A stretch of 64,000 nucleotides of DNA from Deltaproteobacteria bacterium (GTDB lineage Bacteria; UBA10199; GCA-002796325; JACPFF01). Made by a program: the position numbers and the translations under genes. The notes beneath the pieces are model-generated. The model worked only from the letters and a program-made list of their open reading frames with translations. It was not told the origin of the DNA and made no database searches. This document shows positions 1 through 64,000 of this stretch, one piece after another. Each line of letters opens with the position of its first letter. Within the stretch, counting starts at the first letter, position 1. The DNA lies in the NCBI GenBank assembly GCA_016210045.1, contig JACQUX010000041.1, positions 72,789 through 136,788 on the forward strand, in the 5' to 3' direction.

Positions 1-828
1 CTCATCCTCACGCCATTGGCCATGCGGCATCGCTTCGGGCTCCCGGATCGAGCGCGTTTGATCGGCCCCGCGCTGCTCTCCGGCCTTTTCACGATGGGCC
101 TGGCCTGGGCACTCCTTTTTTGGGGGGAACAGCAGCAAGTCGCCCCCGCGGTAGTTGCCGTGTTGAACGCCGCACAGCCGCTGATGACGATGCTCACCGC
201 GCCGTTCTTGGCGCGCCGCCAAGGCCAATTCAGCGCCATGCAACGTTTCGGCATCTTGTTAGGATTCGGCGGAGTGGCAACCGTCTTTTCGCCCCAACTA
301 CAGGGGAGCGACCTCGGCGCACTCTTCGGGATGCTCGCCATCCTCGGCATGGCCGCGTCATACGGAATTGCCGCGCACCTCACGCGCACGCTGACACAAC
401 AGTGGAGCGGCTCGGTCATCTTTGTTTGGCAAGCCAGCGCGTCCTTGCCGCTGTTGCTGGGACTCTCCTGGTGGAACGGCGAAATGTGGCCAACGACCAT
501 TGCCGTGTTGGCCAGACCCGCTGCGACCGTGGGACTCCTCTATCTCGGTCTCGGTTCCACCGCGCTCGCGTTTCTGCTCTGGTATTTTCTGTTACGCCGC
601 GTCGGAAGCACCATCGCCAGCACCGTGACCTACTGCATGCCGGTCGTTTCCATATTGCTGGACAGTCTCTTCTTGCACCGCCTGCCACCACTCCCTGTCT
701 TAGTCGGCGCGACCGTCATCGTCGGCAGCGTAATCTTGGCCCGACATCGACCCACGTGGAAGACTGCTATGACCGCCACTCCACCACGGTGCAGCACCCG
801 CGTCGCATGCGCTGGAGGTGCGGCATGA
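1..828 (+). CDS. EamA/DMT-family (drug/metabolite) transporter, 5'-partial (reading frame is open to window edge)
   Basis: ORF 16..828 translation is polytopic and hydrophobic, with the duplicated EamA-like helix pattern (…LGLGSTALAFLLWYFLLRR…). The frame is open from nt 1, so the gene starts upstream of the window. Confidence 0.65.
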   Translation, partial: LILTPLAMRHRFGLPDRARLIGPALLSGLFTMGLAWALLFWGEQQQVAPAVVAVLNAAQPLMTMLTAPFLARRQGQFSAMQRFGILLGFGGVATVFSPQLQGSDLGALFGMLAILGMAASYGIAAHLTRTLTQQWSGSVIFVWQASASLPLLLGLSWWNGEMWPTTIAVLARPAATVGLLYLGLGSTALAFLLWYFLLRRVGSTIASTVTYCMPVVSILLDSLFLHRLPPLPVLVGATVIVGSVILARHRPTWKTAMTATPPRCSTRVACAGGAA

Positions 829-1496
829 CCTGCTCCAATAAACATACTTCCGACACGATCCGCACGCTGTTCGACCGCTGGGCCATAACCGGCAAGGATG
901 AGCGGGCGGCACAAGATCACGCCCTCGTAGTCTTTCCGGTATTGGACGCACTCGACTGGCAACCGACCGATGCGTTACTCGATATCGGCTGCGGCAACGG
1001 CTACGTGATTCGGCATTTGGCGCCGCGCCTCCCGCACGGGTCCGTCACCGGCCTGGACCTCTCGGCCGCAATGTTGGCGAACGCGCGCGCGATGACACAA
1101 CTCAACATCCCGACGACGTGGCGACATGCCGACTTCATGTCCTGGGACGCAGGGCCTACGCGCTTCGATAAAATTTTCTCGATGGAGGCGTTTTACTATT
1201 TCTCCAACGTCGCCGCCGCGATCCGCAAGGCCGCGTCGCTGCTCCGCCCCGGCGGCACGTTCATTTGCATCGTCGACTTTTACACCGAAAACCCCGCCAG
1301 CGCCTCGTGGCCGTCTCCCTCCGCATGCGGCGTCCCGATGCAACGACATGCAATGGCCGAATGGGCCCAGATGTTCCGTGACACCGGACTCACGCACGTC
1401 ACCCAGCAACAAGTCCGCTACCCGGTCGAACAAGCGACCGAGACGTGGCAACGTGAGGTGGGGTCATTGGTGACGATGGGCACGCACGCCCTGTAA
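825..1496 (+). CDS. class I SAM-dependent methyltransferase
   Basis: The C-terminal 223 aa of ORF 120..1496 start at ATG 825 (MTCSNKHTS…). The SAM-binding motif I is LDIGCGNGY, followed by an acidic loop and LRPGGTFI. The start overlaps the upstream stop (ATGA). The N-terminal part of the listed 458-aa ORF is Arg-rich out-of-context sequence and is rejected. Confidence 0.75.
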   Translation: MTCSNKHTSDTIRTLFDRWAITGKDERAAQDHALVVFPVLDALDWQPTDALLDIGCGNGYVIRHLAPRLPHGSVTGLDLSAAMLANARAMTQLNIPTTWRHADFMSWDAGPTRFDKIFSMEAFYYFSNVAAAIRKAASLLRPGGTFICIVDFYTENPASASWPSPSACGVPMQRHAMAEWAQMFRDTGLTHVTQQQVRYPVEQATETWQREVGSLVTMGTHAL

Positions 1497-1534
1497 CGCC
1501 CATCAACGCATCCTGCTTCGCACAAGCGCGAACT

Positions 1535-2890
1535 TTACCATCGAGGAGGGGACGGCGTGAGCAGTCGCATCCCCGCCTGCTGGGGATCAAACGTCGGAGG
1601 AAAGAGTGTCGTCGTCGAATAGATGGCCCCGGCGAGATGCAAGGGGTCGTTCCCGGCGCATCCATTGCCCGATAGAAATTTAGCGGCCGAGAGATCCAAA
1701 CCGGCGAGCTCTGCCCCCTCCAGGCGAACGGCGGCGAGTCGCGCCCCTCTAAAACGAGCCCAGAAGAGTAGGGCGTGCCGCAGGTCGGGGGGCTGCGCCC
1801 CGGTGGAACCGCTTGTCCCGTTGGCCTTCCGTGGGGCCAAAGTCGATCCAGAAAAATCGGCGCGCACAACTGCGGAGGCCAGCGCAATCCCGTCCAACGG
1901 ATTATATCTGCGCTTGCGCCCCCAACCGCGCAGATCGAGTGCGCGGGAGGGGTCGCCGACGAGCAACCCGGACCAATTGATCCGGGCACTTGGCTCCTGC
2001 TCCAGGAGCGGGACGACCGGATGCAGCGTTCTATTTGCATGCGCGAGGGCATAGTACGACGGGCGGCTGCCAGCCACCCGCACGCGCACAGCAGGGTCTG
2101 GGATCCACTCCTCAAGCGCAATCTCGGCCCCAAAGAGTCGACGAACAACGACAGCCATTCGCAGCATCCGCGTGACCTCGGCAAGTTGCCGTTCGAGCGG
2201 GTGTGCGTCGCCCAGCAAGAGTTGCAATCCGGCAAGGGCCCGCGCCGCCGCCTGGATCTCGCCGCGCGCCGCGTAACGCACGTCCGCTGCGACATCCGTC
2301 GTCCCAAGGTCCGCTAAGAGGTCGGTGCGATGCCCATAAGCCCAAAGACCGTCGAGGGTCGGACGATTCGGATTGGGGCCCTGCTGCAACTCCCGTCGCG
2401 TCTCGACCCAGAGCTCGCGCAGCGCCTCACGCTGCGACTCGTTGACGATCGTATCGATCGCCTGCAGGGCCTGTGACGCAAACACCCAATACGGAGCGGT
2501 TGGATCCCGAAAGAACTCCCCGAGCCGCCCCATGACGGACGGCGCCGCCCGCGCCACGGCCTGCGGAAGCACCGTCCCGATCGGTCGACAGGCCGCGATC
2601 ATCTGGTCGATGGCTCGGCGTCCGGCCGTCACATGCTGCTGCACCCGAAACGCGGCCAGCTGCAGCGCCTGCGTGTCCTCTTTTCGCAGCGGCACGGCCT
2701 CGAGTGGAAAGTGGGCCACTAAGCGACCCACTGTGTCGCGCGATAATTCTTCATCGAGAGAGATCCGATCGGCCCGAATTTTCCGGGCGACTGTCTCCGT
2801 ATGCGGCGATCCGGGCCCCAAAACCACCCGTGCCACGGCCCGCGGCTCCGGCCAAATCCTTCGTTGCAACCGCATCCCCGTCTGTCCCAT
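1535..2890 (-). CDS. hypothetical protein with C-terminal pentapeptide-like repeats
   Basis: 451-aa ORF with balanced composition. The last ~90 aa contain A(D/N)LxGAxL-type pentapeptide repeats (ADFSGSTLA…LEGAELAGLDLSAAKF). The N-terminal domain is not recognised. Confidence 0.4.
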   Translation of the reverse strand: MGQTGMRLQRRIWPEPRAVARVVLGPGSPHTETVARKIRADRISLDEELSRDTVGRLVAHFPLEAVPLRKEDTQALQLAAFRVQQHVTAGRRAIDQMIAACRPIGTVLPQAVARAAPSVMGRLGEFFRDPTAPYWVFASQALQAIDTIVNESQREALRELWVETRRELQQGPNPNRPTLDGLWAYGHRTDLLADLGTTDVAADVRYAARGEIQAAARALAGLQLLLGDAHPLERQLAEVTRMLRMAVVVRRLFGAEIALEEWIPDPAVRVRVAGSRPSYYALAHANRTLHPVVPLLEQEPSARINWSGLLVGDPSRALDLRGWGRKRRYNPLDGIALASAVVRADFSGSTLAPRKANGTSGSTGAQPPDLRHALLFWARFRGARLAAVRLEGAELAGLDLSAAKFLSGNGCAGNDPLHLAGAIYSTTTLFPPTFDPQQAGMRLLTPSPPRW

Positions 2891-3063
2891 ATACCCTCAT
2901 CCTTGTTTCGGCATCGACCCCCGCGCCGGCGATCCGCCGCAGCTAGCGGGTCGGCGGCATGTTGTGGATGACGGCGATCAGGTAATCCGGCCCCATTCAA
3001 GCTTCCTCCAGTCAAGCGAACGACGCGCGACAGGCAACACAGAATCGAGTATAGAGAGTCCCA

Positions 3064-3510
3064 ATGCAACGCACGATCGCCATTGGGGCTGGGTTGGGGA
3101 GTGGGGTGTTGGTCGCGCTGATGATGCGATTGAATGCCACGCTGGGAGAGCACGTCGGCGTCTTAGAATCGTCCGTGATCGTCCATGTCGTCGGGTCGCT
3201 CTTTGCCATGGTGTTGTTGGCGCGCTTGCCACTGACGACGTTTGCGCGACGGCTGCGGGCCACGCCGCGTCGGCTGTGGATCGGGGGCGCGCTCGGGTTA
3301 GTCATCGTCGCGGGCGGCAATTGGGTGATTCCGCCGCTGGGGCTGGCGCTCGCGTCAGCGATTGTGATTACCGCCACGCTCGGCTGCTCGCTGGTGGCGG
3401 ATCATTGTGGGTGGTTCGGACTCGCACGCTTTCCGATGACCGCACGCCGTCTCGCCGGCGTCGGATGCGCGACCCTTGGCACGATCCTGATTGCGCTGCG
3501 ACTGTTATGA
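3064..3510 (+). CDS. DMT-superfamily transporter, YdcZ/DUF606-like half-size subunit
   Basis: 148 aa, 4-5 predicted TM helices, Gly/Ala/Leu rich, typical of paired YdcZ half transporters. The stop overlaps the next start (ATGA at 3507). Confidence 0.6.
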   Translation: MQRTIAIGAGLGSGVLVALMMRLNATLGEHVGVLESSVIVHVVGSLFAMVLLARLPLTTFARRLRATPRRLWIGGALGLVIVAGGNWVIPPLGLALASAIVITATLGCSLVADHCGWFGLARFPMTARRLAGVGCATLGTILIALRLL

Positions 3511-3980
3511 TCGCTCTCTATGTCATCCTGACGATCGGCAACGGAGCGCTGATCACCATCTCTCGATCGCTCAATAGCGCGCTCGGGACACGAATCGGGC
3601 ATTTGGAAGGGTCATTGGTCAATCATCTGGGCGGAATGCTCTGTGGCGCTGTACTCCTGATCGTGGGAGTGCGAACCGGGACGTGGCATGGCGGTCTGCC
3701 GTTTTACTATTACCTCGGCGGCTGCTGCGGCGTCATCTTGGTCGCGGCCAGCAATTACGCTATTCCCCGCGTCGGGAGTGTCGTGATCACGATCCTCCTG
3801 ACGATGGCCCAACTCACCGCAACTGCATGGATGGATCACAACGGCTGGCTCGGTGGCCGCGTCATCCCATTTCGCTGGACCACACTGTGCGGCATGGCAC
3901 TGCTGATCGGCGGTGCATTGTTGACGCATCCGAAACCCAGCACGCGATGGAACGTCACACCGCGGCAGCCATCCCCATAA
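3507..3980 (+). CDS. DMT-superfamily transporter, YdcZ/DUF606-like half-size subunit (second of pair)
   Basis: C-terminal 157 aa of the long ORF 2373..3980, beginning MIALYVILTIGNGAL. It is hydrophobic with TM helices and is translationally coupled to the preceding gene. The upstream 378 aa of that ORF are Arg/Ser-rich and rejected. Confidence 0.6.
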   Translation: MIALYVILTIGNGALITISRSLNSALGTRIGHLEGSLVNHLGGMLCGAVLLIVGVRTGTWHGGLPFYYYLGGCCGVILVAASNYAIPRVGSVVITILLTMAQLTATAWMDHNGWLGGRVIPFRWTTLCGMALLIGGALLTHPKPSTRWNVTPRQPSP

Positions 3981-3982
3981 GC

Positions 3983-4049
3983 GCATCCGATGGGGACAGG
4001 TACCGTCAAACCATTGAAAAACGGGCATCCGACGGTACCTGTCCCCATC
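3983..4049. terminator. Long perfect inverted repeat between the YdcZ-pair stop and the J-PilZ gene; could be a terminator, attenuator or operator.
   Basis: The arm GATGGGGACAGGTACCGTC (3989-4007) has its exact reverse complement GACGGTACCTGTCCCCATC at 4031-4049, with a 23-nt loop. It is followed by AAATGAATTTGG. Confidence 0.4.
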
Positions 4050-4098
4050 AAATGAATTTGGCCTTGGCATCGGCGGGGCGGAACATTATACGGACTAC

Positions 4099-4725
4099 AT
4101 GTCTACTTATCCCAACTACTATGACTTGCTCGGCGTGGCGCCGAATGCGCCAGTGATGGCGATCCGGAAGGCCTATCGCGCGCGGATGCTCAAACTGCGC
4201 AAACACCCCGATCTTGGGGGGTCCAATGATGGCGCGGTCTTGTTAAACGAAGCGTACGCGGTCTTGAAGGACCGGGAGCGGCGCGCCGCGTACGATCGCC
4301 TGTTTCTCGCGACGATCGCGGAACCGCTCGCGACCGCGAAACCGGCGCGCGCGGCAGGTCGGGAGCGCCGACGTGCGACGCGGGTCGGATACGCGGGCCA
4401 TGTGCATGTGCGCGTTGGACGGATCGGCGTCGTTCAACCAGGCCAGTGTCGTGACCTCTCGACTGGCGGCCTGTGTCTCAAAACTGTCGCGGCGTTGCGC
4501 CCCGGCACTGCGTTGGGGCTCGTCTTCGCCGACGATCCCGGGCTGATGTTGGAAGGCGAAGTGCGTTGGGTCCGTCCGGTGCCGCAACGCTTCGGCGCGA
4601 TACTGTACGAAGGCGGCGTGGAATTCACCGACGTCAACTTGCTCCGGTTTCAGCAATTCTGCGAACGGCTGGGGTTGCAAAACGAATTGGCTCAATCGCC
4701 GACGGAACGCTCAGCCCGACGGTAG
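4099..4725 (+). CDS. J-domain (DnaJ-like, HPD motif) fused to C-terminal PilZ c-di-GMP-binding domain
   Basis: The N-terminus YYDLLGV…AYRARMLKLRKHPDLGG…AYAVLKD…RRAAYD is a canonical J-domain. The C-terminus has the RxxxR motif (RRRATR) and DxSxGG motif (DLSTGG) of PilZ. Confidence 0.7.
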   Translation: MSTYPNYYDLLGVAPNAPVMAIRKAYRARMLKLRKHPDLGGSNDGAVLLNEAYAVLKDRERRAAYDRLFLATIAEPLATAKPARAAGRERRRATRVGYAGHVHVRVGRIGVVQPGQCRDLSTGGLCLKTVAALRPGTALGLVFADDPGLMLEGEVRWVRPVPQRFGAILYEGGVEFTDVNLLRFQQFCERLGLQNELAQSPTERSARR

Positions 4726-5511
4726 CGTGGTCCGCTGACGTGGCACGCCGCGCAACCGCACGGCGCCATCTTCCGCCGCTTCCAGTGTATGCGGCAGTAG
4801 CGCAAGATCGTTTATGTTAACGCGCTCCGCGGTCACGACTTCTGGTTCTGCCAACGCGCGCCACAACACCAAGGCCCCGAACCCGAGACTCTCAAGTGGT
4901 CGGGCACCAATATGACTGAGTTGGCCGCCTACACCGTCAAACAGCGGCGATGCGTGGAGTCCAAAAAACGTGGGCACCCACGCCAGAGCCAAGTCGAGTG
5001 GACGACCTGGAAGTGCGACTTGATGGGGAACCGTGTAGACGGCGCCCACTAAGCGATGCGACGCTGCCTGTTGTACTCTGGCCAGTGGAACGGCCTGCAC
5101 TAATCGACCCAGCAATTCGAGTTCTTCGCACTGCGCTTCCAACTGCGCCGTCAGCTGCGGCGCCCACTCCGCCACAACACGGTCGCTGGGATCAACCGCT
5201 GCGCCCGGGCCATCGGGCCGCGGAACGGAGGCCCGGCCGTCTCTGGCCACGTGCGCCACTCGATGGCGAAGAGTCGCCATTTCTCGCGGATCGATACGCG
5301 CGCCATCCAGCACGAGTTGGAATGCAACGGGGTGCCCCTTGGCACACGCTCCCGATCGGCGTGCGATCGTGGCTCGAACCACTGCGGTTTCCAGCTGGAC
5401 CACGTGCGGCACGATCTCCCGCGCCACCTGTCGCAACGCCGCACTTCGGCGCGCCCATCCAGGAAGTTCTCGCACTGCGGAAAACCGTGGCTGACTTGGC
5501 GCTGTCCTCAT
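4711..5511 (-). CDS. hypothetical protein (266 aa), last gene of minus-strand AOS/acyltransferase block
   Basis: Balanced amino-acid composition, whereas the overlapping plus-strand ORF 4950..5528 is a Pro/Arg-rich artefact. No recognisable motif. It is co-oriented 107 bp downstream of the GNAT-like gene. Confidence 0.35.
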   Translation of the reverse strand: MRTAPSQPRFSAVRELPGWARRSAALRQVAREIVPHVVQLETAVVRATIARRSGACAKGHPVAFQLVLDGARIDPREMATLRHRVAHVARDGRASVPRPDGPGAAVDPSDRVVAEWAPQLTAQLEAQCEELELLGRLVQAVPLARVQQAASHRLVGAVYTVPHQVALPGRPLDLALAWVPTFFGLHASPLFDGVGGQLSHIGARPLESLGFGALVLWRALAEPEVVTAERVNINDLALLPHTLEAAEDGAVRLRGVPRQRTTLPSG

Positions 5512-5617
5512 ACGTCTATCCTCCGTGATTCGTCACAGCCGTTTCCATTCCGGAACGGCTCGCTGATCAAGCCGATCTTCGTCTCGACGTCACTGATGGC
5601 GCTCATGCGTTGAAGAA

Positions 5618-6724
5618 TTACAGACGTTGCTCGTACAGGCGGTAGGCCTTCTGGCGCTGGCTCCCAGTAAAGACGGCCAAGTCGTTCATCCCTTTATTCG
5701 AGCCGAGGATCCAGCTGATTTCGCCGTAGGTGTAGCCGGCCACAACGGCGCGCGCAAACGACTCGCGAAGCAGCAAACAGCCCACACCATGTTTTTGATA
5801 TTCGGGGAGAATGGCGATGGCGTACCCACGAATCCCTTGAATGCGGTTCCGGCAGCGCCACATACGATAGAACCCCTTGGGGAACAGGCGTCCGTTACAA
5901 TCGGCGAACAGGTCATTGAAGTTCGGCAAGTTGATCACGGCCCCGACCGGACGCCCGGCCACTTCGGCGATGAGGATGATGCGCGGATCGGCAAGCAGGC
6001 GCAGATCGTGCGCCATTTTTCGCGCATGTGCGGATGAAAATGGCACGAAGCCCCAGTTATTTTTTAGGCCCTCGTTGAACAGTGCACGGAGCAGTTCGGC
6101 TTCGGCATAAAGCCGATCCATTTGGATTTCTCGCACCTGAAATTGCGGAATGCGGTCCGCAACCGCCGCGCGCTCGATGAGGGTCGATGGCAGCGGATGG
6201 TCTTTATCGCCCCGATACGCATGGAGATCCATGACCGTTTGCAGTCCGGCCGCTTCCATTTGTGCTGGATAATACGGTTTTGAGTAGGCCATCATGAATG
6301 TGGGACGATGCTCAAAACCTTCCGTGAGAAAACCGGGCGCCGGATCTTCGAGTCGAAAATTGCATGGGCCGACCATTTTTTGCACGCCACGCACGCGCAG
6401 CCACTCGCTCGCTGCGGTTAGCAGGGCCTGCGCGACAGTCGGGTCGTCGATCGCTTCATAAAAACCGAACGCGCCCGATGGCGCACCGACCGCGTCCACT
6501 TGCGCCGAGATCCGCCCCACGACTTCGCGCCCGCGCCGCGCCAAAAACAGTGCGGCATCGCCTTTGCGAAAATAGGGATTTTTTTTACGATTGAGTCGCT
6601 GCGCAAGTTCCAGCCGCAAGGGCGCAACCCATGCCGGATCGGTGCGGTACAATCGCCACGGCAACGCAAGGAAGCGGCGTTGCTGCCACCACGTGCGCAC
6701 TTGTTCGACAGAGATTGGCAACAT
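5618..6724 (-). CDS. large GNAT-like N-acyltransferase (368 aa)
   Basis: The C-terminal half has acyl-CoA N-acyltransferase-like features (…RIILIAEVAGRPVGAVINLPNF…GIRGYAIAILPEYQKHGVGCLLL…). At 368 aa it is about twice the size of a minimal GNAT, as seen in N-acyl-amino-acid/ceramide-synthase-like or FemAB-like families. It lies 53 bp downstream of the alpha-oxoamine synthase. Confidence 0.55.
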   Translation of the reverse strand: MLPISVEQVRTWWQQRRFLALPWRLYRTDPAWVAPLRLELAQRLNRKKNPYFRKGDAALFLARRGREVVGRISAQVDAVGAPSGAFGFYEAIDDPTVAQALLTAASEWLRVRGVQKMVGPCNFRLEDPAPGFLTEGFEHRPTFMMAYSKPYYPAQMEAAGLQTVMDLHAYRGDKDHPLPSTLIERAAVADRIPQFQVREIQMDRLYAEAELLRALFNEGLKNNWGFVPFSSAHARKMAHDLRLLADPRIILIAEVAGRPVGAVINLPNFNDLFADCNGRLFPKGFYRMWRCRNRIQGIRGYAIAILPEYQKHGVGCLLLRESFARAVVAGYTYGEISWILGSNKGMNDLAVFTGSQRQKAYRLYEQRL

Positions 6725-6777
6725 AGTCAGATTACCGTAGTTTTCTCAGCAGGTTCAGAAGTGGTGATACGTCCCCA

Positions 6778-8040
6778 TCACAGTAAATCGTCGAGGTTGT
6801 AGTACGGCGCGGCAGGCAGCGTGGTGGGGTCGCCGGGAAGATCTTCGCGTCGCAAACGATACGTGGGCGCCAATTTGCGGAACGCTTCGATGATCGTGGT
6901 TAAGTCGGCGCGCTGGTGTGTGGCCATGTATGACGTTCGGATAAGCGCGTGACCATACGGGACTGCCGGATAGGCCACGGGCGTGGCGAACACGCCTTCC
7001 TCGCGCAATGCCATCGCGAGTTTCATCGCACGACCTTCGGGACCGACCCAAATCGACAAGATCGGCGCGGCCGACGGCATTAAGTAAACGCCCAATTCTT
7101 CGAACCCATGCCGCACAAAATGGACATTCTCCCACAATCGCGTGCGGTGCTCCGGTTCACTTTCGATGACGTCGAGCGCGGCCAACGCCGCCGCAGCGTT
7201 CGCCGGCGCCAGCCCAGCGCTGAACCAAAGCGAGCGGGCCTTGTGGCGGATATATTCCATCACGGCGGCCTCGCCGGCAACGAAGCCCCCGATCGAGGCC
7301 AGCGACTTCGAGAACGTCCCCATCAGCACGTCGATCGCGTCCATGCACTGAAAATGTTCGCCGATCCCACGGCCGGTGGCACCGAAAACGCCGAATCCAT
7401 GCGCATCGTCGACATACAAACACAACTGCGGCGTGTCGTGCTTGATCCGCACCAGCTCCGGCAATGGGGCCAACGTGCCCGTCATCGAAAAAACGCCGTC
7501 GGTGACGATCGCCGCGCCGCCGGTCACGGTCGTGGCCGCCACTTGCGCGCGACACGCCGCCGCATCGGCGTGGGCGTAACGCACCACTTGCCCCCGACTT
7601 TGACGACAGCCGTCGATGATCGACGCATGGTTTTCGTCGTCGCTGAAAATGACGTCGCCTTCGTCGAACAGACACCCAATGGCGCCTAAATTGGACATGA
7701 AGCCCGTCGCAAACACCAAGGCCTCTTCTTTGCCGACAAATTTCGCCAGCCGCGCTTGCAATTCTTCGTGCAACTTCAGATTGCCGTTTACTAAACGCGA
7801 GCCGCTGCAGCCGGTTCCAAAACGCCGCGTGGCCTGAATCGCGGCCTCGCGGACTTTTGGATGATGCGTCAGACCGAGGTAGTTATTCGAGACCGCCATC
7901 ACGAGCGTGCGGCCGTCACATTGCACGCGCGGACCTTCCGATTCTTCGATCGGTTGGAAAAATGGATACGCGCCCACGCCCTTCACAAACTGGGTCTGGA
8001 GGCAAAATTCGCGACATTTGTCGAAGAGATCAATTGGCAT
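6778..8040 (-). CDS. PLP-dependent alpha-oxoamine synthase family (BioF/Kbl/Spt-like)
   Basis: The translation is a class-II aminotransferase with the AOS hallmarks NNYLGL, SDxxNHASIIDG, DDAHGFG and the GTFSKSLASIGGF lysine motif. The start is placed at MPIDLF. The listed ORF extends 18 codons further upstream, to 8094. Confidence 0.8.
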   Translation of the reverse strand: MPIDLFDKCREFCLQTQFVKGVGAYPFFQPIEESEGPRVQCDGRTLVMAVSNNYLGLTHHPKVREAAIQATRRFGTGCSGSRLVNGNLKLHEELQARLAKFVGKEEALVFATGFMSNLGAIGCLFDEGDVIFSDDENHASIIDGCRQSRGQVVRYAHADAAACRAQVAATTVTGGAAIVTDGVFSMTGTLAPLPELVRIKHDTPQLCLYVDDAHGFGVFGATGRGIGEHFQCMDAIDVLMGTFSKSLASIGGFVAGEAAVMEYIRHKARSLWFSAGLAPANAAAALAALDVIESEPEHRTRLWENVHFVRHGFEELGVYLMPSAAPILSIWVGPEGRAMKLAMALREEGVFATPVAYPAVPYGHALIRTSYMATHQRADLTTIIEAFRKLAPTYRLRREDLPGDPTTLPAAPYYNLDDLL

Positions 8041-8162
8041 CGATTGGCGGCGGACGCTATACCGACGGGCGCTGGCAGTCAAATGGAGATGCAAGGTCGG
8101 AGAATGATTCGCTCACCAATATTCGCTTTGCACGAACGTGCAGCGCGATTAGGAATCTCCGC

Positions 8163-9377
8163 ATGCGTGCGCTGGAATATCGCCTCTCCATTCCCCGCTA
8201 TCTGATGAGCCGAGCATGTGCGCGGATTTGGCCGCATCGCTTTGTGCGCTTGGTGTCATCGCTACGATTGCGGGACGTCGCGGAACCGACGCTCCCTGGT
8301 CCGGAATGGGTGCGGATACGCGTAGAACGCTGTGGCATTTGCGGCAGCGATTTGAACGCGCTGCGGGGCGAGGAATCGTATTCGATGGAGCCGTACGCAA
8401 GCTTTCCCGCGGTAATGGGCCACGAAATCATCGGTCGCGTGGTCGAGTGTGGATCAAGCGTGCGCGACGTCGCGGAGCAGACGCGCGTCGCCGTCGAAAA
8501 CGTGTTGCCGTGCGCTGCGCGCGGGATCACGCCGCCGTGTCCGGCCTGTGCGGCGGGCGATTATGCGGTGTGCGAAAATTTCACGCAGGGAAATTTACCG
8601 CCGGGTGTGATTACCGGATTCACGCGCGGGCTCGGTGGCGGATGGGGAGAAACGGTCGTTGCCCATCGCTCGCAACTCTTTCCCGTCCCAGAATCGATCC
8701 CGCTGGATCAGGCCGTGTTGATCGATTCAATCGCGTCGGCGCTGCAACCTGTAGCGGATCATTTTCCCGCCGCACACGAAACCGTTTTAGTAATCGGCGC
8801 CGGGATCATTGGGCTGCATGTTGTGCAATGTCTGCGGTTCGCCGGATTTACCGGATCGCTGCTTGTTGTGGCGCGGCATGATTTCCAGGCCGCGTGGGCG
8901 GAGCGGCTCGGCGCGACGCATGTCTTGCGGCGCGATCTCATCCCAGCAATTGCGAACCTCACTGGGGCGCGACTCTATCGGCCAACCCTCGGACTGCCCG
9001 TATTGGATGGCGGCGTAGACCGCGTCTTCGATTGCGTCGGCGCGTCGGGGACAATCGACATGGCGCTCCGCGTGCTCCGCAAACGGGGAAGCTTGATCGT
9101 CGTCGGCACCGCAAGTCAGTTGAACCGCGTCGATGCCTCGCCGCTGTGGTTTAAAGAAATTCGGATGACCGGGAGCGCGATGTTTGCGCATAGCACGGTG
9201 CGCGGACTCCGCCAACGCACGTATCAGCACGTCATCGACGGACTCGCGCAAGGCACGTTGCGCGGCAATGGCCTCGTCACGCACCAATTCCCGCTCCGCG
9301 CATATGCGCACGCGCTGACGGTGGCGCTCGATAAAAGGCGTTTTCAGAGTCTGAAGGTCGCTTTTACGCCGGATTGA
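8163..9377 (+). CDS. zinc-dependent medium-chain dehydrogenase/reductase (alcohol/threonine-dehydrogenase-like)
   Basis: Catalytic Zn motif CGICGSD…GHEIIG. Structural Zn cysteines CPACAAGDYAVCEN. Rossmann motif VIGAGIIG. The start is placed at MRALEYRL. The listed ORF's upstream extension from 7857 is rejected. Confidence 0.75.
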   Translation: MRALEYRLSIPRYLMSRACARIWPHRFVRLVSSLRLRDVAEPTLPGPEWVRIRVERCGICGSDLNALRGEESYSMEPYASFPAVMGHEIIGRVVECGSSVRDVAEQTRVAVENVLPCAARGITPPCPACAAGDYAVCENFTQGNLPPGVITGFTRGLGGGWGETVVAHRSQLFPVPESIPLDQAVLIDSIASALQPVADHFPAAHETVLVIGAGIIGLHVVQCLRFAGFTGSLLVVARHDFQAAWAERLGATHVLRRDLIPAIANLTGARLYRPTLGLPVLDGGVDRVFDCVGASGTIDMALRVLRKRGSLIVVGTASQLNRVDASPLWFKEIRMTGSAMFAHSTVRGLRQRTYQHVIDGLAQGTLRGNGLVTHQFPLRAYAHALTVALDKRRFQSLKVAFTPD

Positions 9378-9408
9378 ATTTGTCGCACGGCACTGCTAGG
9401 GACACGAT

Positions 9409-9993
9409 ATGGATTTGTTCACCGAAGCACTCGAACAACTGACCACGCTGTTGGCGCAAGTGCGCCAAATCGGGTTGCACGAACCGACCGCGATGACGCT
9501 CGCCACGGCCGATCGGGACGGACGGCCCAGCGCGCGGACGGTCTTGCTCAAAGGCGTCGATGCCGACGGATTAGTCTTTTTCACCAACAGCGAGAGTCGC
9601 AAGGGCGAACAACTGTTGGCCAATCCATACGCAGCGATTTGTTTCCACTGGGATGCGCTCAAGCAGCAAGTGCATCTGGAAGGTCCCGTCGCGCCGGTCT
9701 CCACGGCCGAATCGGATGCGTATTGGGAAACGCGGCCACGCAAGAGTCAGATCGGGGCGTGGGCCTCGCAACAATCGCGCTCACTGGTACGACGCATCGA
9801 TTTAGTCACCCAGATCGTCAAACTGACGGCGAAGTTTCTCGGACGCCCCATCCCGCGCCCACCGTATTGGCAAGGATTCCGGCTCCAACCGGAGCGCATC
9901 GAATTTTGGCATGCGCGGCCGTTCCGTCTCCATGAGCGGATTTTGTATCAACGACATGGCGACACCTGGACCAAGGAATTGCTGTACCCATAA
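9409..9993 (+). CDS. pdxH: pyridoxamine 5'-phosphate oxidase
   Basis: …PSARTVLLKGVDADGLVFFTN.ESRKG.QL..NP.AAICFHW…IEFWHARPFRLHER matches the PNPOx family signature over its full length. Confidence 0.85.
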   Translation: MDLFTEALEQLTTLLAQVRQIGLHEPTAMTLATADRDGRPSARTVLLKGVDADGLVFFTNSESRKGEQLLANPYAAICFHWDALKQQVHLEGPVAPVSTAESDAYWETRPRKSQIGAWASQQSRSLVRRIDLVTQIVKLTAKFLGRPIPRPPYWQGFRLQPERIEFWHARPFRLHERILYQRHGDTWTKELLYP

Positions 9994-10001
9994 ACAACTG
10001 C

Positions 10002-10766
10002 ATGACGCCCGAGTTCACGACACAACTCTTCTGGCTTTGCCCCGTTGTCTTCGTGGCGGGATTCATCGACGCGATCGCCGGCGGGGGCGGGCTGCTCACC
10101 GTGCCGGCGTATTTGTTGGCCGGTCTGCCGCCGGTCTCGCTGCTGGGGACCAATAAGTTCGTTTCCACGCTCGGAACACTCATCTCGACGGGGAAATATA
10201 TGTGGAGCGGACGCATGCACTGGCCGGCGGCGCTGATCGGTCTGCCCGCGACATTAATCGGCGCAATGTACGGCGCCCACACCGTGACGCATCTCGATCC
10301 AGCCATCGTCCGCAGCGTCATCCTCGTGGCCTTACCAATCGCCGCGATCCTGACGTTGCTCCCCAAACCGCGCATGCTCAATACGCACGCGGCCGCGACC
10401 TGGACCACGCCGCGTCTGTGGTGGACCGTGATCCCTGTGGCAGTACTACTCGGATGGTACGACGGCTTCTTCGGCCCCGGCACCGGCACTATCCTCGTGC
10501 TGTTACTCTACAGCATCGTCCGCTTGCCGTTTTTGCAAGCGGCTGCGGTCGCGCGCTTCTTTAATTTAGTCTCCAATGCGGGGGCGCTCGTCACGTTCGT
10601 CTGGAACGATCAAGTCCTGTACCGCATCGGCCTACCGTTGGCCGCAGCCAGTATCGCCGGCCACTACTGCGGCAGCCATTTGGCGCTGCGGCGCGGCGAC
10701 GGCTTCGTGCGCGCGATGCTCGCGGTTTCGTGCAGTTTGGTCGTGGTGTATTTGCTGTGGCAATGA
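10002..10766 (+). CDS. TSUP-family (TauE/SafE) sulfite/anion exporter
   Basis: 8-TM protein with duplicated GGGG.LTVP / GPGTGT motifs typical of TauE/SafE. Confidence 0.8.
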   Translation: MTPEFTTQLFWLCPVVFVAGFIDAIAGGGGLLTVPAYLLAGLPPVSLLGTNKFVSTLGTLISTGKYMWSGRMHWPAALIGLPATLIGAMYGAHTVTHLDPAIVRSVILVALPIAAILTLLPKPRMLNTHAAATWTTPRLWWTVIPVAVLLGWYDGFFGPGTGTILVLLLYSIVRLPFLQAAAVARFFNLVSNAGALVTFVWNDQVLYRIGLPLAAASIAGHYCGSHLALRRGDGFVRAMLAVSCSLVVVYLLWQ

Positions 10767-10772
10767 AATGCT

Positions 10773-10792
10773 CCCCGCCCCAAGGGGCGGGG
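10773..10792. terminator. perfect GC hairpin (CCCCGCCCC-AA-GGGGCGGGG) 6 bp after the TSUP stop, between convergent genes
   Basis: 9-bp perfect stem read directly from the sequence. It lacks a T-tract, so it is more likely a bidirectional structural terminator or part of the adjacent repeat. Confidence 0.4.
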
Positions 10793-10799
10793 CTCCACG

Positions 10800-10905
10800 T
10801 CCCTCTCCCTTTGGGGAGAGGGTTGGGTGAGGGGGAGAATGGCATTGCGATGCTTCGCTTGCATCCTCCCCCTCACCCTAGCCCTCTCCCCAACAGGGAG
10901 AGGGG
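10800..10905. repeat. structured palindromic intergenic repeat, copy 1 (full length)
   Basis: Order of parts: CCCTCTCCC-TTT-GGGGAGAGGG hairpin, GTGAGGGGGAG, ~28-nt spacer, CTCCCCCTCAC, CCCTCTCCCC-AACA-GGGAGAGGGG hairpin. The same architecture recurs at 39187-39299, and partially at 24018-24069. Confidence 0.65.
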
Positions 10906-10923
10906 ACGCCGCAGCCCGTACTG

Positions 10924-11787
10924 TTACTCAATGCAGCAGGAATACTCTTCGCCGGCCACTTCGACAAAAACCGCTTCGTTCGCGGCGCAGATATGGAGAC
11001 ACGCGTGCAGTTCCGCGTCAACTTGATCGGTGGGCGCGAGCGACTTACTGCCGGTCGCTGACGGACTGAACGTCACGCCGACGGTGGCGATATTCCGCAT
11101 CTTGACGTCGGTCTGTTTGAAGCCGGGGAGACTCGCATACGTCTCGATGTGCCGCAGTTCGATCGTGCCGGCCCCGCTCAAGTTGGTCGTATCGAGATCG
11201 AACGATCCGCTATTGCCGATTCCGAAATGATAGATGTTGGTTGCGCCACCACTGACCGTGCCAGACTTGACGTACAGATCGACCGCCCCGCTGTTCGGCA
11301 TCTGGGCCGGGTCCCAGGTGATCGCCACGCTGCTGCCGGACACGGCCGCTCCGGCTAACGGCGCGGTGATCGGCGCGACACTGCTCGTCAACACGCTCAC
11401 GGTCGTGACCTGTTGCGCGGAATCAGTATACGTCAGGTAGTAACGCCCCTCCGCCTTCGTCTTCGTCACACTGGCACTGTAGAATTTATCGAGTTCCAGA
11501 AAGGCATCGTACGACAGCGACACACTGGCCGACACGCCACTCGCGCCTTCCGATGCCGCTTGCAATGACTCGCCTTGCGTGAGCTCGATCGCGACATCGC
11601 TCTCCGGCGTCTTGATCGCGGCGTCCACGCCGACGGTGTCGGAATCGAGATACTCATCGATAAACGCGGCTAATCGCACATCCGCGGCCTGCGTGGATTT
11701 CAGTTCATCGCTCTGCACCGCTTGACACGCAGCGAGTAGGACAACGCTCAGCACACTAATCCAACGACACGTGCTCAAGTTGTTCAT
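10924..11787 (-). CDS. hypothetical lipoprotein
   Basis: Start taken at MNNLSTCRWISVLSVVLLAAC, a signal peptide plus LAAC lipobox. The body is Ser/Thr/Gly-rich and beta-rich. The Cys-rich C-terminal tail is …HACLHICAAN…YSCCIE. Confidence 0.5.
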   Translation of the reverse strand: MNNLSTCRWISVLSVVLLAACQAVQSDELKSTQAADVRLAAFIDEYLDSDTVGVDAAIKTPESDVAIELTQGESLQAASEGASGVSASVSLSYDAFLELDKFYSASVTKTKAEGRYYLTYTDSAQQVTTVSVLTSSVAPITAPLAGAAVSGSSVAITWDPAQMPNSGAVDLYVKSGTVSGGATNIYHFGIGNSGSFDLDTTNLSGAGTIELRHIETYASLPGFKQTDVKMRNIATVGVTFSPSATGSKSLAPTDQVDAELHACLHICAANEAVFVEVAGEEYSCCIE

Positions 11788-11905
11788 ACACGTATCCTCC
11801 TTATAGTTACGTACTATATCGACCGTGGCTGGCAAGAAGTTGCGCGTTATCGCGACAGAAAGCGTATTCAATGGAATAGCTGCAATGAATCCGGCGGATT
11901 GGCGT

Positions 11906-13003
11906 TCACACTATTTCGGCGACCATCCGCCCAATCGCCGGCGCGGCAGTCAATCCGGGCGATTCAATCCCGATCAGATGAATATGCGGGCCGTCGCGAA
12001 AAATCTGAAAATCGCCGAGGGGTTTGCCGTCTTCGTAGACCTTGGGACGATTCCCCGCATAGGCCGGAACGAAATCGTCGGGATTGCCGACGGGGGCGTA
12101 GTGGGCCGCTTCGCGCACGAAATCCTCGCGCGGCGTCACCAGATCGTAGTTCGTCTTTTGCGCCCAATCGAGTTCAACTTGGGTCGGGCCGACAAATAAT
12201 TGGCCGCCGGTGTCACGATGCAAGTGAATCCCCATGCTGCTGACCAGCCGTTTGTCGCGTTCACCGCCGGCGAGGTAGCGCCGCGGCACGGGATACACCA
12301 CGGAGCGGATCTGGCCCGTCTTCCAAATGTAATATTCCCCTTTGAACGGTTTGATCCGAAACTTTCTCGTCCCGCCGCACATCGCATAGACATCGTCTGC
12401 CCACAGTCCGGCGGCATTCACGAGCAGCGAATATTCCATTTCGCCACGCGAGGTCGTGATCACTTGCTTCACCGGATCGATTGCGGTTACGGCACACGGA
12501 TACAACACATAGCAATTTTCCTGCGCCGCCAAGTAACGCTCCAACGCACGAATATATTCCGCCGCGTCCATCATCCCGGAGGTGCGGGAATAGACCGCGC
12601 CTGCGAAACGATGGCAACTCGGCTCGGCCTGCGCGACTTCGTCGGCGCTGGCTGCGCGCATCCCCTCAACACCGCACGTTGCGCCGATCTCGAGGACCTT
12701 CTCGAGTGCGGGCAATTCCTCCGGGGAAAAGGCGACCACCCATTTCCCCTCGGCGTGGTGTGTGACTCCCAGCTTGCGTAGCCATTCGTAAGAGAGGCGA
12801 TTCCCTTCTACGCACAACCGCGCCTTCAACGACCCCATCGGATACGCAAACCCGGCGTGGATCACTTGGCTATTGCGCCCTGACGTGTGGTCTCCCAAAA
12901 ACGGAGCCTGCTCACACACCATGATGTCGGGATGATTCGGCCGCGCCGCCAGCGCGATCGCGACATGCAGACCAACGACGCCCCCACCGACGACAAAGAT
13001 CAT
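11906..13003 (-). CDS. FAD-dependent oxidoreductase (LhgO / glycerol-3-P dehydrogenase-like family)
   Basis: N-terminal dinucleotide-binding motif IFVVGGGVVG. The fold is DAO-like through to a C-terminal G(I)ESPGLTAAPAIG motif. Confidence 0.7.
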   Translation of the reverse strand: MIFVVGGGVVGLHVAIALAARPNHPDIMVCEQAPFLGDHTSGRNSQVIHAGFAYPMGSLKARLCVEGNRLSYEWLRKLGVTHHAEGKWVVAFSPEELPALEKVLEIGATCGVEGMRAASADEVAQAEPSCHRFAGAVYSRTSGMMDAAEYIRALERYLAAQENCYVLYPCAVTAIDPVKQVITTSRGEMEYSLLVNAAGLWADDVYAMCGGTRKFRIKPFKGEYYIWKTGQIRSVVYPVPRRYLAGGERDKRLVSSMGIHLHRDTGGQLFVGPTQVELDWAQKTNYDLVTPREDFVREAAHYAPVGNPDDFVPAYAGNRPKVYEDGKPLGDFQIFRDGPHIHLIGIESPGLTAAPAIGRMVAEIV

Positions 13004-13054
13004 ACAGCCGTGATTTAGCAGGCCGTGCGATCGCTTGCTACAAGAAATTCCGCG

Positions 13055-13951
13055 CTAGGGTTCAACGGACGGCACGGGTTCCGGCTCCAGGCAGGCCGGT
13101 TCGGCGGCGCGCAAGCGATCCCAGACATCCACACACATCCCTGCGTTCCCGTCCATTTTCCCGGCCAACCGTTCGGTGCCGACCCGATCCACGCACTGTG
13201 GTGAACCAAAGTGGTCGTCATTTCCCTCGTCGCCGAAATAGTGTCCGAGTTCGTGCGCAATGGAAAACCTCATCATCCCCGCAATCGTGGATTGGGGATG
13301 CTTCTCATCCCCCGGGCAATGCGACGTCTGATCCGATTTCCGCCACACGCAGGTCAAACCATCTTGCCCGCGACAGGCCCCGTCACTCGACGTCTTTCGC
13401 AGCGGACTGTGCTCGCCATCAAAGCCCGTGATGTAACCACACCCCCCAAACGGATGGATCGCCTGGATCGCCGCGCCATACACGACCGGTCGATTCCCGT
13501 AATAGACGTCCGTGGAGACCCGTTGACAGAATGCCGGATCGCGCGTTCGCAGGAACTCCTGCTCCGCCGGCGTAGCGCCGAAGGCCCCTAGTCGATAGCC
13601 GCCAAAGGAACTGGTCATCTCATCCGTCACAAGCACCACCACATAATCCGGCGTGTCCGCGGCGGTCTTCGTCAAATAGGTGGTCATGATCTGCTGCGCG
13701 TCCGGATTTTTTTCCGGGGGATGTTGCGTGGAATATTGTCCGAACCGCCCGTAACAGAGTTCCGTCAGTCGGAACTGTTTGCCGGTGAGTTGTCGTAACT
13801 GACGACTCGCCTGACGCACCCCCTCCGCGATCGTCATCCCGGTCGGCAGGCTGGCGTCTTCATTCGCCACCACGGCAACACGAATCGTCTGCGGATCGAA
13901 GCCCTTCGACCGCACGGCCGGCCCCGGATAACAACGGAGTTCATCCCCCAT
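13055..13951 (-). CDS. putative zinc metallopeptidase (HEXXH zincin motif)
   Basis: Contains IAHELGHYFGD, i.e. HExxH followed by Gly. There is no obvious signal peptide and the family is not assigned. Confidence 0.45.
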   Translation of the reverse strand: MGDELRCYPGPAVRSKGFDPQTIRVAVVANEDASLPTGMTIAEGVRQASRQLRQLTGKQFRLTELCYGRFGQYSTQHPPEKNPDAQQIMTTYLTKTAADTPDYVVVLVTDEMTSSFGGYRLGAFGATPAEQEFLRTRDPAFCQRVSTDVYYGNRPVVYGAAIQAIHPFGGCGYITGFDGEHSPLRKTSSDGACRGQDGLTCVWRKSDQTSHCPGDEKHPQSTIAGMMRFSIAHELGHYFGDEGNDDHFGSPQCVDRVGTERLAGKMDGNAGMCVDVWDRLRAAEPACLEPEPVPSVEP

Positions 13952-14118
13952 ACAGTCTCAGTATCGGCGCTGGCGCAGGGGGAAGTTGCCCCGGCCGCGC
14001 GCCGCGCTGGTGTGTTCCAGTGTGTTCTCCAGAACACGGTTTCTCCTCGCAATGGCTTATCTTTCGCGCAACTTTCTGGCAGAGCGCACCGATAACTCAA
14101 ACAGCCACACCGGAGAAC

Positions 14119-14979
14119 ATGATGAAAGGCGCGCTCGACATCTTTTCGTATAACAACTACCGGAAACTCCTGGAAGATTTCTATCAGGAGCAAAAGGCGG
14201 CCGCGAAGTCCGTGGTCTCGCACCGCTACTTGGCTCGCCGTGCCGGTTTTGCGTCGTCCAACTTCATCTACCTCGTTATCAAGGGTCGTCGAAATTTGAG
14301 CTACGACAGCATCCAGCGGATAGCGCGCGTACTGGGCCTGACCAAGCGGGAACTCCTGTTCTTCGAAGGCCTCGTGCATTGCAACCAAACGACCGACCCG
14401 ACCGAAAAAGAACAGGCCTTCCGCAAGATGCTGGCCTTCCGCGAATATCGCGAGGCGCGCCAGATCTCGGCGGAGCAATATGACTACTTCGCGAAGTGGT
14501 ACTATCCGGTCATCCGCGAAATGGTGAACTTACGCGAATTCCGCGAAGAGCCGGCCTGGATTGCGAAGACGCTCACGCCCAGCATCGCGGTCGACGCGGC
14601 CCGTGAAGCGTTGGAAAAATTACAACAGCTCGGCCTATTAGTGCGCGCTGCCGACGGCCGATTGCGCCAGGCCGATCAGAATCTCACCACCACGACCGAC
14701 GGCGAGGCCGCGTCCGCAGCGTTGCTCAGCTTTCATCAGTCGATGATCGAACATGGCAAACGGAGTCTCGCCCAGCCGGCCGCGACGCGCGAAGTCTCCG
14801 CATTGACGCTTTCTCTCTCCGATCGTCAATTTCGCGAGATCAAGGCGCGCATTCAAACCTTGCATCGCGACGTGCAGGCCCTGATCGCCAATAGCGGTGA
14901 CGAACCGGTCGATCATATCTGCCAACTCAATTTCCAACTCTTTGGACTAACGCAATTAGAAAAAAGGAGACTGTCATGA
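14119..14979 (+). CDS. TIGR02147-family protein (function unknown; N-terminal HTH-like region)
   Basis: From MMKGALDIFSYNNYRKLLEDFYQEQK… through …YLARRAGFASSNFIYLVIKGRRNLS, this matches the conserved family recalled from Fibrobacter, Bdellovibrio and myxobacteria. The stop overlaps the next start (ATGA). Confidence 0.5.
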   Translation: MMKGALDIFSYNNYRKLLEDFYQEQKAAAKSVVSHRYLARRAGFASSNFIYLVIKGRRNLSYDSIQRIARVLGLTKRELLFFEGLVHCNQTTDPTEKEQAFRKMLAFREYREARQISAEQYDYFAKWYYPVIREMVNLREFREEPAWIAKTLTPSIAVDAAREALEKLQQLGLLVRAADGRLRQADQNLTTTTDGEAASAALLSFHQSMIEHGKRSLAQPAATREVSALTLSLSDRQFREIKARIQTLHRDVQALIANSGDEPVDHICQLNFQLFGLTQLEKRRLS

Positions 14980-16523
14980 AATCCAATCGCATCTATGCAT
15001 GGCTCACGATTATGCTGCTGGTCAGCATGAGTAGCGCCTGCTCCTCCACTGGCCCAAGTGCGGGCGAGTCAGGGAGCAACGGAACGAGTAGCGGCGAAAC
15101 TCCGCCAACGGGGACAAGTGGAGAGGCGACGGAAACTGCGACTGAGGAGAACACGACCACGCCGGCCGTTGGTGGCAGCACTTCGGCGGGCAATCCGATC
15201 ACGTTCGACATTGGTGGCGCCAAGGCATTAGTCATCACGGATGAAGCGGCGACTACCACTACGACGAATCTGAAAAAACTCGTGGGTGACGAACTGCTCG
15301 ACGTCGTCTCAGTGACAAACGCTACAGCAAGCACCACGAAATCGCTTCGCGCCAACACCAAGGCCACGGAAGACGGTCAGGACTTACCGAAGATTGCCCA
15401 CATCGCGACCGGCCCCAATGGCGAAATTGTCCTTGGGTTGAGCGGTGAAATAACGGTGAACGAACAGCCCTGCCGCATGATTCGTCTCTCTGGCGCCAAC
15501 GCGGAGACCGCCGATGTGCAATGCGTGGGCATTGCTGGTGAAGATGCGCGTCAACTGTGGGTGGCGAAAACCTGGGTCGGGGACAAATGGGAGCCCGTTC
15601 CTGCGATGCGTGACCGCGTCCAATTCGATGCGGCCGGGAATCTCTACTACATCGCAACCTATCAAGGAACCCAAGAGACGATCGACGGACAACCGTCAAC
15701 CACGGAGGCCATTACTAAGTGGCAACACAGCGACGGGACGTTCACGCAATACGTGCAAAGCGGTGCCGATGGAGACCGCTATCTCCTGAACTTTCAGGTC
15801 TTATCGGATGGTCTCGTTTTTTATTCCGCGATGCGCCCAACTAACTACGAGATCTTTCGGTATATCACCAACGGCCAGATTGTGACTGCGGAGATCGCCG
15901 GCACCAATTTCTTTGTCGATGAGAGCACGCAGCAACTCATTGCCAGCTCATTATGGCCGGCCGGTCTGTATGCACTTCCCTACACGGAGAGCGGTTTTGG
16001 CCCTCCGCAGATGATCGCCGGCAAGGGAAAGGGGATCGGGACACCGGGAGAGATCCTCCTCGATGGGAGTGAATTAGGTTACTTTGAACGCCTCACGGAC
16101 GGCACGATCATCGGGTTGCCGGTTGTGGCCATGTGCTGGACATTAGATGAGTCATGTTCAACATACAGCGTCCTTGCCAAGGTCTTCCCAGACGAACCTT
16201 CTCTTATCCAATCGCCATTGCAAGGGATCACTGCGTTTAAAGCCATCGACGACGATCTCTACCTTTCCGGCACTGCGACCGATGATGCCCATGACTTCAT
16301 CCGCATGTCGGTCGACGATCCGGCCAATGCGCTGCACTTCTTTCCCGACGAAGACATTCAACTGCTCCACTTCGTCAAGATCGATGACGTCATCTATTTC
16401 GCCGCGCGGCGCTTCCCGGGAAAGACGCACTTCTTCGGCAAGATCGACCTCAGTAAAGGGACCACATATCAAGAGCTGAGCGCGCTGCAGGCGGAGATTC
16501 TGGACCTGAAGACCCTCTTCTAA
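14976..16523 (+). CDS. hypothetical lipoprotein (515 aa), translationally coupled to TIGR02147 gene
   Basis: AAAAAGGAGA Shine-Dalgarno 6 nt upstream of the ATG. Signal peptide plus lipobox (LVSMSSAC). Long Ser/Thr/Gly/Glu-rich linker, followed by a beta-rich domain. Confidence 0.6.
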   Translation: MKSNRIYAWLTIMLLVSMSSACSSTGPSAGESGSNGTSSGETPPTGTSGEATETATEENTTTPAVGGSTSAGNPITFDIGGAKALVITDEAATTTTTNLKKLVGDELLDVVSVTNATASTTKSLRANTKATEDGQDLPKIAHIATGPNGEIVLGLSGEITVNEQPCRMIRLSGANAETADVQCVGIAGEDARQLWVAKTWVGDKWEPVPAMRDRVQFDAAGNLYYIATYQGTQETIDGQPSTTEAITKWQHSDGTFTQYVQSGADGDRYLLNFQVLSDGLVFYSAMRPTNYEIFRYITNGQIVTAEIAGTNFFVDESTQQLIASSLWPAGLYALPYTESGFGPPQMIAGKGKGIGTPGEILLDGSELGYFERLTDGTIIGLPVVAMCWTLDESCSTYSVLAKVFPDEPSLIQSPLQGITAFKAIDDDLYLSGTATDDAHDFIRMSVDDPANALHFFPDEDIQLLHFVKIDDVIYFAARRFPGKTHFFGKIDLSKGTTYQELSALQAEILDLKTLF

Positions 16524-16539
16524 AGCGCTGGAACCAAGC

Positions 16540-16571
16540 AACCGCCCCAGTGAATATCTCCTGGGGCGGTT
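16540..16571 (+). terminator. rho-independent terminator candidate after lipoprotein gene
   Basis: AACCGCCCCAG-(10 nt)-CTGGGGCGGTT stem-loop, followed by TACTTTCC. Confidence 0.45.
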
Positions 16572-16604
16572 TACTTTCCTGCAGCACTCGGCCATAGTGC
16601 CGCA

Positions 16605-17804
16605 ATGGCGGAATCATCGATCCCGGATTTGGAGACCTTCCTGTGTCGCTACGTGAAGGCGCAATATTTTCCGCGCCACGCGCGGACACCGGAATTTACC
16701 GCGTCTGACGTGCAGTTCTTCGCCCGCGGCGTCGCCGAGGTCTCTCAAGCCTTCACCGTCGACCGCGCGTCACTGCCGAGAAATTACTTCAATCGGAAAG
16801 AGTTCCGCTCCGGCTATCTCCTCTATTTCGTCTTAAGCAACTATCCCAAGGCCTGGCAGTGCCTGCAACAGATCGCGGCCCAGACGCGCTTTGCCGGACG
16901 CTCGCCAGTGCGCATCCTCGATCTCGGCAGCGGTCCCGGGACGGCCTCGTTGGCCGCAATCGATTATTGGAAGATGCACGCACCGACGAGTCCGCTCTCG
17001 CTGCTGGCCGTCGATCAAAACGCCGAAATCCTCGGCGACGCGCGGCGTCTTTGCACGACGCGAGCGCACAGCATCGTGACCTACAAAACGCTGACCACAA
17101 CCCTCACCCGTAAGAATCTAGCATCCGCGTTGCGCCACGAGCGGTACGACATCATTTTTCTGATGAACGTGTTGAACGAGTTGGGCGACATCGAAGAGCG
17201 GCAGCGGATCGTCACTGCGCTGTGCCACCATCACCTCACGCCCGACGGAGTGCTGATCATCATCGAACCGGGATTACAACGCACCACGCGCGACTTGATG
17301 GGACTACGCGACGCGTTGTTCGTTACGGAAAAGCCAGATCAACCACTCGAAGACGTTTCTCCCTTTCATATCCTCGCGCCGTGCCTACACCAAGACATCT
17401 GCCCGATGCGGGCGCATAATGCGCGCGACTGGTGCCATTTCGCGCTGCGCTGGAGTCGCCCGAAGCTCATCGCCGACCTCGACCGACTGATCGGCAACAA
17501 TAAAGAAGATCTGAAATGGAGCTATCTGATCCTCAGTAATACGCCGCCGAAAATTCCCGCCAACATATATCGCGTCGTCAGCTCTCCCCTGCGCTCCAAA
17601 GGAAAAATCGAGCTCCTGCTATGCCCCGCAACCGGCCACCACACCAATCGGCTGCGCCGCATCGTGCGTCTGGATAAAGATCGTGCGCCCGGCAACACCG
17701 ACCTCGATCGCATCCAACGCGGCGACGTGGTCACCTGCGGCGCCGAAGACCGCCTCACCGCAAGCGGCCAACCGTTTCGTCGCGTGATCCCGTTTCAAAC
17801 GTAA
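16605..17804 (+). CDS. Rsm22-like class I methyltransferase (bacterial homologue of mitochondrial small-subunit methyltransferase family)
   Basis: SAM motif ILDLGSGPGTASLAA, then DIIFLMNVLNEL…, and a C-terminal Cys/His cluster (CLHQDICPMRAHNARDWCHF) as in Rsm22/COG5459 proteins. Confidence 0.6.
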   Translation: MAESSIPDLETFLCRYVKAQYFPRHARTPEFTASDVQFFARGVAEVSQAFTVDRASLPRNYFNRKEFRSGYLLYFVLSNYPKAWQCLQQIAAQTRFAGRSPVRILDLGSGPGTASLAAIDYWKMHAPTSPLSLLAVDQNAEILGDARRLCTTRAHSIVTYKTLTTTLTRKNLASALRHERYDIIFLMNVLNELGDIEERQRIVTALCHHHLTPDGVLIIIEPGLQRTTRDLMGLRDALFVTEKPDQPLEDVSPFHILAPCLHQDICPMRAHNARDWCHFALRWSRPKLIADLDRLIGNNKEDLKWSYLILSNTPPKIPANIYRVVSSPLRSKGKIELLLCPATGHHTNRLRRIVRLDKDRAPGNTDLDRIQRGDVVTCGAEDRLTASGQPFRRVIPFQT

Positions 17805-17816
17805 GCAACGTTTCGA

Positions 17817-18194
17817 TTACGGCAAGCGACAGGAATCGTCCCGACACGTCCACCGATGGCGATTGCGCGCAATCCAGCGATACGCCACAGCGGCGAGCCC
17901 CCGCACGCCGGGACATTGCAGCACCGCCCCGCCCAACCGCCACCACAGTGCCGGCAGCTGCGTCAGCGCGTAGGCAATTGCAGCCGCACCGGAACGCAAT
18001 GTCGCATCCGGCAACACGACGTGCATACTCCCTTGGTACTCCGCCGCATCCAATTGCGGAAACCGCGCGCGGCGCACCGCGGAGTCACGCGGCAGATATT
18101 CCAACCGTCCGGCGCAATCTCGTGCCTGAAACCACGCCATCCCGCGGCAACAAAACGCGCACGCGCCGTCATAGATTAATGTCGATCGCGACAT
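17817..18194 (-). CDS. DCC-family thiol-disulfide oxidoreductase (DUF393)
   Basis: The start placed at MSRSTLIYDGACAFCCRGMAW carries the DCC1 CxxC motif. The upstream 17 codons of the listed ORF are rejected. Confidence 0.6.
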   Translation of the reverse strand: MSRSTLIYDGACAFCCRGMAWFQARDCAGRLEYLPRDSAVRRARFPQLDAAEYQGSMHVVLPDATLRSGAAAIAYALTQLPALWWRLGGAVLQCPGVRGLAAVAYRWIARNRHRWTCRDDSCRLP

Positions 18195-18360
18195 GTGCCC
18201 ATCCTTATTCATCGCCCCGGGCGATGCAAGCATCAGCCTGCACAATGCATGTCATGGACGCGAACTACCACGCCACACCATCCCACATCAGCGGTGAAGC
18301 TATTGACTTTCCGATACGGCCCGCGCAAAAGGGCATTCGCTGATTCTAAAAGGAGCCCTC

Positions 18361-18798
18361 ATGTCGCGTTTTCATTACTTGCTCGCCGTCGCACTGTGCA
18401 GCGCCATTGTCGCGCTCCCCGCCACTAATGCCATCGCCAAAAAGAAAGAGACGGGCCGGCCGCTGGAAAAAGAACATCACTGCAAACACGACGGCCTCAC
18501 GTTTCGCTGCGAACTCTCCCAACTCAACGGCGGCCGCGCACAAACCATCGACCTTTTCTTTGCGAGCGGCAAACTGAACACGACCGCCTTCGCGCAACAC
18601 GGTTTCCAGTCCGCCAGTTACAAATCCACCGGCACGGATTGGTCCTGCGGCTTTCAGGCCCAAATGAAAGGGGACAATAAGAAAGTCCTCACCTGGACCG
18701 GCACCGTTCAAGGCGACGCCCTCGAGGCCGCTGCAACTTTAGCCGCCCCCGGCCAGGCCGCAGAGACCTATACGGTCGAATGTGAATTGAAGAAGTAA
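18361..18798 (+). CDS. small secreted hypothetical protein
   Basis: Signal peptide MSRFHYLLAVALCSAIVALPATNAIA, followed by a Lys-rich 118-aa mature region with four Cys. Confidence 0.5.
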   Translation: MSRFHYLLAVALCSAIVALPATNAIAKKKETGRPLEKEHHCKHDGLTFRCELSQLNGGRAQTIDLFFASGKLNTTAFAQHGFQSASYKSTGTDWSCGFQAQMKGDNKKVLTWTGTVQGDALEAAATLAAPGQAAETYTVECELKK

Positions 18799-18921
18799 GT
18801 GAAGTCCGGGAACGCAATCCCCATCTATCGCAGCGGTTTTTCAACGCACCGCATTATACTTGGGGCGGCGACACGCCGCGTGCTATAAACTCGCCTCCCA
18901 TCCACCCAACAGGAGGAGCCT

Positions 18922-19857
18922 ATGCCTGTCGCACTGCGCGCGGCCACGCCGCTGAGTTTCTCCCCGACTCTCAACGTGGACCGCTGGTCGACCGTCACGC
19001 AACATCCTGCCGCGCCTCCGCTGACCCATTTCGGAAATTTCCCAGACCACTTCCTCCTGCTCCCCTCACCGGCCGATGCTACGCCCACCCGCGCCGTGCC
19101 AACCAACACCGCCGTCTCGGTGCCCACCGTCACTGCGCTCTTCAATGACATGATCACTGAACTGTTGGCGCCACCAGCCGTCAGCGATACCACGCGCCGC
19201 GTGGTTTTGAACAAGGACTGTTTCTATGTGTGGCCCTACCGAGAACCGTCGCTGTTCGGCAAAAAACCCTTTGCCCCGTTCGGCTTCTTGATGCCGCGCG
19301 GGACCGAGGCCCTTGTGCGGACGCGCGTCATCGCGACGGCAACCGGCTTTCAACGTACAATTGCAATCGAAGTCGCCGCGCCCGGCGATCAACTTGGTGC
19401 GTTGGGCCCCATCAATCTACAATCCGATGATCCGCCATTGGCCACGACCCGCATTGCGAAGACCGTTTTCGTCCAGGAACTCGATGCACACGGCGCGGTG
19501 CAGAGCGAACGCATCCAGCTCGGACTGACTTTCCATGATGCAGACACCGGGGCGCGGCGCGCGCCGACATGGATTGAAGAGAAGGCGTTACAGCCCACCG
19601 CAGTGCCCTATCGCGGCGGCACGCTGTACCAATTCGACGCGACCGATTCGTTCCGCGAAGTGTTCGCCTACGCCACACCGCAACTGAAAAAGGCCGCGAC
19701 GCTGCACCAACAAGAGACCGGACAAGCGCTGGCACCCGGCACCACGGCGAATATCGCCGCCTACTTGAAATACACGTGGCGGCACGGCATCAGTTTGGCG
19801 GAAGGAAGATTCGCCGAGCGCGTGCAACAGATCAAAGATCGACTCGGATACCATTAA
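18922..19857 (+). CDS. hypothetical protein (311 aa)
   Basis: AGGAGG Shine-Dalgarno 6 nt upstream of the ATG. Balanced composition. No recognised motif. Confidence 0.45.
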   Translation: MPVALRAATPLSFSPTLNVDRWSTVTQHPAAPPLTHFGNFPDHFLLLPSPADATPTRAVPTNTAVSVPTVTALFNDMITELLAPPAVSDTTRRVVLNKDCFYVWPYREPSLFGKKPFAPFGFLMPRGTEALVRTRVIATATGFQRTIAIEVAAPGDQLGALGPINLQSDDPPLATTRIAKTVFVQELDAHGAVQSERIQLGLTFHDADTGARRAPTWIEEKALQPTAVPYRGGTLYQFDATDSFREVFAYATPQLKKAATLHQQETGQALAPGTTANIAAYLKYTWRHGISLAEGRFAERVQQIKDRLGYH

Positions 19858-19863
19858 TACGAC

Positions 19864-20790
19864 TCACACCAAATCGCGCAACGCATCGAGGACCGCATGA
19901 AAATCCGCGGGCGGCGGCAGCTTCAGCTCGATCTTCTGACTGGTGGCCGGATGATGAAACCCAAGAAACGTCGCGTGCAGTGTTTGGCGCGGCGTCGGCA
20001 CGACGTCTTTCGGCGGCCCATAGCGACGATCCCCCAACAACGGATGCCCGATCGCGGCTAAATGCACCCGCACTTGGTGCGTACGCCCCGTCTCGACCCG
20101 CACCCGCAACAGCGTGGCCTGCGGATAGCGCTCTTCCACGGTAAAGTGCGTAATCGCCCCCTTGGCCCCGGCCGCCGTCGCCTCAGCCGGCACCACTTTG
20201 CGCCCCTGACCGAAATCCCCTTTCACCAGCGGCAGATCGATCGTCCCACCGTCCCGCTCCACAGCCCCATGGACGATCGCCAAATATTCGCGCCGCATAC
20301 TGTGCCGCTTGAATTGCTGAATGACTTCCTCGCCGACCTTCGATTTGGCCAACAACAAGATTCCCGACGTATCGCGATCCAACCGATGCAACGCGCGGAC
20401 ATACGTCCCGCGCGATCCGGGATGTTTGCGTCGCAGATACGCCCGCACCACATCGACCATCGTCGATTCCGTCGTCGCCTCAGTCGCCAGCACCAACCGA
20501 CCCGCCGGCTTGGCCACCGCAATCAAATCGCGATCTTCAAAGAGGACATCGACTCGCTCAAATCCGGCCCGCCGATCCCGCGCGGCGCCCTTGGGCGCCA
20601 CGTCCTCGACGCGCACCCGCGCCCCGGGTTCCACCACCCATTTCGCGATCACTACGCGCCGCCCATTGACCCGCACCGCGCCGCGATCCAGCCACGCCTT
20701 CGCCTGCTGGCGACTCACCCGCGCCTTCGTCGTCAGCCACCGATCCAGCCGCGTCCCCGTTTCCTGCGCCGTCACAATCCATTCTTTCAT
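19864..20790 (-). CDS. RluA-family 23S rRNA pseudouridine synthase (S4 domain + catalytic domain)
   Basis: The N-terminal S4-like region RLDRWL…VRVNG is followed by the catalytic HRLDRDTSGILLLAK motif and …THQVRVH…. Confidence 0.85.
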   Translation of the reverse strand: MKEWIVTAQETGTRLDRWLTTKARVSRQQAKAWLDRGAVRVNGRRVVIAKWVVEPGARVRVEDVAPKGAARDRRAGFERVDVLFEDRDLIAVAKPAGRLVLATEATTESTMVDVVRAYLRRKHPGSRGTYVRALHRLDRDTSGILLLAKSKVGEEVIQQFKRHSMRREYLAIVHGAVERDGGTIDLPLVKGDFGQGRKVVPAEATAAGAKGAITHFTVEERYPQATLLRVRVETGRTHQVRVHLAAIGHPLLGDRRYGPPKDVVPTPRQTLHATFLGFHHPATSQKIELKLPPPADFHAVLDALRDLV

Positions 20791-20873
20791 ACCGCGATCT
20801 CCTTGATGCCGGCCCCACAGAAACTTTCAATCCCCTTGCCTTCCGGCCAGTCCCCTGCTACGCACCGGCACCT

Positions 20874-21362
20874 ATGTCAATCATCGATATCGCTGGAGTC
20901 ACGGCCGAAATGCCGGAAAATTGGACCTGCCAGGGGATGCTAACCCTGACGCTGCCATCCCCAGACAAGAACGTTCGGCCGAACGTGATCCTCACCAAAG
21001 AATTTCTGCCTCGCCCGATCGCGCTCCCCGAGTACTTCCAGAAGATCAAGGAATCGATCCAAAATCGCGGGATCAAAGACCTCAAGATCAGCGACGAACG
21101 CGAAATCGTCATTTCCGGCGTGCGCGGCAAGATGATGATCTGCTCCTGGGACGTCTCCGCAATGGCGCAGATGCTGCAAAAAGAACGTCCGGAACAAAAG
21201 GTCCCGGAACATATCAAGCCGGGTCAAATGGTGAAGCAGATCCAAGTGACGCTCTTAAAAGATCAACTGGCCATCAACCTCACGGCCAGTTTTCCGTCAG
21301 AGCAGTTTGAAGTCTACTACCGCCCGTTCCAACTCTTTTTGAAGAGCCTAAAAGTCACTTAG
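20874..21362 (+). CDS. hypothetical cytoplasmic protein, possibly DUF1795/DcrB-Eag-like
   Basis: 162 aa with no signal peptide and lower GC than its surroundings. The size and the mixed pattern (…PNVILTKEF…[18 protein letters not shown]…) resemble DUF1795 adaptor proteins. The family call is weak. Confidence 0.35.
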
Positions 21363-21482
21363 CGCCGGCCGTCTTCCCTTTTCCCTTTGCGACCGGCTTC
21401 GGCCGCCGTTTACCGCTGGTGCCGCGCCAAATTTTGCCACGCCGAGACCGCTTATCGCCCTTACCCATGGACCGCTCCTCCG

Positions 21483-24008
<2,526 letters not shown>

Positions 24009-24017
24009 TCATCTGCT

Positions 24018-24069
24018 TCCCCTCTCCCCGATGGGGAGAGGGATCCGCCCCAGGCGGAGGGTGAGGGCC
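24018..24069. repeat. partial copy of the palindromic intergenic repeat (single hairpin + GGGTGAGGG core)
   Basis: CCCCTCTCCCC-GAT-GGGGAGAGGG followed by …GGAGGGTGAGGGCC, in the gyrB-recF spacer. Confidence 0.45.
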
Positions 24070-24109
24070 TAACATGCACCGCCCCACGAGTAAAGGATTC
24101 CCCGCGTTT

Positions 24110-25180
24110 TCATCCGAATACCGCGCCTCCGCAAACACGCATCATGCGCGCATCCGCGGGATCATCCACATGCGTGGCGGTCACCAGAATCTGCGTTTCC
24201 AATTCCCGCAACGCCGCGAACAGCGCGGCTAATCGATCGGCATCTAACTCACTCCCGACGTCATCCAACAACAGGATCGGCGCAGTCCCCCGGCATTCCC
24301 GCGAAAGGTGGACTTCGGCTAATTTCAAGCTCAACACCACACTCCGATGTTGCCCCTGCGAACCGAAATGCTGCAGATCCCGAGCGGCCAACAACACGCG
24401 CACGTCGTCTCGATGCGGCCCGACCACCGTAATGCCACGCGCCCGCTCTTCCTCCGCCCGCCGTCGTAACTGATCGAAAAAATCATCCGCCTGATCCACT
24501 TGTGGTTCGTACTGCAGCGCAATTTCTCCATCGGCCGGCGCAAAGGCGCGATGCACTGACGGCAACCACGCGCGCAATCGATCCACCCATTCCCGCCTCG
24601 CCGCCACGACCCGGATCCCCAATTCAACCAATTGCACATCCCACGGCGCCAGCTGTGCCTGCAGCGACGCGGCGGCCATTCCCACGGCCTGCTTCAACAC
24701 GCGATTACGATGCAGCAACACTCGCTGCCACTGCCGGCGCAACGCGCGAAACGCCGGATCCATCCCTTCGATCAATGTGTCCAAATAGTCTCGCCGCGCG
24801 GCCGGCGGTCCCTTGAACAACCACGTCTCCTCCGGCGCAAACAGGATCACATGCGGCCACGCCAGGTCCGTCCCACGGACTCGTTTTTCATTGCGCAACA
24901 GGGTGCGCGCCGACAATTGCAGCTCCACGGCCAGCCAATCCCGCAGTCCGTCGCGATCGCTCTCCGCCCCGACCTTTGCTTGTGCCGCGCTATGGCGGAT
25001 CAAATCCGCCCGCTCGCCGGTCCGAAACGAATGCCCGCGCCCCACCAAATAGACCGCTTCAAGCAAATTGGTCTTTCCTTGCGCGTTGGCGCCGACAAAA
25101 TACGTCACGCCGGCGTTGAGCACGAATTCGACGCACGTATAATTGCGAAAATCACGGAGCGTGAGGCGGGTGAAAATCAC
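24110..25180 (-). CDS. recF: DNA replication and repair protein RecF
   Basis: Walker A GANAQGKTNLLEA and the SMC-like signature; overlaps the dnaN stop. Confidence 0.9.
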   Translation of the reverse strand: MIFTRLTLRDFRNYTCVEFVLNAGVTYFVGANAQGKTNLLEAVYLVGRGHSFRTGERADLIRHSAAQAKVGAESDRDGLRDWLAVELQLSARTLLRNEKRVRGTDLAWPHVILFAPEETWLFKGPPAARRDYLDTLIEGMDPAFRALRRQWQRVLLHRNRVLKQAVGMAAASLQAQLAPWDVQLVELGIRVVAARREWVDRLRAWLPSVHRAFAPADGEIALQYEPQVDQADDFFDQLRRRAEEERARGITVVGPHRDDVRVLLAARDLQHFGSQGQHRSVVLSLKLAEVHLSRECRGTAPILLLDDVGSELDADRLAALFAALRELETQILVTATHVDDPADARMMRVCGGAVFG

Positions 25181-26301
25181 GACAGACGCATTGGCATGAT
25201 GACCGACAAGAAGTCGCGATCGAATTCAGACCGAATCACACACGGGGCCAACTCCCCCTTGAGCTCCAGCACGAGTTGTTCGTCGGTCACGACATTCAGC
25301 ACATCTTGAAAATAGCGCGCATTGAACCCGACTTCGAACGTCTCCCCCTTATACCCAACCTGGAGTTCCTCATACGCCTCGCCTAAATCGGGATTCTGCG
25401 CCGAGATATCCAGATGGCCCGGTGAAAAGCGGAACTTCACACCGCGAATCCGTTCGCTCGTCACTAGCTGCACCCGCCGTAACGCCGCGCCGAATTCGTC
25501 GCGCGGCACCGTGACCAACCATTTATGATCTTTTGGAATCACTTGGCTATACGGCGGAAACTGCCCGTCGATCAGGCGGATCAACAGCGAGACATTATCG
25601 CGCTCGACCGCGATATATTTTTCATCCAACCGCAAGATAAAATCTCCGCTCGCGCCTTCGAGCAAGCGCCGCCATTCCAAAATGCCTTTGCGCGGCACGA
25701 TCACGCCGGCCGGCAACTTCCACTTTCCCGCCACCAACCGATCGGCATACGATAAACGATGTCCATCCGTGGCCGCCACACGCAACCGCGCCGCCCCTTT
25801 CGCACCGGCATCCGCCACTTGCTCCATGAAGAGCCCATTTAAGTTGTACCGGGTCTCGTCGGTCGACATCGCATAGACCGTTTTTTCGATCATCTCCAAC
25901 ATGGCCGACGCGGCCATGGAGACCTTCTCCGCGCTCGGCGTCTGCGGCAACGCCGGATATTCGTCGGCTGCGAGCCCGACGATCTTAAACTGTGATTTTC
26001 CCGCCTTCACTTCCACGCGATGATTCTCGCCGACTTTCAGATGCACGCGATCATCGGGCAGCGACTTCACGATATCGTACAACGCGCGGGCTCCTACCGT
26101 AACTTTTCCCGCGACTTTGGTCTCCACCGGTTGCGCGACCGTGACCCCGACTTCCAGATCCGTCGCCGTCAGCGTCAGCAATTTCCCTTCAGCCGCTAAA
26201 CAGCAATTGGCCAAAATCGGCATCGTGGCCTTGCGGTCCACGACCGTTTGGGTCCAGCTTAAGCTTTTGAGTAGATCACTTTTAGTGCTGTGGAATTCCA
26301 T
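25177..26301 (-). CDS. dnaN: DNA polymerase III beta sliding clamp
   Basis: Three-domain beta-clamp sequence (…LTLTATDLEV…, …RLIDGQFPPYSQVIP…). 374 aa. Confidence 0.9.
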   Translation of the reverse strand: MEFHSTKSDLLKSLSWTQTVVDRKATMPILANCCLAAEGKLLTLTATDLEVGVTVAQPVETKVAGKVTVGARALYDIVKSLPDDRVHLKVGENHRVEVKAGKSQFKIVGLAADEYPALPQTPSAEKVSMAASAMLEMIEKTVYAMSTDETRYNLNGLFMEQVADAGAKGAARLRVAATDGHRLSYADRLVAGKWKLPAGVIVPRKGILEWRRLLEGASGDFILRLDEKYIAVERDNVSLLIRLIDGQFPPYSQVIPKDHKWLVTVPRDEFGAALRRVQLVTSERIRGVKFRFSPGHLDISAQNPDLGEAYEELQVGYKGETFEVGFNARYFQDVLNVVTDEQLVLELKGELAPCVIRSEFDRDFLSVIMPMRLS

Positions 26302-26574
26302 GAGTCCCTCACCGCGAAATAGCCTTCTAATAAGAATTTATATATATAAAAATAGTAGTAGTAGTAGCACCTGTGGAAATGTGGGTAACGCTGTTAACTC
26401 CCGGACGGCGCTACGTAATCGCATGTGGACCCACTGGGAACAACCGGCGACACTCATCCACAGCCGAACATCGCGCGGGACTCTAACGTTGCCCGCCAAG
26501 CGTTGTCAACACGACAATCCCGGACTGATCCACAGTTTGCTGGGGATAAAAAACAGCGCAGTACTTCATCGCGT
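26302..26574. promoter_or_regulatory. candidate oriC (dnaN-dnaA intergenic)
   Basis: The lowest-GC stretch in the window is TAATAAGAATTTATATATATAAAAA at 26329-26352, a candidate DNA-unwinding element, followed by a (TAG)5 repeat. DnaA-box-like 9-mers, each 1-2 mismatches from TTATCCACA, lie in either orientation:
- TGTGGAAAT at 26373-26381.
- CATGTGGAC at 26422-26430.
- TCATCCACA at 26454-26462.
- TGATCCACA at 26527-26535.
- TGGGGATAA at 26541-26549. Confidence 0.5.
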
Positions 26575-27951
26575 TTAATGGACCAGACTTTTTTCGAGAA
26601 ATTCGACTTCATCGCGCAACCGCCCGCTCTCTTGAATTGCGGCGTCGATCTTGCGGCAAGCGTGCATGACCGTCGTGTGATCTTTGCCGCCGAATTTCCG
26701 CCCGATCTCGGGGAAGGAACTTTTGGGAATGTGTTTTTTGCAGAGATACATCGCGATTTGCCGCGGCACCGCGAGATGTTTCATGCGGCGCGGCGATTTC
26801 ATATCGGAGAGTTTGATTTGGTAATAATCGGCGACCATTTTTTGCACCGCTTCAATGGAGCATGGCTGATGGTGATCCTTCACGATGTCTTTCAACACCT
26901 CTTTGGCGAATTCGACCGTGATCGGCACGTTGTGGAGCGCGGCGTACGCGGAGAGCCGGATCAGCGAACCCTCCAGTTCCCGCACGTTGGAGCGGAATTG
27001 TTGCGAGAGATAAATGAAGACGTCGTTTTCTAAGCGGATCCGACTCGTCTCCGCCTTCTTTTGCAAGATTGCGATCCGAGTTTCCAGATCCGGCGGTTGA
27101 ATATCCGCAATCAGCCCCCATTCGAACCGGGACCGCAGTCGGTCATCCAGACCGTCGACATCTTTCGGAAACCGATCGCTTGTGACGACAATTTGTTTCT
27201 GCGCGTAATACAGCACGTTGAACGTGTGGAAAAATTCGTCCTGCGTTCGTTCTTTGCCGGCAATGAATTGGATGTCGTCCATTAACAACACATCGCAGCC
27301 GTCCCGATATTTTTTTCGCAGCTCGGCTGTTTTGTCGAACCGGATGGCGTTGATCACTTCGTTCATGAAGCGTTCCGAGCTGACGTACAGAATACGCAGG
27401 TGGGGAAACCGATCTTGCAGTTGAATGCCGATCGCATTCAGTAAGTGCGTCTTCCCGAGTCCCACGCCGCCATAAATGAATAGCGGATTGTAATGACCGC
27501 CCGGGAGATCGGCGACCGCTTTACACGCGGCCGTCGCAAACTGATTATTCGTGCCGATCACGAAACGGTCAAAGTCGTATTTGGGATTCAGCGGATCGCC
27601 GAGCGGCGCCGCGACGACCGACGTGACCAATGGGCGGCGGGCCGCGTCATTCGCCAGTTGCGGGACCGGTTGCTCCGCCGGAACGTCTTCGTCGTCCGAT
27701 TCCGCTGCGCCATCCGCGCGAATTTCGATTTGCAGTTGCCACGGGGCCCCGCCGATCCGGCCGGCCTCTTCCACAATGGTGGTCCCGTAGTACTCCCGCA
27801 GCCAGTCACGTGTGAAGACGTTCGGCACCGAGAGCTTCAGCACGCCATCTTCCGAGGCAGCACACCGCACTCCCTGAAACCAATAGTTGTAGTGAAAGTC
27901 ACTGATTTTCGATCGTATTTTGTGGAGTACTGACTCCCACAATTCCGGCAT
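26575..27951 (-). CDS. dnaA: chromosomal replication initiator protein DnaA
   Basis: The AAA+ domain has Walker A GGVGLGKTHL and Walker B; the C-terminal DNA-binding domain includes …KSPRRMKHLAVPRQIAMYLCKKH…. The start is placed at MPELWESVL, which gives a conventional N-terminus. Confidence 0.95.
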   Translation of the reverse strand: MPELWESVLHKIRSKISDFHYNYWFQGVRCAASEDGVLKLSVPNVFTRDWLREYYGTTIVEEAGRIGGAPWQLQIEIRADGAAESDDEDVPAEQPVPQLANDAARRPLVTSVVAAPLGDPLNPKYDFDRFVIGTNNQFATAACKAVADLPGGHYNPLFIYGGVGLGKTHLLNAIGIQLQDRFPHLRILYVSSERFMNEVINAIRFDKTAELRKKYRDGCDVLLMDDIQFIAGKERTQDEFFHTFNVLYYAQKQIVVTSDRFPKDVDGLDDRLRSRFEWGLIADIQPPDLETRIAILQKKAETSRIRLENDVFIYLSQQFRSNVRELEGSLIRLSAYAALHNVPITVEFAKEVLKDIVKDHHQPCSIEAVQKMVADYYQIKLSDMKSPRRMKHLAVPRQIAMYLCKKHIPKSSFPEIGRKFGGKDHTTVMHACRKIDAAIQESGRLRDEVEFLEKSLVH

Positions 27952-27971
27952 GGTCAACCCCGTCCACATAC

Positions 27972-27993
27972 CTATCCACAGGCTGTGGATGAC
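27972..27993. promoter_or_regulatory. inverted pair of DnaA boxes immediately upstream of dnaA start (autoregulatory site candidate)
   Basis: Read directly from the sequence: CTATCCACA, then GGC, then TGTGGATGA (the reverse complement of TCATCCACA). Confidence 0.5.
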
Positions 27994-28328
27994 TCCAAAA
28001 GCCAACGTATCGCTACCAAAGAGCGCCTAGTTCTTCTTTTTACAATCAGTGGAAACGCTGCCGAAGCGAAACGACTGAACGCGTTACAAACTTTACATCG
28101 GACATTGCTTGCGGTGAGTTTGCGCATGGCAAGAGCAACTTTCCTCTCGCCCTGTGCAAATCGTCGCCGCACCGCCGCTGTTAGGAACGCGATCTGGTCG
28201 CCGCGCATTTCGAGTGCTGCCACTGTTTGTCAAAGAAGAGTTGTGCACATACTCTTCGCCGGAATTTTTTGGCAATATTTTTTTTCCCGACGGCGCAACT
28301 CCTTGAGTCTCTTGTCAAAAAAAATCGC

Positions 28329-28363
28329 CTTGACAGGCACCGCCAAACCCGCATAACTCGCGC
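28329..28363 (+). promoter_or_regulatory. sigma70-type promoter candidate for rpmH-rnpA-yidD-yidC
   Basis: TTGACA at 28329-28334, a 17-nt spacer, then ATAACT. It is preceded by A/T tracts (GGAATTTTTTGGCAATATTTTTTTT, CAAAAAAAATCG). Confidence 0.45.
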
Positions 28364-28398
28364 CTCACGCAACGTCTCAATCACGCGAGGAAATTTCG

Positions 28399-28545
28399 AT
28401 GAAACGGACATATCAACCGAGTAAACGGCGCCGCAAGAAGACACACGGGTTTCGCGCCCGTATGAAAACGGTCGGCGGTCGTCGAGTGTTAGCAGCCCGG
28501 CGCCGCAAGGGGCGCAAGCGTTTGGCCGTTACAGCGGCGCGCTGA
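28399..28545 (+). CDS. rpmH: 50S ribosomal protein L34
   Basis: [44 protein letters not shown]. 48 aa. Not in the ORF track (shorter than 60 aa); read by hand from the sequence. Confidence 0.9.
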
Positions 28546-28552
28546 TTACTTC

Positions 28553-28882
28553 ATGGCCCGCTTGCCGCGTCGTGCGCGGCTCCATTCTCAACACCTCTTT
28601 CAACGCGTCCTGAAGAATGGTCGGAAGCAACGAGGGAGCGCCCTCGAGCTGCGCTGGCTGACCGGAGATGTCGCGCCGCAGCTGGGCGTGATCATCAACC
28701 GACATGTCGGGACGGCCGTGGAGCGCAATCGACTGAAGCGAATCGTGCGGGAATGGTTTCGTCATATGCGGGAACGATTGCCGCATGGCGCGTGGATCAT
28801 TCGACTACTCCCTCCGGCGGCCACACGATCCACGACGCTCTTGCACCGCGATTTGACCCTGCAATTGAGGCGGCTCATATGA
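28553..28882 (+). CDS. rnpA: ribonuclease P protein component
   Basis: 109 aa and basic, with the RNR motif region (…ERNRLKRIVRE…), in the canonical position after rpmH. Confidence 0.85.
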   Translation: MARLPRRARLHSQHLFQRVLKNGRKQRGSALELRWLTGDVAPQLGVIINRHVGTAVERNRLKRIVREWFRHMRERLPHGAWIIRLLPPAATRSTTLLHRDLTLQLRRLI

Positions 28883-29145
28883 ACCAGTTTTTTTTATGGG
28901 TGGTGCGGGGCTATCAGCTCGCCATCAGTCCGCTATGTCGGCTGCTCGGCGCGCAATGCCGTTTTTATCCGAGTTGCAGCCAGTATGCCTGCGACGCGCT
29001 CCGACAGCTGCCGTGGGCCACGGCACTGCGCTTCATCGGGTGGCGACTGTTGCGCTGCCATCCCTGGTGCGAAGGAGGCATTGATCTTGTCCCCGCGCGC
29101 CGAATATGCAAAAGCGTCTCTACCGAGGTGAGCAATGAAATCTGA
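28879..29145 (+). CDS. yidD: membrane protein insertion efficiency factor YidD
   Basis: MNQFFLWVVRGYQLAISPLCR…CRFYPSCSQYA is the YidD signature. The start overlaps the rnpA stop and the end overlaps the yidC start. Confidence 0.85.
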   Translation: MNQFFLWVVRGYQLAISPLCRLLGAQCRFYPSCSQYACDALRQLPWATALRFIGWRLLRCHPWCEGGIDLVPARRICKSVSTEVSNEI

Positions 29146-30790
29146 ATCGCGACTCTTATTGGCCACGGCCCTCAGTATGGCGGTCTTTTCCGGATGGTTC
29201 TTGCTCTTTCCTCCGCAATCGCCTCCTGCCACGCCCGCTGCAACCGACGCGAGCGCGCCCGCCAATCCAGCCGTCGATGCTGCGGGCAATGCCGTTGTCC
29301 CGACAACACCAGCAGCGGTCTCGACCATTAACGATCCGCAGGCCACGCTGTCCGCGGAGACGGTCACGATGCAGACTGGCGTTGCGGAAATCACGCTCAC
29401 CAACGATGGCGCTGTCCCCTCGCGTTGGGCGTTGCAGCAATATCAGCAAGGGAAACAAGATGAAGCGACGTCGGTAGACCTCGTCACCGCCCCCACGGCG
29501 CCGCCTCTTGGTGTGGAATTAGTCGGTCTCGACGGCCTGCTTCCGCCGCAAGCGCGCTATGCCGTGGAACGCCTCGATGCCCAGAACGTCCGCTTCCGCT
29601 GGCGTTCCGAACAGCTCGAGGTCGTCAAGACGTACCACTTCCAACCCGGTGTCTACTCATTGGGACTGGATGTGGAACTGATCAATCACGGTACGGCGCC
29701 GCTGCAAGGCCGACTCGGAGTCCGCTGGATGGCCGCGAACTCTGATCAACAAAAACCGAGCGGATTACTCGCGTTCATCAAACCGCCGACCGATCATTGG
29801 CAGCCGCTTTATTGGAAGGCCGGCTCCGTCACCCGCCTCACCGACCCGAAAGACTTAGCCGCCGGCGTCAGCGACGACGGCGCCATCGGGTGGGCCGGCG
29901 TCGAAAGCCGCTATTTCCTCGCCGCGATTGTCCCGCATGCCACCACGACCCAAACCCATTTCCAGGGCACCGCTGCTGCCCCGCTGCTCGGCGTCTCGAT
30001 CGCGACCACCCCATTTGCGATTCCCGCCGGCACGAGCACGCGGCAGAATTTCACCATTTATGTCGGCCCGAAGGACCTGAAGGCACTGAAGGTCGTCGGC
30101 AATGGCCTCGACGCCGCAATCGACTACGGATGGTTCGGCTTTGCCGCCGTCCCGATCCTCTATCTCCTGAAGTTTTTCTACTCGATCATCCATAACTATG
30201 GCGTGGCCATCATTCTCCTTACGCTCTTCATCAAGGCGCTGCTCCATCCGATCACTAAGGCCTCATTGGCCTCGATGCGGCGGATGCAACTCTTGCAACC
30301 GCAACTGAAAGCCATTCAAGAGAAGTACAAAGGAGACCGTGAACGTTTGAACGCGGAAATGATGCAACTCTTCCGCAGCAACAAGGTCAACCCGATGGCC
30401 GGCTGTCTCCCCATGCTTGCCCAAATCCCGATCTACATCGCCCTTTATAAAGTGCTCTGGAACGCCGTAGAACTCTATCGCGCGCCGTTCGTCTGGTTTT
30501 ATCGCGACCTCTCCGCCCCGGACCCCTATTTTATTTCCCCCGCGCTGCTCGCCGTTGGATTCTATCTCCAGCAAAAATTGACCCCAAACCCCAGCGGCGA
30601 CAAGGCCCAGCAGAAAATGATGCAAATGATGACCTTCCTCTTCGCCGGCTTCATGCTGTTCCTCCCCAGCGGCCTAGTCATCTACATCCTCGTCAACACC
30701 GGCTTCAGCATCCTCCAACAATGGCTAATGAATCGCGGCCTAGGCTTCCGCGACCTACTCCGCGGGAATCTGCGGCCGAAGGCGGCATGA
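29135..30790 (+). CDS. yidC: membrane protein insertase YidC
   Basis: N-terminal TM segment, a large periplasmic domain, then the conserved C-terminal 5-TM core (…HNYGVAIILLTLFIKALLHPIT…). 551 aa. Confidence 0.9.
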   Translation: MKSESRLLLATALSMAVFSGWFLLFPPQSPPATPAATDASAPANPAVDAAGNAVVPTTPAAVSTINDPQATLSAETVTMQTGVAEITLTNDGAVPSRWALQQYQQGKQDEATSVDLVTAPTAPPLGVELVGLDGLLPPQARYAVERLDAQNVRFRWRSEQLEVVKTYHFQPGVYSLGLDVELINHGTAPLQGRLGVRWMAANSDQQKPSGLLAFIKPPTDHWQPLYWKAGSVTRLTDPKDLAAGVSDDGAIGWAGVESRYFLAAIVPHATTTQTHFQGTAAAPLLGVSIATTPFAIPAGTSTRQNFTIYVGPKDLKALKVVGNGLDAAIDYGWFGFAAVPILYLLKFFYSIIHNYGVAIILLTLFIKALLHPITKASLASMRRMQLLQPQLKAIQEKYKGDRERLNAEMMQLFRSNKVNPMAGCLPMLAQIPIYIALYKVLWNAVELYRAPFVWFYRDLSAPDPYFISPALLAVGFYLQQKLTPNPSGDKAQQKMMQMMTFLFAGFMLFLPSGLVIYILVNTGFSILQQWLMNRGLGFRDLLRGNLRPKAA

Positions 30791-30991
30791 CGTTTTGGGA
30801 CACGATTGAGTCCAACGGCAATTCAGTGACTTCCTATCGTCTGTATCTGGGGAATTGTTACTCCGTCTGCTGAATTGATTTCCAAGGGGGGAACCGCCGG
30901 GGCTTGCCGTGTTGGAGGTCCTCGTTTGATTTATTCCCGGCGCCGCCGTCGAGCGGAGTGCATCTGCCATGTGGCGGGATGGACGTGAGTT

Positions 30992-31456
30992 CTAACCGGA
31001 TTGGATGACCTCGCATTCCAATTGGTGGAGATCGGCTGTTGCTGTGGGTAATTCACAGGAAATTGTGATCCCTGCACAATCTTCGCGTTCCGAAGGACTG
31101 CCATCTTCTCCACACGACCCCGGAGCGATATCCATTGCGCTCCAGGTCCATTGTTGCCCCTTCCTTGTTCCGGGGTTGGTCACTTTATAGACGGACTTCG
31201 GGGTTGATCGCAATGCATGGAAGATCTTTGGATCACGCAGGAAAATCATCTCCACCTCCGTATTCATCGGGGCTGATCGGCGGAGTTCGTCTTCGCGTTT
31301 TTGCAGACGGGTAACACACTCGGCATGTTCCGGCTTGATCGTCACTTCTTGTGAGGACCCCGGTTTGTACCAACCGCCATCGCCGTGAAAAAGGGTTGTC
31401 AATTCAGGAGAGGTAAATGGACGACCTGCCAACGCATAGGGCACATTTTTTATCAA
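30992..31456 (-). CDS. hypothetical protein in lower-GC pocket
   Basis: 154-aa ORF in an ~850-bp stretch whose GC is visibly below the surrounding genes. No recognisable motif. It is uncertain that this is a real coding region. Confidence 0.3.
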   Translation of the reverse strand: MIKNVPYALAGRPFTSPELTTLFHGDGGWYKPGSSQEVTIKPEHAECVTRLQKREDELRRSAPMNTEVEMIFLRDPKIFHALRSTPKSVYKVTNPGTRKGQQWTWSAMDIAPGSCGEDGSPSEREDCAGITISCELPTATADLHQLECEVIQSG

Positions 31457-31647
31457 TGCGCTCTTTCCGCGTTTTCCATTCGGCTTCGGTCATTCATTAC
31501 GTCCTTTGCGTGACAATATTTTGAGGTGCGCAACCGTATAGTTTTACGGGAGAAAGCTCAATCGGTGATTCCAAGATTCAACTTGTGAGTTAAGTCCCTA
31601 CTGATTGGTGTGAGGGATGGCCCGCAAAAAACCTCAGCCAGCAGAAT

Positions 31648-32706
31648 TTACTGCAACAACGTGGTTTGCACTGCGGTGGCGGGGGTGAAGATTTTTTGTT
31701 GGTAGGGTTTGGTAGTTGAGGAAGAAGTCGTCGTGTCGGTGCCGCGGGCGAAATAGAGCATCGCGGCGGTTGTGGCGTTGTTAAACCAGCGTTCGGAAAA
31801 GTTTTGGTAGGCCACACTTAAAACCAGGCCTTCGCCCGATTGGAACGGAACGCCGGCCGGATCGGCGTATTGCGGGAGTTCGGTCACTTGGTGTTGCGCA
31901 TTAATCACGGCCGCGGCTTTCCAGAACGGGGCTGCTTCGCTTTCTTTGGTCAACGCCACTTCCACGCCGAAATCTTGTAACAGCCCCTGCGCCGCCACCA
32001 AATGGCCGGCCGTCGGCACCGCGACGCGCGTTTGCTTCGTGACGTAGCCGCCCGGCTCTACGGCCAACGGCTGATGGCCACATGGATCGGTCTCGATCAG
32101 TAGTGGTTGTACATCTTGCATGACTTGTTTGGTGTCCATCGGTTCGCCGCGGACCGTGAAGCGGAAATAGACTTCAGAATAATCTTCATCGGTGGGATTC
32201 CGTAACCATACTGTGGTTTCGAGGCGATCAGTGGGGACGATCGCGTAGCCGTAGCCCGCCGGCAACGTGATTTTCTGATGTGCGGATGTTGTGGCCGCAA
32301 TCGGGAGCCCGGTGCGTTCGCCGGAGCAAAGGGGATTGGACTCGCCGTGATTCGCGACAATCGCGAGGTGCAGCAGAGATGCCGGCAACGCGTTGCCGTT
32401 CCGATCTTCGAGCTCCGGTTCAAATGCGGTCATCCACAACGGCTCTTCGATTGCAAACGCAATGCTGCCTGGTTGATCGGCGAGGCGTTCCGGAGCGGAT
32501 TGCGCGGGAAGCTTGAACGGACCGACGCGATACGTGTAACTGCGAAGGCCCGCACTGACTGGTATTGGCGACGTCGGGGTTGTTTCAATGGCGGGCGGGA
32601 GGCTGGCGGTCACTGGCTGCAGAGTTGGTGCATTCGCTCCTTGCGAACAGGCCACGAGCGAGATACCTACCCAGCCGATCAAGGAACTATGGAGAATTCG
32701 CTTCAC
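31648..32706 (-). CDS. hypothetical lipoprotein (352 aa)
   Basis: Signal peptide plus lipobox (ISLVAC), followed by a Pro/Thr-rich linker. Confidence 0.55.
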   Translation of the reverse strand: MKRILHSSLIGWVGISLVACSQGANAPTLQPVTASLPPAIETTPTSPIPVSAGLRSYTYRVGPFKLPAQSAPERLADQPGSIAFAIEEPLWMTAFEPELEDRNGNALPASLLHLAIVANHGESNPLCSGERTGLPIAATTSAHQKITLPAGYGYAIVPTDRLETTVWLRNPTDEDYSEVYFRFTVRGEPMDTKQVMQDVQPLLIETDPCGHQPLAVEPGGYVTKQTRVAVPTAGHLVAAQGLLQDFGVEVALTKESEAAPFWKAAAVINAQHQVTELPQYADPAGVPFQSGEGLVLSVAYQNFSERWFNNATTAAMLYFARGTDTTTSSSTTKPYQQKIFTPATAVQTTLLQ

Positions 32707-32867
32707 GGTTGCGCACCTTAACGGTAATTTTCATAAAGAAAATACGCAGTGCAGCGCAAATGCGTAACGCGGAGCGTTAGTGGGGCGAGTGGTGTGTAAC
32801 AATATGTTATTATTGTGTATTACTGAGTGGTTGAATTAGCGATATTCGGGCCGCGCCAACATTAAAT

Positions 32868-34289
32868 ATGCATCACACCGCGATCCCCTATCTGAAGGAC
32901 ACCATTGTCGCCGTTGCCACCCCGTCCGGAGTTGGCGCTATCGGCATTATTCGACTGAGTGGAGAAGGTGCGCTTCAGATCCTCCGCACGCTGTGGATGA
33001 ATTCGGGTCAAACTGTTGATAATTTTGAATCCCATCGAATTTACATGGGAAATGTGATCGATTTCTCCACAGGGTCGCTGCTGGATCAAGTCCTGGCGCT
33101 CTGGTTTCAGTCGCCGCGTTCCTACACCGGAGAGGATGTGGTCGAAATCCACGCCCATGGCAATCCGCTGATCCTCGAACAAATTGTAGCCAGTTGCGTT
33201 GCCGCTGGGGCGCGGTTGGCAGAGCCTGGTGAATTTACCCGTCGGGCCTACTTGAATGGACGGATCGATTTGACGCAGGCGGAGGCCGTGGCCGACGTGA
33301 TCGCCGCTTCGAGTGCCGAGAGTGTCCGCCATGCCCAAGAGCAACTCAGTGGGCGACTGTCTCGGGTCTTGGGGAAGATTGCGTCAAATGTACTGGAGCT
33401 GCGCGCGCAAGTAGAAGCGAGTCTGGATTTTCCGGAAGAGGATCTTGAACTGTTGCGGCAGCAACAAATCGCGGAGCGCGTGACGGCGCTCGCTGGCGAG
33501 TTGGAGCAATTAGCCGCCACTTACCATGAGGGCCGTCTGTATCGCGAAGGAGCGCGTGTGGTGTTAGTTGGCCCGACGAATGCGGGAAAATCATCCCTCC
33601 TTAACGCGTTATTGGGCGAGACACGTGCGTTAGTGCACGCCACTGCCGGCACGACGCGCGACAGTTTGGAAGAGCCGGTGGTGTGGGAGGGCATTCCGAT
33701 TCGTTTGACCGATACGGCGGGCCTGCGTCCGTTGCCGGCAGCGGACACGGCAGGGGGCCACGAACAGATCGAGGCGTTAGGCATGCTCCGAACTCGTGCG
33801 TTGTTGGAACAGGCCGAACTCCGACTGTTGGTCTTAGATGGCAGTGCGCCGCTGACCGACGATGTTCGGGAGCTTGCTGCACAGCTTGGCACGGAGCGCT
33901 TGCTGGTGTGGTGTAATAAAAGTGATTTGCCGACGCAGCTGACGGCAGAAGCGTTAGCGGCGCTCTTTCCGCACCGAGTGCTTGACGGCTCCGCGCTGAC
34001 GGGCGATGGGCTGGCGACGTTACAAGCGGCCGTGACGCAGGAGCTCCGCGGCAGCACGGCGGGTGAGGCCCATGGGGTCTGGCTGACCACGCGACGGCAT
34101 AAAATTGCGGTTGACCGAGCGCTCGCATCTCTCTACGAAGCCAAAACCACGCTGGTCAGCGGGCGGTCCACGGAATTGATTGCCGAACATCTCCGGCTGG
34201 CCGCCGAGCAAATGGACGCGATCGTTGGCCGTGGCTCGCAGGATGAACTGCTGGAAGCGATTTTCAGCCGTTTTTGTATCGGAAAATAA
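32868..34289 (+). CDS. mnmE: tRNA modification GTPase MnmE
   Basis: N-terminal THF-binding domain. The G-domain is [15 protein letters not shown]…DTAG…. The C-terminal CIGK tetrapeptide is present (…SRFCIGK). Confidence 0.9.
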
Positions 34290-34324
34290 TGGGTGTGCGT
34301 TTCGCACCAAGGAATGCGTGTCAG

Positions 34325-36193
34325 ATGGATGGACAGTACGACATCATCGTCGTGGGAGGTGGCCATGCCGGCTGTGAGGCCGTATTGGCGGCCGCACGGA
34401 TGGGGTGTTCGACGCTGCTGTTGACGCAGAATCTCGACACCATCGGACACATGAGCTGCAACCCGGCGATTGGCGGGCTGGCGAAGGGACACTTGGTGCG
34501 CGAGATCGACGCGCTCGGCGGAGAAATGGGGCGCAACGCCGATCACGCCGGGATCCAGTTTCGCTGTCTCAACCGCAGCAAAGGGCCTGCGGTCTGGGCC
34601 ACGCGCGCGCAATGCGATCGCTTCCATTACAAGGCTCGGATGAAATCGGTGCTCGAAGACACCGCGAACTTGCACATAAAGCAGGCGTCGGTCGAAGACT
34701 TGGTCATTGAATCCGGCCGAGTGTGTGGTGTGCAAACGCATTTCGGACAACGATATGCGGCGCGTGCGGTGATCTTGACGACCGGGACGTTTCTGAACGG
34801 ATTGTTGCATTACGGCGAACGAACCATTGATGGAGGTCGGGCCGGAGACGCCGTCGCGCGTGGCATTTCTAATACCTTACTACAGGCGGGTTTCCGCTTA
34901 GGCCGATTGAAGACCGGCACGGTCCCGCGCGTTGACGGGCGGACGATCGATTTTGGGAATTTGGAAATTCAACACAGTGATACGCCGTTGCCTGCGTTCT
35001 CATTTTTTTCCGACGACCATCCGCTGCCGCAACGGCCGTGTCATATCACGTATACGAACGAGCAGACGCACGACGTGATCCGCGCCAATCTGCATCGCTC
35101 GCCGATGTATTCCGGCCAAATTCAAGGGATCGGGCCGCGTTATTGTCCGTCGATTGAAGATAAAGTGGTGCGATTTGCCGACAAGACGCGGCACCAAATC
35201 TTTCTCGAGCCGGAAGGTCTGGAGACACGCGAAATTTATGTAAATGGGGTTTCCACGTCGCTTCCCATCGATGTGCAATTGGCGCTGCTTCGCACAGTGC
35301 CTGGCCTGGAGCGCGTGGAGATCATGCGCCCGGGGTACGCCGTGGAATACGATTTTATCGATCCGCAACAACTGCATCCGACGTTGGAAACAAAATTCGT
35401 GCACGGGCTGTTCCACGCGGGACAGATTAATGGAACCTCCGGCTATGAAGAAGCGGCCGCGCAAGGGCTGATCGCCGCCATCAACACGGTGCTGCAACTG
35501 CGAGGTGAAGCTTCGTTGGTGTTGGATCGCAGTCAAGCCTACTTGGCGGTCATGATCGATGACTTAGTGACCAAAGGGACCGAAGAGCCGTATCGGATGT
35601 TTACGTCGCGCGCCGAACATCGCTTGTTGTTGCGGGAAGGGAATGCCGATCGCCGACTCTGTGAGATCGGGCGACGCATCGGGCTACTCGGCGAGTCTGA
35701 GTATCAGCGGTATCGGCAGAAGGCCGTACAGATCGAACAGCTATTGGCAGTGTGCCAGGAAACCATGCTGTCGCCGCAGCCGAGCGTGAACGATCAATTG
35801 GCAAATTTCGGCAGTGTACCGATAAAAAAGTCGACCCGTTTGGCGGATCTGTTGCGCCGAGACGATTGTCGACTGTGCGAACTTCTCCGCGCGTTCACGG
35901 CGATCGATCCGGCCGCGTTTTCTGAAATCGCGTTGGCTGAGGCCGAAACAGAGCTGCGCTATGCGGGATATGTGGAATTGCAGGATGCGGCCGTGCGTCG
36001 TTTAAAAGAAGTAGAAATGGTGACGATCCCCGCCGATTTTTCCTATGCCGATATTCCCGGTCTCTCGACTGAGATTCATCAAAAATTGACGCGCATTCAG
36101 CCCCGAACCTTGGGGCAAGCGGCGCGCATTTCCGGCATGACGCCGGCCGCACTGTCGATCTTGTTGGTCTATTTAAAAGCGCGCGCCGCTTGA
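34325..36193 (+). CDS. mnmG: tRNA uridine 5-carboxymethylaminomethyl modification enzyme MnmG
   Basis: FAD-binding N-terminus ([22 protein letters not shown]) and a 623-aa GidA-family body. The start is placed at MDGQYD. Confidence 0.9.
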
Positions 36194-36207
36194 ACGAGCA
36201 GTCGACG

Positions 36208-37461
36208 TTACTGCAATCCCACCCACAGCGCCGTGCAAGTCAAATTGACTAACGCCAGCGGGAGCATCACGCGCCAGCCGAGACGCATCAGTTGGTCGTA
36301 GCGGAAGCGCGGCAGCGTCCAACGGATCTGGATGAAGAACCAACAGCAGAACGTCATTTTGGCCAACACCACACCCACTTGCAGCGCGGCGACCAAGACT
36401 GATGGCCACGGCGCGTTCCAAGACCAATTTGCAGGAAAGAGAAAGAATCCAATGAGTGCGACGGCCCCCAGCCCGATCGAGGGGATGCCGAAGACGACGA
36501 CTTCGAAGTCGCGCAAATCGCCGTAGCGTCCACGTCGGAAGCGACTACAGAGATAGGTGCCGAAGAGCACGGCGCAGAGACCGAGGGGGAGCAATAACCA
36601 GCGGAGCGTCAATGTGGGATGCAGCCGGACCCATTGCCAATCGAGTCCCGGCAGATGCCAGCCGCCGAAGAACAGCGTGGCGAGGAGTGCCGAGGCGACG
36701 GCGATATGGGCATATTCGGCCATGAAGAAGAGCGCGAATTTCATGCTACTGTATTCGGTATGGAAACCGGCGACGAGTTCCGATTCGCCTTCGGGCAAGT
36801 CGAATGGATTGCGGTTGGTTTCCGCAAACAGGGCGGTCAGAAAGAGGAGGAACGCCACTGGTTGGTTTACGGCGAACCAATGATGCAATGCTCCCGCCTG
36901 CATGGCGACGATCTCCGGAATGCGCGCCGTCCCTGCGGCCAGCAGCACACTGACCAGCGCCAAACCCATCGCCAATTCGTAACTGATCATTTGCGCCGAA
37001 GAACGCATGCCGCCGAGCAGCGAATAGTTATTATAGGAAGACCACCCCGCCAACATGACGCCGTAGACGCCAATTGAACCGACGGCCAAGATGTACAACA
37101 GTCCGACGTTTAAGTCCGCGACCTGCAGCCGCAACGTGTAGTCACCCAATTGCAACGGTTCGCCGAATGGGACCACGCCGATCGTGACACTGGCCACAAA
37201 GATTGCGATGAGTGGGGCGAGGCAGAAAAAAAATCGATTCGCGCGTGCAGGCAGGATGTCTTCTTTGGTCAGGAGTTTGATGACGTCGGCGATGTTGTGC
37301 AGCATGCCGCCCAGACGGATTCCGAGGATAGCCGCGCGATTCGGGCCGCGCCGATCTTGGATATAGGCGGAGCCTTTCCGCTCGAACCAGATCAAGAGAG
37401 GAATAAAGGTCAAGACGACGGAGACGATGAAAATCGGTTTAATAATTTCGACCCAGAGCAT
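36208..37461 (-). CDS. nuoH: NADH-quinone oxidoreductase subunit H
   Basis: 8-TM ND1 homologue (…RRGPNRAAILGIRLGGMLHNIADVIKLLTKED…). The start is placed at MLWVEIIKPIF. Confidence 0.9.
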   Translation of the reverse strand: MLWVEIIKPIFIVSVVLTFIPLLIWFERKGSAYIQDRRGPNRAAILGIRLGGMLHNIADVIKLLTKEDILPARANRFFFCLAPLIAIFVASVTIGVVPFGEPLQLGDYTLRLQVADLNVGLLYILAVGSIGVYGVMLAGWSSYNNYSLLGGMRSSAQMISYELAMGLALVSVLLAAGTARIPEIVAMQAGALHHWFAVNQPVAFLLFLTALFAETNRNPFDLPEGESELVAGFHTEYSSMKFALFFMAEYAHIAVASALLATLFFGGWHLPGLDWQWVRLHPTLTLRWLLLPLGLCAVLFGTYLCSRFRRGRYGDLRDFEVVVFGIPSIGLGAVALIGFFLFPANWSWNAPWPSVLVAALQVGVVLAKMTFCCWFFIQIRWTLPRFRYDQLMRLGWRVMLPLALVNLTCTALWVGLQ

Positions 37462-37484
37462 ACTAAGACTCCTGACGTCCGCAC

Positions 37485-39164
37485 TTACGCACTGACGCAC
37501 TGACGCACGGCCGTGCCGTTCAACAGCGTGCCGAACTCTCCCACCTGCTCCCACGTGATGCCTTGAAAACTCGGCACGGTCTCACCGATGGCCGCCAAGA
37601 TCGCTGCGGCGTCTTCCCATGGCAATGGCCGCCCTTCCAATGTGGCCACGTGTTGTGCCACCGCCCAGGCGGGCCGTGCTTCCGCCTGTGACGGCATCGC
37701 GCGTTCGAACCGCTGCACCCGCCCCTTCACATTCACAAACGTGCCGCACTGCTCCGCGACCGTCGCTAACGGCAACACGAAATCCGCCCACGGATACGGG
37801 TCCGGTGTGGGAGCCTCCAACGTATCCGTCTTTAATGTGTCCAATCGATCCGCCGCGCCACCCTGTTCGATCACGGCGTCGACGTTTGTCAGCGGTCGCC
37901 ATCGCACGGCATCCGGATGCACGCCCCAATTGGTAGTCAGCAAGACGACGCATGCCGGCCGCGTCTGCTGCACGGCTGCGATTTCCTCCGGTGTGAGCGC
38001 ATCGAGCACGAACAGTACTCGTGCGCCACCGGCATAACGTTCATGGATTCCAAATTCTGAGAGCGCGCGGGCGTTCGGATTTTTGTCGCAGTGACGCAGA
38101 ATTTGATCTTCACTTGGATTCGGATATTCGCGCCGTGTGGCAAACAGCCGCGCGCCCGCCCAGGTTTCCCGCACTAATCGGGTCCATGCAAAGTTCTCTT
38201 CGTTCGAACATTGCGCCGAAAGCACGACCGCGCGCTCCGCAACCGACACCTGCGCCAATATCGTGCGCAGCTGTGCCAACACGGTGTCCCATGATGCGCG
38301 TGTCCATTGTCGGTTTTCCGGCGAGCGTGCAAATGGTGTGACTACGCGATCGGGAGCGTTAATATATTTGTACGTCAGCCGGCCCTCGTCACACATCCAG
38401 CACTCATTGACGTCGTTGTTTTCGCGCGGTCGATACCGATACGCCACACCCCGTTCTTGATCGAGCCAAACGTTACATCCGGTGGAGCATCCGGTGCAAA
38501 GCGATGGAGTTTTGGAAAGGAACCAAACGCGCTTGCCGAAACGAAAATCGCGACTGGTGAGTGCGCCGACCGGGCAGATGTCGACCGTGTTCAACGAATA
38601 GGCGTTTTTCATCCCTTCCGTACCATACGTGACGATGGTGGAACGGTCGCCGCGCTCCGAGAGCGCGATTTCATGGGCCTTCGGCACTTCGTCGCAAAAG
38701 CGGACGCAACGCGTACACAAAATACAGCGCTCGTCGTCGAGCACGACAAGCGGCCCCAACGGCACCGCTTTCGGTTTTTGGACTTTTTGCTCGCGGAATC
38801 GATACGGCACGGCGGAATGATCGAAGTATTGATCTTGCAACTTGCATTCGCCGGCTTGGTCACAGATCGGACAATCGAGTGGATGGTTGATTAGAATGAA
38901 TTCGAGCACCGATTTGCGCGCTTCCAGCACGACTGGGGAATCCGTTTTGATTTCCATGCCCTCTTGCACCGGGCAGTTGCATGAGATCTCCAATTTCGGA
39001 CGGCCGACCACTTCGACCAGGCACATGCGGCAATTTCCAGCGATCGAGAGTTTGTGATGATAGCAAAAATACGGGATCTTAATTCCCTGCTCCAGACAGA
39101 CTTGCAGGACCGTCTTGCCAGCCGGCACGTCATATCCCTGACCGTTAATCGTGATTTTTGGCAT
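37485..39164 (-). CDS. nuoG: NADH-quinone oxidoreductase subunit G (short form, 559 aa)
   Basis: 2Fe-2S and 4Fe-4S cysteine clusters (CYHHKLSIAGNCRMCLVEV…; HPLDCPICDQAGECKLQ; CILCTRCVRFC). It is shorter than the 700-900-aa proteobacterial NuoG. Confidence 0.85.
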   Translation of the reverse strand: MPKITINGQGYDVPAGKTVLQVCLEQGIKIPYFCYHHKLSIAGNCRMCLVEVVGRPKLEISCNCPVQEGMEIKTDSPVVLEARKSVLEFILINHPLDCPICDQAGECKLQDQYFDHSAVPYRFREQKVQKPKAVPLGPLVVLDDERCILCTRCVRFCDEVPKAHEIALSERGDRSTIVTYGTEGMKNAYSLNTVDICPVGALTSRDFRFGKRVWFLSKTPSLCTGCSTGCNVWLDQERGVAYRYRPRENNDVNECWMCDEGRLTYKYINAPDRVVTPFARSPENRQWTRASWDTVLAQLRTILAQVSVAERAVVLSAQCSNEENFAWTRLVRETWAGARLFATRREYPNPSEDQILRHCDKNPNARALSEFGIHERYAGGARVLFVLDALTPEEIAAVQQTRPACVVLLTTNWGVHPDAVRWRPLTNVDAVIEQGGAADRLDTLKTDTLEAPTPDPYPWADFVLPLATVAEQCGTFVNVKGRVQRFERAMPSQAEARPAWAVAQHVATLEGRPLPWEDAAAILAAIGETVPSFQGITWEQVGEFGTLLNGTAVRQCVSA

Positions 39165-39186
39165 GCAATTAACTCACTTCCATAGT

Positions 39187-39299
39187 CTCCCTCTCCCGTT
39201 GGGGAGAGGGACGGGGTGAGGGGGAGAATCATGCGTCTGACGACTCCCCCTCACTCCGTCCGCCTGCGGCGAACTTCCCTCTCCCCAACGGGAGAGGGA
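39187..39299. repeat. structured palindromic intergenic repeat, copy 2 (full length) in nuoG-nuoF spacer
   Basis: TCCCTCTCCC-GTT-GGGGAGAGGG, GGTGAGGGGGAG, 18-nt spacer, CTCCCCCTCAC, then …CCCTCTCCCC-AAC-GGGAGAGGGA. The layout is co-linear with copy 1. Confidence 0.65.
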
Positions 39300-39315
39300 G
39301 GTCAAGGAACAAAAA

Positions 39316-40596
39316 CTATCCCTGCCACTCCGGTGCTGGGTACGGTGACCGTCCCTCCCGAATGAACGCCTCAAATTCCGTCCGAAACTTCGTGACGTAA
39401 CTGCGCACCGGCATCGCCAATGCGTCGGCCAACGCGCAAATCGTGCGGCCTTGCATCTTGTCGGCCAGGTCTTGGAGCAACGCCAAGTCTTCGTGGCGTC
39501 CTTCGCCGTGGTAGAGGCGATGCAGGATTTTTTCGACCCATCCCGAACCCTCGCGGCACGGTGTGCACTGGCCGCACGATTCGTGATGATAAAACACCGC
39601 CAGATTTTCCAACGCTGCGACCATGCTGGTTTGATCGTCGATGATGATCATTCCGCCAGAGCCGAGAAATGTTCCCGCGCCTTGGAGCGACTCATAATCG
39701 AGCGTCACGGCAAACGCCTCGTCCGCCGTGAGGACCGGAACCGACGATCCGCCGACGATCACGGCCTTCAGTTTGCGACCCTTCCATACGCCACCACAAT
39801 ATTCTTCCAGAAACAATTTGAACGGAATGCCGAGTGGCACTTCATAGACGCCGGGACGATTGACATGTCCGGAGACGCTCCAGAGCTTGGTGCCGGTACT
39901 TTTGCCGACGCCGATTTTGGCGTACGCCTCGCCGCCATGTTCGAGGATCCATGGCAGTGCGGCAATCGTTTCCACGTTGTTGACCACGGTGGGGCACCCG
40001 AAGGCCCCGGACACGGCCGGAAATGGAGGCTTGATGCGCGGCATGCCACGTTTGCCTTCGAGCGATTCGATCAGTCCGGTTTCTTCGCCGCAGATATACG
40101 CGCCGGCTCCGCGATGTTGATAAAAATCGAGGCTGAAATTTGACCCGCAAATATTCTGTCCCAAAAACCCGTGCTGATACGCCTCGGCAATGGCTTGCTC
40201 TACCATCTCCCATGGCCGATAGAATTCGCCACGAATATATTGATACGCGGTCCGCACACCCAATGCGTAGCTGGCGATGATGACGCCTTCGATCAGCATA
40301 TGTGGATCGTTTTCGAGGATCGCGCGGTCTTTAAAAGTGCCGGGCTCCGACTCGTCCGCATTGATGCAAAGATAAATCGGCTTTCCGGTATTTTTCGGGA
40401 CAAATCCCCATTTCACGCCCGCCGGGAATCCCGCGCCGCCACGCCCTCGCAACCCCGATCGCTTGGCTTCCTCCGTCACTTGTTCCGGCGACATCTGGAA
40501 CATTTTTTTGAGCGTCGCATAGCCACCCTGCGCCAAATAGGTCTGGATTGATCGGGAATGCGGCTTGCCCCAATTTTTGGTCAGGATCGGTTCCAT
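39316..40596 (-). CDS. nuoF: NADH-quinone oxidoreductase subunit F
   Basis: NADH- and FMN-binding glycine-rich motifs (GRGGAGFPAG) and 4Fe-4S cysteines (ESCGQCTPCREG). Confidence 0.9.
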   Translation of the reverse strand: MEPILTKNWGKPHSRSIQTYLAQGGYATLKKMFQMSPEQVTEEAKRSGLRGRGGAGFPAGVKWGFVPKNTGKPIYLCINADESEPGTFKDRAILENDPHMLIEGVIIASYALGVRTAYQYIRGEFYRPWEMVEQAIAEAYQHGFLGQNICGSNFSLDFYQHRGAGAYICGEETGLIESLEGKRGMPRIKPPFPAVSGAFGCPTVVNNVETIAALPWILEHGGEAYAKIGVGKSTGTKLWSVSGHVNRPGVYEVPLGIPFKLFLEEYCGGVWKGRKLKAVIVGGSSVPVLTADEAFAVTLDYESLQGAGTFLGSGGMIIIDDQTSMVAALENLAVFYHHESCGQCTPCREGSGWVEKILHRLYHGEGRHEDLALLQDLADKMQGRTICALADALAMPVRSYVTKFRTEFEAFIREGRSPYPAPEWQG

Positions 40597-40675
40597 ACTA
40601 TTGTGTACCAGAGGATCCTTCCCCGCCGGAGGTTGCGCCTCAGGATGACGATGCGGCAGAAAATCTGCCGCATCG

Positions 40676-41152
40676 TCACTTCAATGCATCCAATAATTTG
40701 TCGACCTGCTCCGGCGTAAGATTTTCGTAATAGTCGCGACCGTTCACTTGCATCATCGGAGCGGTGCCGCACGATCCAAGGCACTCCACTTCCGATAACT
40801 GAAACCGTCCGTCCGGCGTTTGTCCGCCGACGCGGACCCCCAATTTTCCTTCCAGATATTTTGTCAGCTGCTTTGCGCCACGGAGCCAGCAACTGAGCGT
40901 GCGGCATACTTGCAAATGGTGCCGCGCACACGGCCGCCGTTCGTACATCGTGTAGAACGTAACGACTTCGTACACCGCCGCCGGTGTGATATCCAACACC
41001 TGCGCGACGGCTTCCATGGCCTCCGCGCTGACCCAACCCTCTTGCGCCTGGACGATCCATAACACCGGCAACAACGCCGCGCGTCGTGTGGGATAACGAG
41101 CACAGAGTTGTTCGATTTGGTCGCGTTGGGCGGGCGTAAACTGAAAGGCCAT
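40676..41152 (-). CDS. nuoE: NADH-quinone oxidoreductase subunit E
   Basis: 2Fe-2S thioredoxin-like fold with cysteines at CRTLSC…CLGSCGTAP. The start is placed at MAFQFT. Confidence 0.85.
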   Translation of the reverse strand: MAFQFTPAQRDQIEQLCARYPTRRAALLPVLWIVQAQEGWVSAEAMEAVAQVLDITPAAVYEVVTFYTMYERRPCARHHLQVCRTLSCWLRGAKQLTKYLEGKLGVRVGGQTPDGRFQLSEVECLGSCGTAPMMQVNGRDYYENLTPEQVDKLLDALK

Positions 41153-41262
41153 GCGCGGCTCTTTACGGGAGTTGGCGGGAAGAATCAAGTCGGCGCATCA
41201 TTATTTCCACGACCAAATCGTGATTCCGATCAGTCGTTGAGGGGCGCCCGAGTCACCCGCCG

Positions 41263-42456
41263 TTAGCGATCCAATTCACCGGCGACAATATTGAGATTTC
41301 CGAGCACTGCGATCGCGTCGGCAATCAAGCTGCCTTTGATGAGGTGTGGATAGGCTTGAAAGAGCGCGAAACAGGGAGGCCGGACTTTGAGTCGATACGG
41401 TTTTCCGGTGCCATTGCTGACGAGATAAAAGCCAAGCTCCCCATTGGCCGCCTCGGTGTAGGAATACACTTCACCGACCGGCGGCTTGACGCCGAACATG
41501 ATCAATTCAAAGTGGCGGATCAGCCCTTCAATGCTGTTGTACACCTCGTGCTTCGGTGGCAGGGCCGAACGTCCTGCCGGATTGATGATCGGCCCATCGG
41601 GAATCTTATCCAAGGCCTGATGGATGAGCCGTTCCGATTGATCGATCTCTTCGATCCGCACCATGATCCGATCGAACGAATCGCCCACTTCGCCGATCGG
41701 GATATCGAATTGCAGTTCGTCGTAACACAAATACGGATGGGCCTTGCGGACATCGTATGGTTCGCCACTGGCGCGCAAGCACGGGCCGGTGAAGCCGTAG
41801 GCGATCGCGTCTTCGCGTGAGATCACGCCAACGTCGCGCGTTCGATCCAGGAAGATCCGATTTTTGCGCAACAGCCCCATGACATCCTTCACCGCCTTGC
41901 GCATTTCCAACAACGCGCCGCGCACGCCCTTGGCGAATCCTTCGGGCAGATCGCGCGCCACGCCACCGATCCGCGTGTAGGTGTTAGTGAGTCGCGCCCC
42001 GGTCAGGGCTTCGACCCAGACGTACATCAACTCGCGCACGTTGAAGAAATACCAATAATTCGTGAGCGCGCCCAAATCGACGACGTTCGTGGCGATGCAG
42101 ACCAAATGGTCCATGATGCGCGAGAGTTCGCTGATGATCACTCGGATGTATTGCGCGCGCGGCGGTACCGTGATGCCGAGCAATTTCTCCACCGCCATGC
42201 AGTACCCGACGTTATTCAGCAGCGGCGAGACGTAGTTCAGTCGATCCGTGTACGGAATGACTTGCGTGTAGGTGTGATCTTCCGATTCCTTTTCGAAGCA
42301 GCGATGCAGATAGCCGATTTCCGGTTCCGCACCGACGATGCGTTCGCCATCGAGCGTGAGCAACACGCGCAACGTCCCGTGCATCGTCGGATGTGACGGA
42401 CCCATATTGAGGTGCATGTGATGCGTATGTAAGGCGTCAGTCATGGCCATGCTCAC
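41263..42456 (-). CDS. nuoD: NADH-quinone oxidoreductase subunit D
   Basis: 49-kDa subunit signature (…GPSHPTMHGTLRV…; …RASGEPYDVRKAHPYLCYD…). Overlaps the nuoC stop. Confidence 0.9.
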   Translation of the reverse strand: MSMAMTDALHTHHMHLNMGPSHPTMHGTLRVLLTLDGERIVGAEPEIGYLHRCFEKESEDHTYTQVIPYTDRLNYVSPLLNNVGYCMAVEKLLGITVPPRAQYIRVIISELSRIMDHLVCIATNVVDLGALTNYWYFFNVRELMYVWVEALTGARLTNTYTRIGGVARDLPEGFAKGVRGALLEMRKAVKDVMGLLRKNRIFLDRTRDVGVISREDAIAYGFTGPCLRASGEPYDVRKAHPYLCYDELQFDIPIGEVGDSFDRIMVRIEEIDQSERLIHQALDKIPDGPIINPAGRSALPPKHEVYNSIEGLIRHFELIMFGVKPPVGEVYSYTEAANGELGFYLVSNGTGKPYRLKVRPPCFALFQAYPHLIKGSLIADAIAVLGNLNIVAGELDR

Positions 42457-42938
42457 ATCAGCGGATCGGGCGTTGGAATTTTGGGACGCCGATTCACCGG
42501 ATAGTCCTTCCGCAGCGGATGTCCTTCGAATTCGTCGAACGTCAGTAAACGCTTCAAATGTGGATGCCCGACAAAGGTGATGCCGAAGAGATCGAACGCT
42601 TCTCGTTCAAACCAATTCGCCGCCGGCCATACCGCGACCACCGAATCGACTTGCGGCGCTTCTCCGGCAAGCCGCACTTTCACCCGTACGCGATGTTTCT
42701 GTGTAGTGGAGTAGAGATGGTACACGACTTCAAATCGCTCGGCTCGTTCCGAATAATCCACACCACACAGATCGATCAGCATGTTGCATTCGATGCCCGG
42801 CGTTGCTTTCAACCACTGACAAAGCGGCACGATCTGTTCGCGGCGCACGATGGCCGTTTCATCCCCGCGAAAGTTGTGGGTTTCGATTATCGCTTCGCCG
42901 AAGCGGGCCCGGAGTTGTTCTAAGATCGCTTGTGACAT
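42453..42938 (-). CDS. nuoC: NADH-quinone oxidoreductase subunit C
   Basis: 30-kDa subunit motif …EREAFDLFGITFVGHPHLKRLL…. The start is placed at MSQAILEQL. Confidence 0.85.
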   Translation of the reverse strand: MSQAILEQLRARFGEAIIETHNFRGDETAIVRREQIVPLCQWLKATPGIECNMLIDLCGVDYSERAERFEVVYHLYSTTQKHRVRVKVRLAGEAPQVDSVVAVWPAANWFEREAFDLFGITFVGHPHLKRLLTFDEFEGHPLRKDYPVNRRPKIPTPDPLM

Positions 42939-42949
42939 GTTGCTCTCAG

Positions 42950-43480
42950 TTAAGCGGCGTTCCCTTTTTTGACCACACCCGACGCGGCCACCAGCGGCGG
43001 TGCCACGGGAAACGATTGCCCGGTCCCGCAAATTTTTTCCTGCAATTTGACTAATGCGTGGATGATTTGCTCCGGCCGTGGTGGACAGCCGGGAATGTAG
43101 ACATCCACCGGAATGATTTCATCGATCCCCTGCAGCGTCGAATAGTTGTCGTAAAATCCACCCGACGAGGCACACGCACCCATCGCGATGCACCATTTCG
43201 GTTCACACATTTGGTCCCAGACCCGCTTGAGAATCGGTGCCATTTTATATGTGATCGTTCCCATGACCAACATGAGATCCGCTTGCCGCGGACTGAAACG
43301 TACCAGCTCCGCGCCGAAGCGCGAGATGTCGAAGCGCGAAGAGACCACGCCCATGAATTCGATCGCGCAACACGCGGTGCCAAACGGCATCGGCCACAAG
43401 GAATACTTCCGCCCCCACGCCAACACGTGTTCCAAGCGCGTGGTGAAGAACCCCTCCTGCAATGTGTTCTGGATGCCCAT
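42950..43480 (-). CDS. nuoB: NADH-quinone oxidoreductase subunit B
   Basis: N2 cluster ligands …GTACCAIEF…GACASSGG…PGCPP. The start is placed at MGIQNT. The upstream extension overlaps nuoA and is rejected. Confidence 0.9.
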
Positions 43481-43490
43481 ATCGTTCCAG

Positions 43491-43538
43491 CGTACGCACG
43501 TAAGCACGTACGCACGTACGCACTTACGCACGTAAGTT
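43491..43538. repeat. 6 x 8-bp tandem repeat (CGTACGCA and variants) filling the nuoA-nuoB spacer
   Basis: The units read CGTACGCA CGTAAGCA CGTACGCA CGTACGCA CTTACGCA CGTAAGTT. The last unit overlaps the nuoA stop codon. Each unit carries an ACGT core. Confidence 0.7.
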
Positions 43539-43911
43539 ACTGTTCCCAATCCAACGCGCGTCGCTTCCACACATATGCGAGCCCGAGCCCGAGGATGGCC
43601 ACAAAAAGCAATCCCTCGGTGACGATGAATGGGCCCATCCCATTCTCACGAAATGACCGCACCAAGATTGCCCATGGAAAGAGAAACGTGACTTCGACAT
43701 CGAACAGCAGAAAGAGGATCGCCACCAAGAAAAAATGAATCGAAAATCGCTGTCGCGGATTGGAGGCCTGGTCCACGCCGCATTCATACGGTGCTAGCTT
43801 GGCCTTGGACGGCCGTTTTTTGCCGATCAGCGCTGAGAGTCCCAAAAAGCCAAGTCCCAACGCAATGGCGAAAAGAAAGAGCACGGCGATAGGAAGATAC
43901 TCAGAAAGCAT
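43537..43911 (-). CDS. nuoA: NADH-quinone oxidoreductase subunit A
   Basis: 3-TM ND3 homologue (…PYECGVD…[12 protein letters not shown]…). 124 aa. Confidence 0.85.
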
Positions 43912-43967
43912 CGCGCGGGATGATGCGCTGAAGAGGGTGACAATGTCAACGAGAAGACGGCGAAGTT

Positions 43968-44324
43968 TTAATGACCGAGACCATGACGGCGTAAATATCG
44001 AACGACGGCGTCGTGACCCATCGTGAAAAGATTCGTGAAGCGGATCCCGATGCGTGTTTTACTTCCGGAGAATTCACGGCGCACAATTTCGCCACGCAAT
44101 GAGACGTCGCGTTCCAGTGCGGAGAGATCGACGACGACCTCGACCCGTCCCCCCTCCTGCACCGCCGGGCTATCCGCGTCGAGCATCATGCCGCCGCAAC
44201 TGAGATTCAGCGCGGTGGCCGGAATGAGCCGCCCTTTGTAGCGAATCGTGACCGGCAACTCGATGTCGACCCGCTCATGGCGGCGCCGTTCTGCCGCTTC
44301 CTGTTCCGAAGGTTGATCCACCAT
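43968..44324 (-). CDS. stand-alone PilZ-domain protein
   Basis: RxxxR motif (RRRHER) and DxSxGG motif (NLSCGG) in a 118-aa protein. It is divergent from gpsA. Confidence 0.65.
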   Translation of the reverse strand: MVDQPSEQEAAERRRHERVDIELPVTIRYKGRLIPATALNLSCGGMMLDADSPAVQEGGRVEVVVDLSALERDVSLRGEIVRREFSGSKTRIGIRFTNLFTMGHDAVVRYLRRHGLGH

Positions 44325-44452
44325 GCCACACCCCTTGTGCAGTGTATATCGGCCCTCGGCCAGAAAAGTTGCGTGAAAAATCCCCAGTGCTTTCTACCAT
44401 GCTAACCGGCTGTTGCAACTCCTCATTTCCTGACTTATGACTCATACTCTCT

Positions 44453-45475
44453 ATGTCATCAACCATTGCGGTCATCGGAGCGGGCAGTTGGGGCACAGCA
44501 TTGGCGCGGCTCTTGGCGAGCCAAGGCCGCCCGGTCACGTTGTGGGCCTTCGAGGCGGATTTGGCCGCGCGGCTTCAGGCCACTCGGATCAACGATATCT
44601 ATCTCCCTGGCGTAATCTTGCCCCCCTCGTTGACTTGTACTACCGACCTGACGCAAGCCGTCCATGAAGCCACGCTTGTCGTGTTGGTGACCCCAAGCCA
44701 CGTACTGCGCAGCGTGGCTACACAAATGGCACCGGCTCTCTCCCCGACTGCCATCATCACCTGCTGCACTAAAGGAATCGAAATCGGCACCGGCCGACTC
44801 ATGTCCGAAGTCTTGGTCGAGGCGCTCCCTCAGCACCCCACCACACTCCATACCTTTCTCTCCGGCCCCAGCTTCGCGAAAGAAGTTGCGGCGGAACAGC
44901 CTACGGCCGTTGTAGTGGCTGGGACTGATCGTGTTGCTACGCAACGCGTACAAGAAGTTTTTCGCACTCCGTATTTTCTGACATTCACCCACGATGACGT
45001 CATCGGCGTCGAAGTCGGCGGCGCGGTGAAAAACGTCCTCGCGATCGCTACCGGTATCGCCGAGGGACTCGGCCTTGGCCACAACACCCGCGCTGCCCTC
45101 ATCACGCGTGGGCTGTATGAAATGATCAAGCTCGGCCGTGTCCTCGGTGCCAATCCGTTAACCTTCGCTGGCCTCGCCGGCCTGGGCGACCTTGTCCTCA
45201 CATGCACCGGCGAACTCTCTCGCAATCGGCAAGTGGGCATTGCGCTGGGCCAAGGAACTCCGCTCGAAAAAATCCTCCGCACCATGACCATGGTTGCCGA
45301 AGGCGTGGCCACCTCGAAGGCCGTTTACGCCCTCATCCAGCGCCATCAATTGCGTGCGCCGATCTGCAGCGCCATCTATCATATCCTCCACGCCGGCATG
45401 CCGCCCCGCGCAGCGCTGACCGAGTTGACCTCGATGGACCTCAAAGATGAGTTCGCCGAGTGGCTCGTGAAATAG
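44453..45475 (+). CDS. gpsA: NAD(P)H-dependent glycerol-3-phosphate dehydrogenase
   Basis: N-terminus IAVIGAGSWGTALA and the GpsA-family body (…GAVKNVLAIATGI…). A TTGCAA-17nt-TATGAC promoter-like sequence lies at ~44418-44446. Confidence 0.9.
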   Translation: MSSTIAVIGAGSWGTALARLLASQGRPVTLWAFEADLAARLQATRINDIYLPGVILPPSLTCTTDLTQAVHEATLVVLVTPSHVLRSVATQMAPALSPTAIITCCTKGIEIGTGRLMSEVLVEALPQHPTTLHTFLSGPSFAKEVAAEQPTAVVVAGTDRVATQRVQEVFRTPYFLTFTHDDVIGVEVGGAVKNVLAIATGIAEGLGLGHNTRAALITRGLYEMIKLGRVLGANPLTFAGLAGLGDLVLTCTGELSRNRQVGIALGQGTPLEKILRTMTMVAEGVATSKAVYALIQRHQLRAPICSAIYHILHAGMPPRAALTELTSMDLKDEFAEWLVK

Positions 45476-45603
45476 TAAGTGGAGTGTTCCCTTCACCATA
45501 TTATTAGGGGTCACTCCGTCTCGCTGACGCAGTTCTAGGCCCTTTCCGGCCCTCGATTTTGGCTTTACAGTCGTCAAATATGCGTATTATACGTCGCTGA
45601 AAT

Positions 45604-47481
45604 ATGAACCCCCGCATCTACCGCCCTCCGTTTCAAACCAAACTCCCGGGACAGCAATGGGTGCTGCGCCGCGAAACACGGCGCCATCAGCCATCGGCAG
45701 CCAATGCGTTCAGTGCCAGACATCCAGCGAATCGTACGCGCATCGACCCGGCTCGCCAGCCATATGTTCCCTCTCTCTCGCCACCAGCCACCGCGCTCAG
45801 CGTCGCTGTCATCCCCACACTTCCCATCGGCATGATGGTGGACGGTGGTTTCGGACCGTCATCCGGAGAGCCCCCGCCGTTCCTCACTGGGGCGATGATT
45901 GTTCTCTGCGCGGCTGCCGTCGTGGGGCTGGGTTATACGATGCATCGAGTCGCCCATCAGCTGAGCGGTGGTTGGGGCGGATTTATCTACGGACCCTTTG
46001 TGACAATCCCTGCGGCCCTGCCGCGAGTCGTAGCAGCACGCCCACAGACACTCGCGGAGCCGGAGTCTGAAGATCCTGCGATGGGGGCTCTTCCGCCATT
46101 AGAGCGCGGCGCGATCTTGGCCTATGACCTTATTCGTTGCATCCCCAAACCGTTTGGCGCCGCGCGCGTGCTCCGGAACGCGACTAAAGCTGCCGCTCGC
46201 GTAGCAACATTGCGCACCAACGGTGCTGACTGGAACGCCATCACGATCGCGGCACAAGACGCCACGCACCAATTCGAGGCCGCCATCAAAGCATTCCATG
46301 GCAACGCGATCATGTTGCTCGTAGCGACGGAGCAATTTGCGGCACATCTACAACAGAACGCCGAAACGACGCTCGCCGAAATTTCATGGCGGTGCGCTGG
46401 CACGTTAGGGATGACGATCGGTCAGCAGGTGCGGAGCCACGCTGAGAAGACGCAACAATTTACTGCCGACGCGGCGGCGTTCGCTGCGTATTGCGCCCAT
46501 CGCGCTGCTGTTGCGTACATCAACGCCTCCCATTGTGCGACAGTTGACCATGCGTCATCGCCAGTACTGCAACATTTGTCTGCGGCGGAAGCCGCGTATC
46601 AGTTGCTCCACGAATGTTGCGCAGCGCTTGAACGACCGGCGGACGTTGCAAAAGTCGAAGTCACAATCGAACAGCTCCGATATGAAATGGCAGAGACCAT
46701 CGCCACATTTCACCGTCGAGTGCTACAAGATGCCGCCGAGGCGACAGCTTGTCGCGATTCCCGAGCCAATGCCAAAGCCTCAGCGCAACAAGCGCAACTC
46801 TTTCCCCCGTGGACCGAATATGTCGATGTTCCGTGGATTCACGCATCGACGCTTCTCGATCGTCTGAATGCGGATTTTGAGCCTATCGAGTCGGAGATAG
46901 AGCGCCTCAGACAAATGTTGGACCGTCTCCACACCCAAATCGAAGACTTACACATCGACGGTCCGCTCGACGCCGTGGCCGCGGAAGTCTTGGAAATCGT
47001 GGCTGGCTGGCTCCGACGTTCGTGGGTCGTAGTGACCGGCCCCCTTGCCTCGCGCGCCGAGCGAGAGCGCGAACGGGAGCGGTTACAGGCCAATGCAGTT
47101 CGACAGGGCCGACGTTTGGAACAACTGCAAACCAACGATCTCCGTGACACTGCGACGACCACGTTTTCCGCGCTCCTTGAAGCCGTGCGCCGACATGCTC
47201 CACTTCATCCGGAGGCGGAAGAAATCGCACGAGCGGCGCTGCTCACGTTCCTCCGCCAACGCCCGGAGTGGACCAGCACGCTCTTGGAAGTCTTGTTGCA
47301 ACAAGCCGACATGGCTCCAAGCCTCATCTTTAACCTCGTCACTATCCTCGGCACTGAACAACCCGGATGGTTCACTGCTGCGCCGCTCGATCTCTTGCGT
47401 TTCCACGCCACGCGGCACTCCGTTGCCATCCGTGCTTGGCGCCAACTACAAGCTACACATCCGCACACGTTTGCGGTCTAA
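45604..47481 (+). CDS. hypothetical membrane-anchored, Ala-rich coiled-coil protein
   Basis: 625-aa ORF. The first ~75 codons are Arg/Pro-rich, so the true start is likely at MMVDGG (~45832). A hydrophobic segment (AMIVLCAAAVVGLGYTM) is followed by a long helical, coiled-coil-prone region (…IESEIERLRQMLDRLHTQIEDL…ERERERERLQANAV…). No known domain. Confidence 0.4.
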   Translation: MNPRIYRPPFQTKLPGQQWVLRRETRRHQPSAANAFSARHPANRTRIDPARQPYVPSLSPPATALSVAVIPTLPIGMMVDGGFGPSSGEPPPFLTGAMIVLCAAAVVGLGYTMHRVAHQLSGGWGGFIYGPFVTIPAALPRVVAARPQTLAEPESEDPAMGALPPLERGAILAYDLIRCIPKPFGAARVLRNATKAAARVATLRTNGADWNAITIAAQDATHQFEAAIKAFHGNAIMLLVATEQFAAHLQQNAETTLAEISWRCAGTLGMTIGQQVRSHAEKTQQFTADAAAFAAYCAHRAAVAYINASHCATVDHASSPVLQHLSAAEAAYQLLHECCAALERPADVAKVEVTIEQLRYEMAETIATFHRRVLQDAAEATACRDSRANAKASAQQAQLFPPWTEYVDVPWIHASTLLDRLNADFEPIESEIERLRQMLDRLHTQIEDLHIDGPLDAVAAEVLEIVAGWLRRSWVVVTGPLASRAERERERERLQANAVRQGRRLEQLQTNDLRDTATTTFSALLEAVRRHAPLHPEAEEIARAALLTFLRQRPEWTSTLLEVLLQQADMAPSLIFNLVTILGTEQPGWFTAAPLDLLRFHATRHSVAIRAWRQLQATHPHTFAV

Positions 47482-47548
47482 ACGCTTATGGCGCTGGCAT
47501 CGAGCGAATGATTGACAAGCATCAGCTGCTTCATCTAAGCACCGGCGC

Positions 47549-47797
47549 ATGCCTCGCGGAAAAACGAAGACGCGCACCACGCGCGATGAATTAGAAATGA
47601 GCCTCTCCGAAGACGACTTGATTTCCGGCCTCATGGAGATCCAAGGCCGAAATGTCGAAGTCGTGGCGTTTGGGATCGCGTATTCCGGCGTGTTGAAGGA
47701 AATTAACGTTCGACAAGGATACGTAACAGTCGCTGACGGCGAAGATCTCGCCGCGTTGGAATTCGAACGCATCGAATCGTATCGTCTACTCGAGTAA
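47549..47797 (+). CDS. small acidic hypothetical protein (alternative start 47597, 66 aa)
   Basis: MSLSEDDLISGLMEIQGRNVEVVAF…. Its stop lies 2 nt before the GTG start of the next gene. Confidence 0.35.
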   Translation: MPRGKTKTRTTRDELEMSLSEDDLISGLMEIQGRNVEVVAFGIAYSGVLKEINVRQGYVTVADGEDLAALEFERIESYRLLE

Positions 47798-47799
47798 TT

Positions 47800-48582
47800 G
47801 TGGCCATCATCACCCTCACCACAGATTTTGGCACCCGCGACGGTTATGTCGGCGCGATGAAAGGCGTTGTGCTCTCTATCGCGCCGCACGCACACTTGCA
47901 CGATTTGGCCCACCAACTCCCCGCCCACGACGTCACTCACGCGGCCTTCGTGCTAGCCGAGGCCGCACGCTACTTCCCTGCCAACACGATTCACGTCGCG
48001 GTTGTCGATCCCGGCGTGGGCAGTGCGCGCCTTCCTATCTGCGTATGTTGCAAGGAACAGTGGTATGTCGGTCCCGATAATGGTCTCTTTACGCTTTGTC
48101 TCGGCGACGACCCTTGGATCGGTTACCAGCTCACGAATCCCGCTTATTTTCGCCACGCTGTCAGTCCGACCTTCCACGGCCGCGACCTCTTTGCGCCGAT
48201 CGCCGCCCACGTGGCCAACGGCGTCGATCCGCAGCAATTCGGACCTCCGCTCGCCACGCTGACTCAACTGCCCCTCCCCACCACGCAACGCACCGGCGAC
48301 GAACTCTGCGGAGAAGTCATTTATCTGGATCACTTCGGCAATGCAGTGACTAACATCCGCACCACGGACCTTTCCGTAACAGGCAATATGCTGCGCATCC
48401 AAGTCGGCGAAGTCGTCATCGACGGCCTGGCCCGCACCTACGAAGACCGTCCGCCACTGGCCCCGCTGGCCGTAATCGGCAGTCATCACTTACTAGAAAT
48501 CGCCGTGCGCGAAGGTAGCGCCGCCCGCCAACTGCAACTCCGCCGTGGGACCCCGGTGCAAGTCCGATGCACCACGGCGTAA
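47800..48582 (+). CDS. SAM hydroxide adenosyltransferase / SAM hydrolase family protein (DUF62; fluorinase-chlorinase superfamily)
   Basis: GTG start. The N-terminus IITLTTDFGTRDGYVGAMKGV…VVDPGVG…GPDNG…LDHFGN matches the conserved DUF62 motifs. Confidence 0.75.
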   Translation: MAIITLTTDFGTRDGYVGAMKGVVLSIAPHAHLHDLAHQLPAHDVTHAAFVLAEAARYFPANTIHVAVVDPGVGSARLPICVCCKEQWYVGPDNGLFTLCLGDDPWIGYQLTNPAYFRHAVSPTFHGRDLFAPIAAHVANGVDPQQFGPPLATLTQLPLPTTQRTGDELCGEVIYLDHFGNAVTNIRTTDLSVTGNMLRIQVGEVVIDGLARTYEDRPPLAPLAVIGSHHLLEIAVREGSAARQLQLRRGTPVQVRCTTA

Positions 48583-48586
48583 TCGT

Positions 48587-49498
48587 ATGCGCATCCTGAT
48601 CACCGGTGGAACGGGCTTTGTCGGGCGCGCGCTCGTAGCACAATGCGTGGCGGACGGGCATCACTGTACACTCCTCACGCGCGGTGTGACTGAGCCGATC
48701 CTTGTTTCCTCCCAACTCACGCATCGCCCGTGGGACCCCTTCCAGCCAGGCCCATGGCAAGCGGCTGTTGAAGGCATTGATGCCGTCATTCATTTAGCTG
48801 GGGAATCAGTTGCTGCGCGACAATGGTCAATGGCGCAGCGGATGCGAATTACACAGAGTCGTGTTGTCAGCACGCAATTATTAGTCGAAGCCATAGGTCG
48901 TGCGGCGCAGCCCCCTGCCACGCTGCTCTGTGCCTCCGCGATCGGTTATTATGGCGATGGCGGAGAATCGTGGCTGACGGAAGCGCATGCGGCGGGTGAT
49001 GATTTCTTGGCGCAAGTCTGTCGTGAATGGGAAGCGGCTGCGCGTGCGGCGACTGCATGGGGAACGCGCGTGGTCTCCTTACGGATCGGCCTTGTGCTGG
49101 GTCCTAATGGCGGGGCATTGGCCCGCATGCTCCCCGCATTCAGGCTGGGTCTTGGCGGTCGACTGGGCCCTGGCGATCAATGGATGAGCTGGATCCACCG
49201 AGACGATCTCATCGCGCTGCTGTGTTTCGCGCTGCACGACGCACGTGTCCATGGCCCGGTGAACGCCGTCAGTCCGTCTCCAGTGCGCAATCGTGATTTC
49301 ACGCAGTGTCTCGCAGCGCTGCTCCATCGCCCAGCCGTGTGTCCACTCCCTGCCCCATTGCTTCGCCTGCTGTTAGGAGAGCGCGCCCAACTCCTGTTGG
49401 CGAGCCAGCGCGTCAGCGCCGCGCACGCGCTGGCACTGGGATTCCAATTTTCGCAGCCAGAGCTCGCAGGGGCACTCCGTGCTTGCGTGATACGATAA
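48587..49498 (+). CDS. TIGR01777-family NAD-dependent epimerase/dehydratase-like protein (YfcH-like, with DUF1731 C-terminus)
   Basis: MRILITGGTGFVGRAL Rossmann motif, followed by a 300-aa body typical of YfcH/SDR39U1. Confidence 0.75.
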   Translation: MRILITGGTGFVGRALVAQCVADGHHCTLLTRGVTEPILVSSQLTHRPWDPFQPGPWQAAVEGIDAVIHLAGESVAARQWSMAQRMRITQSRVVSTQLLVEAIGRAAQPPATLLCASAIGYYGDGGESWLTEAHAAGDDFLAQVCREWEAAARAATAWGTRVVSLRIGLVLGPNGGALARMLPAFRLGLGGRLGPGDQWMSWIHRDDLIALLCFALHDARVHGPVNAVSPSPVRNRDFTQCLAALLHRPAVCPLPAPLLRLLLGERAQLLLASQRVSAAHALALGFQFSQPELAGALRACVIR

Positions 49499-49511
49499 TG
49501 CATTGCTGGTA

Positions 49512-49886
49512 TTAGGAGGATTTTCGCGTGCCGGCCAATTGATGATAATCGCGGAGAATCGGCGCTGCATCGGTCGCGGCGCCGACGAGCAAATCTCGCA
49601 ATCGTTCTCGATGTGGTGGAAGCAGCGCGGTAAATAGCAGTGCCATTCCCAGTTCATCACAGCGGTGAATCCGCGCCGTTGCCTCGATCGCATCTGCTCC
49701 AGCGCGAGATGTGATCCGCACTTGACACAGTTGTCCCACTGGTCGCTGTAATGGGGAAAAGAGAAAAAGCCCGCCGAAGCCAAGGTCTTTCGTTTCGCCC
49801 CGAATCACGACTCCGTCCGCAAAGCGACATTCCACGGACATCATCAGCGGCACCCGCACCCACACGCGCTGTTCACGAGGAGGCAT
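49512..49886 (-). CDS. stand-alone PilZ-domain protein
   Basis: REQRV, an RxxxR motif, then DLGFGG, a DxSxGG motif. 124 aa. It lies 8 bp downstream of the FlgB-like gene on the same strand. Confidence 0.6.
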   Translation of the reverse strand: MPPREQRVWVRVPLMMSVECRFADGVVIRGETKDLGFGGLFLFSPLQRPVGQLCQVRITSRAGADAIEATARIHRCDELGMALLFTALLPPHRERLRDLLVGAATDAAPILRDYHQLAGTRKSS

Positions 49887-49894
49887 GAAACGAT

Positions 49895-50257
49895 CTATAC
49901 CTTAATATTGATCAACGTCGAAAACATTTCATCCATCACTTCCGCGACACGAAAGTTCGGACGAAACGCGGTCTTCGTCACGATGTGATTTACCGACTCT
50001 TCAGCATAATCGATGTTCGTCGAATCGTAGCTATATGGATCCGCCGATTGCAGTTCCGGTGGCACGGGAATCCGTTCGGTCGTGGCTTCGACTCCGCCTT
50101 TCGGCAATGACTGTTGATTGACCCGCGTCTTGGCTGCGTTAGGAACGTTGTGGCGTGCAATGTTGTCCGCAGTCGCGTGGAGGCGGGTAAAATTAACCCC
50201 TATGCCGGTGAGTGGGATGGAGAAATTAAAACTCATGAGTCGCAAATTATACGACAC
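49895..50257 (-). CDS. FlgB-like flagellar basal-body rod family protein (orphan)
   Basis: The N-terminal …ADNIARHNVPNA… resembles the rod-protein NIAN motif. The C-terminal NIDYAEESVNHIVTKTAFRPNFRVAEVMDEMFSTLINI aligns by eye with FlgB C-termini (N.D.D.EM..L..N…Y.A….M…F..L). No other flagellar genes are nearby. Confidence 0.45.
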   Translation of the reverse strand: MSYNLRLMSFNFSIPLTGIGVNFTRLHATADNIARHNVPNAAKTRVNQQSLPKGGVEATTERIPVPPELQSADPYSYDSTNIDYAEESVNHIVTKTAFRPNFRVAEVMDEMFSTLINIKV

Positions 50258-50328
50258 ATGGTGGTGATTGTCAAAATTCCTGGATGCACTTCTACTGGAC
50301 TCCGCTCTCAGCGCGGCATAAATGAGCT

Positions 50329-51945
50329 ATGGCCAGCGACCGATTTCGGCGTGCCGAATCCGTCCGCACCGTCTTGCGACTCCTCGCGGTTGTGCTCGCG
50401 TTGTATGTGGCGTGGCTGGGGGCACATAGTTTTGACCGCATCAAGGCCCTGGGGAAAAATATGCAGCCATCACCCACCAATACCGTGCACGCCCCGGAAT
50501 TTCCGCCGGGCCTCGAATGGCTGAATACCGAGCGCCCACTAACGTTAAAGGAATTGCGTGGCAAAATCGTGCTACTCGATTTTTGGACCTATTGCTGCAT
50601 CAATTGCATGCATGTCATTCCTGAGCTGAAGCGTTTAGAACAAGCGTTTCCGGATGAACTGGTCGTAATCGGCGTGCATTCGGCGAAATTTGTTGGCGAA
50701 CGCGACACCGAGAACATCCGTCAAGCCGTGCTCCGTTATGAAATCGTCCATCCCGTAGTGAACGATTGGCAAATGCAGATTTGGGAGCAATATGCCGTCC
50801 GTGCTTGGCCGACTTTGGTCTTGATCGACCCGGAAGGACGGATCGCCGCTGCGACCTCGGGCGAAGGCATCTACGAACCGCTCCACAAAGCCATTACCAA
50901 GCTTATCGCCACCTTTGCGACCAAGGGATTGCTGGATCGCCGGCCGCTTGCGATGCGCCAGGAACGGCTTCCGGACGCCGACGCCCCCCTTTCATTTCCC
51001 GGCAAGGTTCTGGCCGACGCCGCGTCGGATCGACTCTTTATCGCCGATTCGAATCACCATCGCATCCTCGCCGTATCACTCCAGTCTGGTAAAGTGCTGC
51101 AACGCATCGGGTCTGGTGCGCGGGGACGGGATGACGGCGCGTTCACAACCGCCACATTTTTGCATCCTCAAGGCCTCGCCCTCGACGGTCAACAACTCTA
51201 CGTTGCCGATACGGAGAATCATCTGATTCGTCGGATCGATTTGCAGGCGGAAACCGTAATGACGATTGCCGGAACCGGAGAGCAAGCACGCCGTCGTATG
51301 CGGCCAGGACCAGCACTCGACACCGCACTTAACTCCCCGTGGGATTTGGTTGTGCATCAGGGCGTGCTCTATATCGCGATGGCTGGGGCGCATCAGCTGT
51401 GGCGGCTCGACTTAGCAAGCGGCCAGTTGGCCGCGCATGCGGGCTCCGGGCGTGAAGACCTGCACGACGGCCCGTGGGACACCGCGGCCCTTGCCCAGCC
51501 CTCCGGCCTCGCTACGGACGGCCAGTCGCTGTATTTCGCGGATAGTGAAGTCAGTGCTATTCGTCGTGTGGACGTAGCGCCCGCCGGCCGAGTCGAGACG
51601 CTGTTTGGTGCCGGGCTTTTTGCCTTTGGCGATCGCGACGGAACCATTGGCACGGCCCGCTTACAGCATCCGCTGGGCGTTGCTCTGCACCGTGACAATT
51701 TGTACATTGCCGACACGTACAACAATAAAATCCGCCAGGTCGATCTTCGGACACGCACGTTGGAGTCATTTGTCGGAACCGGCAGCGCTGGACATGATGA
51801 CGGCGATCCCGCGACGTTCGATGAACCGGCTGGTATTTCTGTGGCTGGCGACACGTTGTATGTCGCCGATACCAACAACCACGCGATTCGCGTCGTCGAC
51901 CTTCAAACTCGCGCCGTACGGACGTTCAATGTCACGTTTGAGTAA
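50329..51945 (+). CDS. thioredoxin-like (TlpA/redoxin) domain fused to NHL-repeat beta-propeller (NHLRC2-like)
   Basis: N-terminal TM segment. Redoxin motif LLDFWTYCCINCMH (CxxC). Six NHL-like repeats (…LYVADTENHLIRRID…, …LYIADTYNNKIRQVD…, …LYVADTNNHAIRVVD…). Confidence 0.7.
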   Translation: MASDRFRRAESVRTVLRLLAVVLALYVAWLGAHSFDRIKALGKNMQPSPTNTVHAPEFPPGLEWLNTERPLTLKELRGKIVLLDFWTYCCINCMHVIPELKRLEQAFPDELVVIGVHSAKFVGERDTENIRQAVLRYEIVHPVVNDWQMQIWEQYAVRAWPTLVLIDPEGRIAAATSGEGIYEPLHKAITKLIATFATKGLLDRRPLAMRQERLPDADAPLSFPGKVLADAASDRLFIADSNHHRILAVSLQSGKVLQRIGSGARGRDDGAFTTATFLHPQGLALDGQQLYVADTENHLIRRIDLQAETVMTIAGTGEQARRRMRPGPALDTALNSPWDLVVHQGVLYIAMAGAHQLWRLDLASGQLAAHAGSGREDLHDGPWDTAALAQPSGLATDGQSLYFADSEVSAIRRVDVAPAGRVETLFGAGLFAFGDRDGTIGTARLQHPLGVALHRDNLYIADTYNNKIRQVDLRTRTLESFVGTGSAGHDDGDPATFDEPAGISVAGDTLYVADTNNHAIRVVDLQTRAVRTFNVTFE

Positions 51946-52576
51946 CCACACGACGGCGCCCGATCTCGTACGGGCGCGCTTCACTTTCCCTACGACGGTC
52001 TGGGATCGGTTTCGGCAGTATGTCGAATTGCTCCAACACTGGAATCAGACCTATCGGCTTGTTGGTTCAGCCGCAGCCGAAACGGTTTGGGACCTCCACA
52101 TCGCTGATTCTCTCCTTCTTCTTCCCTTCATACCGGAAACAGGTCGCTTGGTTGACCTTGGGAGTGGCGCGGGTCTGCCGGGGATCCCGCTCCAAATTGT
52201 GCGAAATGATCTAGAAGTCGTATTGGTCGAGCCTCAGCAAAAGCGGATCAATTTTTGCGAGGAAGTGAAACGGCGGCTCGGCTTGTCTCGTCTCCGCATG
52301 GTGCGAGGTCGCGCAGAACAACCGGCTGTTGTGGCGGAAGCTGGGCGCGCTGATATCGTTGTTTCGCGCGCGACGTGGCAACTCTCGACGTATGTTCGTT
52401 ACGCAATGGCGTATCGTCAACGCGACGGCCGGATCATTGCGATGAAAGGGCCTGGTTGGGAATCGGAACTCGTTGACCTCAAAGCGCGGTTGCCACTCAA
52501 TATCTGGTCGCATGTCCAAGTTCAGCATGATGAACTTCCGCAAAGTCGGGCAAAAAGAGCTCTGCTTATTTTTTAA
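51929..52576 (+). CDS. rsmG: 16S rRNA (guanine527-N7)-methyltransferase RsmG
   Basis: …QHWNQTYRLVG…DLGSGAGLPGIPL…RAEQ… matches the GidB family. The ATG at 51929 overlaps the end of the upstream gene. The upstream part of the listed ORF 51605..52576 is rejected. Confidence 0.85.
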   Translation: MSRLSNHTTAPDLVRARFTFPTTVWDRFRQYVELLQHWNQTYRLVGSAAAETVWDLHIADSLLLLPFIPETGRLVDLGSGAGLPGIPLQIVRNDLEVVLVEPQQKRINFCEEVKRRLGLSRLRMVRGRAEQPAVVAEAGRADIVVSRATWQLSTYVRYAMAYRQRDGRIIAMKGPGWESELVDLKARLPLNIWSHVQVQHDELPQSRAKRALLIF

Positions 52577-53054
52577 GCTGATTAATATCAAAATTATGAT
52601 TCATATTTTTTTCATCCAGCAATGATTGCCGCGTTGCAGTTTGGCCATTTCCTTTGTGGTTGATTTGCATCGCTCTACAGCCTTTATGTATCGCGGTTTT
52701 GGGGGTGGATGTTTGGTATAGCAAAAATATTCATCCAGATAAGTGTATGAGAACGTTGCTGTTGACCTAAAATCGGCGTTGCGAATTGTTTTTGTAGTGC
52801 CGGTCATTTTATAAGCGTCAGTGGCCATTCGGTCTGGAAGACGTGTCGAGTGTCTGGTCATTGCTCTCTCAGCGTTGCCGGTGGTGATGTGGTGAAAAAG
52901 GGCGTGCGTGCGATGGCGGCTGTGTATGTTGTTTTGTCTGCCGATGCACGGTGTGCGGATGATTATTCGACTAAGGCTTGGTTCCACGTGAACTTATGCG
53001 ATGTGGAGATAAGTTGTCCTTGCGACACAATTTGGAATGCGGTAGACAGCGTGC

Positions 53055-53948
53055 GTGGCCGTGATCATCACAATTTGCAATCAAAAGGGTGGCGTGGGGA
53101 AAACCACGACGTCTGTTAATCTCTCCGCGTCGCTTTCCGCAGCAGAAAAAAAGACTCTCCTAGTGGATATGGACCCGCAAGGGAATGCCGGAAGCGGCGT
53201 TGGCGTCGATAAAAGGGCGGTGACGCAGAGTGTGTATGATGTGTTGTTGGGTGAGTTGAGTATTGAAAGCGTAATTAAAAACACTGAATTGAGCCATTTG
53301 CATATCTTGCCATCTAACCTTGATTTGGTTGGAGCTGAGTTGGAATTGAGTGGGGCGGTTTCACGAGAAAGTCGGCTAATATCTGCTTTGACTCCGATTC
53401 TTTCGAATTATGATTACATAATAATCGACTGCCCCCCGTCGCTGGGACTCTTGACCCTTAATGCGTTGAACGCGTCTCATGGGGTTATTACTCCCGTGCA
53501 GTGTGAATATTACGCGCTTGAGGGGATTGCTGACCTCATGAGTACCGTCGAGTTGGTGAAAACAAGCCTCAATCCGCGGCTGCAGGTGTTGGGAGTGTTG
53601 CTGACGATGTATGATGGGAGGAATAATCTTTCTAAGCAGGTCGCCGAAGAGATCCGCTTCCATTTCGGTGTTCAAGTCTTTCAGAGTATCGTCCCTAGAA
53701 ATGTCCGCCTTTCTGAAGCCCCGAGTCATGGCCGTCCGATTATTTTGTATGACATCAAATCGATAGGAGCGATTAAGTATCTTGAATTTGCCCAAGAAGT
53801 GATGGCAAGAACCCCGCTCTTATTGGAAGTCCCAGCAAAGGAGAAAGCCTATGGATTCGCCGCAACCGCCACGCAGGGCGTTGGGCAAGGGATTGGCATC
53901 GCTCATTCCGTCACGACCGCAAGCGGTGACGATACCGGAGAGGGATGA
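53055..53948 (+). CDS. parA: chromosome partitioning ATPase ParA (Soj) with ~40-aa C-terminal extension
   Basis: Deviant Walker A motif KGGVGKTT. The 297-aa reading frame runs 98 nt into parB. Confidence 0.85.
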   Translation: MAVIITICNQKGGVGKTTTSVNLSASLSAAEKKTLLVDMDPQGNAGSGVGVDKRAVTQSVYDVLLGELSIESVIKNTELSHLHILPSNLDLVGAELELSGAVSRESRLISALTPILSNYDYIIIDCPPSLGLLTLNALNASHGVITPVQCEYYALEGIADLMSTVELVKTSLNPRLQVLGVLLTMYDGRNNLSKQVAEEIRFHFGVQVFQSIVPRNVRLSEAPSHGRPIILYDIKSIGAIKYLEFAQEVMARTPLLLEVPAKEKAYGFAATATQGVGQGIGIAHSVTTASGDDTGEG

Positions 53949-54765
53949 GTCTGGCGCTCGCGTTGGTGAGGCGGTGACAAAAATCCCACCGCATCAAATT
54001 GTCACCAATCGGCAGCAACCCAGGACGGAGTTCGACGAAGCGGCGTTGGATGAATTGGCAAATTCCGTGCGGCGAAACGGAATCCTGCAGCCTCTCCTTG
54101 TGACTCCACTCGATGGGGATCGGTATGAGTTGATTGCGGGAGAACGTCGGCTCCGAGCCGCGCGAATTGTTGGTTTGGAGGAAGTGCCGGTAATAATAAA
54201 GCAAAAGGTCGACACCGATGAAATGTTGGAGCTGGCGCTCATTGAAAATGTCCAACGTGAGGATCTCAATGCGATTGAAGAAGCAAAGGCCTACGCGGCC
54301 CTGATGGATCAGTTTGGGTACACGCAGGAAGAAGTCGCGGATCGTGTTGGTAAGTCGCGGGTGACGATTACGAATAGCCTTCGATTGCTTCAGTTGCCAA
54401 AAGTTGTGCAGGACGATGTGGTCGTAGGGAGATTGTCCGCCGGTCATGCCCGTTCAATTTTGGCGATTGGCGAGTTGCAAGAACAGTTGGCGATTCGTGA
54501 GCAAATTTTGAAGGCGCAACTTTCGGTGCGTGATGTAGAACGAATTGTTCAGCAGCGCCGAGGCTACCGCCAATCGCGCCCCCGGCATCGCGCCACCACT
54601 ATTCAACCGTCGGCGCAGATTAAGTCGATTACGGACGAGATGATGCGCGCAACCGGGACAAAAGTGGAGATTCGTCCACGAACGGAGCAGTCTGGCATGG
54701 TGATGATCGAATATTATTCCTTGCAAGATTTAGATCGAGTCTATAGGAGGGTGACCGGACAATAG
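53851..54765 (+). CDS. parB: chromosome partitioning protein ParB (Spo0J)
   Basis: N-terminal RALGKGLASLIP, the ParB-box GERRLRAA, and an HTH (…QEEVADRVGKSRVTITNSLRLL…). Confidence 0.85.
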   Translation: MDSPQPPRRALGKGLASLIPSRPQAVTIPERDESGARVGEAVTKIPPHQIVTNRQQPRTEFDEAALDELANSVRRNGILQPLLVTPLDGDRYELIAGERRLRAARIVGLEEVPVIIKQKVDTDEMLELALIENVQREDLNAIEEAKAYAALMDQFGYTQEEVADRVGKSRVTITNSLRLLQLPKVVQDDVVVGRLSAGHARSILAIGELQEQLAIREQILKAQLSVRDVERIVQQRRGYRQSRPRHRATTIQPSAQIKSITDEMMRATGTKVEIRPRTEQSGMVMIEYYSLQDLDRVYRRVTGQ

Positions 54766-54771
54766 CAGCGG

Positions 54772-55260
54772 ATGCGGAGGTGTCTCATGTTTCAGCGAGG
54801 AAATGGTGAGAAGGTCACGCGGATGCCGCAACCTCGTCACGATCAAGTCAATGGATTGCTCGATAAAGGGTGTTCGTTTGAAGGGAAATTGACCTTCGAC
54901 GGAACGGTACAGATCAACGGCGATTTTCGCGGCGAAATTTATTCCGACGGCACATTGGTGATTGGGACCGAGGCGCGTGTCAAGTCGACCGTATTTGTCG
55001 ATACGCTCATTGTGTATGGAAAAATTGAAGGAAAAATCGAGGCCAAGTCGCGAGTTGAAATGCATGTGCCGGCGGTCGTGACGGCAGATTTGAAGACGAA
55101 GAATTTGAGCATCGAAAATGGCGTCATTTTCCAGGGTACGTGTCAGATGGACCGACCCGTCGAAAAAGGCACCGAAGCGCGTCTCAATGCGGCCACGGCG
55201 AGTCCGACGCTCGTTGAAACTGAAGCCTCTGATGTGGAAGAAGATGTTTTGGTAATGTAG
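54772..55260 (+). CDS. bactofilin (DUF583 beta-helical cytoskeletal protein)
   Basis: Repetitive …GTVQINGDFRGEIYSDGTLVIGTEARVKSTVFVDTLIVYGKIEGKIEAKSRVEMH… is the bactofilin beta-helix signature. It starts 7 bp after the parB stop. Confidence 0.7.
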   Translation: MRRCLMFQRGNGEKVTRMPQPRHDQVNGLLDKGCSFEGKLTFDGTVQINGDFRGEIYSDGTLVIGTEARVKSTVFVDTLIVYGKIEGKIEAKSRVEMHVPAVVTADLKTKNLSIENGVIFQGTCQMDRPVEKGTEARLNAATASPTLVETEASDVEEDVLVM

Positions 55261-55311
55261 TCGTAATTTAACCGTTCTCCTGGGCGTCGGTACGTCTGTA
55301 TCCGGCGCCCG

Positions 55312-55851
55312 ATGTCTGTTGAAGCGGGGTTGTTTATGTTGGAAGTTGCCGTTTCGCTGAATGTCGAGCCTTTGGGCGTATTGTTCCACGCCCTCATTTT
55401 TTTTGCAGTAGTCGCCGTGTTTGCTCAGTGTCTCGTGAAGCCGTTAGCGCGAGTACGTGATGCTCGTCGACAGGCCACAGTGGCACGTCAAGAGCGGGCT
55501 GCCGCTTTCGTGGCAGAAGCAGAAGTGCTGGAAGCGCAGCACAAACAAATGATGACCGCTGCGCGTCAAGCCGCGGCTGCAGAGCGCGAAATTTTGCGGC
55601 AACAAGGGATGAGTGAGGCTGCTGAAATCATGCACACGGCGCGGGGGAAATCCCTGGAGCTGTTTCAACGGGCCCAAGCTACTTTTGCCGGCCAGCTCGC
55701 GGCCGCGAGAAAAGTGCTGGAAGTGGATACGCAAACCTTTGTCCAAATCATCGCAGAGCGCTTGATGGAACGGGAGTTGAAGAAAAATGCGGATGAATCG
55801 CTGGGACAAGTCACGCCCTTACGGCCAGCCGCATCAGGGAAATCGCACTAG
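55312..55851 (+). CDS. atpF2: F0F1 ATP synthase subunit b' (second b-type subunit)
   Basis: N-terminal TM helix, then a long charged coiled coil (…ERAAAFVAEAEVLEAQHKQMMTAARQ…). It is the first gene of the atp cluster. Confidence 0.55.
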   Translation: MSVEAGLFMLEVAVSLNVEPLGVLFHALIFFAVVAVFAQCLVKPLARVRDARRQATVARQERAAAFVAEAEVLEAQHKQMMTAARQAAAAEREILRQQGMSEAAEIMHTARGKSLELFQRAQATFAGQLAAARKVLEVDTQTFVQIIAERLMERELKKNADESLGQVTPLRPAASGKSH

Positions 55852-55863
55852 GAGCTACGACGT

Positions 55864-56346
55864 ATGGTCATCAATTGGGGATTTGTTTTTAGTGTCGTCA
55901 ATTTTTTCTTATTTGTCGTGGCGCTCTATTGGCTGTTACGGCGTCCGTTACAGACACATTTTGCGGCGCGTGCGCATGATTTAGAAGTTGCACTTGCGGA
56001 AGCAAGGGGTGCGGAGCAGACCGCGCAGCGACGTCTCGATGAAATTCAAAAACAATTAGCGCAGAGCGAGCATGCGATTACTGAATTGAAGGCGCAAATG
56101 CGTGCCGATGGTGAGTTGGATCGTCAGGCCATGGTGGCGAAGGCGCATGAAATGGCGAAGAAATTGGAACTGGATACGGAGCGCATGATTGTACAGGAGC
56201 TCAGGAAGAATAAAGAAACGCTGCGTGGAACAACCGTGGATATGGCCATTCTCATGGCGGAACGGCTGTTGCGGGAGCAATTGACGACGGAGGATCAATT
56301 CCGCTTGGTGCGTGATTATGTCCAGCGGCTCGGTTCACTCCATTAA
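55864..56346 (+). CDS. atpF: F0F1 ATP synthase subunit b
   Basis: TM helix (VVNFFLFVVALYWLL) and a coiled-coil stalk. 160 aa. Confidence 0.7.
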   Translation: MVINWGFVFSVVNFFLFVVALYWLLRRPLQTHFAARAHDLEVALAEARGAEQTAQRRLDEIQKQLAQSEHAITELKAQMRADGELDRQAMVAKAHEMAKKLELDTERMIVQELRKNKETLRGTTVDMAILMAERLLREQLTTEDQFRLVRDYVQRLGSLH

Positions 56347-56361
56347 TAAAACGATCAGTCT

Positions 56362-56919
56362 ATGTCTTTTGATGCAATCATCGGTCGTCGCTATGCGACG
56401 GCTTTCTTTTCCCTCGCCGAAGCGCAACACTCCGTTGAGCTCTGGTTAGCGGATCTTGATCATTTTGTTGCGACTTGCCGAGGCGCACCAGATCTCTTGG
56501 CTGTCTTAGCGGATGCGAATTATAGTCTGCCGCAGCGATTCTGGATTCTGACGGACGTTGCGTCGCGCCTACAGTGTCATGCCATGACGGTCAATTATTT
56601 GAAACTCTTAATCGAAAAACGCCGTATTGAATGCCTGTTTACGATTGTCGAGGCATACCGACAGTTGGTTGCCGAACGTGCGGGTGTCGTCACTGCAGTG
56701 GTTACGACCGCCATTCCAATGAATGATCCTGGTATTGTCACGTCTATTCAAGAAGCGATCGGGCGTTTGAAAAAGAAGCGTGTGCATGTTGAGACCGACA
56801 CGGATCCAGCCATTATTGGTGGCGTGGTGATTCGGGTCGGCGATGAAATCTTTGATGGGAGTGTAGCGGCGGAGTTGCGACGTATGCGGCTGCGCTTGGC
56901 ACAATCTCTAGAAGGGTGA
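56362..56919 (+). CDS. atpH: F0F1 ATP synthase subunit delta
   Basis: OSCP-family sequence (…[13 protein letters not shown]…; …[26 protein letters not shown]…). Confidence 0.8.
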
Positions 56920-56929
56920 GGGAGCGGAT

Positions 56930-58438
56930 ATGGAAATTCGGGCTGAAGAAATCAGTCAAATTATTCGCCGTCAAATCGAGAACTACGGCAAGACCGTAGC
57001 GAGCGAGGAAGTCGGGGAAATTATTTATGTCGGAGATGGTATTGCGCGACTCCATGGCCTGGAGAAGGCGATGGCAGGAGAACTGCTCGATTTTCCGCAT
57101 GGGATCCGTGGTGTGGTGTTGAACCTCGAAGAAGACAACGTCGGCGCTGCGATCATGGGCGAAGATGTTGAACTCCGCGAAGGCGATGTCGTGCGCCGGA
57201 CGGGCCGCATTGCGGAAGTTCCGGTCGGTGAAGCGGTGGTGGGTCGTGTAGTCGATGCCCTCGGAGAACCGGTAGATGGCTTAGGCGAACTGCGTACGAC
57301 GGAACGGCGGCAAATCGAATTGAAGGCGCCGGGGATTGTCGCACGCCGCAGCGTCTGTGAGCCGTTGCAAACGGGCTTGAAGGCAATCGATGCGATGACG
57401 CCGATCGGGCGTGGACAGCGCGAATTAATTATCGGCGATCGTCAGACCGGCAAAACGGCCATTGCGATCGATACGATTATTAATCAGCGCGGTTTGGGCG
57501 TGTATTGTTTCTACGTTGCAGTAGGGCAGAAGGCCTCAACGGTCGCTCGCGTAGTCGATAAACTGAAGAGTGCTGGGGCGATGGAATACACGACGGTGAT
57601 TGTCGCGAGTGCCTCCGACCCGGCTCCGTTGCAGTTTTTGGCACCGTATAGCGGTTGTGCGATGGCCGAATATTTTCGTGATTCCGGGCGGCACGCATTG
57701 ATTATCTACGATGATCTTTCGAAGCACGCGGTCGCATATCGACAACTGTCTTTATTGCTCCGTCGTCCGCCGGGACGCGAGGCATTTCCTGGAGACGTTT
57801 TTTATCTCCACTCGCGGTTGTTGGAACGCGCGGCGAAGCTAAGCGACCAAAAAGGGGGCGGATCTCTGACGGCGTTGCCGATCATTGAAACGCAGGCGAG
57901 TGACGTGACCGCCTATATTCCGACGAATGTCATTTCCATCACTGACGGTCAAATTTATCTCGAAGCGGATCTTTTTTATTCCGGCGTGCGTCCGGCCATT
58001 AACGTTGGGCTCTCGGTGTCGCGCGTCGGCGGGGCGGCACAAATTAAGGCCATGAAGCAAGTTGCCGGAACGATGCGGCTGGAGCTGGCGCAATATCGTG
58101 AATTGGCGGCCTTTGCTCAATTCGGCTCAGATCTCGATGCCGCGACGCGCCGACAACTCGACCGTGGCGCACGGCTGGTAGAACTGTTGAAGCAGAATCA
58201 GTATGTCCCAATGTCTGTCGAAATGCAGGTCGTGGAAATTTACGCGGGCACGAGCGGCGTGCTCGATGACGTGCCGGTCCCTCATGTGCGCCGTTTCTTG
58301 GAAGAGCTCAATAAATTTGTCACGAATCGTCATTCGGTGCTGTTGCAGACGATTCGGGAGCGGAAGGCGTTAGACGATGCGTTGAAGCAGCAGATCACGA
58401 CGGTGTTGAAAGAATTTAAACACCAATTTGTACACTAA
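56930..58438 (+). CDS. atpA: F0F1 ATP synthase subunit alpha
   Basis: P-loop [15 protein letters not shown] and the alpha-subunit signature. 502 aa. Confidence 0.95.
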
Positions 58439-58441
58439 GCC

Positions 58442-59308
58442 ATGGCGACACTGAAATCGATCCGGAAGCGCATTGCTTCCGTCAAAAATACGCAAAAAGT
58501 GACACGCGCGATGCAAATGATCGCTGCAGCACGGCTGCGTCGCGCGCAACATGCGGCGTTGAACGCTCGTGCGTATGCGAAGCATGCCTATGAAGTGGCG
58601 TTGCGGATTGCCGCCCAGTCAGGCGCTGGTGCACATCCCTATTTGCAAACGCGCAAAGACGTCCGTGTGCAGGAATTCTTGGTGTTGACCTCCGATCGTG
58701 GTCTCTGTGGCGGATTTAATGAAAATCTGGTCCGCCAGCTCATCACGGAGTGGAAGCAAGTTGAAGAGTGCGGAGTGAGGATTCACTGTACCATGATCGG
58801 TCGTAAGGGGCGGGACGCGTTGAAGGCGCGTGGACATGCGGTGCGCGAAGCGATGGTTGGGTTTTATGAGCAGATTGCGATGGCGAAAGTCTTGCCCGTC
58901 GTAGAATCGTTAGCGCAACGGTATTTGCGGGGGGAAGTGGATCATGTCGTGTTGGTTTACAACCGCTTTCGTTCCATGCTGGCCCAAGATGTCACGATCG
59001 AACCGTTGTTGCCATTAGTGTCCACAACCAAGGACCAAATTTCCGCCGTTGATTATCTTTATGAGCCGTCCAAGCCGGAAGTGGTGAGCCGGTTGTTGGA
59101 GCGTGCGGTTGCGACTCGGGTCTATCAGGCGTGTCTCGAATCCATTGCGGGCGAGTTGGCGGCGCGGATGACGGCTATGGATAGCGCCACGAAAAACGCG
59201 AAAGAAATGATTGCCGGTTTGACGATGCAACTGAATCGAGCGCGTCAAGCGTCGATTACGAGAGAGCTCTTGGATATTGTCAATGGGGCGGAAGCTTTAA
59301 AGAAGTAA
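58442..59308 (+). CDS. atpG: F0F1 ATP synthase subunit gamma
   Basis: MATLKSIRKRIASVKNTQKVTRAMQMIAAARLRRAQ…ITRELLDIVNGAEAL. Confidence 0.9.
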   Translation: MATLKSIRKRIASVKNTQKVTRAMQMIAAARLRRAQHAALNARAYAKHAYEVALRIAAQSGAGAHPYLQTRKDVRVQEFLVLTSDRGLCGGFNENLVRQLITEWKQVEECGVRIHCTMIGRKGRDALKARGHAVREAMVGFYEQIAMAKVLPVVESLAQRYLRGEVDHVVLVYNRFRSMLAQDVTIEPLLPLVSTTKDQISAVDYLYEPSKPEVVSRLLERAVATRVYQACLESIAGELAARMTAMDSATKNAKEMIAGLTMQLNRARQASITRELLDIVNGAEALKK

Positions 59309-60771
<1,463 letters not shown>

Positions 60772-60772
<1 letters not shown>

Positions 60773-61020
60773 TGAATTTGCAAATTCTCACGCCGCAAGC
60801 GGAAGTGGTGCGCACGGAAGCCTTGTCGGTTTCAGTGCCTGGTGTGTTGGGGCGGATGCAAATCTTGCCAGGGCACACCCAAATCATCAGTTTACTCAAG
60901 GCCGGCGTGCTCGCGTATGAAGATTTGAAGGGCCGCCACCAATGGCACGTGGGTGCCGGCCATATTGAAGTCGTGAAAGATCACGTTACCGTGGCAGTGG
61001 ATTCTGCGCTGGCGAGCTAG
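60772..61020 (+). CDS. atpC: F0F1 ATP synthase subunit epsilon, naturally truncated (beta-sandwich only, 82 aa)
   Basis: …QILPGHTQIISLLKAGVLAY…GHIEVVKDHVTVAVDSA. It stops where the C-terminal helical hairpin normally begins. The start overlaps the atpD stop. Confidence 0.75.
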
Positions 61021-61423
61021 GTGTTCCGTATTCGAATGGTCTGAGGATTGGTAAATCTTCAATCAACATTTGGGCCGTGACGGCATCGTTGCGGTGCTCT
61101 TCCCACACTTGTTCGGCTAACTCAAAAGCCAAGCGCACTTCCCGCAGGCAATGGTCGATGTGATCACTTAACCCCGGATCGGTGCCCGCAGCACAGTTGT
61201 GTTCCACCACAGCAAGCCCTCGCTCCAAAGCCAAACGCATATCTTGTAACGTGCTTGATTGTTGCAGAATCGTTTCCTGAATAGCTTTCGTGATGAGCGA
61301 GCGAAGTCCCTTCACGGTTTGATGGCGATCCGTCATGGAGGCGCCGAGACGATATTGTGTGATTAAGAGCGTGAGCGTGTCGAGCAAGGGGGGGAGATGG
61401 TGAATCGACATGGGGCATTTCAT
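60986..61423 (-). CDS. hypothetical helical protein (145 aa)
   Basis: Convergent with atpC and overlapping it by 35 bp. Helix-rich with His/Asp/Glu motifs (…DHIDHCLREVRLAFELAEQVWEEHRND…). No family assigned. Confidence 0.35.
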   Translation of the reverse strand: MKCPMSIHHLPPLLDTLTLLITQYRLGASMTDRHQTVKGLRSLITKAIQETILQQSSTLQDMRLALERGLAVVEHNCAAGTDPGLSDHIDHCLREVRLAFELAEQVWEEHRNDAVTAQMLIEDLPILRPFEYGTPSSPAQNPLPR

Positions 61424-61523
61424 AGCAGCTGCAGGGTATGCCTGGCAAGTGTCGATAAAATGAGATGTTATTCCGAGCTAAAGTCTTGGCGCCAGATGCC
61501 GTTATATACGTTGGAGGGATATT

Positions 61524-62744
61524 GTGTCGCAGCTTCGTATCGAAACGCCGCGGTCAGGCCATGAGCTTCTCTTAAAGGCCGCAGCCGGGTATGACGCCAA
61601 AGGCAGCAGAGGCACTGTCAACACGAAGGCCAGTGCCCAGTTGGCCTTGTTGCAGAAAGGGAGTGCCGGATTTGCCCAGTCTGGTCATGCTGTGGACTCG
61701 ACCAATATTCTCAGCCGCCAAGAAGCGGATCGATTCATCAGTCAAAATAGAGATCTGCTCTACGTAATCGATAATGATGCCTCAGGGAAAGCTAAAGAGC
61801 GTTTAGAGAAGACTGCAATTGCGACGCGTGAGAACCTGATTAACGTCGTGGCGGAGACTGCACACGCGTTGTTAACGCCAACCGCAGCTAATGTCGTGAC
61901 AGTCAAAAAATTGGAGCAGCGGCCCCAGCTGGCCGCGATGTTAGTGCTGAATACGGCTGGAATTCGGAATCTCGTGAATCATGACGATGCCGTGCGCGCG
62001 TTGTTTGCGGATGACGCACCACTACCGGATCAGGCAATGTATGAACGCGTAGGAGAGATGGCCGCCGACCTCTTTGAGTCGGGCAGTACGCTTGATGACG
62101 CAGAGTTTTTTAAGGCCCATCCAAAGGCCGCAGTGTATCTGCTCGGCAACAGCGATGTCGTCCGCGATATGAGCGTTCCCGCCTATGCGACCTCGCGTCA
62201 ACTTACTTTTTATAACGCCGTCGATAGTGATCCGTACCAAGATCTGTTTGACAATAATGTCAGTCAAGTGGCTGCGGACGCCACGCAATCGGGTGTGTTT
62301 AATCAGTCGTTCTTTGCCACGGAAGACTATGTGCCCTTTGCCGAATTTGTCGCGGCTGGGCAGTTCATTAAAGACGTTCCGACGCCTGGGGAGACGCTCC
62401 ATAATCATCCCGAATATCGGCTGCAAAACGTTGGGCGCAATGATCGGTTTAATTATTCTGACGTGGTCAAAGGCATTGTCGCGATGCAAGCGCGTGATTT
62501 GTTGGCGGCCGATCTTCCGGTGAAGGCCGATTTTTTCCGCAGCGAGTTAGAAGTCGCACAGATAGCTTTAGCGCGGGCCGATTTTCGTGCCAACCTCCAA
62601 TCTGAGTCGGCGCGGGCCGACCTGAGCGCGCTGAGCGGTTCCGGGGTGCGACCAACAGTTTCCGCAGCGACGCTCAGTGCGCTTCGTCAACAATTCCGTT
62701 CCAGTTATCGCGATCCACCGAACCGCATTTCAATTATGGTATAG
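61524..62744 (+). CDS. hypothetical protein (406 aa), lower-GC gene
   Basis: No signal peptide, no recognisable domain. The nucleotide composition is visibly more AT-rich than the neighbouring atp and SLT genes. Confidence 0.45.
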   Translation: MSQLRIETPRSGHELLLKAAAGYDAKGSRGTVNTKASAQLALLQKGSAGFAQSGHAVDSTNILSRQEADRFISQNRDLLYVIDNDASGKAKERLEKTAIATRENLINVVAETAHALLTPTAANVVTVKKLEQRPQLAAMLVLNTAGIRNLVNHDDAVRALFADDAPLPDQAMYERVGEMAADLFESGSTLDDAEFFKAHPKAAVYLLGNSDVVRDMSVPAYATSRQLTFYNAVDSDPYQDLFDNNVSQVAADATQSGVFNQSFFATEDYVPFAEFVAAGQFIKDVPTPGETLHNHPEYRLQNVGRNDRFNYSDVVKGIVAMQARDLLAADLPVKADFFRSELEVAQIALARADFRANLQSESARADLSALSGSGVRPTVSAATLSALRQQFRSSYRDPPNRISIMV

Positions 62745-62890
62745 GTCCATCTCGGAAAAAAATTCCCAGAAGCAGCGGTCAATTGAAGTACGTGCTCACG
62801 TTTCAATGGGCTGTCAAAGCATCAGTGCGTTGGAAGATATTGGTTTTTTCCCGTGGCATTGGACTTGCAAAAATACGGCTTGGAGGTCGT

Positions 62891-63565
62891 ATGCCCGTAA
62901 TGCCGGTAATGCTCACCGACGTTGACCAGCGCATTCAGAAAGCGGCTAGTGGAAGTCCCACCGTGGTCGATAATAGGTCGCGACGCAGTTTTGAATCGAT
63001 CTTACAGCGGCAACCCACTCCATTGGCTGGGGTGCTTGCCCGGCCGGTGAAATTTGTCGTGACATTGCGTGACTATCTCAAGCATCCACTGCCGACGACT
63101 CGTAGTGTTGCGCAACAGACGCCCGATCCAAAAGCCATACTGGGGAAGTGGCGTGGCTTTCAGTCATTGGCGCCGGAGCAGGCGGCGCAAGTTGAAACGG
63201 CATTGCATGAGGCGAGCGAACGTTTCCGAGTGCCGAAGCGCTTGCTCGCGGCGGTCATTCAAGCGGAGTCGGCTTTTAATCCATCCGCCATTTCGCGGGC
63301 TGGCGCAAAGGGACTGATGCAGCTGATGGATCCGACTGCCCGGGCGCTAGGCGTTCGCAATTCGTTTAACATTCGAGAGAATATTTTGGGGGGTGCCAAG
63401 TATCTGCGGCAGTTACTCGATGTGCATCGACAGAATATGCCGCTTGCAGTGGCCGCATACAATGCCGGGCCCGGTGCTGTAAGAAATTATGGTGGCATTC
63501 CCCCCTATCGAGAAACACGGGAATACGTTTCTCGAGTCATGAAATACTTCACGGCTCCAATTTAA
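62891..63565 (+). CDS. lytic transglycosylase (SLT/goose-lysozyme-like domain)
   Basis: GGAGG Shine-Dalgarno 4 nt upstream of the ATG. The catalytic region …IQAESAFNPSAISRAGAKGLMQLMDPTA…AYNAGPGAV… has the SLT E-S and AYNAG motifs. Confidence 0.7.
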   Translation: MPVMPVMLTDVDQRIQKAASGSPTVVDNRSRRSFESILQRQPTPLAGVLARPVKFVVTLRDYLKHPLPTTRSVAQQTPDPKAILGKWRGFQSLAPEQAAQVETALHEASERFRVPKRLLAAVIQAESAFNPSAISRAGAKGLMQLMDPTARALGVRNSFNIRENILGGAKYLRQLLDVHRQNMPLAVAAYNAGPGAVRNYGGIPPYRETREYVSRVMKYFTAPI

Positions 63566-63588
63566 TGATGCTATAGTCGAAGCCCAGC

Positions 63589-64000
63589 ATGAAACGAGTG
63601 ATGACGAGGGGGGTTGGGAGCGCGGCGCTCTCCGTATTGTTGGCCGTGTTCCTGCTATCGGACGTGGCGGCGGCGAAGGGGCGCCGGAAAGTTCGTGTTG
63701 CACCGTCGGCAGCGCCGCCTGTGGAAGCAGTGTCACCAGCACCTCCGGCGGAACCGATCACGCCAACGCCTCCTCCGGGGCCCTTTTCGTTGCCGACATA
63801 TGAAGTCGTTATTTCACCCATCTCTCCGACGCGTGGGAAATATTTAGAACGCCTCTTTCCGTTAGTGCATGAGGCGTTGCCGATGCTCTGGCCGGATTAT
63901 CCGTGGGACCAGCTCGAAGTGCCACCGCTCGCGACAACGCAGCCGGTGTTTAATTTTGGTGAGCAGAAACATTTCAAACGTCTCTTGGAGCTTTGGGACC
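63589..64000 (+). CDS. hypothetical secreted Pro/Ala-rich protein, 3'-partial
   Basis: MKRVMTRGVGSAALSVLLAVFLLSDVAAAKG signal peptide, then a Pro-rich linker. It runs off the window end and is not in the ORF track because no stop is reached. Confidence 0.4.
   Translation, partial: MKRVMTRGVGSAALSVLLAVFLLSDVAAAKGRRKVRVAPSAAPPVEAVSPAPPAEPITPTPPPGPFSLPTYEVVISPISPTRGKYLERLFPLVHEALPMLWPDYPWDQLEVPPLATTQPVFNFGEQKHFKRLLELWD

Follow-up and report, generated by a model that had tools for sequence, protein, structure and literature searches.

A 208-residue J-domain-PilZ fusion protein as a candidate c-di-GMP-dependent adaptor for DnaK/Hsp70

Does a single bacterial gene encode both a DnaJ-type J-domain and a PilZ c-di-GMP receptor domain and, if so, could its product place the Hsp70 chaperone under the control of a second messenger? 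This question was raised by an open reading frame in a stretch of 64,000 nucleotides from a Deltaproteobacteria bacterium, hereafter called the window, for which the original prediction proposed a fusion of the two domains with c-di-GMP sensing coupled directly to the recruitment of DnaK. The features discussed below are collected in Table 1.

Table 1. Features of the J-domain-PilZ gene and of the DNA upstream from it (window coordinates).
Feature	Coordinates	Strand	Basis
Perfect 19-bp inverted repeat, 23-nt loop	3989..4049 (arms 3989-4007 / 4031-4049)		Repeat search, unique in window
Promoter-like block TTGGCA-N17-TATACG, ending 6 nt before ATG	4064..4092	+	Conserved in three loci
J-domain-PilZ CDS, stop codon included	4099..4725	+	ORF list; 208 aa, uninterrupted
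J-domain, aa 6-66	4114..4296	+	Pfam, PDB matches, AF2 model, Foldseek
HPD motif H36 P37 D38, followed by LGG ('HPDLGG' subtype signature)	4204..4212	+	Sequence
Inter-domain linker, aa 74-90	4318..4368	+	Variable/gapped columns in A1
PilZ domain, beta-barrel and C-terminal alpha-helix	4363..4671	+	Pfam, AF2, Foldseek
RxxxR half of predicted c-di-GMP site, R91-R-A-T-R95, at linker end	4369..4383	+	Sequence
[D/N]xSxxG half of predicted c-di-GMP site, D119-L-S121-T-G-G124	4453..4470	+	Sequence
Clade-specific invariant block W157-x-R159-x-x-P162-x-R164-F165-G166-x4-E171-x-G173-x-x-F176	4567..4626	+	A1 columns

The coding sequence begins at the earliest start codon past an in-frame stop. Its product is already in NCBI, as an identical protein entered as 'MAG: DnaJ domain-containing protein [Deltaproteobacteria bacterium]' (P0001), and was found on two contigs that had been assembled separately (SRR12113390 and SRR12113401). 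The two-domain layout is shared with 22 more orthologues. Conservation was read from an alignment of 23 orthologues with 33-88% identity (A1), and from a wider J-domain-PilZ set made of the 150 best cluster representatives found with the A1 profile (A2). Could the fusion be an artefact, due to a chance match of motifs or to a frameshift in sequencing or assembly that merged two genes? Both Pfam matches on this one continuous reading frame exceed their gathering scores, and the same layout recurs in more than 100 homologous clusters. The presence of the identical protein in two independent assemblies, together with orthologues of the same layout, excludes a frameshift or a spurious fusion, and we give this explanation practically no chance of being right. 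The possibility raised at the outset, that the two halves were separate ORFs, is thereby answered in the negative, and the presence of both domains on one polypeptide is confirmed.

The N-terminal half matched Pfam DnaJ (PF00226) from residue 6 to residue 66, with 47.7 bits against a gathering score of 27.8 (E 1.7e-12), and the match covered the profile over its full length (positions 1-63 of 63). J-domains of known structure in the PDB aligned with this half end to end (E 1e-13 to 1e-9). An AlphaFold2 model (AF2) was built on A1 (mean pLDDT 82.8, pTM 0.74), in which four helices are found at residues 7-11, 19-33, 44-57 and 59-73, with HPD between the second and the third. In a Foldseek search of the PDB with the model, this half matched the J-domains of CbpA (3ucs), DnaJ (4j7z) and DNAJB. 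Helix II is basic and reads IRKAYRARMLKLRK; it has 2 residues more than its counterpart in DnaJ and DNAJA1, and helix III is 2 residues shorter at its start. HPD is invariant in 23 of the 23 orthologues, and among the 150 representatives of A2 the H and the P are invariant and the D is at least 90% conserved. Every defining feature of a J-domain protein that could be tested is thus present, namely the profile, HPD and the four-helix fold with a basic helix II. The protein is not a class A or class B Hsp40, since the full-length NCBIfam models for DnaJ and CbpA matched its first ~70 residues only, with 30-41 bits against cut-offs of 338-619. The features of class A/B DnaJ or of CbpA, which are the G/F region, the zinc-finger domain and the C-terminal substrate-binding domains, are lacking.

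The C-terminal half matched Pfam PilZ (PF07238) over residues 89-180, with 38.7 bits against a gathering score of 22.5 (E 1.3e-9). In the AF2 model, strands lie between residues 96 and 178 and are followed by a helix at 181-191, with a pLDDT of ~90-96, and Foldseek matches in the PDB were PilZ structures with bound c-di-GMP, namely the PilZ domain of BcsA (4hg6/4p00), PA0012 (8u0i), MotI (5vx6), YcgR (5y6g) and MrkH. No solved structure with both the J-domain and the PilZ half was found in the PDB with Foldseek. A beta-barrel followed by a C-terminal alpha-helix is what distinguishes a canonical PilZ domain from xPilZ (Galperin and Chou, bioRxiv 10.1101/814665); by profile, bipartite motif and barrel plus helix topology, all of its testable features, the domain is a canonical PilZ. 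Other memberships were looked for in the 208-aa protein. The Pfam scan gave no match to PF07317 or PF12945, which leaves the protein outside the YcgR-like group, and no Hsp70 NBD or SBD, the protein being also too short for the CsdK1/CsdK2 type discussed below. The match to TIGR02266, the Myxococcus PilZ-like paralogous family, was partial (aa 118-165) and reached 26.9 bits against a cut-off of 68.7.

The HPD, RxxxR and DxSxGG motifs on which the original prediction was based could all be read in the protein (H36-P37-D38, R91-x3-R95 and D119-x-S121-x-x-G124). Both arginines are invariant in A1 and at least 90% conserved in A2. D119, S121 and G124 are likewise invariant in A1, with the S and the G at least 90% conserved in A2, and the two half-motifs are separated by 23 residues. 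PilZ domains inside fusion proteins keep their c-di-GMP binding motifs (Galperin and Chou, bioRxiv 10.1101/814665). Since HPD, R91, R95, D119, S121 and G124 are together invariant in A1, and conserved at 90% or more in A2, the alignments indicate that the J-domain and PilZ activities are under joint selection. Conservation is nevertheless not uniform along the protein. The linker is variable in sequence, and the model is of low confidence over about residues 74-95, a segment that includes RxxxR (AF2 pLDDT 53-60 over residues 71-90). The last beta-hairpin of the barrel carries the invariant block of Table 1, which reads 'VRWxRxxPQRFGxxxYEGGVEF' and is missing from the consensus of the wider set A2. 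We consider this WxRxxPQRFG hairpin as a candidate surface for binding a partner or for docking the J-domain.

How common is such a fusion? The original prediction presented it as an architecture outside those usually listed for PilZ, and this was overstated. The A1 profile was searched against 1.84 billion cluster representatives, and yielded 3,560 proteins at E<=1e-10, 30 of them at E<=1e-30. The 150 best of these 3,560 matches each scored more than 107 bits; Pfam DnaJ was found in 150 of the 150, and Pfam PilZ, at E<=1e-3, in 87. The combination of HPD with RxxxR-(15-40 residues)-[DN]xSxxG was present in ~136 of 146 representatives, and in 114 of the 120 matches of a first search. A pattern scan of GTDB genomes, whose matches mostly correspond to a generic J-domain pattern, contained at least 4 loci of the J-(Zn ribbon)-PilZ type, with Syntrophobacter, a Gammaproteobacteria MAG and Vicinamibacterales among the sources; the named sources of the relatives also include Deltaproteobacteria, Gammaproteobacteria, Woeseiaceae and Burkholderiaceae MAGs. 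The PilZ half used as sole query gave 6 matches, all of them J-fused or fragments, in a word-index search of limited sensitivity, and the lack of solo PilZ relatives there may be taken as weak evidence. In the literature, Kuzmich et al. (2021, PMC8316039) reported a DnaK or DnaJ domain in four of the 24 M. xanthus PilZ proteins, and PilZ-DnaK proteins have been studied (PMC10313047). The architecture is therefore not rare: metagenomes commonly contain it, domain databases already include it, and published work mentions it. Phrase searches of the literature ('DnaJ-PilZ' and similar) found no characterised J-PilZ protein.

Within this family, most members differ from the window protein by their middle part. 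The 'HPDLGG' subtype, with HPD at position 36, accounts for 119 of the 120 first-search matches and 130 of the 146 representatives, and a zinc ribbon, CxxC...CxxC, separates the J-domain from PilZ in 96 of the 120 and in 111 of the 146, respectively. The zinc-ribbon 'HPDLGG' proteins, of ~225-260 aa, were seen in Gammaproteobacteria, Woeseiaceae, Burkholderiaceae, Syntrophobacter and Vicinamibacterales MAGs. They share with the window protein the position of HPD at 36, the 2 additional residues of helix II, the HPDLGG sequence, the order of the domains and the bipartite PilZ motif. They differ by the CxxC...CxxC ribbon and a linker of ~100 residues, whereas the clade of the window protein, a minority of 180-215 aa proteins, has a short linker of ~20 residues without ribbon, and its own invariant WxRxxPQRFGxxxYEGGVEF block. 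The window protein thus joins, in a zinc-ribbon-less subclade, an abundant and catalogued family that is functionally uncharacterised.

Two further forms were observed among the matches. A third size class of 305-375 aa (up to 400 aa among P0130-P0216) gave three matched stretches, corresponding to a J-domain, a middle region with RxxxR but without DxSxxG, and a canonical PilZ. The middle region is possibly an xPilZ/PilZN-like barrel, which would make these proteins a J-domain fused to a YcgR-like tandem. One 679-aa representative (P0121) has six tandem J-domains, with HPD at 45, 152, 259, 382, 505 and 628, and no PilZ motif, which points either to an unusual poly-J protein or to an artefact of repeats or of assembly.

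What could a bare J-domain joined to a PilZ barrel do? J-domains bind ATP-loaded Hsp70 through their HPD motif and basic helix II, and thereby set off hydrolysis. In the two-domain PilZ receptors YcgR, PP4397 and VCA0042, the inter-domain linker that carries RxxxR wraps c-di-GMP and re-orients the domains. By analogy with these systems, we propose, with about even confidence for and against, that the window protein is a minimal class C (type III) J-domain protein whose PilZ domain acts as a c-di-GMP-dependent targeting adaptor for DnaK/Hsp70. The PilZ domain would bind intercalated c-di-GMP, which would order the linker and shift the J-domain with respect to the barrel, in the manner of YcgR, PP4397 and VCA0042. 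This change might expose the J-domain, or form a partner surface on the barrel, for which the W-x-R-x-x-PQRFG hairpin is the candidate. The J-domain would dock on ATP-bound DnaK and cause ATP hydrolysis, so that only at high c-di-GMP would DnaK be delivered to a specific client or site. Gating of this kind is consistent with the anatomy of the protein, in which the RxxxR arginines lie where the flexible linker between J and PilZ ends, and with the conservation described above.

Each half of this proposal has its known counterparts. Like the class C proteins DjlA, HscB and Shewanella AtcJ (PMC6715715), the window protein combines a J-domain with one small unrelated specificity domain, and lacks a G/F region, a zinc-finger domain and the C-terminal domain of DnaJ. 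In DjlA, HscB and AtcJ, unlike here, the specificity module is not a receptor for a nucleotide second messenger. Its PilZ half resembles that of YcgR, PP4397, VCA0042/PlzD, MotI and MrkH, in which a canonical PilZ barrel has RxxxR on the linker to an N-terminal domain. That N-terminal domain is a PilZN/xPilZ barrel in the two-domain receptors and a J-domain in the window protein, and the outputs of the former are control of the flagellar motor or of transcription, not Hsp70.

The closest comparison is with M. xanthus, where PilZ also shares a polypeptide with part of the Hsp70 machinery, both in the DnaJ/DnaK-PilZ proteins and in CsdK1/CsdK2. The likeness to the M. xanthus DnaJ-PilZ protein is by description only, as its locus is unnamed in the supplement of Kuzmich et al. 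CsdK1 and CsdK2, which are PilZ-DnaK proteins, let the solo PilZ protein CdbS accumulate in heat stress (Seidel et al. 2023, PMC10313047), and it was proposed that, through the M. xanthus PilZ-Hsp70 proteins, c-di-GMP and heat stress are connected with the action of a chaperone on one particular client. They provide a precedent for a PilZ domain coupled to the Hsp70 system and count in favour of a gated adaptor; CsdK2, like the window protein, keeps the full bipartite c-di-GMP motif. The organisation is different, as PilZ is N-terminal to a full Hsp70 (NBD, linker, SBD) in CsdK1/CsdK2 and C-terminal to a bare J-domain in the window protein, which must consequently act through a separate DnaK. 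Genetics in M. xanthus points the other way. All 24 PilZ genes were deleted, and phenotypes in motility, EPS or development were found only for plpA, pixA, pixB and pkn1 (PMC8316039). The absence of such phenotypes in the DnaJ/DnaK-PilZ deletions (PMC8316039) counts against the gated adaptor.

Intact PilZ motifs alone are not proof of c-di-GMP binding: for PlpA of M. xanthus, whose motifs are intact, no binding of c-di-GMP was reported (PMC8316039). The barrel might then be a ligand-independent module for interaction or client binding, through which DnaK is recruited constitutively, regardless of c-di-GMP. Some PilZ proteins, such as the Xanthomonas PilZ and M. xanthus PlpA, do work without c-di-GMP, and the clade-specific invariant WxRxxPQRFG surface suggests a dedicated partner. 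Conservation of all five residues of the c-di-GMP-contacting motif, invariant in the 23 orthologues and kept at 90% or more in the 150 representatives, would be hard to explain if the ligand were irrelevant, and we hold a constitutive adaptor to be unlikely. Control could also run in the reverse direction, with DnaK acting on the protein's own PilZ domain or PilZ-c-di-GMP complexes, and thereby on the stability or availability of the receptor, or with DnaK being titrated at high c-di-GMP. The stabilisation of a PilZ protein, CdbS, by the M. xanthus PilZ-DnaK chaperones (PMC10313047) is a point in favour, as is the presence of two solo PilZ genes in the same window. J-domain proteins, however, generally deliver clients to Hsp70 and are not clients themselves, and solo PilZ genes are not co-localised with the J-PilZ gene in the other four loci, so that reversed control appears quite improbable.

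We thus keep the c-di-GMP-gated adaptor as the preferred reading. Were it right, c-di-GMP would directly control Hsp70 targeting, an output so far documented only indirectly, via PilZ-DnaK and CdbS in M. xanthus. It could be extended to the 'HPDLGG' J-PilZ superfamily as a whole, zinc-ribbon-less clade included, whose members would be widespread adaptors with a J-domain switched on or off by c-di-GMP at the linker; this wider reading is a tentative one, and we would not bet on it. If true, many Proteobacteria and Acidobacteriota of the environment would have a second messenger directly linked to their chaperone network. The 208-aa protein, with a J-domain, a 20-residue linker and PilZ, is close to the simplest form and would be a convenient model in vitro. 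As a sequence finding, the J-PilZ gene is ordinary, and nothing in the window points to a client.

The DNA upstream from the gene was analysed for signals of expression. The perfect 19-bp stem-loop mentioned in the original prediction is there, between the stop of ydcZ (3980) and the promoter-like block. With 92% complementarity the repeat reaches 24 nt, and its RNA fold has an MFE of -56.7 kcal/mol (z -5.5). No T-tract follows it, and the terminator scan made no call at the hairpin. A match of the hairpin to Rfam mir-92 was below threshold (21.7 bits vs a gathering score of 47) and was discarded as a chance hairpin match. In the locus of an 88% relative (P0002, L090) the 3' arm is kept; the repeat is missing from that of a 61% relative (P0004, L003), whose intergenic gap measures only 44 nt. 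This, with the unrelated genes that flank the distant orthologues, does not support a relevance of the stem-loop to the J-PilZ gene. The repeat probably terminates or insulates the ydcZ pair that precedes it, rather than belonging to the J-PilZ gene.

The promoter-like block lies in a conserved intergenic stretch, ATGA(A/T)TTTGGC(C)TTGGCA...CATTATACGG, found at 4050-4098 in the window, 20-68 in L090 and 7953-8000 in L003, with an identical spacing between the block and the ATG in all three. The scan for sigma-70 consensus promoters called no site at TTGGCA-N17-TATACG, and no Shine-Dalgarno sequence was found upstream from the ATG. These sequence features suggest, tentatively and with low confidence, a separate promoter for the gene and, perhaps, an mRNA without a leader. 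The J-PilZ gene appears to be transcribed on its own.

Could the function instead be tied to the neighbouring genes, for example to the assembly of their products? Upstream are two genes for YdcZ-type DMT half-transporters (3064-3980, +). Downstream, a convergent gene of 266 aa (4711-5511, -), 62% identical in L090, overlaps the J-PilZ stop by 15 nt; it matched no Pfam or NCBIfam family significantly, nor did a 451-aa gene at 1535-2890 (-), for which only a sub-threshold pentapeptide-repeat match was obtained. The genes further on, at 5618-9377, encode a GNAT-like protein of 368 aa (-), a member of the BioF/Kbl family (-) and a Zn-dependent alcohol dehydrogenase (+). The top NCBIfam match of the BioF/Kbl gene was serine palmitoyltransferase, with 432 bits, under the cut-off of 640, and the cluster could be a sphingolipid-like or aminolipid pathway. 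The AOS/acyltransferase block of the original prediction is thus indeed nearby, and its suggested relevance found no support. Among the four orthologue loci compared, P0004 (L003), P0010, P0012 and P0022, the YdcZ pair and the lipid-type genes are kept only around the closest relative, P0004, 61% identical.

The flanking genes common to the window and P0004 are what speaks for a function linked to the YdcZ exporter pair or to the AOS/GNAT-like/Zn-ADH lipid cluster. Around P0010, P0012 and P0022 the neighbours are entirely different, and even in L003 the J-PilZ gene is set apart from the lipid genes by an insertion of two unrelated genes; moreover, a conserved block of its own precedes the gene, and the strong hairpin separates it from ydcZ. 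No operon partner is conserved across the four loci, from which we conclude that the neighbours reflect lineage synteny and not functional linkage; a tie to them is disfavoured and very improbable. That none of the neighbours is conserved, and so none indicates a client, also counts against the gated adaptor. Unannotated ORFs of ~450 aa near three of the loci were considered as a possible partner and rejected, as the one of the window is unrelated to the other two, which are 60% identical to each other.

The window as a whole corresponds to the region of the chromosomal replication origin, with gyrB, recF, dnaN and dnaA at 21483-28005 (-) and, beyond dnaA, yidC, mnmE and mnmG (region 21483-36193); the nuo operon, parA and ATP synthase genes are also present. 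GC content around the J-PilZ gene is unremarkable and does not suggest a foreign island. Among the scanned ORFs of the window, none for a c-di-GMP cyclase or phosphodiesterase was recognised, which counts against the gated adaptor.

The two further single-domain PilZ genes announced by the original prediction were found, both on the minus strand. The second in order, at 49512-49886, encodes 124 aa (Pfam E 1.7e-9) and keeps RxxxR, as RVWVR. Its second motif, DLGFGG, is degenerate (DxGxxG), and c-di-GMP binding by this protein is doubtful from its sequence since the Ser is replaced by Gly. The first, at 43968-44324, encodes 118 aa with intact RRHER and NLSCGG motifs (Pfam E 1.3e-15). It precedes nuoA (43537-43911, -) by 56 nt, with both genes on one strand, and stands first in the nuo (NADH dehydrogenase) operon, a position that hints at some connection of c-di-GMP with complex I.

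What the first reader, a model, noticed from the sequence alone, without database searches (positions are those of the whole stretch)
4711..9377. Alpha-oxoamine synthase + oversized GNAT-like N-acyltransferase + unknown 266-aa gene, divergent from a Zn-dehydrogenase: candidate aminolipid / sphingoid-like pathway (alternatively Kbl/Tdh threonine catabolism)
Three co-oriented minus-strand genes run AOS (6778-8040), a 368-aa GNAT-like acyltransferase (5618-6724) and a 266-aa unknown (4711-5511). They sit head-to-head with a Zn-dependent MDR dehydrogenase (8163-9377). This block has two readings.
(a) A condensation, reduction and N-acylation route to an N-acylated amino-alcohol or ceramide-like lipid. 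AOS enzymes include serine palmitoyltransferase, and bacterial ceramide synthases are GNAT-type.
(b) The classical threonine degradation pair Tdh + Kbl, with an unrelated acyltransferase.
The 53-bp AOS-to-GNAT spacing and the large size of the GNAT favour a dedicated acylation step. The AOS lysine motif GTFSKSLASIGGF fits none of BioF, Kbl or Spt cleanly.
Basis: inference. Interest (0 to 1): 0.5.

Follow-up and report, generated by a model that had tools for sequence, protein, structure and literature searches.

The report
Bacterial ceramide genes with unusual reductase
This is a bacterial gene cluster for making the ceramide (sphingolipid) backbone, ordinary in two of its enzymes, but the usual ketone-reducing enzyme appears to be replaced by an unrelated zinc-dependent dehydrogenase that has not been linked to this pathway before.

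Summary
The four ORFs exist at the stated coordinates.

- **AOS (6778-8040, -).** It is Spt-like. Its best HMM and best PDB match are serine palmitoyltransferase, and its PLP-lysine motif is almost identical to that of Sphingobacterium Spt. It has Ala, not Lys, at the position that marks cysteate acyltransferases.
- **"Oversized GNAT" (5618-6724, -).** It is a tandem-GNAT protein of the bacterial ceramide synthase (bCerS) family. It sits directly downstream of an Spt-like gene in 46 of 80 species loci across many phyla.
- **Zn-MDR (8163-9377, +).** It is not Tdh. It belongs to a monophyletic MDR subfamily that lies next to Spt-like genes in about 11 independent loci with different gene orders. 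None of these loci has the known reductase CerR in its flanks. The 80 other bCerS loci carry a CerR-like SDR in 52 cases and this MDR in none.
- **Best explanation.** Spt, then bCerS, then an MDR-type 3-ketoreductase that is probably NADPH-dependent and cytoplasmic, giving dihydroceramide.
- **Kbl/Tdh reading.** Rejected.
- **266-aa ORF.** It is a real gene but a narrow-lineage orphan, and it is not a conserved part of the system.

All functions are inferred from sequence and gene context. None was assayed.

The parts
6778..8040 (-). Spt-like alpha-oxoamine synthase (PLP-dependent). Inferred reaction: serine + acyl-thioester -> 3-ketosphinganine.
   Evidence: - Pfam Aminotran_1_2, E 4e-54.
- Best NCBIfam model is SerpalmtaseCFB at 432 bits, ahead of bioF 380 and Kbl 348. 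All are below their cut-offs.
- Best PDB match is S. multivorum Spt at 342 bits, against 217-233 bits for Kbl chains and 275 for the Thermus BioF/Kbl chain.
- The PLP-Lys motif differs from SmSpt at 2 of 19 positions.
- Ala, not Lys, at the SulA-Lys281 position (PMC9304779).
- Falls in a clade of MDR-linked AOS genes with 170/200 NJ bootstrap support.
5618..6724 (-). bCerS-family tandem-GNAT N-acyltransferase. Inferred role: N-acylation of the long-chain base.
   Evidence: - 36% identity over the full length (E 7e-82) to the GNAT that occupies the cerS position in a Caulobacter-type locus, L047.
- 591 confirmed relatives in species genomes. In the 80 best loci an AOS lies directly upstream in 46.
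8163..9377 (+). Zn-dependent MDR dehydrogenase. Proposed 3-ketoreductase standing in for CerR.
   Evidence: - Pfam ADH_N plus ADH_zinc_N.
- Catalytic Zn ligands C57/H87/E88 and the four structural-Zn Cys residues are invariant.
- Not Tdh: 83-93 bits against cut-offs of 380-458.
- AOS-linked MDRs are monophyletic, 181/200.
- Lies next to an Spt-like AOS in L001, L002, L004, L009, L090, L094, L097, L117-L120.
- R/K after strand beta-2, where TPP-linked relatives have E/D.
8041..8162 (.). Divergent intergenic spacer (122 bp) between the AOS and the MDR. Presumed shared promoter region.
   Evidence: - Sequence read directly. An AGGA lies 9 nt before the MDR ATG.
- The sigma-70 consensus scan found nothing above chance.
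- No Rfam family matched.
- The same divergent layout occurs in L001, L002, L090 and L120.
4711..5511 (-). Lineage-restricted orphan gene (266 aa) downstream of the GNAT. Membership in the pathway is doubtful.
   Evidence: - Real coding gene: codon-position substitutions 68/55/146 against the L116 homologue.
- Only 2 representatives in 1.84 billion proteins.
- No Pfam or NCBIfam hit.
- Absent from all other related loci.
- AF2 pLDDT 36.

Best explanation
The block encodes synthesis of a ceramide-type (N-acyl sphingoid) lipid backbone.

1. **Condensation.** The Spt-like PLP enzyme condenses an amino acid, most likely L-serine, with a long-chain acyl-CoA or acyl-ACP to give 3-ketosphinganine. 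This is inferred from homology and active-site residues.
2. **N-acylation.** The tandem-GNAT protein of the bCerS family N-acylates the amine. This is inferred from homology and synteny.
3. **Reduction.** The divergently transcribed Zn-dependent MDR dehydrogenase reduces the C3 ketone to the alcohol.
   - This is the job done elsewhere by CerR (an extended SDR), or by KDSR and BT_0972 (classical SDRs).
   - The assignment rests on conserved gene linkage and on the mutually exclusive occurrence of the two enzymes in the flanks examined.

The MDR probably prefers NADPH and works in the cytoplasm. I infer both points from sequence alone. Its first residues align with the conserved N-terminus of its MDR relatives, and I saw no hydrophobic signal-like segment, but no signal-peptide predictor was run.

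Whether reduction comes before or after N-acylation cannot be decided here. The 266-aa ORF is not part of the conserved system.
For: **Spt-like AOS**
- The Spt model is the best HMM and Spt is the best PDB match.
- The motif is near-identical to SmSpt, and the Asn (SNNYLGL), His (NHASIIDG), Lys and Arg (LIRTS) residues are conserved.
- Ala occupies the SulA-Lys281 discriminator position (PMC9304779).
- AOS genes from loci that carry both bCerS and CerR, namely Myxococcus L068 (513 bits) and L006 (458 bits), also fall below the 640-bit CFB cut-off. The window protein scores 432.

**bCerS family**
- L047 reproduces the Caulobacter layout described in PMC11324152: aasR, cerR, acpR, spt, a kinase, LptF2, LptG2, GNAT.
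- The L047 Spt passes the NCBIfam SptBetaP cut-off (597 > 500).
- The window GNAT is 36% identical to the L047 GNAT over its full length.
- In the 80 species loci, 57 have an AOS, 46 have it directly upstream, and 52 have a CerR-like SDR.

**MDR as the reductase**
- It lies next to an Spt-like AOS in about 11 independent loci with at least three gene orders.
  - Divergent: window, L001, L002, L090, L120.
  - MDR then AOS in tandem: L094, L097, L117, L119.
  - Convergent downstream: L009.

- None of these loci has a CerR-type SDR within 7-10 kb. None of the 80 CerR-era loci has the MDR.
- AOS-linked MDRs form a clade (181/200). MDR-linked AOS genes also form a clade (170/200), which suggests the two have diversified together.
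- L117-L119 add a GT21 (ceramide-glucosyltransferase family) enzyme, GT4 enzymes and a MacB-type exporter, which fits a glycolipid product.
- The window has no CerR homologue. Its one Epimerase-family gene is a YfcH protein (TIGR01777, 326 bits).
Against: - No enzyme activity or lipid was measured.
- The AOS fails every curated NCBIfam Spt cut-off. MDR-linked AOS genes form their own subfamily, so a different amino-acid substrate is possible.
- Only 64 kb of this genome, and 7-10 kb either side of the related loci, could be inspected. A CerR or a BT_0972-like SDR could be encoded elsewhere.
- MDR relatives at 35-40% identity sit beside a TPP enzyme with no AOS nearby, so the wider family is not specific to sphingolipids.
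- L117-L119 lack a bCerS-type GNAT within 8 kb.
- The NADPH preference is inferred from a single sequence position.
Confidence: 0.62

Rival explanations
1. Classical threonine catabolism: the MDR is L-threonine 3-dehydrogenase, the AOS is 2-amino-3-ketobutyrate CoA ligase (Kbl), and the GNAT is unrelated.
For: - An MDR plus AOS gene pair is the architecture of tdh-kbl (established knowledge).
- Automatic source labels call MDR relatives 'threonine dehydrogenase-like'.
- The Thermus BioF/Kbl enzyme is the second-best PDB match of the AOS, at 275 bits.
Against: - Tdh models score 83-93 bits against cut-offs of 380-458. Kbl models score 288-348 bits against cut-offs of 460-493.
- Spt scores higher than Kbl in both the HMM and PDB searches.
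- The GNAT is tightly and widely syntenic with this AOS family.
- The MDR has R/K, not an acidic residue, at the cofactor-specificity position.
Confidence: 0.03
2. The AOS and GNAT make the ceramide backbone, but the MDR is not the 3-ketoreductase. It acts on something else, such as a polyol or sugar head group or another carbonyl. A CerR or BT_0972-type SDR encoded elsewhere in the genome does the reduction.
For: - Closest named models are polyol or inosose dehydrogenases: IolM 112 bits, PRK10083 109 bits. JGI labels include 'erythritol/L-threitol dehydrogenase'.
- The Desulfobaccales loci are rich in glycosyltransferases.
- Only partial genomes could be inspected.
- In Bacteroidota and some other phyla the sphingolipid genes are not clustered (PMC11334938).
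Against: - The one invariant partner of the MDR across four lineages is the AOS. Glycosyltransferases are absent from the window, L001, L002, L009, L094 and L120.
- The MDR and the CerR-like SDR never occur together in any inspected locus.
- The two families appear to have diversified together.
Confidence: 0.2
3. The MDR-linked AOS subfamily uses a different amino acid (alanine, glycine, cysteate or threonine), so the product is a 1-deoxy-, sulfono- or other non-canonical N-acyl amino-alcohol lipid rather than a serine-derived ceramide. The three-step logic stays the same.
For: - MDR-linked AOS genes form a separate clade and miss all curated Spt cut-offs.
- A TauE/SafE sulfo-anion exporter family gene lies next to the MDR in L004 and close to it in the window.
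- A sulfotransferase neighbours the MDR-AOS pair in L097.
- Ding et al. attribute 1-deoxy- and sulfono-1-deoxy-ceramides in the Black Sea to Desulfobacterota and/or Bacteroidota (PMC11334938).
Against: - The window AOS has Ala, not the Lys that marks cysteate acyltransferases (PMC9304779).
- It scores higher against Spt (342 bits) than against SulA/CFAT (239-247 bits).
- Its active-site motif is almost identical to that of a serine-specific Spt.
Confidence: 0.13

Closest known systems
Bacterial ceramide pathway Spt / bCerS / CerR of Caulobacter crescentus (CC_1162, CC_1154, CC_1164; PMC11087976, PMC11324152)
   Same: - An Spt-like condensing enzyme and a bCerS-family N-acyltransferase.
- The same three chemical steps: condensation, N-acylation and C3 keto reduction.
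- The bCerS homologue lies next to Spt, as in many non-proteobacterial phyla.
   Different: - The reductase is a Zn-dependent MDR (about 400 aa, GroES-like plus Rossmann fold), not the NDUFA9-like extended SDR CerR.
- It shows no obvious export signal and is probably NADPH-type, whereas CerR is reported to be periplasmic (PMC11087976).
- No dedicated ACP (acpR) or acyl-ACP synthetase (aasR) was found in the window.
- The AOS and GNAT look co-transcribed here, whereas in Rhodobacteria cerS is said always to lie in a separate operon (PMC11324152).
3-ketosphinganine reductases KDSR/Tsc10 (eukaryotes) and BT_0972 (Bacteroides thetaiotaomicron; PMC9278070)
   Same: The proposed reaction is the same: NADPH-dependent reduction of the C3 ketone of the long-chain base.
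   Different: - Those enzymes are classical short-chain dehydrogenases (about 30 kDa, Tyr-x-x-x-Lys, no metal). This one is a zinc MDR.
- BT_0972 is not clustered with spt. This MDR is adjacent to the AOS.
Tdh-Kbl pair (L-threonine 3-dehydrogenase + 2-amino-3-ketobutyrate CoA ligase)
   Same: - A Zn-MDR paired with an AOS-family PLP enzyme.
- Related chemistry: interconversion of a 2-amino-3-hydroxy and a 2-amino-3-keto compound next to an AOS reaction.
   Different: - Neither protein reaches the Tdh or Kbl model cut-offs.
- The AOS is Spt-like and linked to bCerS.
- The cofactor position suggests NADPH and therefore the biosynthetic direction.
Sulfonolipid (capnine) pathway: SulA/CFAT cysteate acyltransferase (PMC9304779)
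   Same: An AOS-family condensation of an amino acid with a fatty acyl thioester, followed by reduction and N-acylation.
   Different: - The window AOS lacks the diagnostic Lys281, having Ala instead.
- It matches Spt better than SulA.
Tandem-repeat GNATs with solved structures (MshD 1ozp, GlcN N-acetyltransferase 5kf1, MAB_4324 7q3a)
   Different: - Only 12-15% sequence identity.
- Those enzymes transfer acetyl groups to amino-sugars or small amines, not long acyl chains to a sphingoid base.

Membership tests
Serine palmitoyltransferase (Spt, AOS family) | PLP-binding lysine in a GTFSKS-type motif, plus the conserved Asn/His/Asp/Arg active-site residues | tested here: met
   Alignment to SmSpt 8guh: MGTFSKSLASIGGFVAGEA against MGTFSKSLASLGGFVAGDA. 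SNNYLGL, NHASIIDG, DDAHG and LIRTS are conserved.
Serine palmitoyltransferase (Spt, AOS family) | Scores above the curated NCBIfam Spt equivalog cut-offs | tested here: not met
   CFB 432 against 640, BetaP 341 against 500, AlphaP 243 against 670. AOS genes from loci that carry bCerS and CerR (L068 513 bits, L006 458 bits) also miss the CFB cut-off.
Serine palmitoyltransferase (Spt, AOS family) | Closer to Spt than to Kbl, BioF, ALAS, CqsA or SulA | tested here: met
   HMM ranking: Spt-CFB 432, bioF 380, Kbl 348, ALAS 241, CqsA 186. PDB: Spt 342, BioF/Kbl 275, SulA 247, Kbl 233.
Serine palmitoyltransferase (Spt, AOS family) | Alanine, not lysine, at the position of SulA Lys281 (the published Spt/SulA discriminator) | tested here: met
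   The window reads WFSAG, SmSpt reads MFSAS and SulA 7u7h reads LYAKS (PMC9304779).
Serine palmitoyltransferase (Spt, AOS family) | Catalyses serine + palmitoyl thioester -> 3-ketosphinganine | not testable with these tools
   Needs an enzyme assay or heterologous expression with LC-MS.
Bacterial ceramide synthase (bCerS / CerS, CC_1154 family) | Homology to the N-acyltransferase of the Caulobacter-type sphingolipid locus | tested here: met
   36% identity over the full length, E 7e-82, to the GNAT at the cerS position of L047. L047 has the order aasR, cerR, acpR, spt, kinase, LptF2, LptG2, GNAT, and its Spt passes the NCBIfam cut-off.
Bacterial ceramide synthase (bCerS / CerS, CC_1154 family) | Genomic association with Spt, and usually with CerR, across phyla | tested here: met
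   Of 80 species loci, 57 have an AOS, 46 have it directly upstream on the same strand, and 52 have a CerR-like SDR.
Bacterial ceramide synthase (bCerS / CerS, CC_1154 family) | GNAT-fold acyl-CoA N-acyltransferase | tested here: met
Bacterial ceramide synthase (bCerS / CerS, CC_1154 family) | N-acylates 3-ketosphinganine or sphinganine | not testable with these tools
   Needs biochemistry.
Ceramide reductase CerR (CC_1164 family) | NDUFA9-like extended SDR (Epimerase/3beta-HSD fold) | tested here: not met
   The reductase candidate is a Zn-MDR (ADH_N plus ADH_zinc_N). tblastn with a CerR-like SDR finds nothing in the 64-kb window at E<1e-5. The only Epimerase-family gene, 48545-49498, is YfcH (TIGR01777).
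L-threonine 3-dehydrogenase (Tdh) | Scores above the Tdh equivalog cut-offs, and has an acidic residue after beta-2 for NAD+ | tested here: not met
   TIGR00692 82.8 against 458, NF003808 92.8 against 380. The sequence after beta-2 is VARH, with no acidic residue.
Glycine C-acetyltransferase (Kbl) | Scores above the Kbl equivalog cut-offs | tested here: not met
   NF005394 348 against 460, TIGR01822 288 against 493.
[quoted passage not shown] | GroES-like and Rossmann domains, catalytic Zn ligands (Cys, His, Glu), a four-Cys structural Zn site, and GxGxxG | tested here: met
   Pfam ADH_N and ADH_zinc_N. C57, H87 and E88, the Cys residues C117/C126/C129/C137, and GAGIIG are invariant in alignment A3.

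The most novel reading that the evidence does not exclude
A monophyletic subfamily of zinc-dependent MDR dehydrogenases is a third, non-homologous class of sphingolipid 3-ketoreductase, after the KDSR/BT_0972 classical SDRs and the CerR extended SDR. It would work in the cytoplasm with NADPH and replace CerR in Desulfobacterota-type and related anaerobic lineages. This would explain part of the 'Spt-like gene without CerR' pattern seen in environmental genomes. It would also give a version of the bacterial pathway that avoids the unresolved problem of a periplasmic NADH-dependent CerR.
Probability: 0.55. Interest if true: 0.62.

Novelty: new variant of a known kind. Interest (0 to 1): 0.5.

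Why it matters
**Background.** Bacterial sphingolipid synthesis was worked out only in 2021-2022 (Spt, bCerS, CerR). Surveys now predict producers by searching for those three genes.

**Open problems in the field.**
- Ding et al. (PMC11334938) found many Spt-like genes with no bCerS or CerR nearby. They raised replacement of these enzymes by non-homologous proteins as one possible explanation.
- The field also has no explanation for how a periplasmic CerR obtains NADH (PMC11087976, PMC11324152).

**What this finding would add.**
- A conserved Spt-linked Zn-MDR would be a concrete, testable candidate for an alternative reductase.
- It would widen the marker set for predicting sphingolipid producers among anaerobes, including Desulfobaccales, Syntrophales and related "Deltaproteobacteria" MAGs.
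- It would provide a soluble, probably cytoplasmic enzyme for testing the order of reduction and acylation.

**If the MDR has another role.** The locus is then simply one more Spt-bCerS pair, and ordinary.

Tried and rejected

1. The key paper (Stankeviciute 2022) is not held, so CCNA_01212 and CCNA_01222 could not be compared directly. I used L047, a locus with the Caulobacter layout, as a proxy.
2. The first genome scan, with the 24-sequence alignment, failed because no block was conserved enough. It worked with 10 sequences.
3. The afdb50 fold library was unavailable, so the GNAT model could not be matched to a named UniProt bCerS.
4. The structure prediction of the 266-aa ORF gave pLDDT 36 and is unusable. 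Pfam and NCBIfam found nothing for it.
5. Promoter and terminator scans gave no more sites than shuffled sequence. Rfam found nothing in the window.
6. The first bootstrap script timed out. I redid it with a faster distance routine.
7. Literature searches for an MDR or Zn-ADH linked to bacterial sphingolipid synthesis found nothing. This is absence from the held library only.

**Ideas considered and rejected**
1. The 266-aa ORF as a spurious high-GC frame. Rejected on the third-position substitution bias and the syntenic homologue.
2. The Epimerase-family gene at 48545-49498 as a hidden CerR. Rejected because it is a YfcH/TIGR01777 protein with only 25-28% partial identity to CerR-like SDRs.
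3. The AOS as a cysteate acyltransferase (sulfonolipid route). Judged unlikely because of the Ala at the Lys281 position.
4. Other sphingolipid genes (ACP, acyl-ACP synthetase, kinase, LptF2/G2) elsewhere in the window. None was found. The rest of the window is the replication-origin region plus the nuo, parAB and atp operons.

Full report
**1. Observation**

| Gene | Coordinates | Strand | Length |
|---|---|---|---|
| AOS | 6778-8040 | - | 420 aa |
| GNAT | 5618-6724 | - | 368 aa |
| Unknown ORF | 4711-5511 | - | 266 aa |
| MDR | 8163-9377 | + | 404 aa |

- The AOS-GNAT gap is 53 bp and the divergent AOS/MDR spacer is 122 bp.
- Pfam gives Aminotran_1_2 for the AOS, weak Acetyltransf_1/7 for the GNAT, ADH_N plus ADH_zinc_N for the MDR, and nothing for the 266-aa ORF.
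- An identical GNAT protein is recorded from a MAG labelled 'Deltaproteobacteria bacterium' (locus tag HY696_12420) on a 222-kb contig.
- The rest of the window is core chromosome.
  - Replication-origin genes: gyrB, recF, dnaN, dnaA, yidC, mnmE, mnmG.
  - The nuo operon, gpsA, parAB and the atp operon.
  - No other recognisable sphingolipid gene was found.

**2. The AOS is Spt-like**

- *HMM ranking.* SerpalmtaseCFB 432 bits, bioF 380, BioF/Kbl subfamily 368, Kbl 348, ALAS 241, CqsA 186. No model reaches its curated cut-off.
- *Solved structures.* Sphingobacterium multivorum Spt scores 342 bits. The Thermus BioF/Kbl enzyme scores 275, cysteate acyltransferases 239-247, and Kbl chains 217-233.
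- *Lysine motif.* The window reads MGTFSKSLASIGGFVAGEA and SmSpt reads MGTFSKSLASLGGFVAGDA.
- *Spt/SulA discriminator.* The published discriminator is Lys281 in SulA and Ala in Spt (PMC9304779). The window protein has Ala (WFSAG, against SulA LYAKS).
- *The cut-off failure is not specific to this protein.* AOS genes from loci that carry both bCerS and a CerR-like SDR also miss the 640-bit CFB cut-off: Myxococcus dinghuensis L068 scores 513 and L006 scores 458.

**3. The "oversized GNAT" is a bCerS-family tandem GNAT**

- 344 homologues were found at E<=1e-5.
- In every context inspected for a relative with 41-69% identity, an AOS lies beside it. The AOS is immediately upstream in L001, L002, L006, L008 and L009. 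In L004 one gene is inserted between them. L007, at 36% identity, has an AOS about 6 kb upstream.
- A scan of one genome per species gave 591 confirmed relatives from many phyla. These include Balneolaceae, Zixiibacteriota, Ignavibacteria, Planctomycetota, Verrucomicrobiota, Chloroflexota and Myxococcus.
- In the 80 best loci:

| Feature in the locus | Loci (of 80) |
|---|---|
| AOS present | 57 |
| AOS directly upstream on the same strand | 46 |
| Epimerase-family SDR related to the one in L006 | 52 |
| AOS and SDR both present | 47 |
| The MDR | 0 |

- The link to the experimentally defined pathway is L047, from an alphaproteobacterial MAG.
  - Its order is: AMP-binding fragment, Epimerase SDR, PP-binding ACP, AOS, DAGK-like kinase, LptF, LptG, GNAT, DUF502.
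  - This matches the Caulobacter region CC_1165-CC_1152 described in PMC11324152, where the cerS gene CC_1154 follows lptF2/lptG2.
  - The L047 AOS passes the NCBIfam Spt-BetaP cut-off, 597 > 500.
  - The window GNAT is 36% identical to the L047 GNAT over its full length, E 7e-82.

**4. The MDR is the unusual part**

*What it is not.* It is not Tdh. The Tdh models give 83-93 bits against cut-offs of 380-458. The nearest named models are polyol/inosose-type dehydrogenases at about 110 bits.

*What it has.* Both zinc sites and the GxGxxG motif are intact and invariant among its orthologues.

*Gene context of orthologues and relatives:*

| Loci | MDR identity to window | Layout |
|---|---|---|
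| L001, L002/L091, L090 | 60-68% | Divergent from AOS->GNAT, as in the window |
| L004 | 67% | Divergent, with one extra gene in between |
| L009 (Syntrophales) | 46% | Convergent, downstream of the GNAT |
| L120 | about 47% | Divergent, followed by AOS->GNAT->GNAT |
| L094 | 37% | GNAT <- \| MDR -> AOS; the GNAT matches the family profile at hhalign probability 100% |
| L097 | 38% | MDR -> AOS beside a sulfotransferase |
| L117, L119 (Desulfobaccales / Thermodesulfobacteriota type) | 48-50% | MDR -> AOS -> MacB/FtsX-ABC-OEP exporter; upstream a radical-SAM/SPASM gene, GT4 enzymes, a GT21 (ceramide-glucosyltransferase family) enzyme and a flippase |
| L118 (same type) | 50% | Same set of genes, but three genes lie between the MDR and the AOS |

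*Mutual exclusion.*
- None of these loci has a CerR-like SDR in the inspected flanks.
- No CerR-type locus has the MDR.
- The 64-kb window has no CerR homologue. Its single Epimerase-family gene is a YfcH/TIGR01777 protein.

*Phylogeny.*
- In NJ trees the AOS-linked MDRs form a clade, 181/200 bootstraps including L094 and L097.
- The MDR-linked AOS genes form a clade, 170/200.
- More distant MDR relatives (35-40% identity) sit beside a TPP-dependent enzyme with no AOS nearby.

*Cofactor position.* After strand beta-2, the AOS-linked clade has A/G/V/Y-R/K-H/Y, while the TPP-linked clade has E/D-P-S. From general knowledge of Rossmann folds, this suggests NADP(H) for the AOS-linked clade and NAD(H) for the TPP-linked clade.

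*Location.* The N-terminus (MRALEY...) aligns with the start of its relatives (MKAL...), and the following ~30-residue segment 'LSIPRYL...' is conserved within the subfamily. I saw no hydrophobic leader, but I ran no signal-peptide predictor.

**5. Mechanism proposed**

Spt-like condensation, bCerS-type N-acylation, and MDR-catalysed reduction of the C3 ketone.

- *Shown.* Family assignments, conserved active-site and metal residues, conserved gene linkage, and the mutually exclusive distribution within the inspected flanks.
- *Inferred.* The substrates, the cofactor, the cellular location, and the order of acylation and reduction.
- *Chemical precedent.* The chemistry is close to that of Tdh, which acts on a 2-amino-3-hydroxy compound. 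An MDR of this general type reducing a 2-amino-3-keto long-chain base is therefore plausible.

**6. The 266-aa ORF**

- It is a genuine gene.
  - It has a syntenic homologue at 62% identity in L116.
  - Substitutions are biased to the third codon position (68/55/146), with 91 synonymous and 91 non-synonymous codon changes.
  - It is the only open frame in both sequences.
- It is confined to the closest relatives. In L001, an Aminotran_4 gene and a deaminase occupy that position.
- It has no family match and no usable structure model.
- I do not count it as part of the system.

**7. Comparison with what is known**

- Spt and bCerS are known enzymes (PMC11087976, PMC11324152).
- The known reductases are CerR (an extended SDR, reported to be periplasmic) and KDSR or BT_0972 (classical SDRs, PMC9278070).
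- Ding et al. (PMC11334938) suggested that bCerS and CerR may be replaced by non-homologous proteins in some lineages.
- Three full-text searches found no paper linking a Zn-MDR to bacterial sphingolipid synthesis.
- I therefore rate the locus as a new variant of a known kind. The Spt-bCerS core is ordinary. The reductase assignment is the new and still unproven element.

**8. Limits**

- There are no assays.
- Only partial genomes were visible.
- The trees are NJ trees on modest samples, without Kbl, BioF or ALAS outgroups.
- bCerS membership rests on a positional orthologue rather than on the tested protein itself.

Overall confidence in the three-step explanation is about 0.6. Confidence that this is an Spt-bCerS sphingolipid locus is higher, about 0.8.

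Noticed in passing
window 21483-36193: Replication-origin neighbourhood: gyrB (21483-23972, -), recF-like (24110-25180, -), dnaN (25177-26301, -), dnaA (26575-28005, -), yidC (29135-30790, +), mnmE (32868-34289, +), mnmG (34274-36193, +). The sphingolipid genes therefore lie about 20 kb from dnaA in the core chromosome, not on an island.
   Followed up: partly
window 4099-4725 (+): A DnaJ J-domain fused to a PilZ domain (208 aa). Its 3' end overlaps the convergent 266-aa ORF by 15 bp. The same DnaJ-PilZ gene is a conserved neighbour in L001 and L116.
   Followed up: partly
window 9409-10766 (+); L004 1453-2217: pdxH (PNP oxidase, which makes the PLP needed by the AOS) starts 31 bp after the MDR, followed by a TauE/SafE sulfo-anion exporter family gene. 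TauE is also the immediate neighbour of the MDR in L004. This may be coincidence, or a hint of a sulfonated substrate or product.
   Followed up: partly
L117 1-15063; L118 and L119 likewise: Desulfobaccales/Thermodesulfobacteriota-type loci combine the MDR and an Spt-like AOS with several other genes. These are a radical-SAM/SPASM protein, two or three GT4 glycosyltransferases, a GT21 (ceramide-glucosyltransferase / HpnI-like) enzyme, a Polysacc_synt flippase, and a MacB-FtsX/ABC/OEP/adaptor exporter. The set looks like a complete glycosphingolipid synthesis and export cluster. No bCerS-type GNAT lies within 8 kb.
   Followed up: partly
L097 6664-7776 (-): A Sulfotransfer_3 family protein is divergently adjacent to an MDR->AOS pair in a low-GC metagenome contig. 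This suggests a sulfated lipid in that lineage.
   Followed up: no
L120 10001-12264: Two tandem copies of the bCerS-family GNAT (370 aa each) follow the AOS. This suggests two N-acyl specificities in that organism.
   Followed up: no
L004 3733-4608 and 6175-7935: In one close relative a 291-aa gene lies between the MDR and the AOS, and a 586-aa gene lies between the AOS and the GNAT. The 586-aa protein has no Pfam match on rescanning. The 291-aa protein has none on record and was not rescanned.
   Followed up: no
L092 7908-11645; L093 1211-4100; L109 7899-11257: More distant members of the same MDR family (35-40% identity, with the same N-terminal 'SxPRF/YL' extension) are paired with a ~555-aa protein and not with an AOS. 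The L092 partner is confirmed as a TPP-dependent enzyme by Pfam. The L093 and L109 partners are inferred from their size and N-terminal similarity. This is a separate, uncharacterised two-gene module.
   Followed up: partly
window 48545-49498 (+): YfcH/TIGR01777 epimerase-family oxidoreductase with DUF1731. It follows a SAM hydroxide adenosyltransferase-family gene (47800-48582) and overlaps its 3' end by 38 bp. It is not a CerR orthologue.
   Followed up: yes
window 10924-16523: A run of genes with no Pfam match: 10924-11871 (-), 13055-13951 (-) and 14976-16523 (+), the last a Thr/Ser-rich probable lipoprotein. A DUF4423 protein lies at 14020-14979.
   Followed up: no
window 52001-64000: G+C drops from about 0.58-0.60 to 0.50-0.55, and GC skew turns strongly positive (+0.13 to +0.16) over the parAB and atp operon region.
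   Followed up: no
L008 8246-11992: In one relative that has AOS->GNAT but neither the MDR nor an SDR in its flanks, the downstream genes include an MMPL/sterol-sensing-domain transporter between two unknown proteins. This is a possible lipid-export module.
   Followed up: no

Follow-up and report, generated by a model that had tools for sequence, protein, structure and literature searches.

What are the palindromic repeats that lie in short intergenic spacers of the window, the 64-kb stretch of Deltaproteobacteria DNA analysed here? A first-pass annotation had proposed a dispersed family of structured, REP/MITE-like repeats with two full copies and one partial copy, and the repeats are indeed present as it described. 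We found that they comprise five repeat units at three sites: two inverted pairs, at 10801-10904 (copy 1) and 39189-39298 (copy 2), and one single unit at 24020-24067 (copy 3). Each unit follows the plan CCCTCTCCC - loop 1 - GGGAGAGGG - loop 2 - GGGTGAGGG, that is, a pyrimidine arm, a purine arm, and a third block. The hairpin portion, CCCTCTCCC-N3-5-GGGAGAGGG, occurs five times in the window against 0.00 expected from 100 shuffles; GGTGAGGGGGAG, exact or with one mismatch, is confined to the two full copies, and a generic search for triplex motifs with stems of at least 8, run over the 64 kb, returned no unit beyond the five. The gene contexts were as previously read. Copy 1 is flanked by the convergent genes for TauE (+) and a 315-aa protein (-), the latter being one of nine window ORFs without a Pfam match (40 ORFs scanned); copy 2 falls between nuoF (stop at 39316) and nuoG (start at 39164), and copy 3 between recF (stop at 24110) and gyrB (start at 23972). 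Every site is thus intergenic: copy 1 separates convergent gene ends, and the other two copies are internal to operons.

The five-part layout assigned earlier to both full copies is correct, and it results from two inverted units that differ in their second loops. In copy 1, unit 1a (10801-10833, + strand) consists of a pyrimidine arm (10801-10809), loop 1 TTTG, a purine arm (10814-10822), loop 2 TT, and the third block GGGTGAGGG (10825-10833), directly followed by GGAG (10834-10837). A spacer (10838-10865) forming an imperfect palindrome centred on TGCT separates it from its inverted partner, unit 1b (10870-10904, - strand), which has CTA as loop 2 and GGAG on its own 3' side (CTCC on the + strand, 10866-10869). 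In copy 2, unit 2a (39189-39222, + strand) has ACG as loop 2 and is followed by GGAG, spacer, and CTCC (39223-39247); unit 2b (39248-39298, - strand) has its hairpin at 39277-39298 in + strand coordinates, a 20-nt mini-hairpin with a GCA triloop (AAGTTCGCCGCAGGCGGACG) as loop 2, and the third block GAGTGAGGG. The whole nuoF-nuoG spacer (39165-39315, - strand) is 151 nt long and reads as 16 nt, then pair 2, then 24 nt. Copy 3 (+ strand) had been taken for a half-copy at 24018-24069. The repeat is there, but it runs to 24067 and carries its own third block: the hairpin (24020-24042) is followed by a 16-nt mini-hairpin as loop 2 (ATCCGCCCCAGGCGGA) and by a GGGTGAGGG block (24059-24067) that had not been linked to the box of the full copies. 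Its G-rich strand is the template strand of recF-gyrB.

Judged by their sequence, the window repeats are members of a known family, the BoxC / PIT / TM_ECO intrastrand triplex motif (Holder et al. 2015, PMC4666352). According to the same paper (PMC4666352), BoxC came to light in E. coli during the 1990s as a palindromic repeat; the paper also cites a 1999 survey by Bachellier of short palindromic repeats in enterobacteria. The published pattern, CCCTCNCCC N3-6 GGGNGAGGG N3 GGGNGAGGG (PMC4666352), is matched exactly by two of the five units (39189-39222 on the + strand and 10870-10904 on the - strand), and the other three depart from it in the length of loop 2 only (2, 16, and 20 nt). Copy 1 aligns over its full length with E. 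coli BoxC pairs, at a coverage of at least 80% in 3983 genomes and a median of 29 places per genome, and it can be aligned column by column with the hrpB-mrcB pair of MG1655; E. coli has the same five-part pair as the window copies. The E. coli elements are always intergenic, show no strand bias relative to genes, and include five inverted pairs, each of which joins two loop types (A+B) (PMC4666352). The window units share with them (Hoyne et al. 2000; PMC4666352) the three-block sequence almost base for base, the intergenic location, and the inverted pairs with two loop-2 types. They differ in their host, a Deltaproteobacteria MAG, and in a third block that is extended by GGAG, mirrored in the partner. 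The motif was found in at least 15 phylum-level groups. The view of a dispersed family was borne out by these further copies in other genomes, and a short-read contig breaks off inside copy 1, a sign of a repeat in the source sample; the 5.9 kb to the left of the window held no further copy.

On single-stranded DNA, the pyrimidine and purine arms would form a hairpin, and the third block would return along the purine arm in antiparallel orientation and occupy its major groove, with triads G*G-C, A*A-T, and T*A-T that correspond to a class II purine-motif intrastrand triplex. The GTGAGGGGGAG box of the first-pass annotation is the third strand of this hairpin-plus-third-strand unit. In the antiparallel register, the 9-nt blocks show no triad mismatch in four units (e.g., nine of nine triads are valid in unit 1a, despite its loop 2 of 2 nt vs 3 in the published pattern) and a single mismatch, due to GAGTGAGGG, in 39248-39298. 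The single-strand triplex is very stable in vitro according to CD, thermal melting, and NMR, with a Tm of 70-82 C (PMC4666352). It has never been seen in cells, because in vivo DMS footprinting found the triplex guanines unprotected, and the double-stranded form is an ordinary duplex (PMC4666352). We infer that the fold would form transiently in vivo, e.g., at replication or repair.

Variation among copies bears on whether this geometry matters. We found 55 G<->A changes in the purine arm across 120 genome loci, and for 38 of them the third block has a triad-valid base at the antiparallel partner position, vs three in the parallel register. In the co-change matrix, the antiparallel diagonal holds 49 of 110 co-changes, against 1/9 expected. 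An independent metagenome scan for the variant hairpin CCTTCTCCC/GGGAGAAGG returned the third blocks GGATGAGGG (107), GGAAGAGGG (6), and GGTTGAGGG (2), the canonical GGGTGAGGG once, and a parallel-compensated block never, so that the third block beside the variant hairpin was compensated in 115 of 116 cases. These counts take in related copies, which are not independent events, and six different position pairs covary. Since the third block changes at its antiparallel partner when the hairpin varies, selection on triplex geometry is suggested, and the covariation across many phyla shows that triad compatibility, and with it the three-stranded geometry, has been conserved by evolution. For the fold itself, triad covariation lends the triplex indirect support. 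As far as we searched, cross-phyla covariation pointing to a conserved three-stranded geometry goes beyond published work and bears on whether the triplex matters in cells.

The second loop is either short (2-7 nt) or a mini-hairpin in its own right: of 156 long loops, 128 fold by themselves (132 distinct sequences), and the third block stays beside the hairpin because a long loop 2 folds in this way. The inserts favour 3-nt GAA or GCA loops with a C-G closing pair, which we take to be a stable type of DNA mini-hairpin and not GNRA tetraloops. In the window, loop 2 is a mini-hairpin of 16-20 nt in two of the five units and measures 2 nt in another, whereas loop 2 of the published TM_ECO pattern is 3 nt and the published searches were limited to 1-6 or 0-10 nt; the mini-hairpin variant falls outside these limits and, as far as we searched, has not been published. 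Both window pairs are heterotypic, joining TT with CTA and ACG with the 20-nt hairpin, and at other loci none of 43 pairs had identical second loops.

Comparison with a relative, whose nuoF and gyrB share 82-83% DNA identity with those of the window, revealed that the elements are missing from both of its orthologous sites that were checked. In the relative, the nuoF TAG abuts the nuoG ATG and the whole 151-nt spacer is missing, so that pair 2 parts two genes that are otherwise directly adjacent; the recF-gyrB spacer is about 71 nt longer in the window. This is an insertion/deletion polymorphism at two sites between close relatives. Compared with the relative's empty sites, nuoF-nuoG and recF-gyrB showed neither a target-site duplication nor a defined element boundary. 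The elements would be insertions at the DNA level that propagate selfishly or are unstable, not regulators of particular genes; close relatives gain or lose them, and they land in any short spacer, also inside operons, although the way in which they spread is an inferred part of this explanation. The MITE-like character proposed earlier is partly retained: as in MITEs, two inverted ends (each pair consists of a unit and its inverted copy, corresponding to terminal inverted repeats) surround a short spacer, and the elements are non-coding, intergenic, and missing from the relative. They differ from MITEs in the lack of a target-site duplication at the two sites, in two ends that are never identical in loop 2, and in that the sole candidate for an autonomous partner, the DUF559 cassettes described below, encodes a PD-(D/E)XK nuclease and not a known transposase. 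Taken as one explanation, membership in the BoxC family, an antiparallel triplex fold on the single strand, and selfish or unstable insertion at the DNA level are, in our judgement, probably correct.

How the elements are propagated may be connected with a nuclease. It is quite possible, if short of probable, that the gene-less inverted pairs are non-autonomous partners or derivatives (MITE-like or REPIN-like) of cassettes in which the gene for a DUF559 PD-(D/E)XK nuclease lies between inverted triplex-motif units that DUF559 would recognise or mobilise; this extends the explanation above more than it strictly rivals it. Clustering of ORFs within 2.5 kb of the motif at 360 loci yielded one recurrent small family, whose median distance to a unit is 32 nt; it is DUF559 (Pfam E-values 1e-33 to 1e-39). 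A unit lies within 150 nt of 14 of 16 DUF559 domains, vs 32% by random placement in the same loci (P = 8e-6), and 13 of the 16 have units on both sides. In the reverse direction, 16 plasmid DUF559 genes were chosen by tblastn regardless of the motif, and 11-12 of them have triad-valid units within 400 nt, with lineage-specific stems in Deinococcus, Neisseria, Sinorhizobium, Photobacterium, and Synechocystis. On two Deinococcus plasmids, the sole two units in 50 kb adjoin the DUF559 gene at 3-33 nt, and in S. meliloti the gene-less and gene-flanking units have subtypes in common.

The single DUF559 gene of E. coli, ycjD, adjoins fabI (envM), and the spacer between the two genes contains the BoxC unit TMECO no. 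9, in front of which lies a partial duplicate of the 3' end of ycjD. BoxC was reportedly first described at this very ycjD-fabI (envM) locus, by Bergler et al. in 1992. E. coli S88, which is without ycjD, has an efflux operon at the fabI locus and lacks both ycjD and BoxC there. Beside the other BoxC copies of E. coli no ycjD remnants were found, and each genome has ycjD DNA in a single place. The DUF559 profile detects PDB 3HRL and has a weak match (E = 1e-3) to 3R3P, which is named 'Mobile intron protein'; a published classification groups VSR, DUF559, and DUF2726 with PDB 3r3p and lists a homing endonuclease of a group I intron among the same proteins. The structure detected is the nuclease domain of I-Bth0305I (PDB 3R3P), a free-standing homing endonuclease. 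Like the genes of such enzymes, DUF559 genes behave as small insertions between or inside host genes; unlike them, they are bracketed by inverted triplex-motif units, have no intron or intein context, and encode a putative nuclease.

Several observations weigh against a nuclease cassette as the source of the gene-less elements. No DUF559 gene is present in the window or in the relative's 43 kb, and ycjD is missing from 2048 of 5426 E. coli genomes, nearly all of which keep about 29 BoxC places, so the gene is not needed for persistence. Cassettes that carry the gene tend to have like ends and gene-less pairs never do, from which it follows that the pairs are not simple internal deletions of DUF559 cassettes, a derivation that conflicts with their strict heterotypy. 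The orientation of the units to the gene also varies by lineage (inward in Proteobacteria, outward in Deinococcus), and the association is equally compatible with DUF559 genes homing into units that were already there. With these points in mind, we tentatively suggest that BoxC-type units could be the terminal repeats of very widespread, hitherto unrecognised small selfish cassettes encoding a DUF559 (Vsr-like PD-(D/E)XK) nuclease, each lineage with its own cognate triplex-forming stem, that the gene-less pairs could be non-autonomous partners, and that the nuclease might recognise the folded single-stranded triplex. The associated enzyme proposed in the first-pass annotation may hold with DUF559 in place of RAYT, by analogy with other genomes. 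In the literature on DUF559, ycjD, and COG2852, we found no paper tying them to BoxC/PIT/triplex repeats, which is not proof of absence. As far as we searched, the close DUF559 association is new and makes the long-open BoxC/PIT question directly testable; if true, the cassettes would provide an origin and a mechanism for BoxC/PIT elements, open since their description in the 1990s, and a function for DUF559 proteins such as YcjD.

That the elements work mainly as RNA (as terminators, mRNA stabilisers, or processing sites, e.g., through a nuoF-nuoG hairpin) is improbable. RNA folding, which had been proposed as a check, gave one very stable long hairpin for each full copy (-97 to -117 kcal/mol, z about -10 to -11; as DNA, -49 to -53 kcal/mol). 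Copy 1 lies between convergent genes, and copy 2 is certainly transcribed in the nuo operon, with 24 nt left between its end and the ATG of nuoG; as a side effect, pair 2 should give the nuo mRNA a duplex of about 45 bp. Yet no T-run follows the hairpins of any copy, a terminator/promoter scan of the copy 1 region (10600-11100) returned nothing at the element, which speaks against the suggestion that the copies mark termination sites. The loop-2 inserts are of the DNA mini-hairpin type rather than GNRA tetraloops, the relative's nuo operon does without the element, and the E. coli elements, which are also free of strand bias, have neither promoter nor terminator activity as far as the work of Hoyne and Maher is cited in PMC4666352. 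Rfam at gathering thresholds gave no match in the whole window, and at E <= 10 over copy 2 it gave sub-threshold microRNA-hairpin look-alikes only and no nuoG motif; a search for tRNA and tmRNA found none. In the pairs, the long hairpin is a rival to the local triplex, a point that counts against the triplex explanation.

A G-quadruplex of four G3 tracts (GGG-AGA-GGG-NN-GGG-TGA-GGG) is a very unlikely substitute for the triplex as the functional fold. Each unit does have four G-tracts of at least three with short loops, the pattern with loops of up to 7 is present in the short-loop units, and for analogous archaeal repeats G4 and triplex compete in vitro, with similar C-flanked PQS repeats in E. 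coli (PMC8044849). A G4, however, has no need of the complementary pyrimidine arm, which is conserved; positions 4 and 6, loop residues in a G4, covary (A->G in the purine arm is accompanied by the same change in the third block); and variants with GG-only tracts (GGGAGAAGG/GGATGAGGG) are abundant. The archaeal counterparts, the PQS/triplex repeats of Methanomicrobiaceae, form a hairpin, an antiparallel triplex, or a G4 in vitro (PMC8044849). Both they and the window repeats are intergenic and place a four-tract G-rich segment beside a complementary C-rich tract, but the C-rich tract is 3' of the G tracts there and 5' in the window, and the sequence family and hosts are different.

An identity as REP/BIME-type elements serviced by a RAYT (IS200-like Y1 transposase) is hardly credible and was rejected, as there is no GTAG/CGTC tag, no RAYT was found in the window ORFs and motif-bearing loci scanned, and no terminator T-run is present. 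What stands of the REP/MITE-like assignment is that the repeats are dispersed, palindromic, and intergenic: like BIMEs and REPINs, they are short, GC-rich, multi-copy, often in inverted pairs, and present or absent between strains, and their heterotypic pairing resembles the Y/Z REP types in BIMEs. In other genomes, however, GTAG preceded none and CGTC four of 188 units, and in the window CGTC occurs by chance at copy 1 only. REPs have no counterpart of the conserved third block that obeys triplex rules, and they are to our knowledge species-specific, whereas the near-identical core of the window family is common to many phyla. The expected RAYT was not encountered either: a Pfam scan of 40 window ORFs gave no match to transposase, Y1, or RAYT families, and 2.95 Mb of motif-bearing loci contained 15 DUF559 genes but no RayT homologue (best tblastn E with E. 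coli RayT, 0.78).

For annotation, the window copies are ordinary members of the BoxC family, to be masked or labelled as BoxC/triplex-motif and not as REPs, terminators, or small ORFs. A separate perfect GC hairpin, CCCCGCCCC-AAG-GGGCGGGG (10772-10797, + strand), is located between the TauE stop and pair 1 and stands outside the repeat family.

We detected exactly five triplex-motif units in the 64 kb, and no others, with a generic finder that requires a stem of at least 8 and, besides the pyrimidine arm and the arm complementary to it, a third block compatible with triad formation. Four of them form two inverted pairs, copy 1 (10801-10833, + strand, and 10870-10904, - strand) and copy 2 (39189-39222, +, and 39248-39298, -); copy 3 is a single unit (24020-24067, +). 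The CCCTCTCCC-N3-5-GGGAGAGGG hairpin occurs five times in the window versus none in 100 shuffles, and a window search found the GGTGAGGGGGAG box and its complement, with at most one mismatch, confined to the two full copies. The contents of the three sites are as described in the first-pass annotation, and its claim of intergenic placement is true of all three: copy 1 is flanked by TauE (+) and a 315-aa ORF (-), copy 2 lies in the nuoF-nuoG spacer, and copy 3 lies in the recF-gyrB spacer. The full copies are long imperfect palindromes, each foldable as a single hairpin (RNA folding: -97 to -117 kcal/mol, z of about -10 to -11; DNA folding: -49 to -53 kcal/mol). A Logan short-read contig from the source sample, identical to the window up to 10828, stops inside copy 1, which points to its repeat nature because assemblies stop that way at repeats; a second contig spans pair 2. 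Directly after the TauE stop and just 5' of pair 1 is a perfect GC hairpin (CCCCGCCCC-AAG-GGGCGGGG, 10772-10797), which has no T-run and is outside the triplex-motif family.

The unit corresponds to the E. coli BoxC repeat, which is also the PIT element (Hoyne and Maher) and the TM_ECO triplex motif (Holder et al. 2015, PMC4666352). The published pattern, CCCTCNCCC N3-6 GGGNGAGGG N3 GGGNGAGGG (PMC4666352), is matched exactly by two of the five window units, and the other three deviate in loop 2 only. What had been annotated as a box is therefore the third strand that joins a hairpin to make up one unit, and two such units in inverted orientation make the five-part element. Copy 1 matches E. 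coli pairs across 93% of its length, aligns block for block with the hrpB-mrcB pair of MG1655, and has matches in 5408 of 5426 E. coli genomes (median 29 places). The finding is genuine and belongs to the known BoxC/PIT/triplex motif family; it is neither a REP nor an element of a new kind, and in that capacity its interest is modest. Holder et al. (PMC4666352) reported that in vitro the single strand folds into a purine-motif triplex of very high stability, that E. coli elements are always intergenic, that five of five pairs in E. coli K-12 combine two loop types, that element-bearing loci are unusually variable among strains, and that in vivo DMS footprinting did not detect triplex formation. 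As cited in that paper, the elements had shown neither promoter nor terminator activity in earlier tests.

Scanning a single genome from each species for the hairpin plus GTGAGGG gave at least 120 matching stretches. Judged by record titles, the matches listed come from at least 15 phylum-level groups, among them Alpha-, Beta-, and Gammaproteobacteria, Chloroflexota, Planctomycetota, Acidobacteriota, Verrucomicrobiota, Cyanobacteria, Myxococcota, Nitrospirota, Omnitrophota, and Elusimicrobiota, and many of them have the five-part pair layout.

As the third block lies antiparallel to the purine arm, its position i should match arm position 10-i. Among 55 G<->A changes in perfectly paired hairpins of 120 genome loci, 38 had a triad-valid base at the antiparallel partner, whereas the parallel register accounts for only three of the 55. 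Across the 120 genome loci and 120 viral contigs, 49 of 110 co-changes fell on the antiparallel diagonal versus one ninth expected. Because copies are related, neither these counts nor those of the test below represent independent events; the stronger argument is that several distinct position pairs covary (1/9, 2/8, 4/6, 6/4, 7/3, and 9/1). In a direct test, metagenomes were scanned with the variant hairpin CCTTCTCCC/GGGAGAAGG alone as the query; 115 of the 116 hits with a recognisable third block had A or T at third-block position 3 (GGATGAGGG 107, GGAAGAGGG 6, GGTTGAGGG 2, canonical G 1), and none of the 116 had the parallel-register change. These patterns from other genomes suggest that the triplex geometry is conserved in evolution, which raises the value of the finding as a lead. 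A G-quadruplex is a possible structure in vitro, as discussed in the literature, but the triplex agrees better with the covariation. Positions 4/6 would be quadruplex loops, and their covariation would go unexplained. Watson-Crick pairing of the third block to the pyrimidine arm does not account for the covariation.

The length of loop 2 is bimodal: short loops have 2-7 nt, and the longer ones are inserts that form a hairpin themselves. Of the 156 long loops (132 different sequences), 128 fold independently, usually as T, a GC stem, a GAA or GCA triloop, and the returning stem. A hairpin here would bring the third block back beside the duplex, as the triplex model requires. The window units at 24020 and 39248 carry such a mini-hairpin, a variant that exceeds the loop limits of published BoxC/TM_ECO searches and, through its occurrence in other genomes, adds to the value as a lead. 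Both window pairs are heterotypic in loop 2, and none of 43 pairs had an identical loop 2 in both halves.

That the repeats act as RNA elements is an unlikely alternative. The nuo mRNA must nonetheless contain pair 2 as a long duplex, which may act locally, for instance through cleavage by RNase III or by removing the coupling of nuoF and nuoG that a relative shows (DNA identity of 82-83% in nuoF and gyrB). Against an RNA-level role, and against the suggestion of a termination site, T-runs are absent, copy 1 has no terminator-like site, and no Rfam family matched. The proposed REP element serviced by a RAYT is not borne out, as GTAG precedes 0 of 188 units and CGTC four of 188, 40 scanned window ORFs gave no Pfam match to a transposase family, and 2.95 Mb of motif-bearing DNA contained no RayT homologue.

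The MAG is labelled Deltaproteobacteria bacterium, and the window represents the neighbourhood of its replication origin, with Pfam matches to dnaA-dnaN-recF-gyrB, yidC, mnmE, mnmG, rsmG, and parA (21483-28005, 29135-36193, and 51605-60772). All three repeat sites are within ~17 kb of dnaA; clustering of the motif near the origin was described by Holder et al. for E. coli K-12 only. After the origin genes is a + strand ORF run (54.7-60.8 kb), possibly ATP synthase. In the relative, the nuoF TAG is directly followed by the nuoG ATG, where the window has 151 extra bases, and the recF-gyrB spacer is 66 nt versus 137 nt in the window, a gain or loss at each site; neither comparison revealed a target-site duplication. 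Within the nuo gene region (window 36208-43900, -), NuoG is just 559 aa, and the relative has an additional 120-aa ORF, without Pfam match, between nuoD and nuoE.

When all ORFs lying up to 2.5 kb from a unit in 360 loci were clustered, one recurrent small family was conspicuous besides the phage structural genes of the viral set: DUF559 (PF04480), present in 16 loci, with a median distance of 32 nt to a unit. The usual cassette is a unit, ~45 nt, the DUF559 ORF, and an inverted unit, i.e., the five-part element of the window with a gene replacing the spacer; the window itself has no DUF559 gene by profile search. Of the 16 DUF559 domains identified by a profile search, 14 are no more than 150 nt from a unit (against 32% expected, P = 8e-6), and 13 have units on both sides. 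Conversely, when 16 plasmid DUF559 genes were picked by tblastn regardless of the motif, 11-12 had triad-valid units within 400 nt. Stem sequences on the plasmids are lineage-specific, yet the mirror relation is preserved in every case (e.g., CCTCCCCC/GGGGGAGG/GGAGGGGG in Deinococcus and CTCTCTCCC/GGGAGAGAG/GAGAGAGGG in Neisseria). In two Deinococcus plasmids, the only two units in the 50 kb around the gene flank DUF559 at 3-33 nt; in an S. meliloti density control, three of five units flank a DUF559 gene and the gene-less units are of the same subtypes. The DUF559 profile matches PDB 3HRL and, weakly (E = 1e-3), PDB 3R3P ('Mobile intron protein'); in a published classification, the group of 3r3p also contains VSR, DUF559, and DUF2726, and a group I intron homing endonuclease is listed among its members. 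Unit orientation relative to the gene varies among lineages, and cassette ends tend to be alike, whereas those of gene-less pairs never are. The units may be the termini of a mobile cassette, or a homing gene may use them as its preferred target, and the data fit either. Literature mentioning DUF559, ycjD, or COG2852 yielded no link to these repeats. This association, drawn from other genomes, is the foremost reason for the value as a lead.

The sole DUF559 gene of E. coli K-12, ycjD, adjoins fabI (envM), near which BoxC was reportedly first described by Bergler et al. in 1992. The ycjD-fabI spacer holds BoxC unit TMECO no. 9, the ycjD 3' end runs into CCCTCTCCC, and a partial duplicate of this 3' end precedes the neighbouring BoxC unit. 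The gene is accessory (3378 of 5426 complete genomes, always single copy), and the 38% of genomes without it retain BoxC copies. Strain S88 has an RND efflux operon beside fabI and lacks both ycjD and the adjacent BoxC unit.

DUF559 genes with flanking units also lie within operons on plasmids of Sphingomonas (L375), Deinococcus psychrotolerans (L376/L388), and D. proteolyticus (L374/L385), inserted between pntAA and pntAB, between paaD and paaZ, and among hpa genes, the same behaviour as pair 2 of the window. In an uncultured betaproteobacterium MAG (L016, 1777-4452, -), a unit-DUF559-unit cassette lies in frame within metG, where it separates the catalytic body from the C-terminal tRNA-binding domain, and its repeat units are translated as PSPSGRGAGGEG / PTPLPEGEGS linker peptides. 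The motif occurs in many viral contigs and large plasmids, and this spread, together with that over many phyla, likewise raises the value as a lead on the basis of genomes other than this one. Holder et al. described the E. coli motif as lacking phage or plasmid association. Four IMG/VR contigs (L335, L343, L292, and L325) share phage-type structural gene families (portal, prohead protease) and carry three to four heterotypic pairs per ~10 kb; among these, the two long types of loop-2 hairpin recur consistently.
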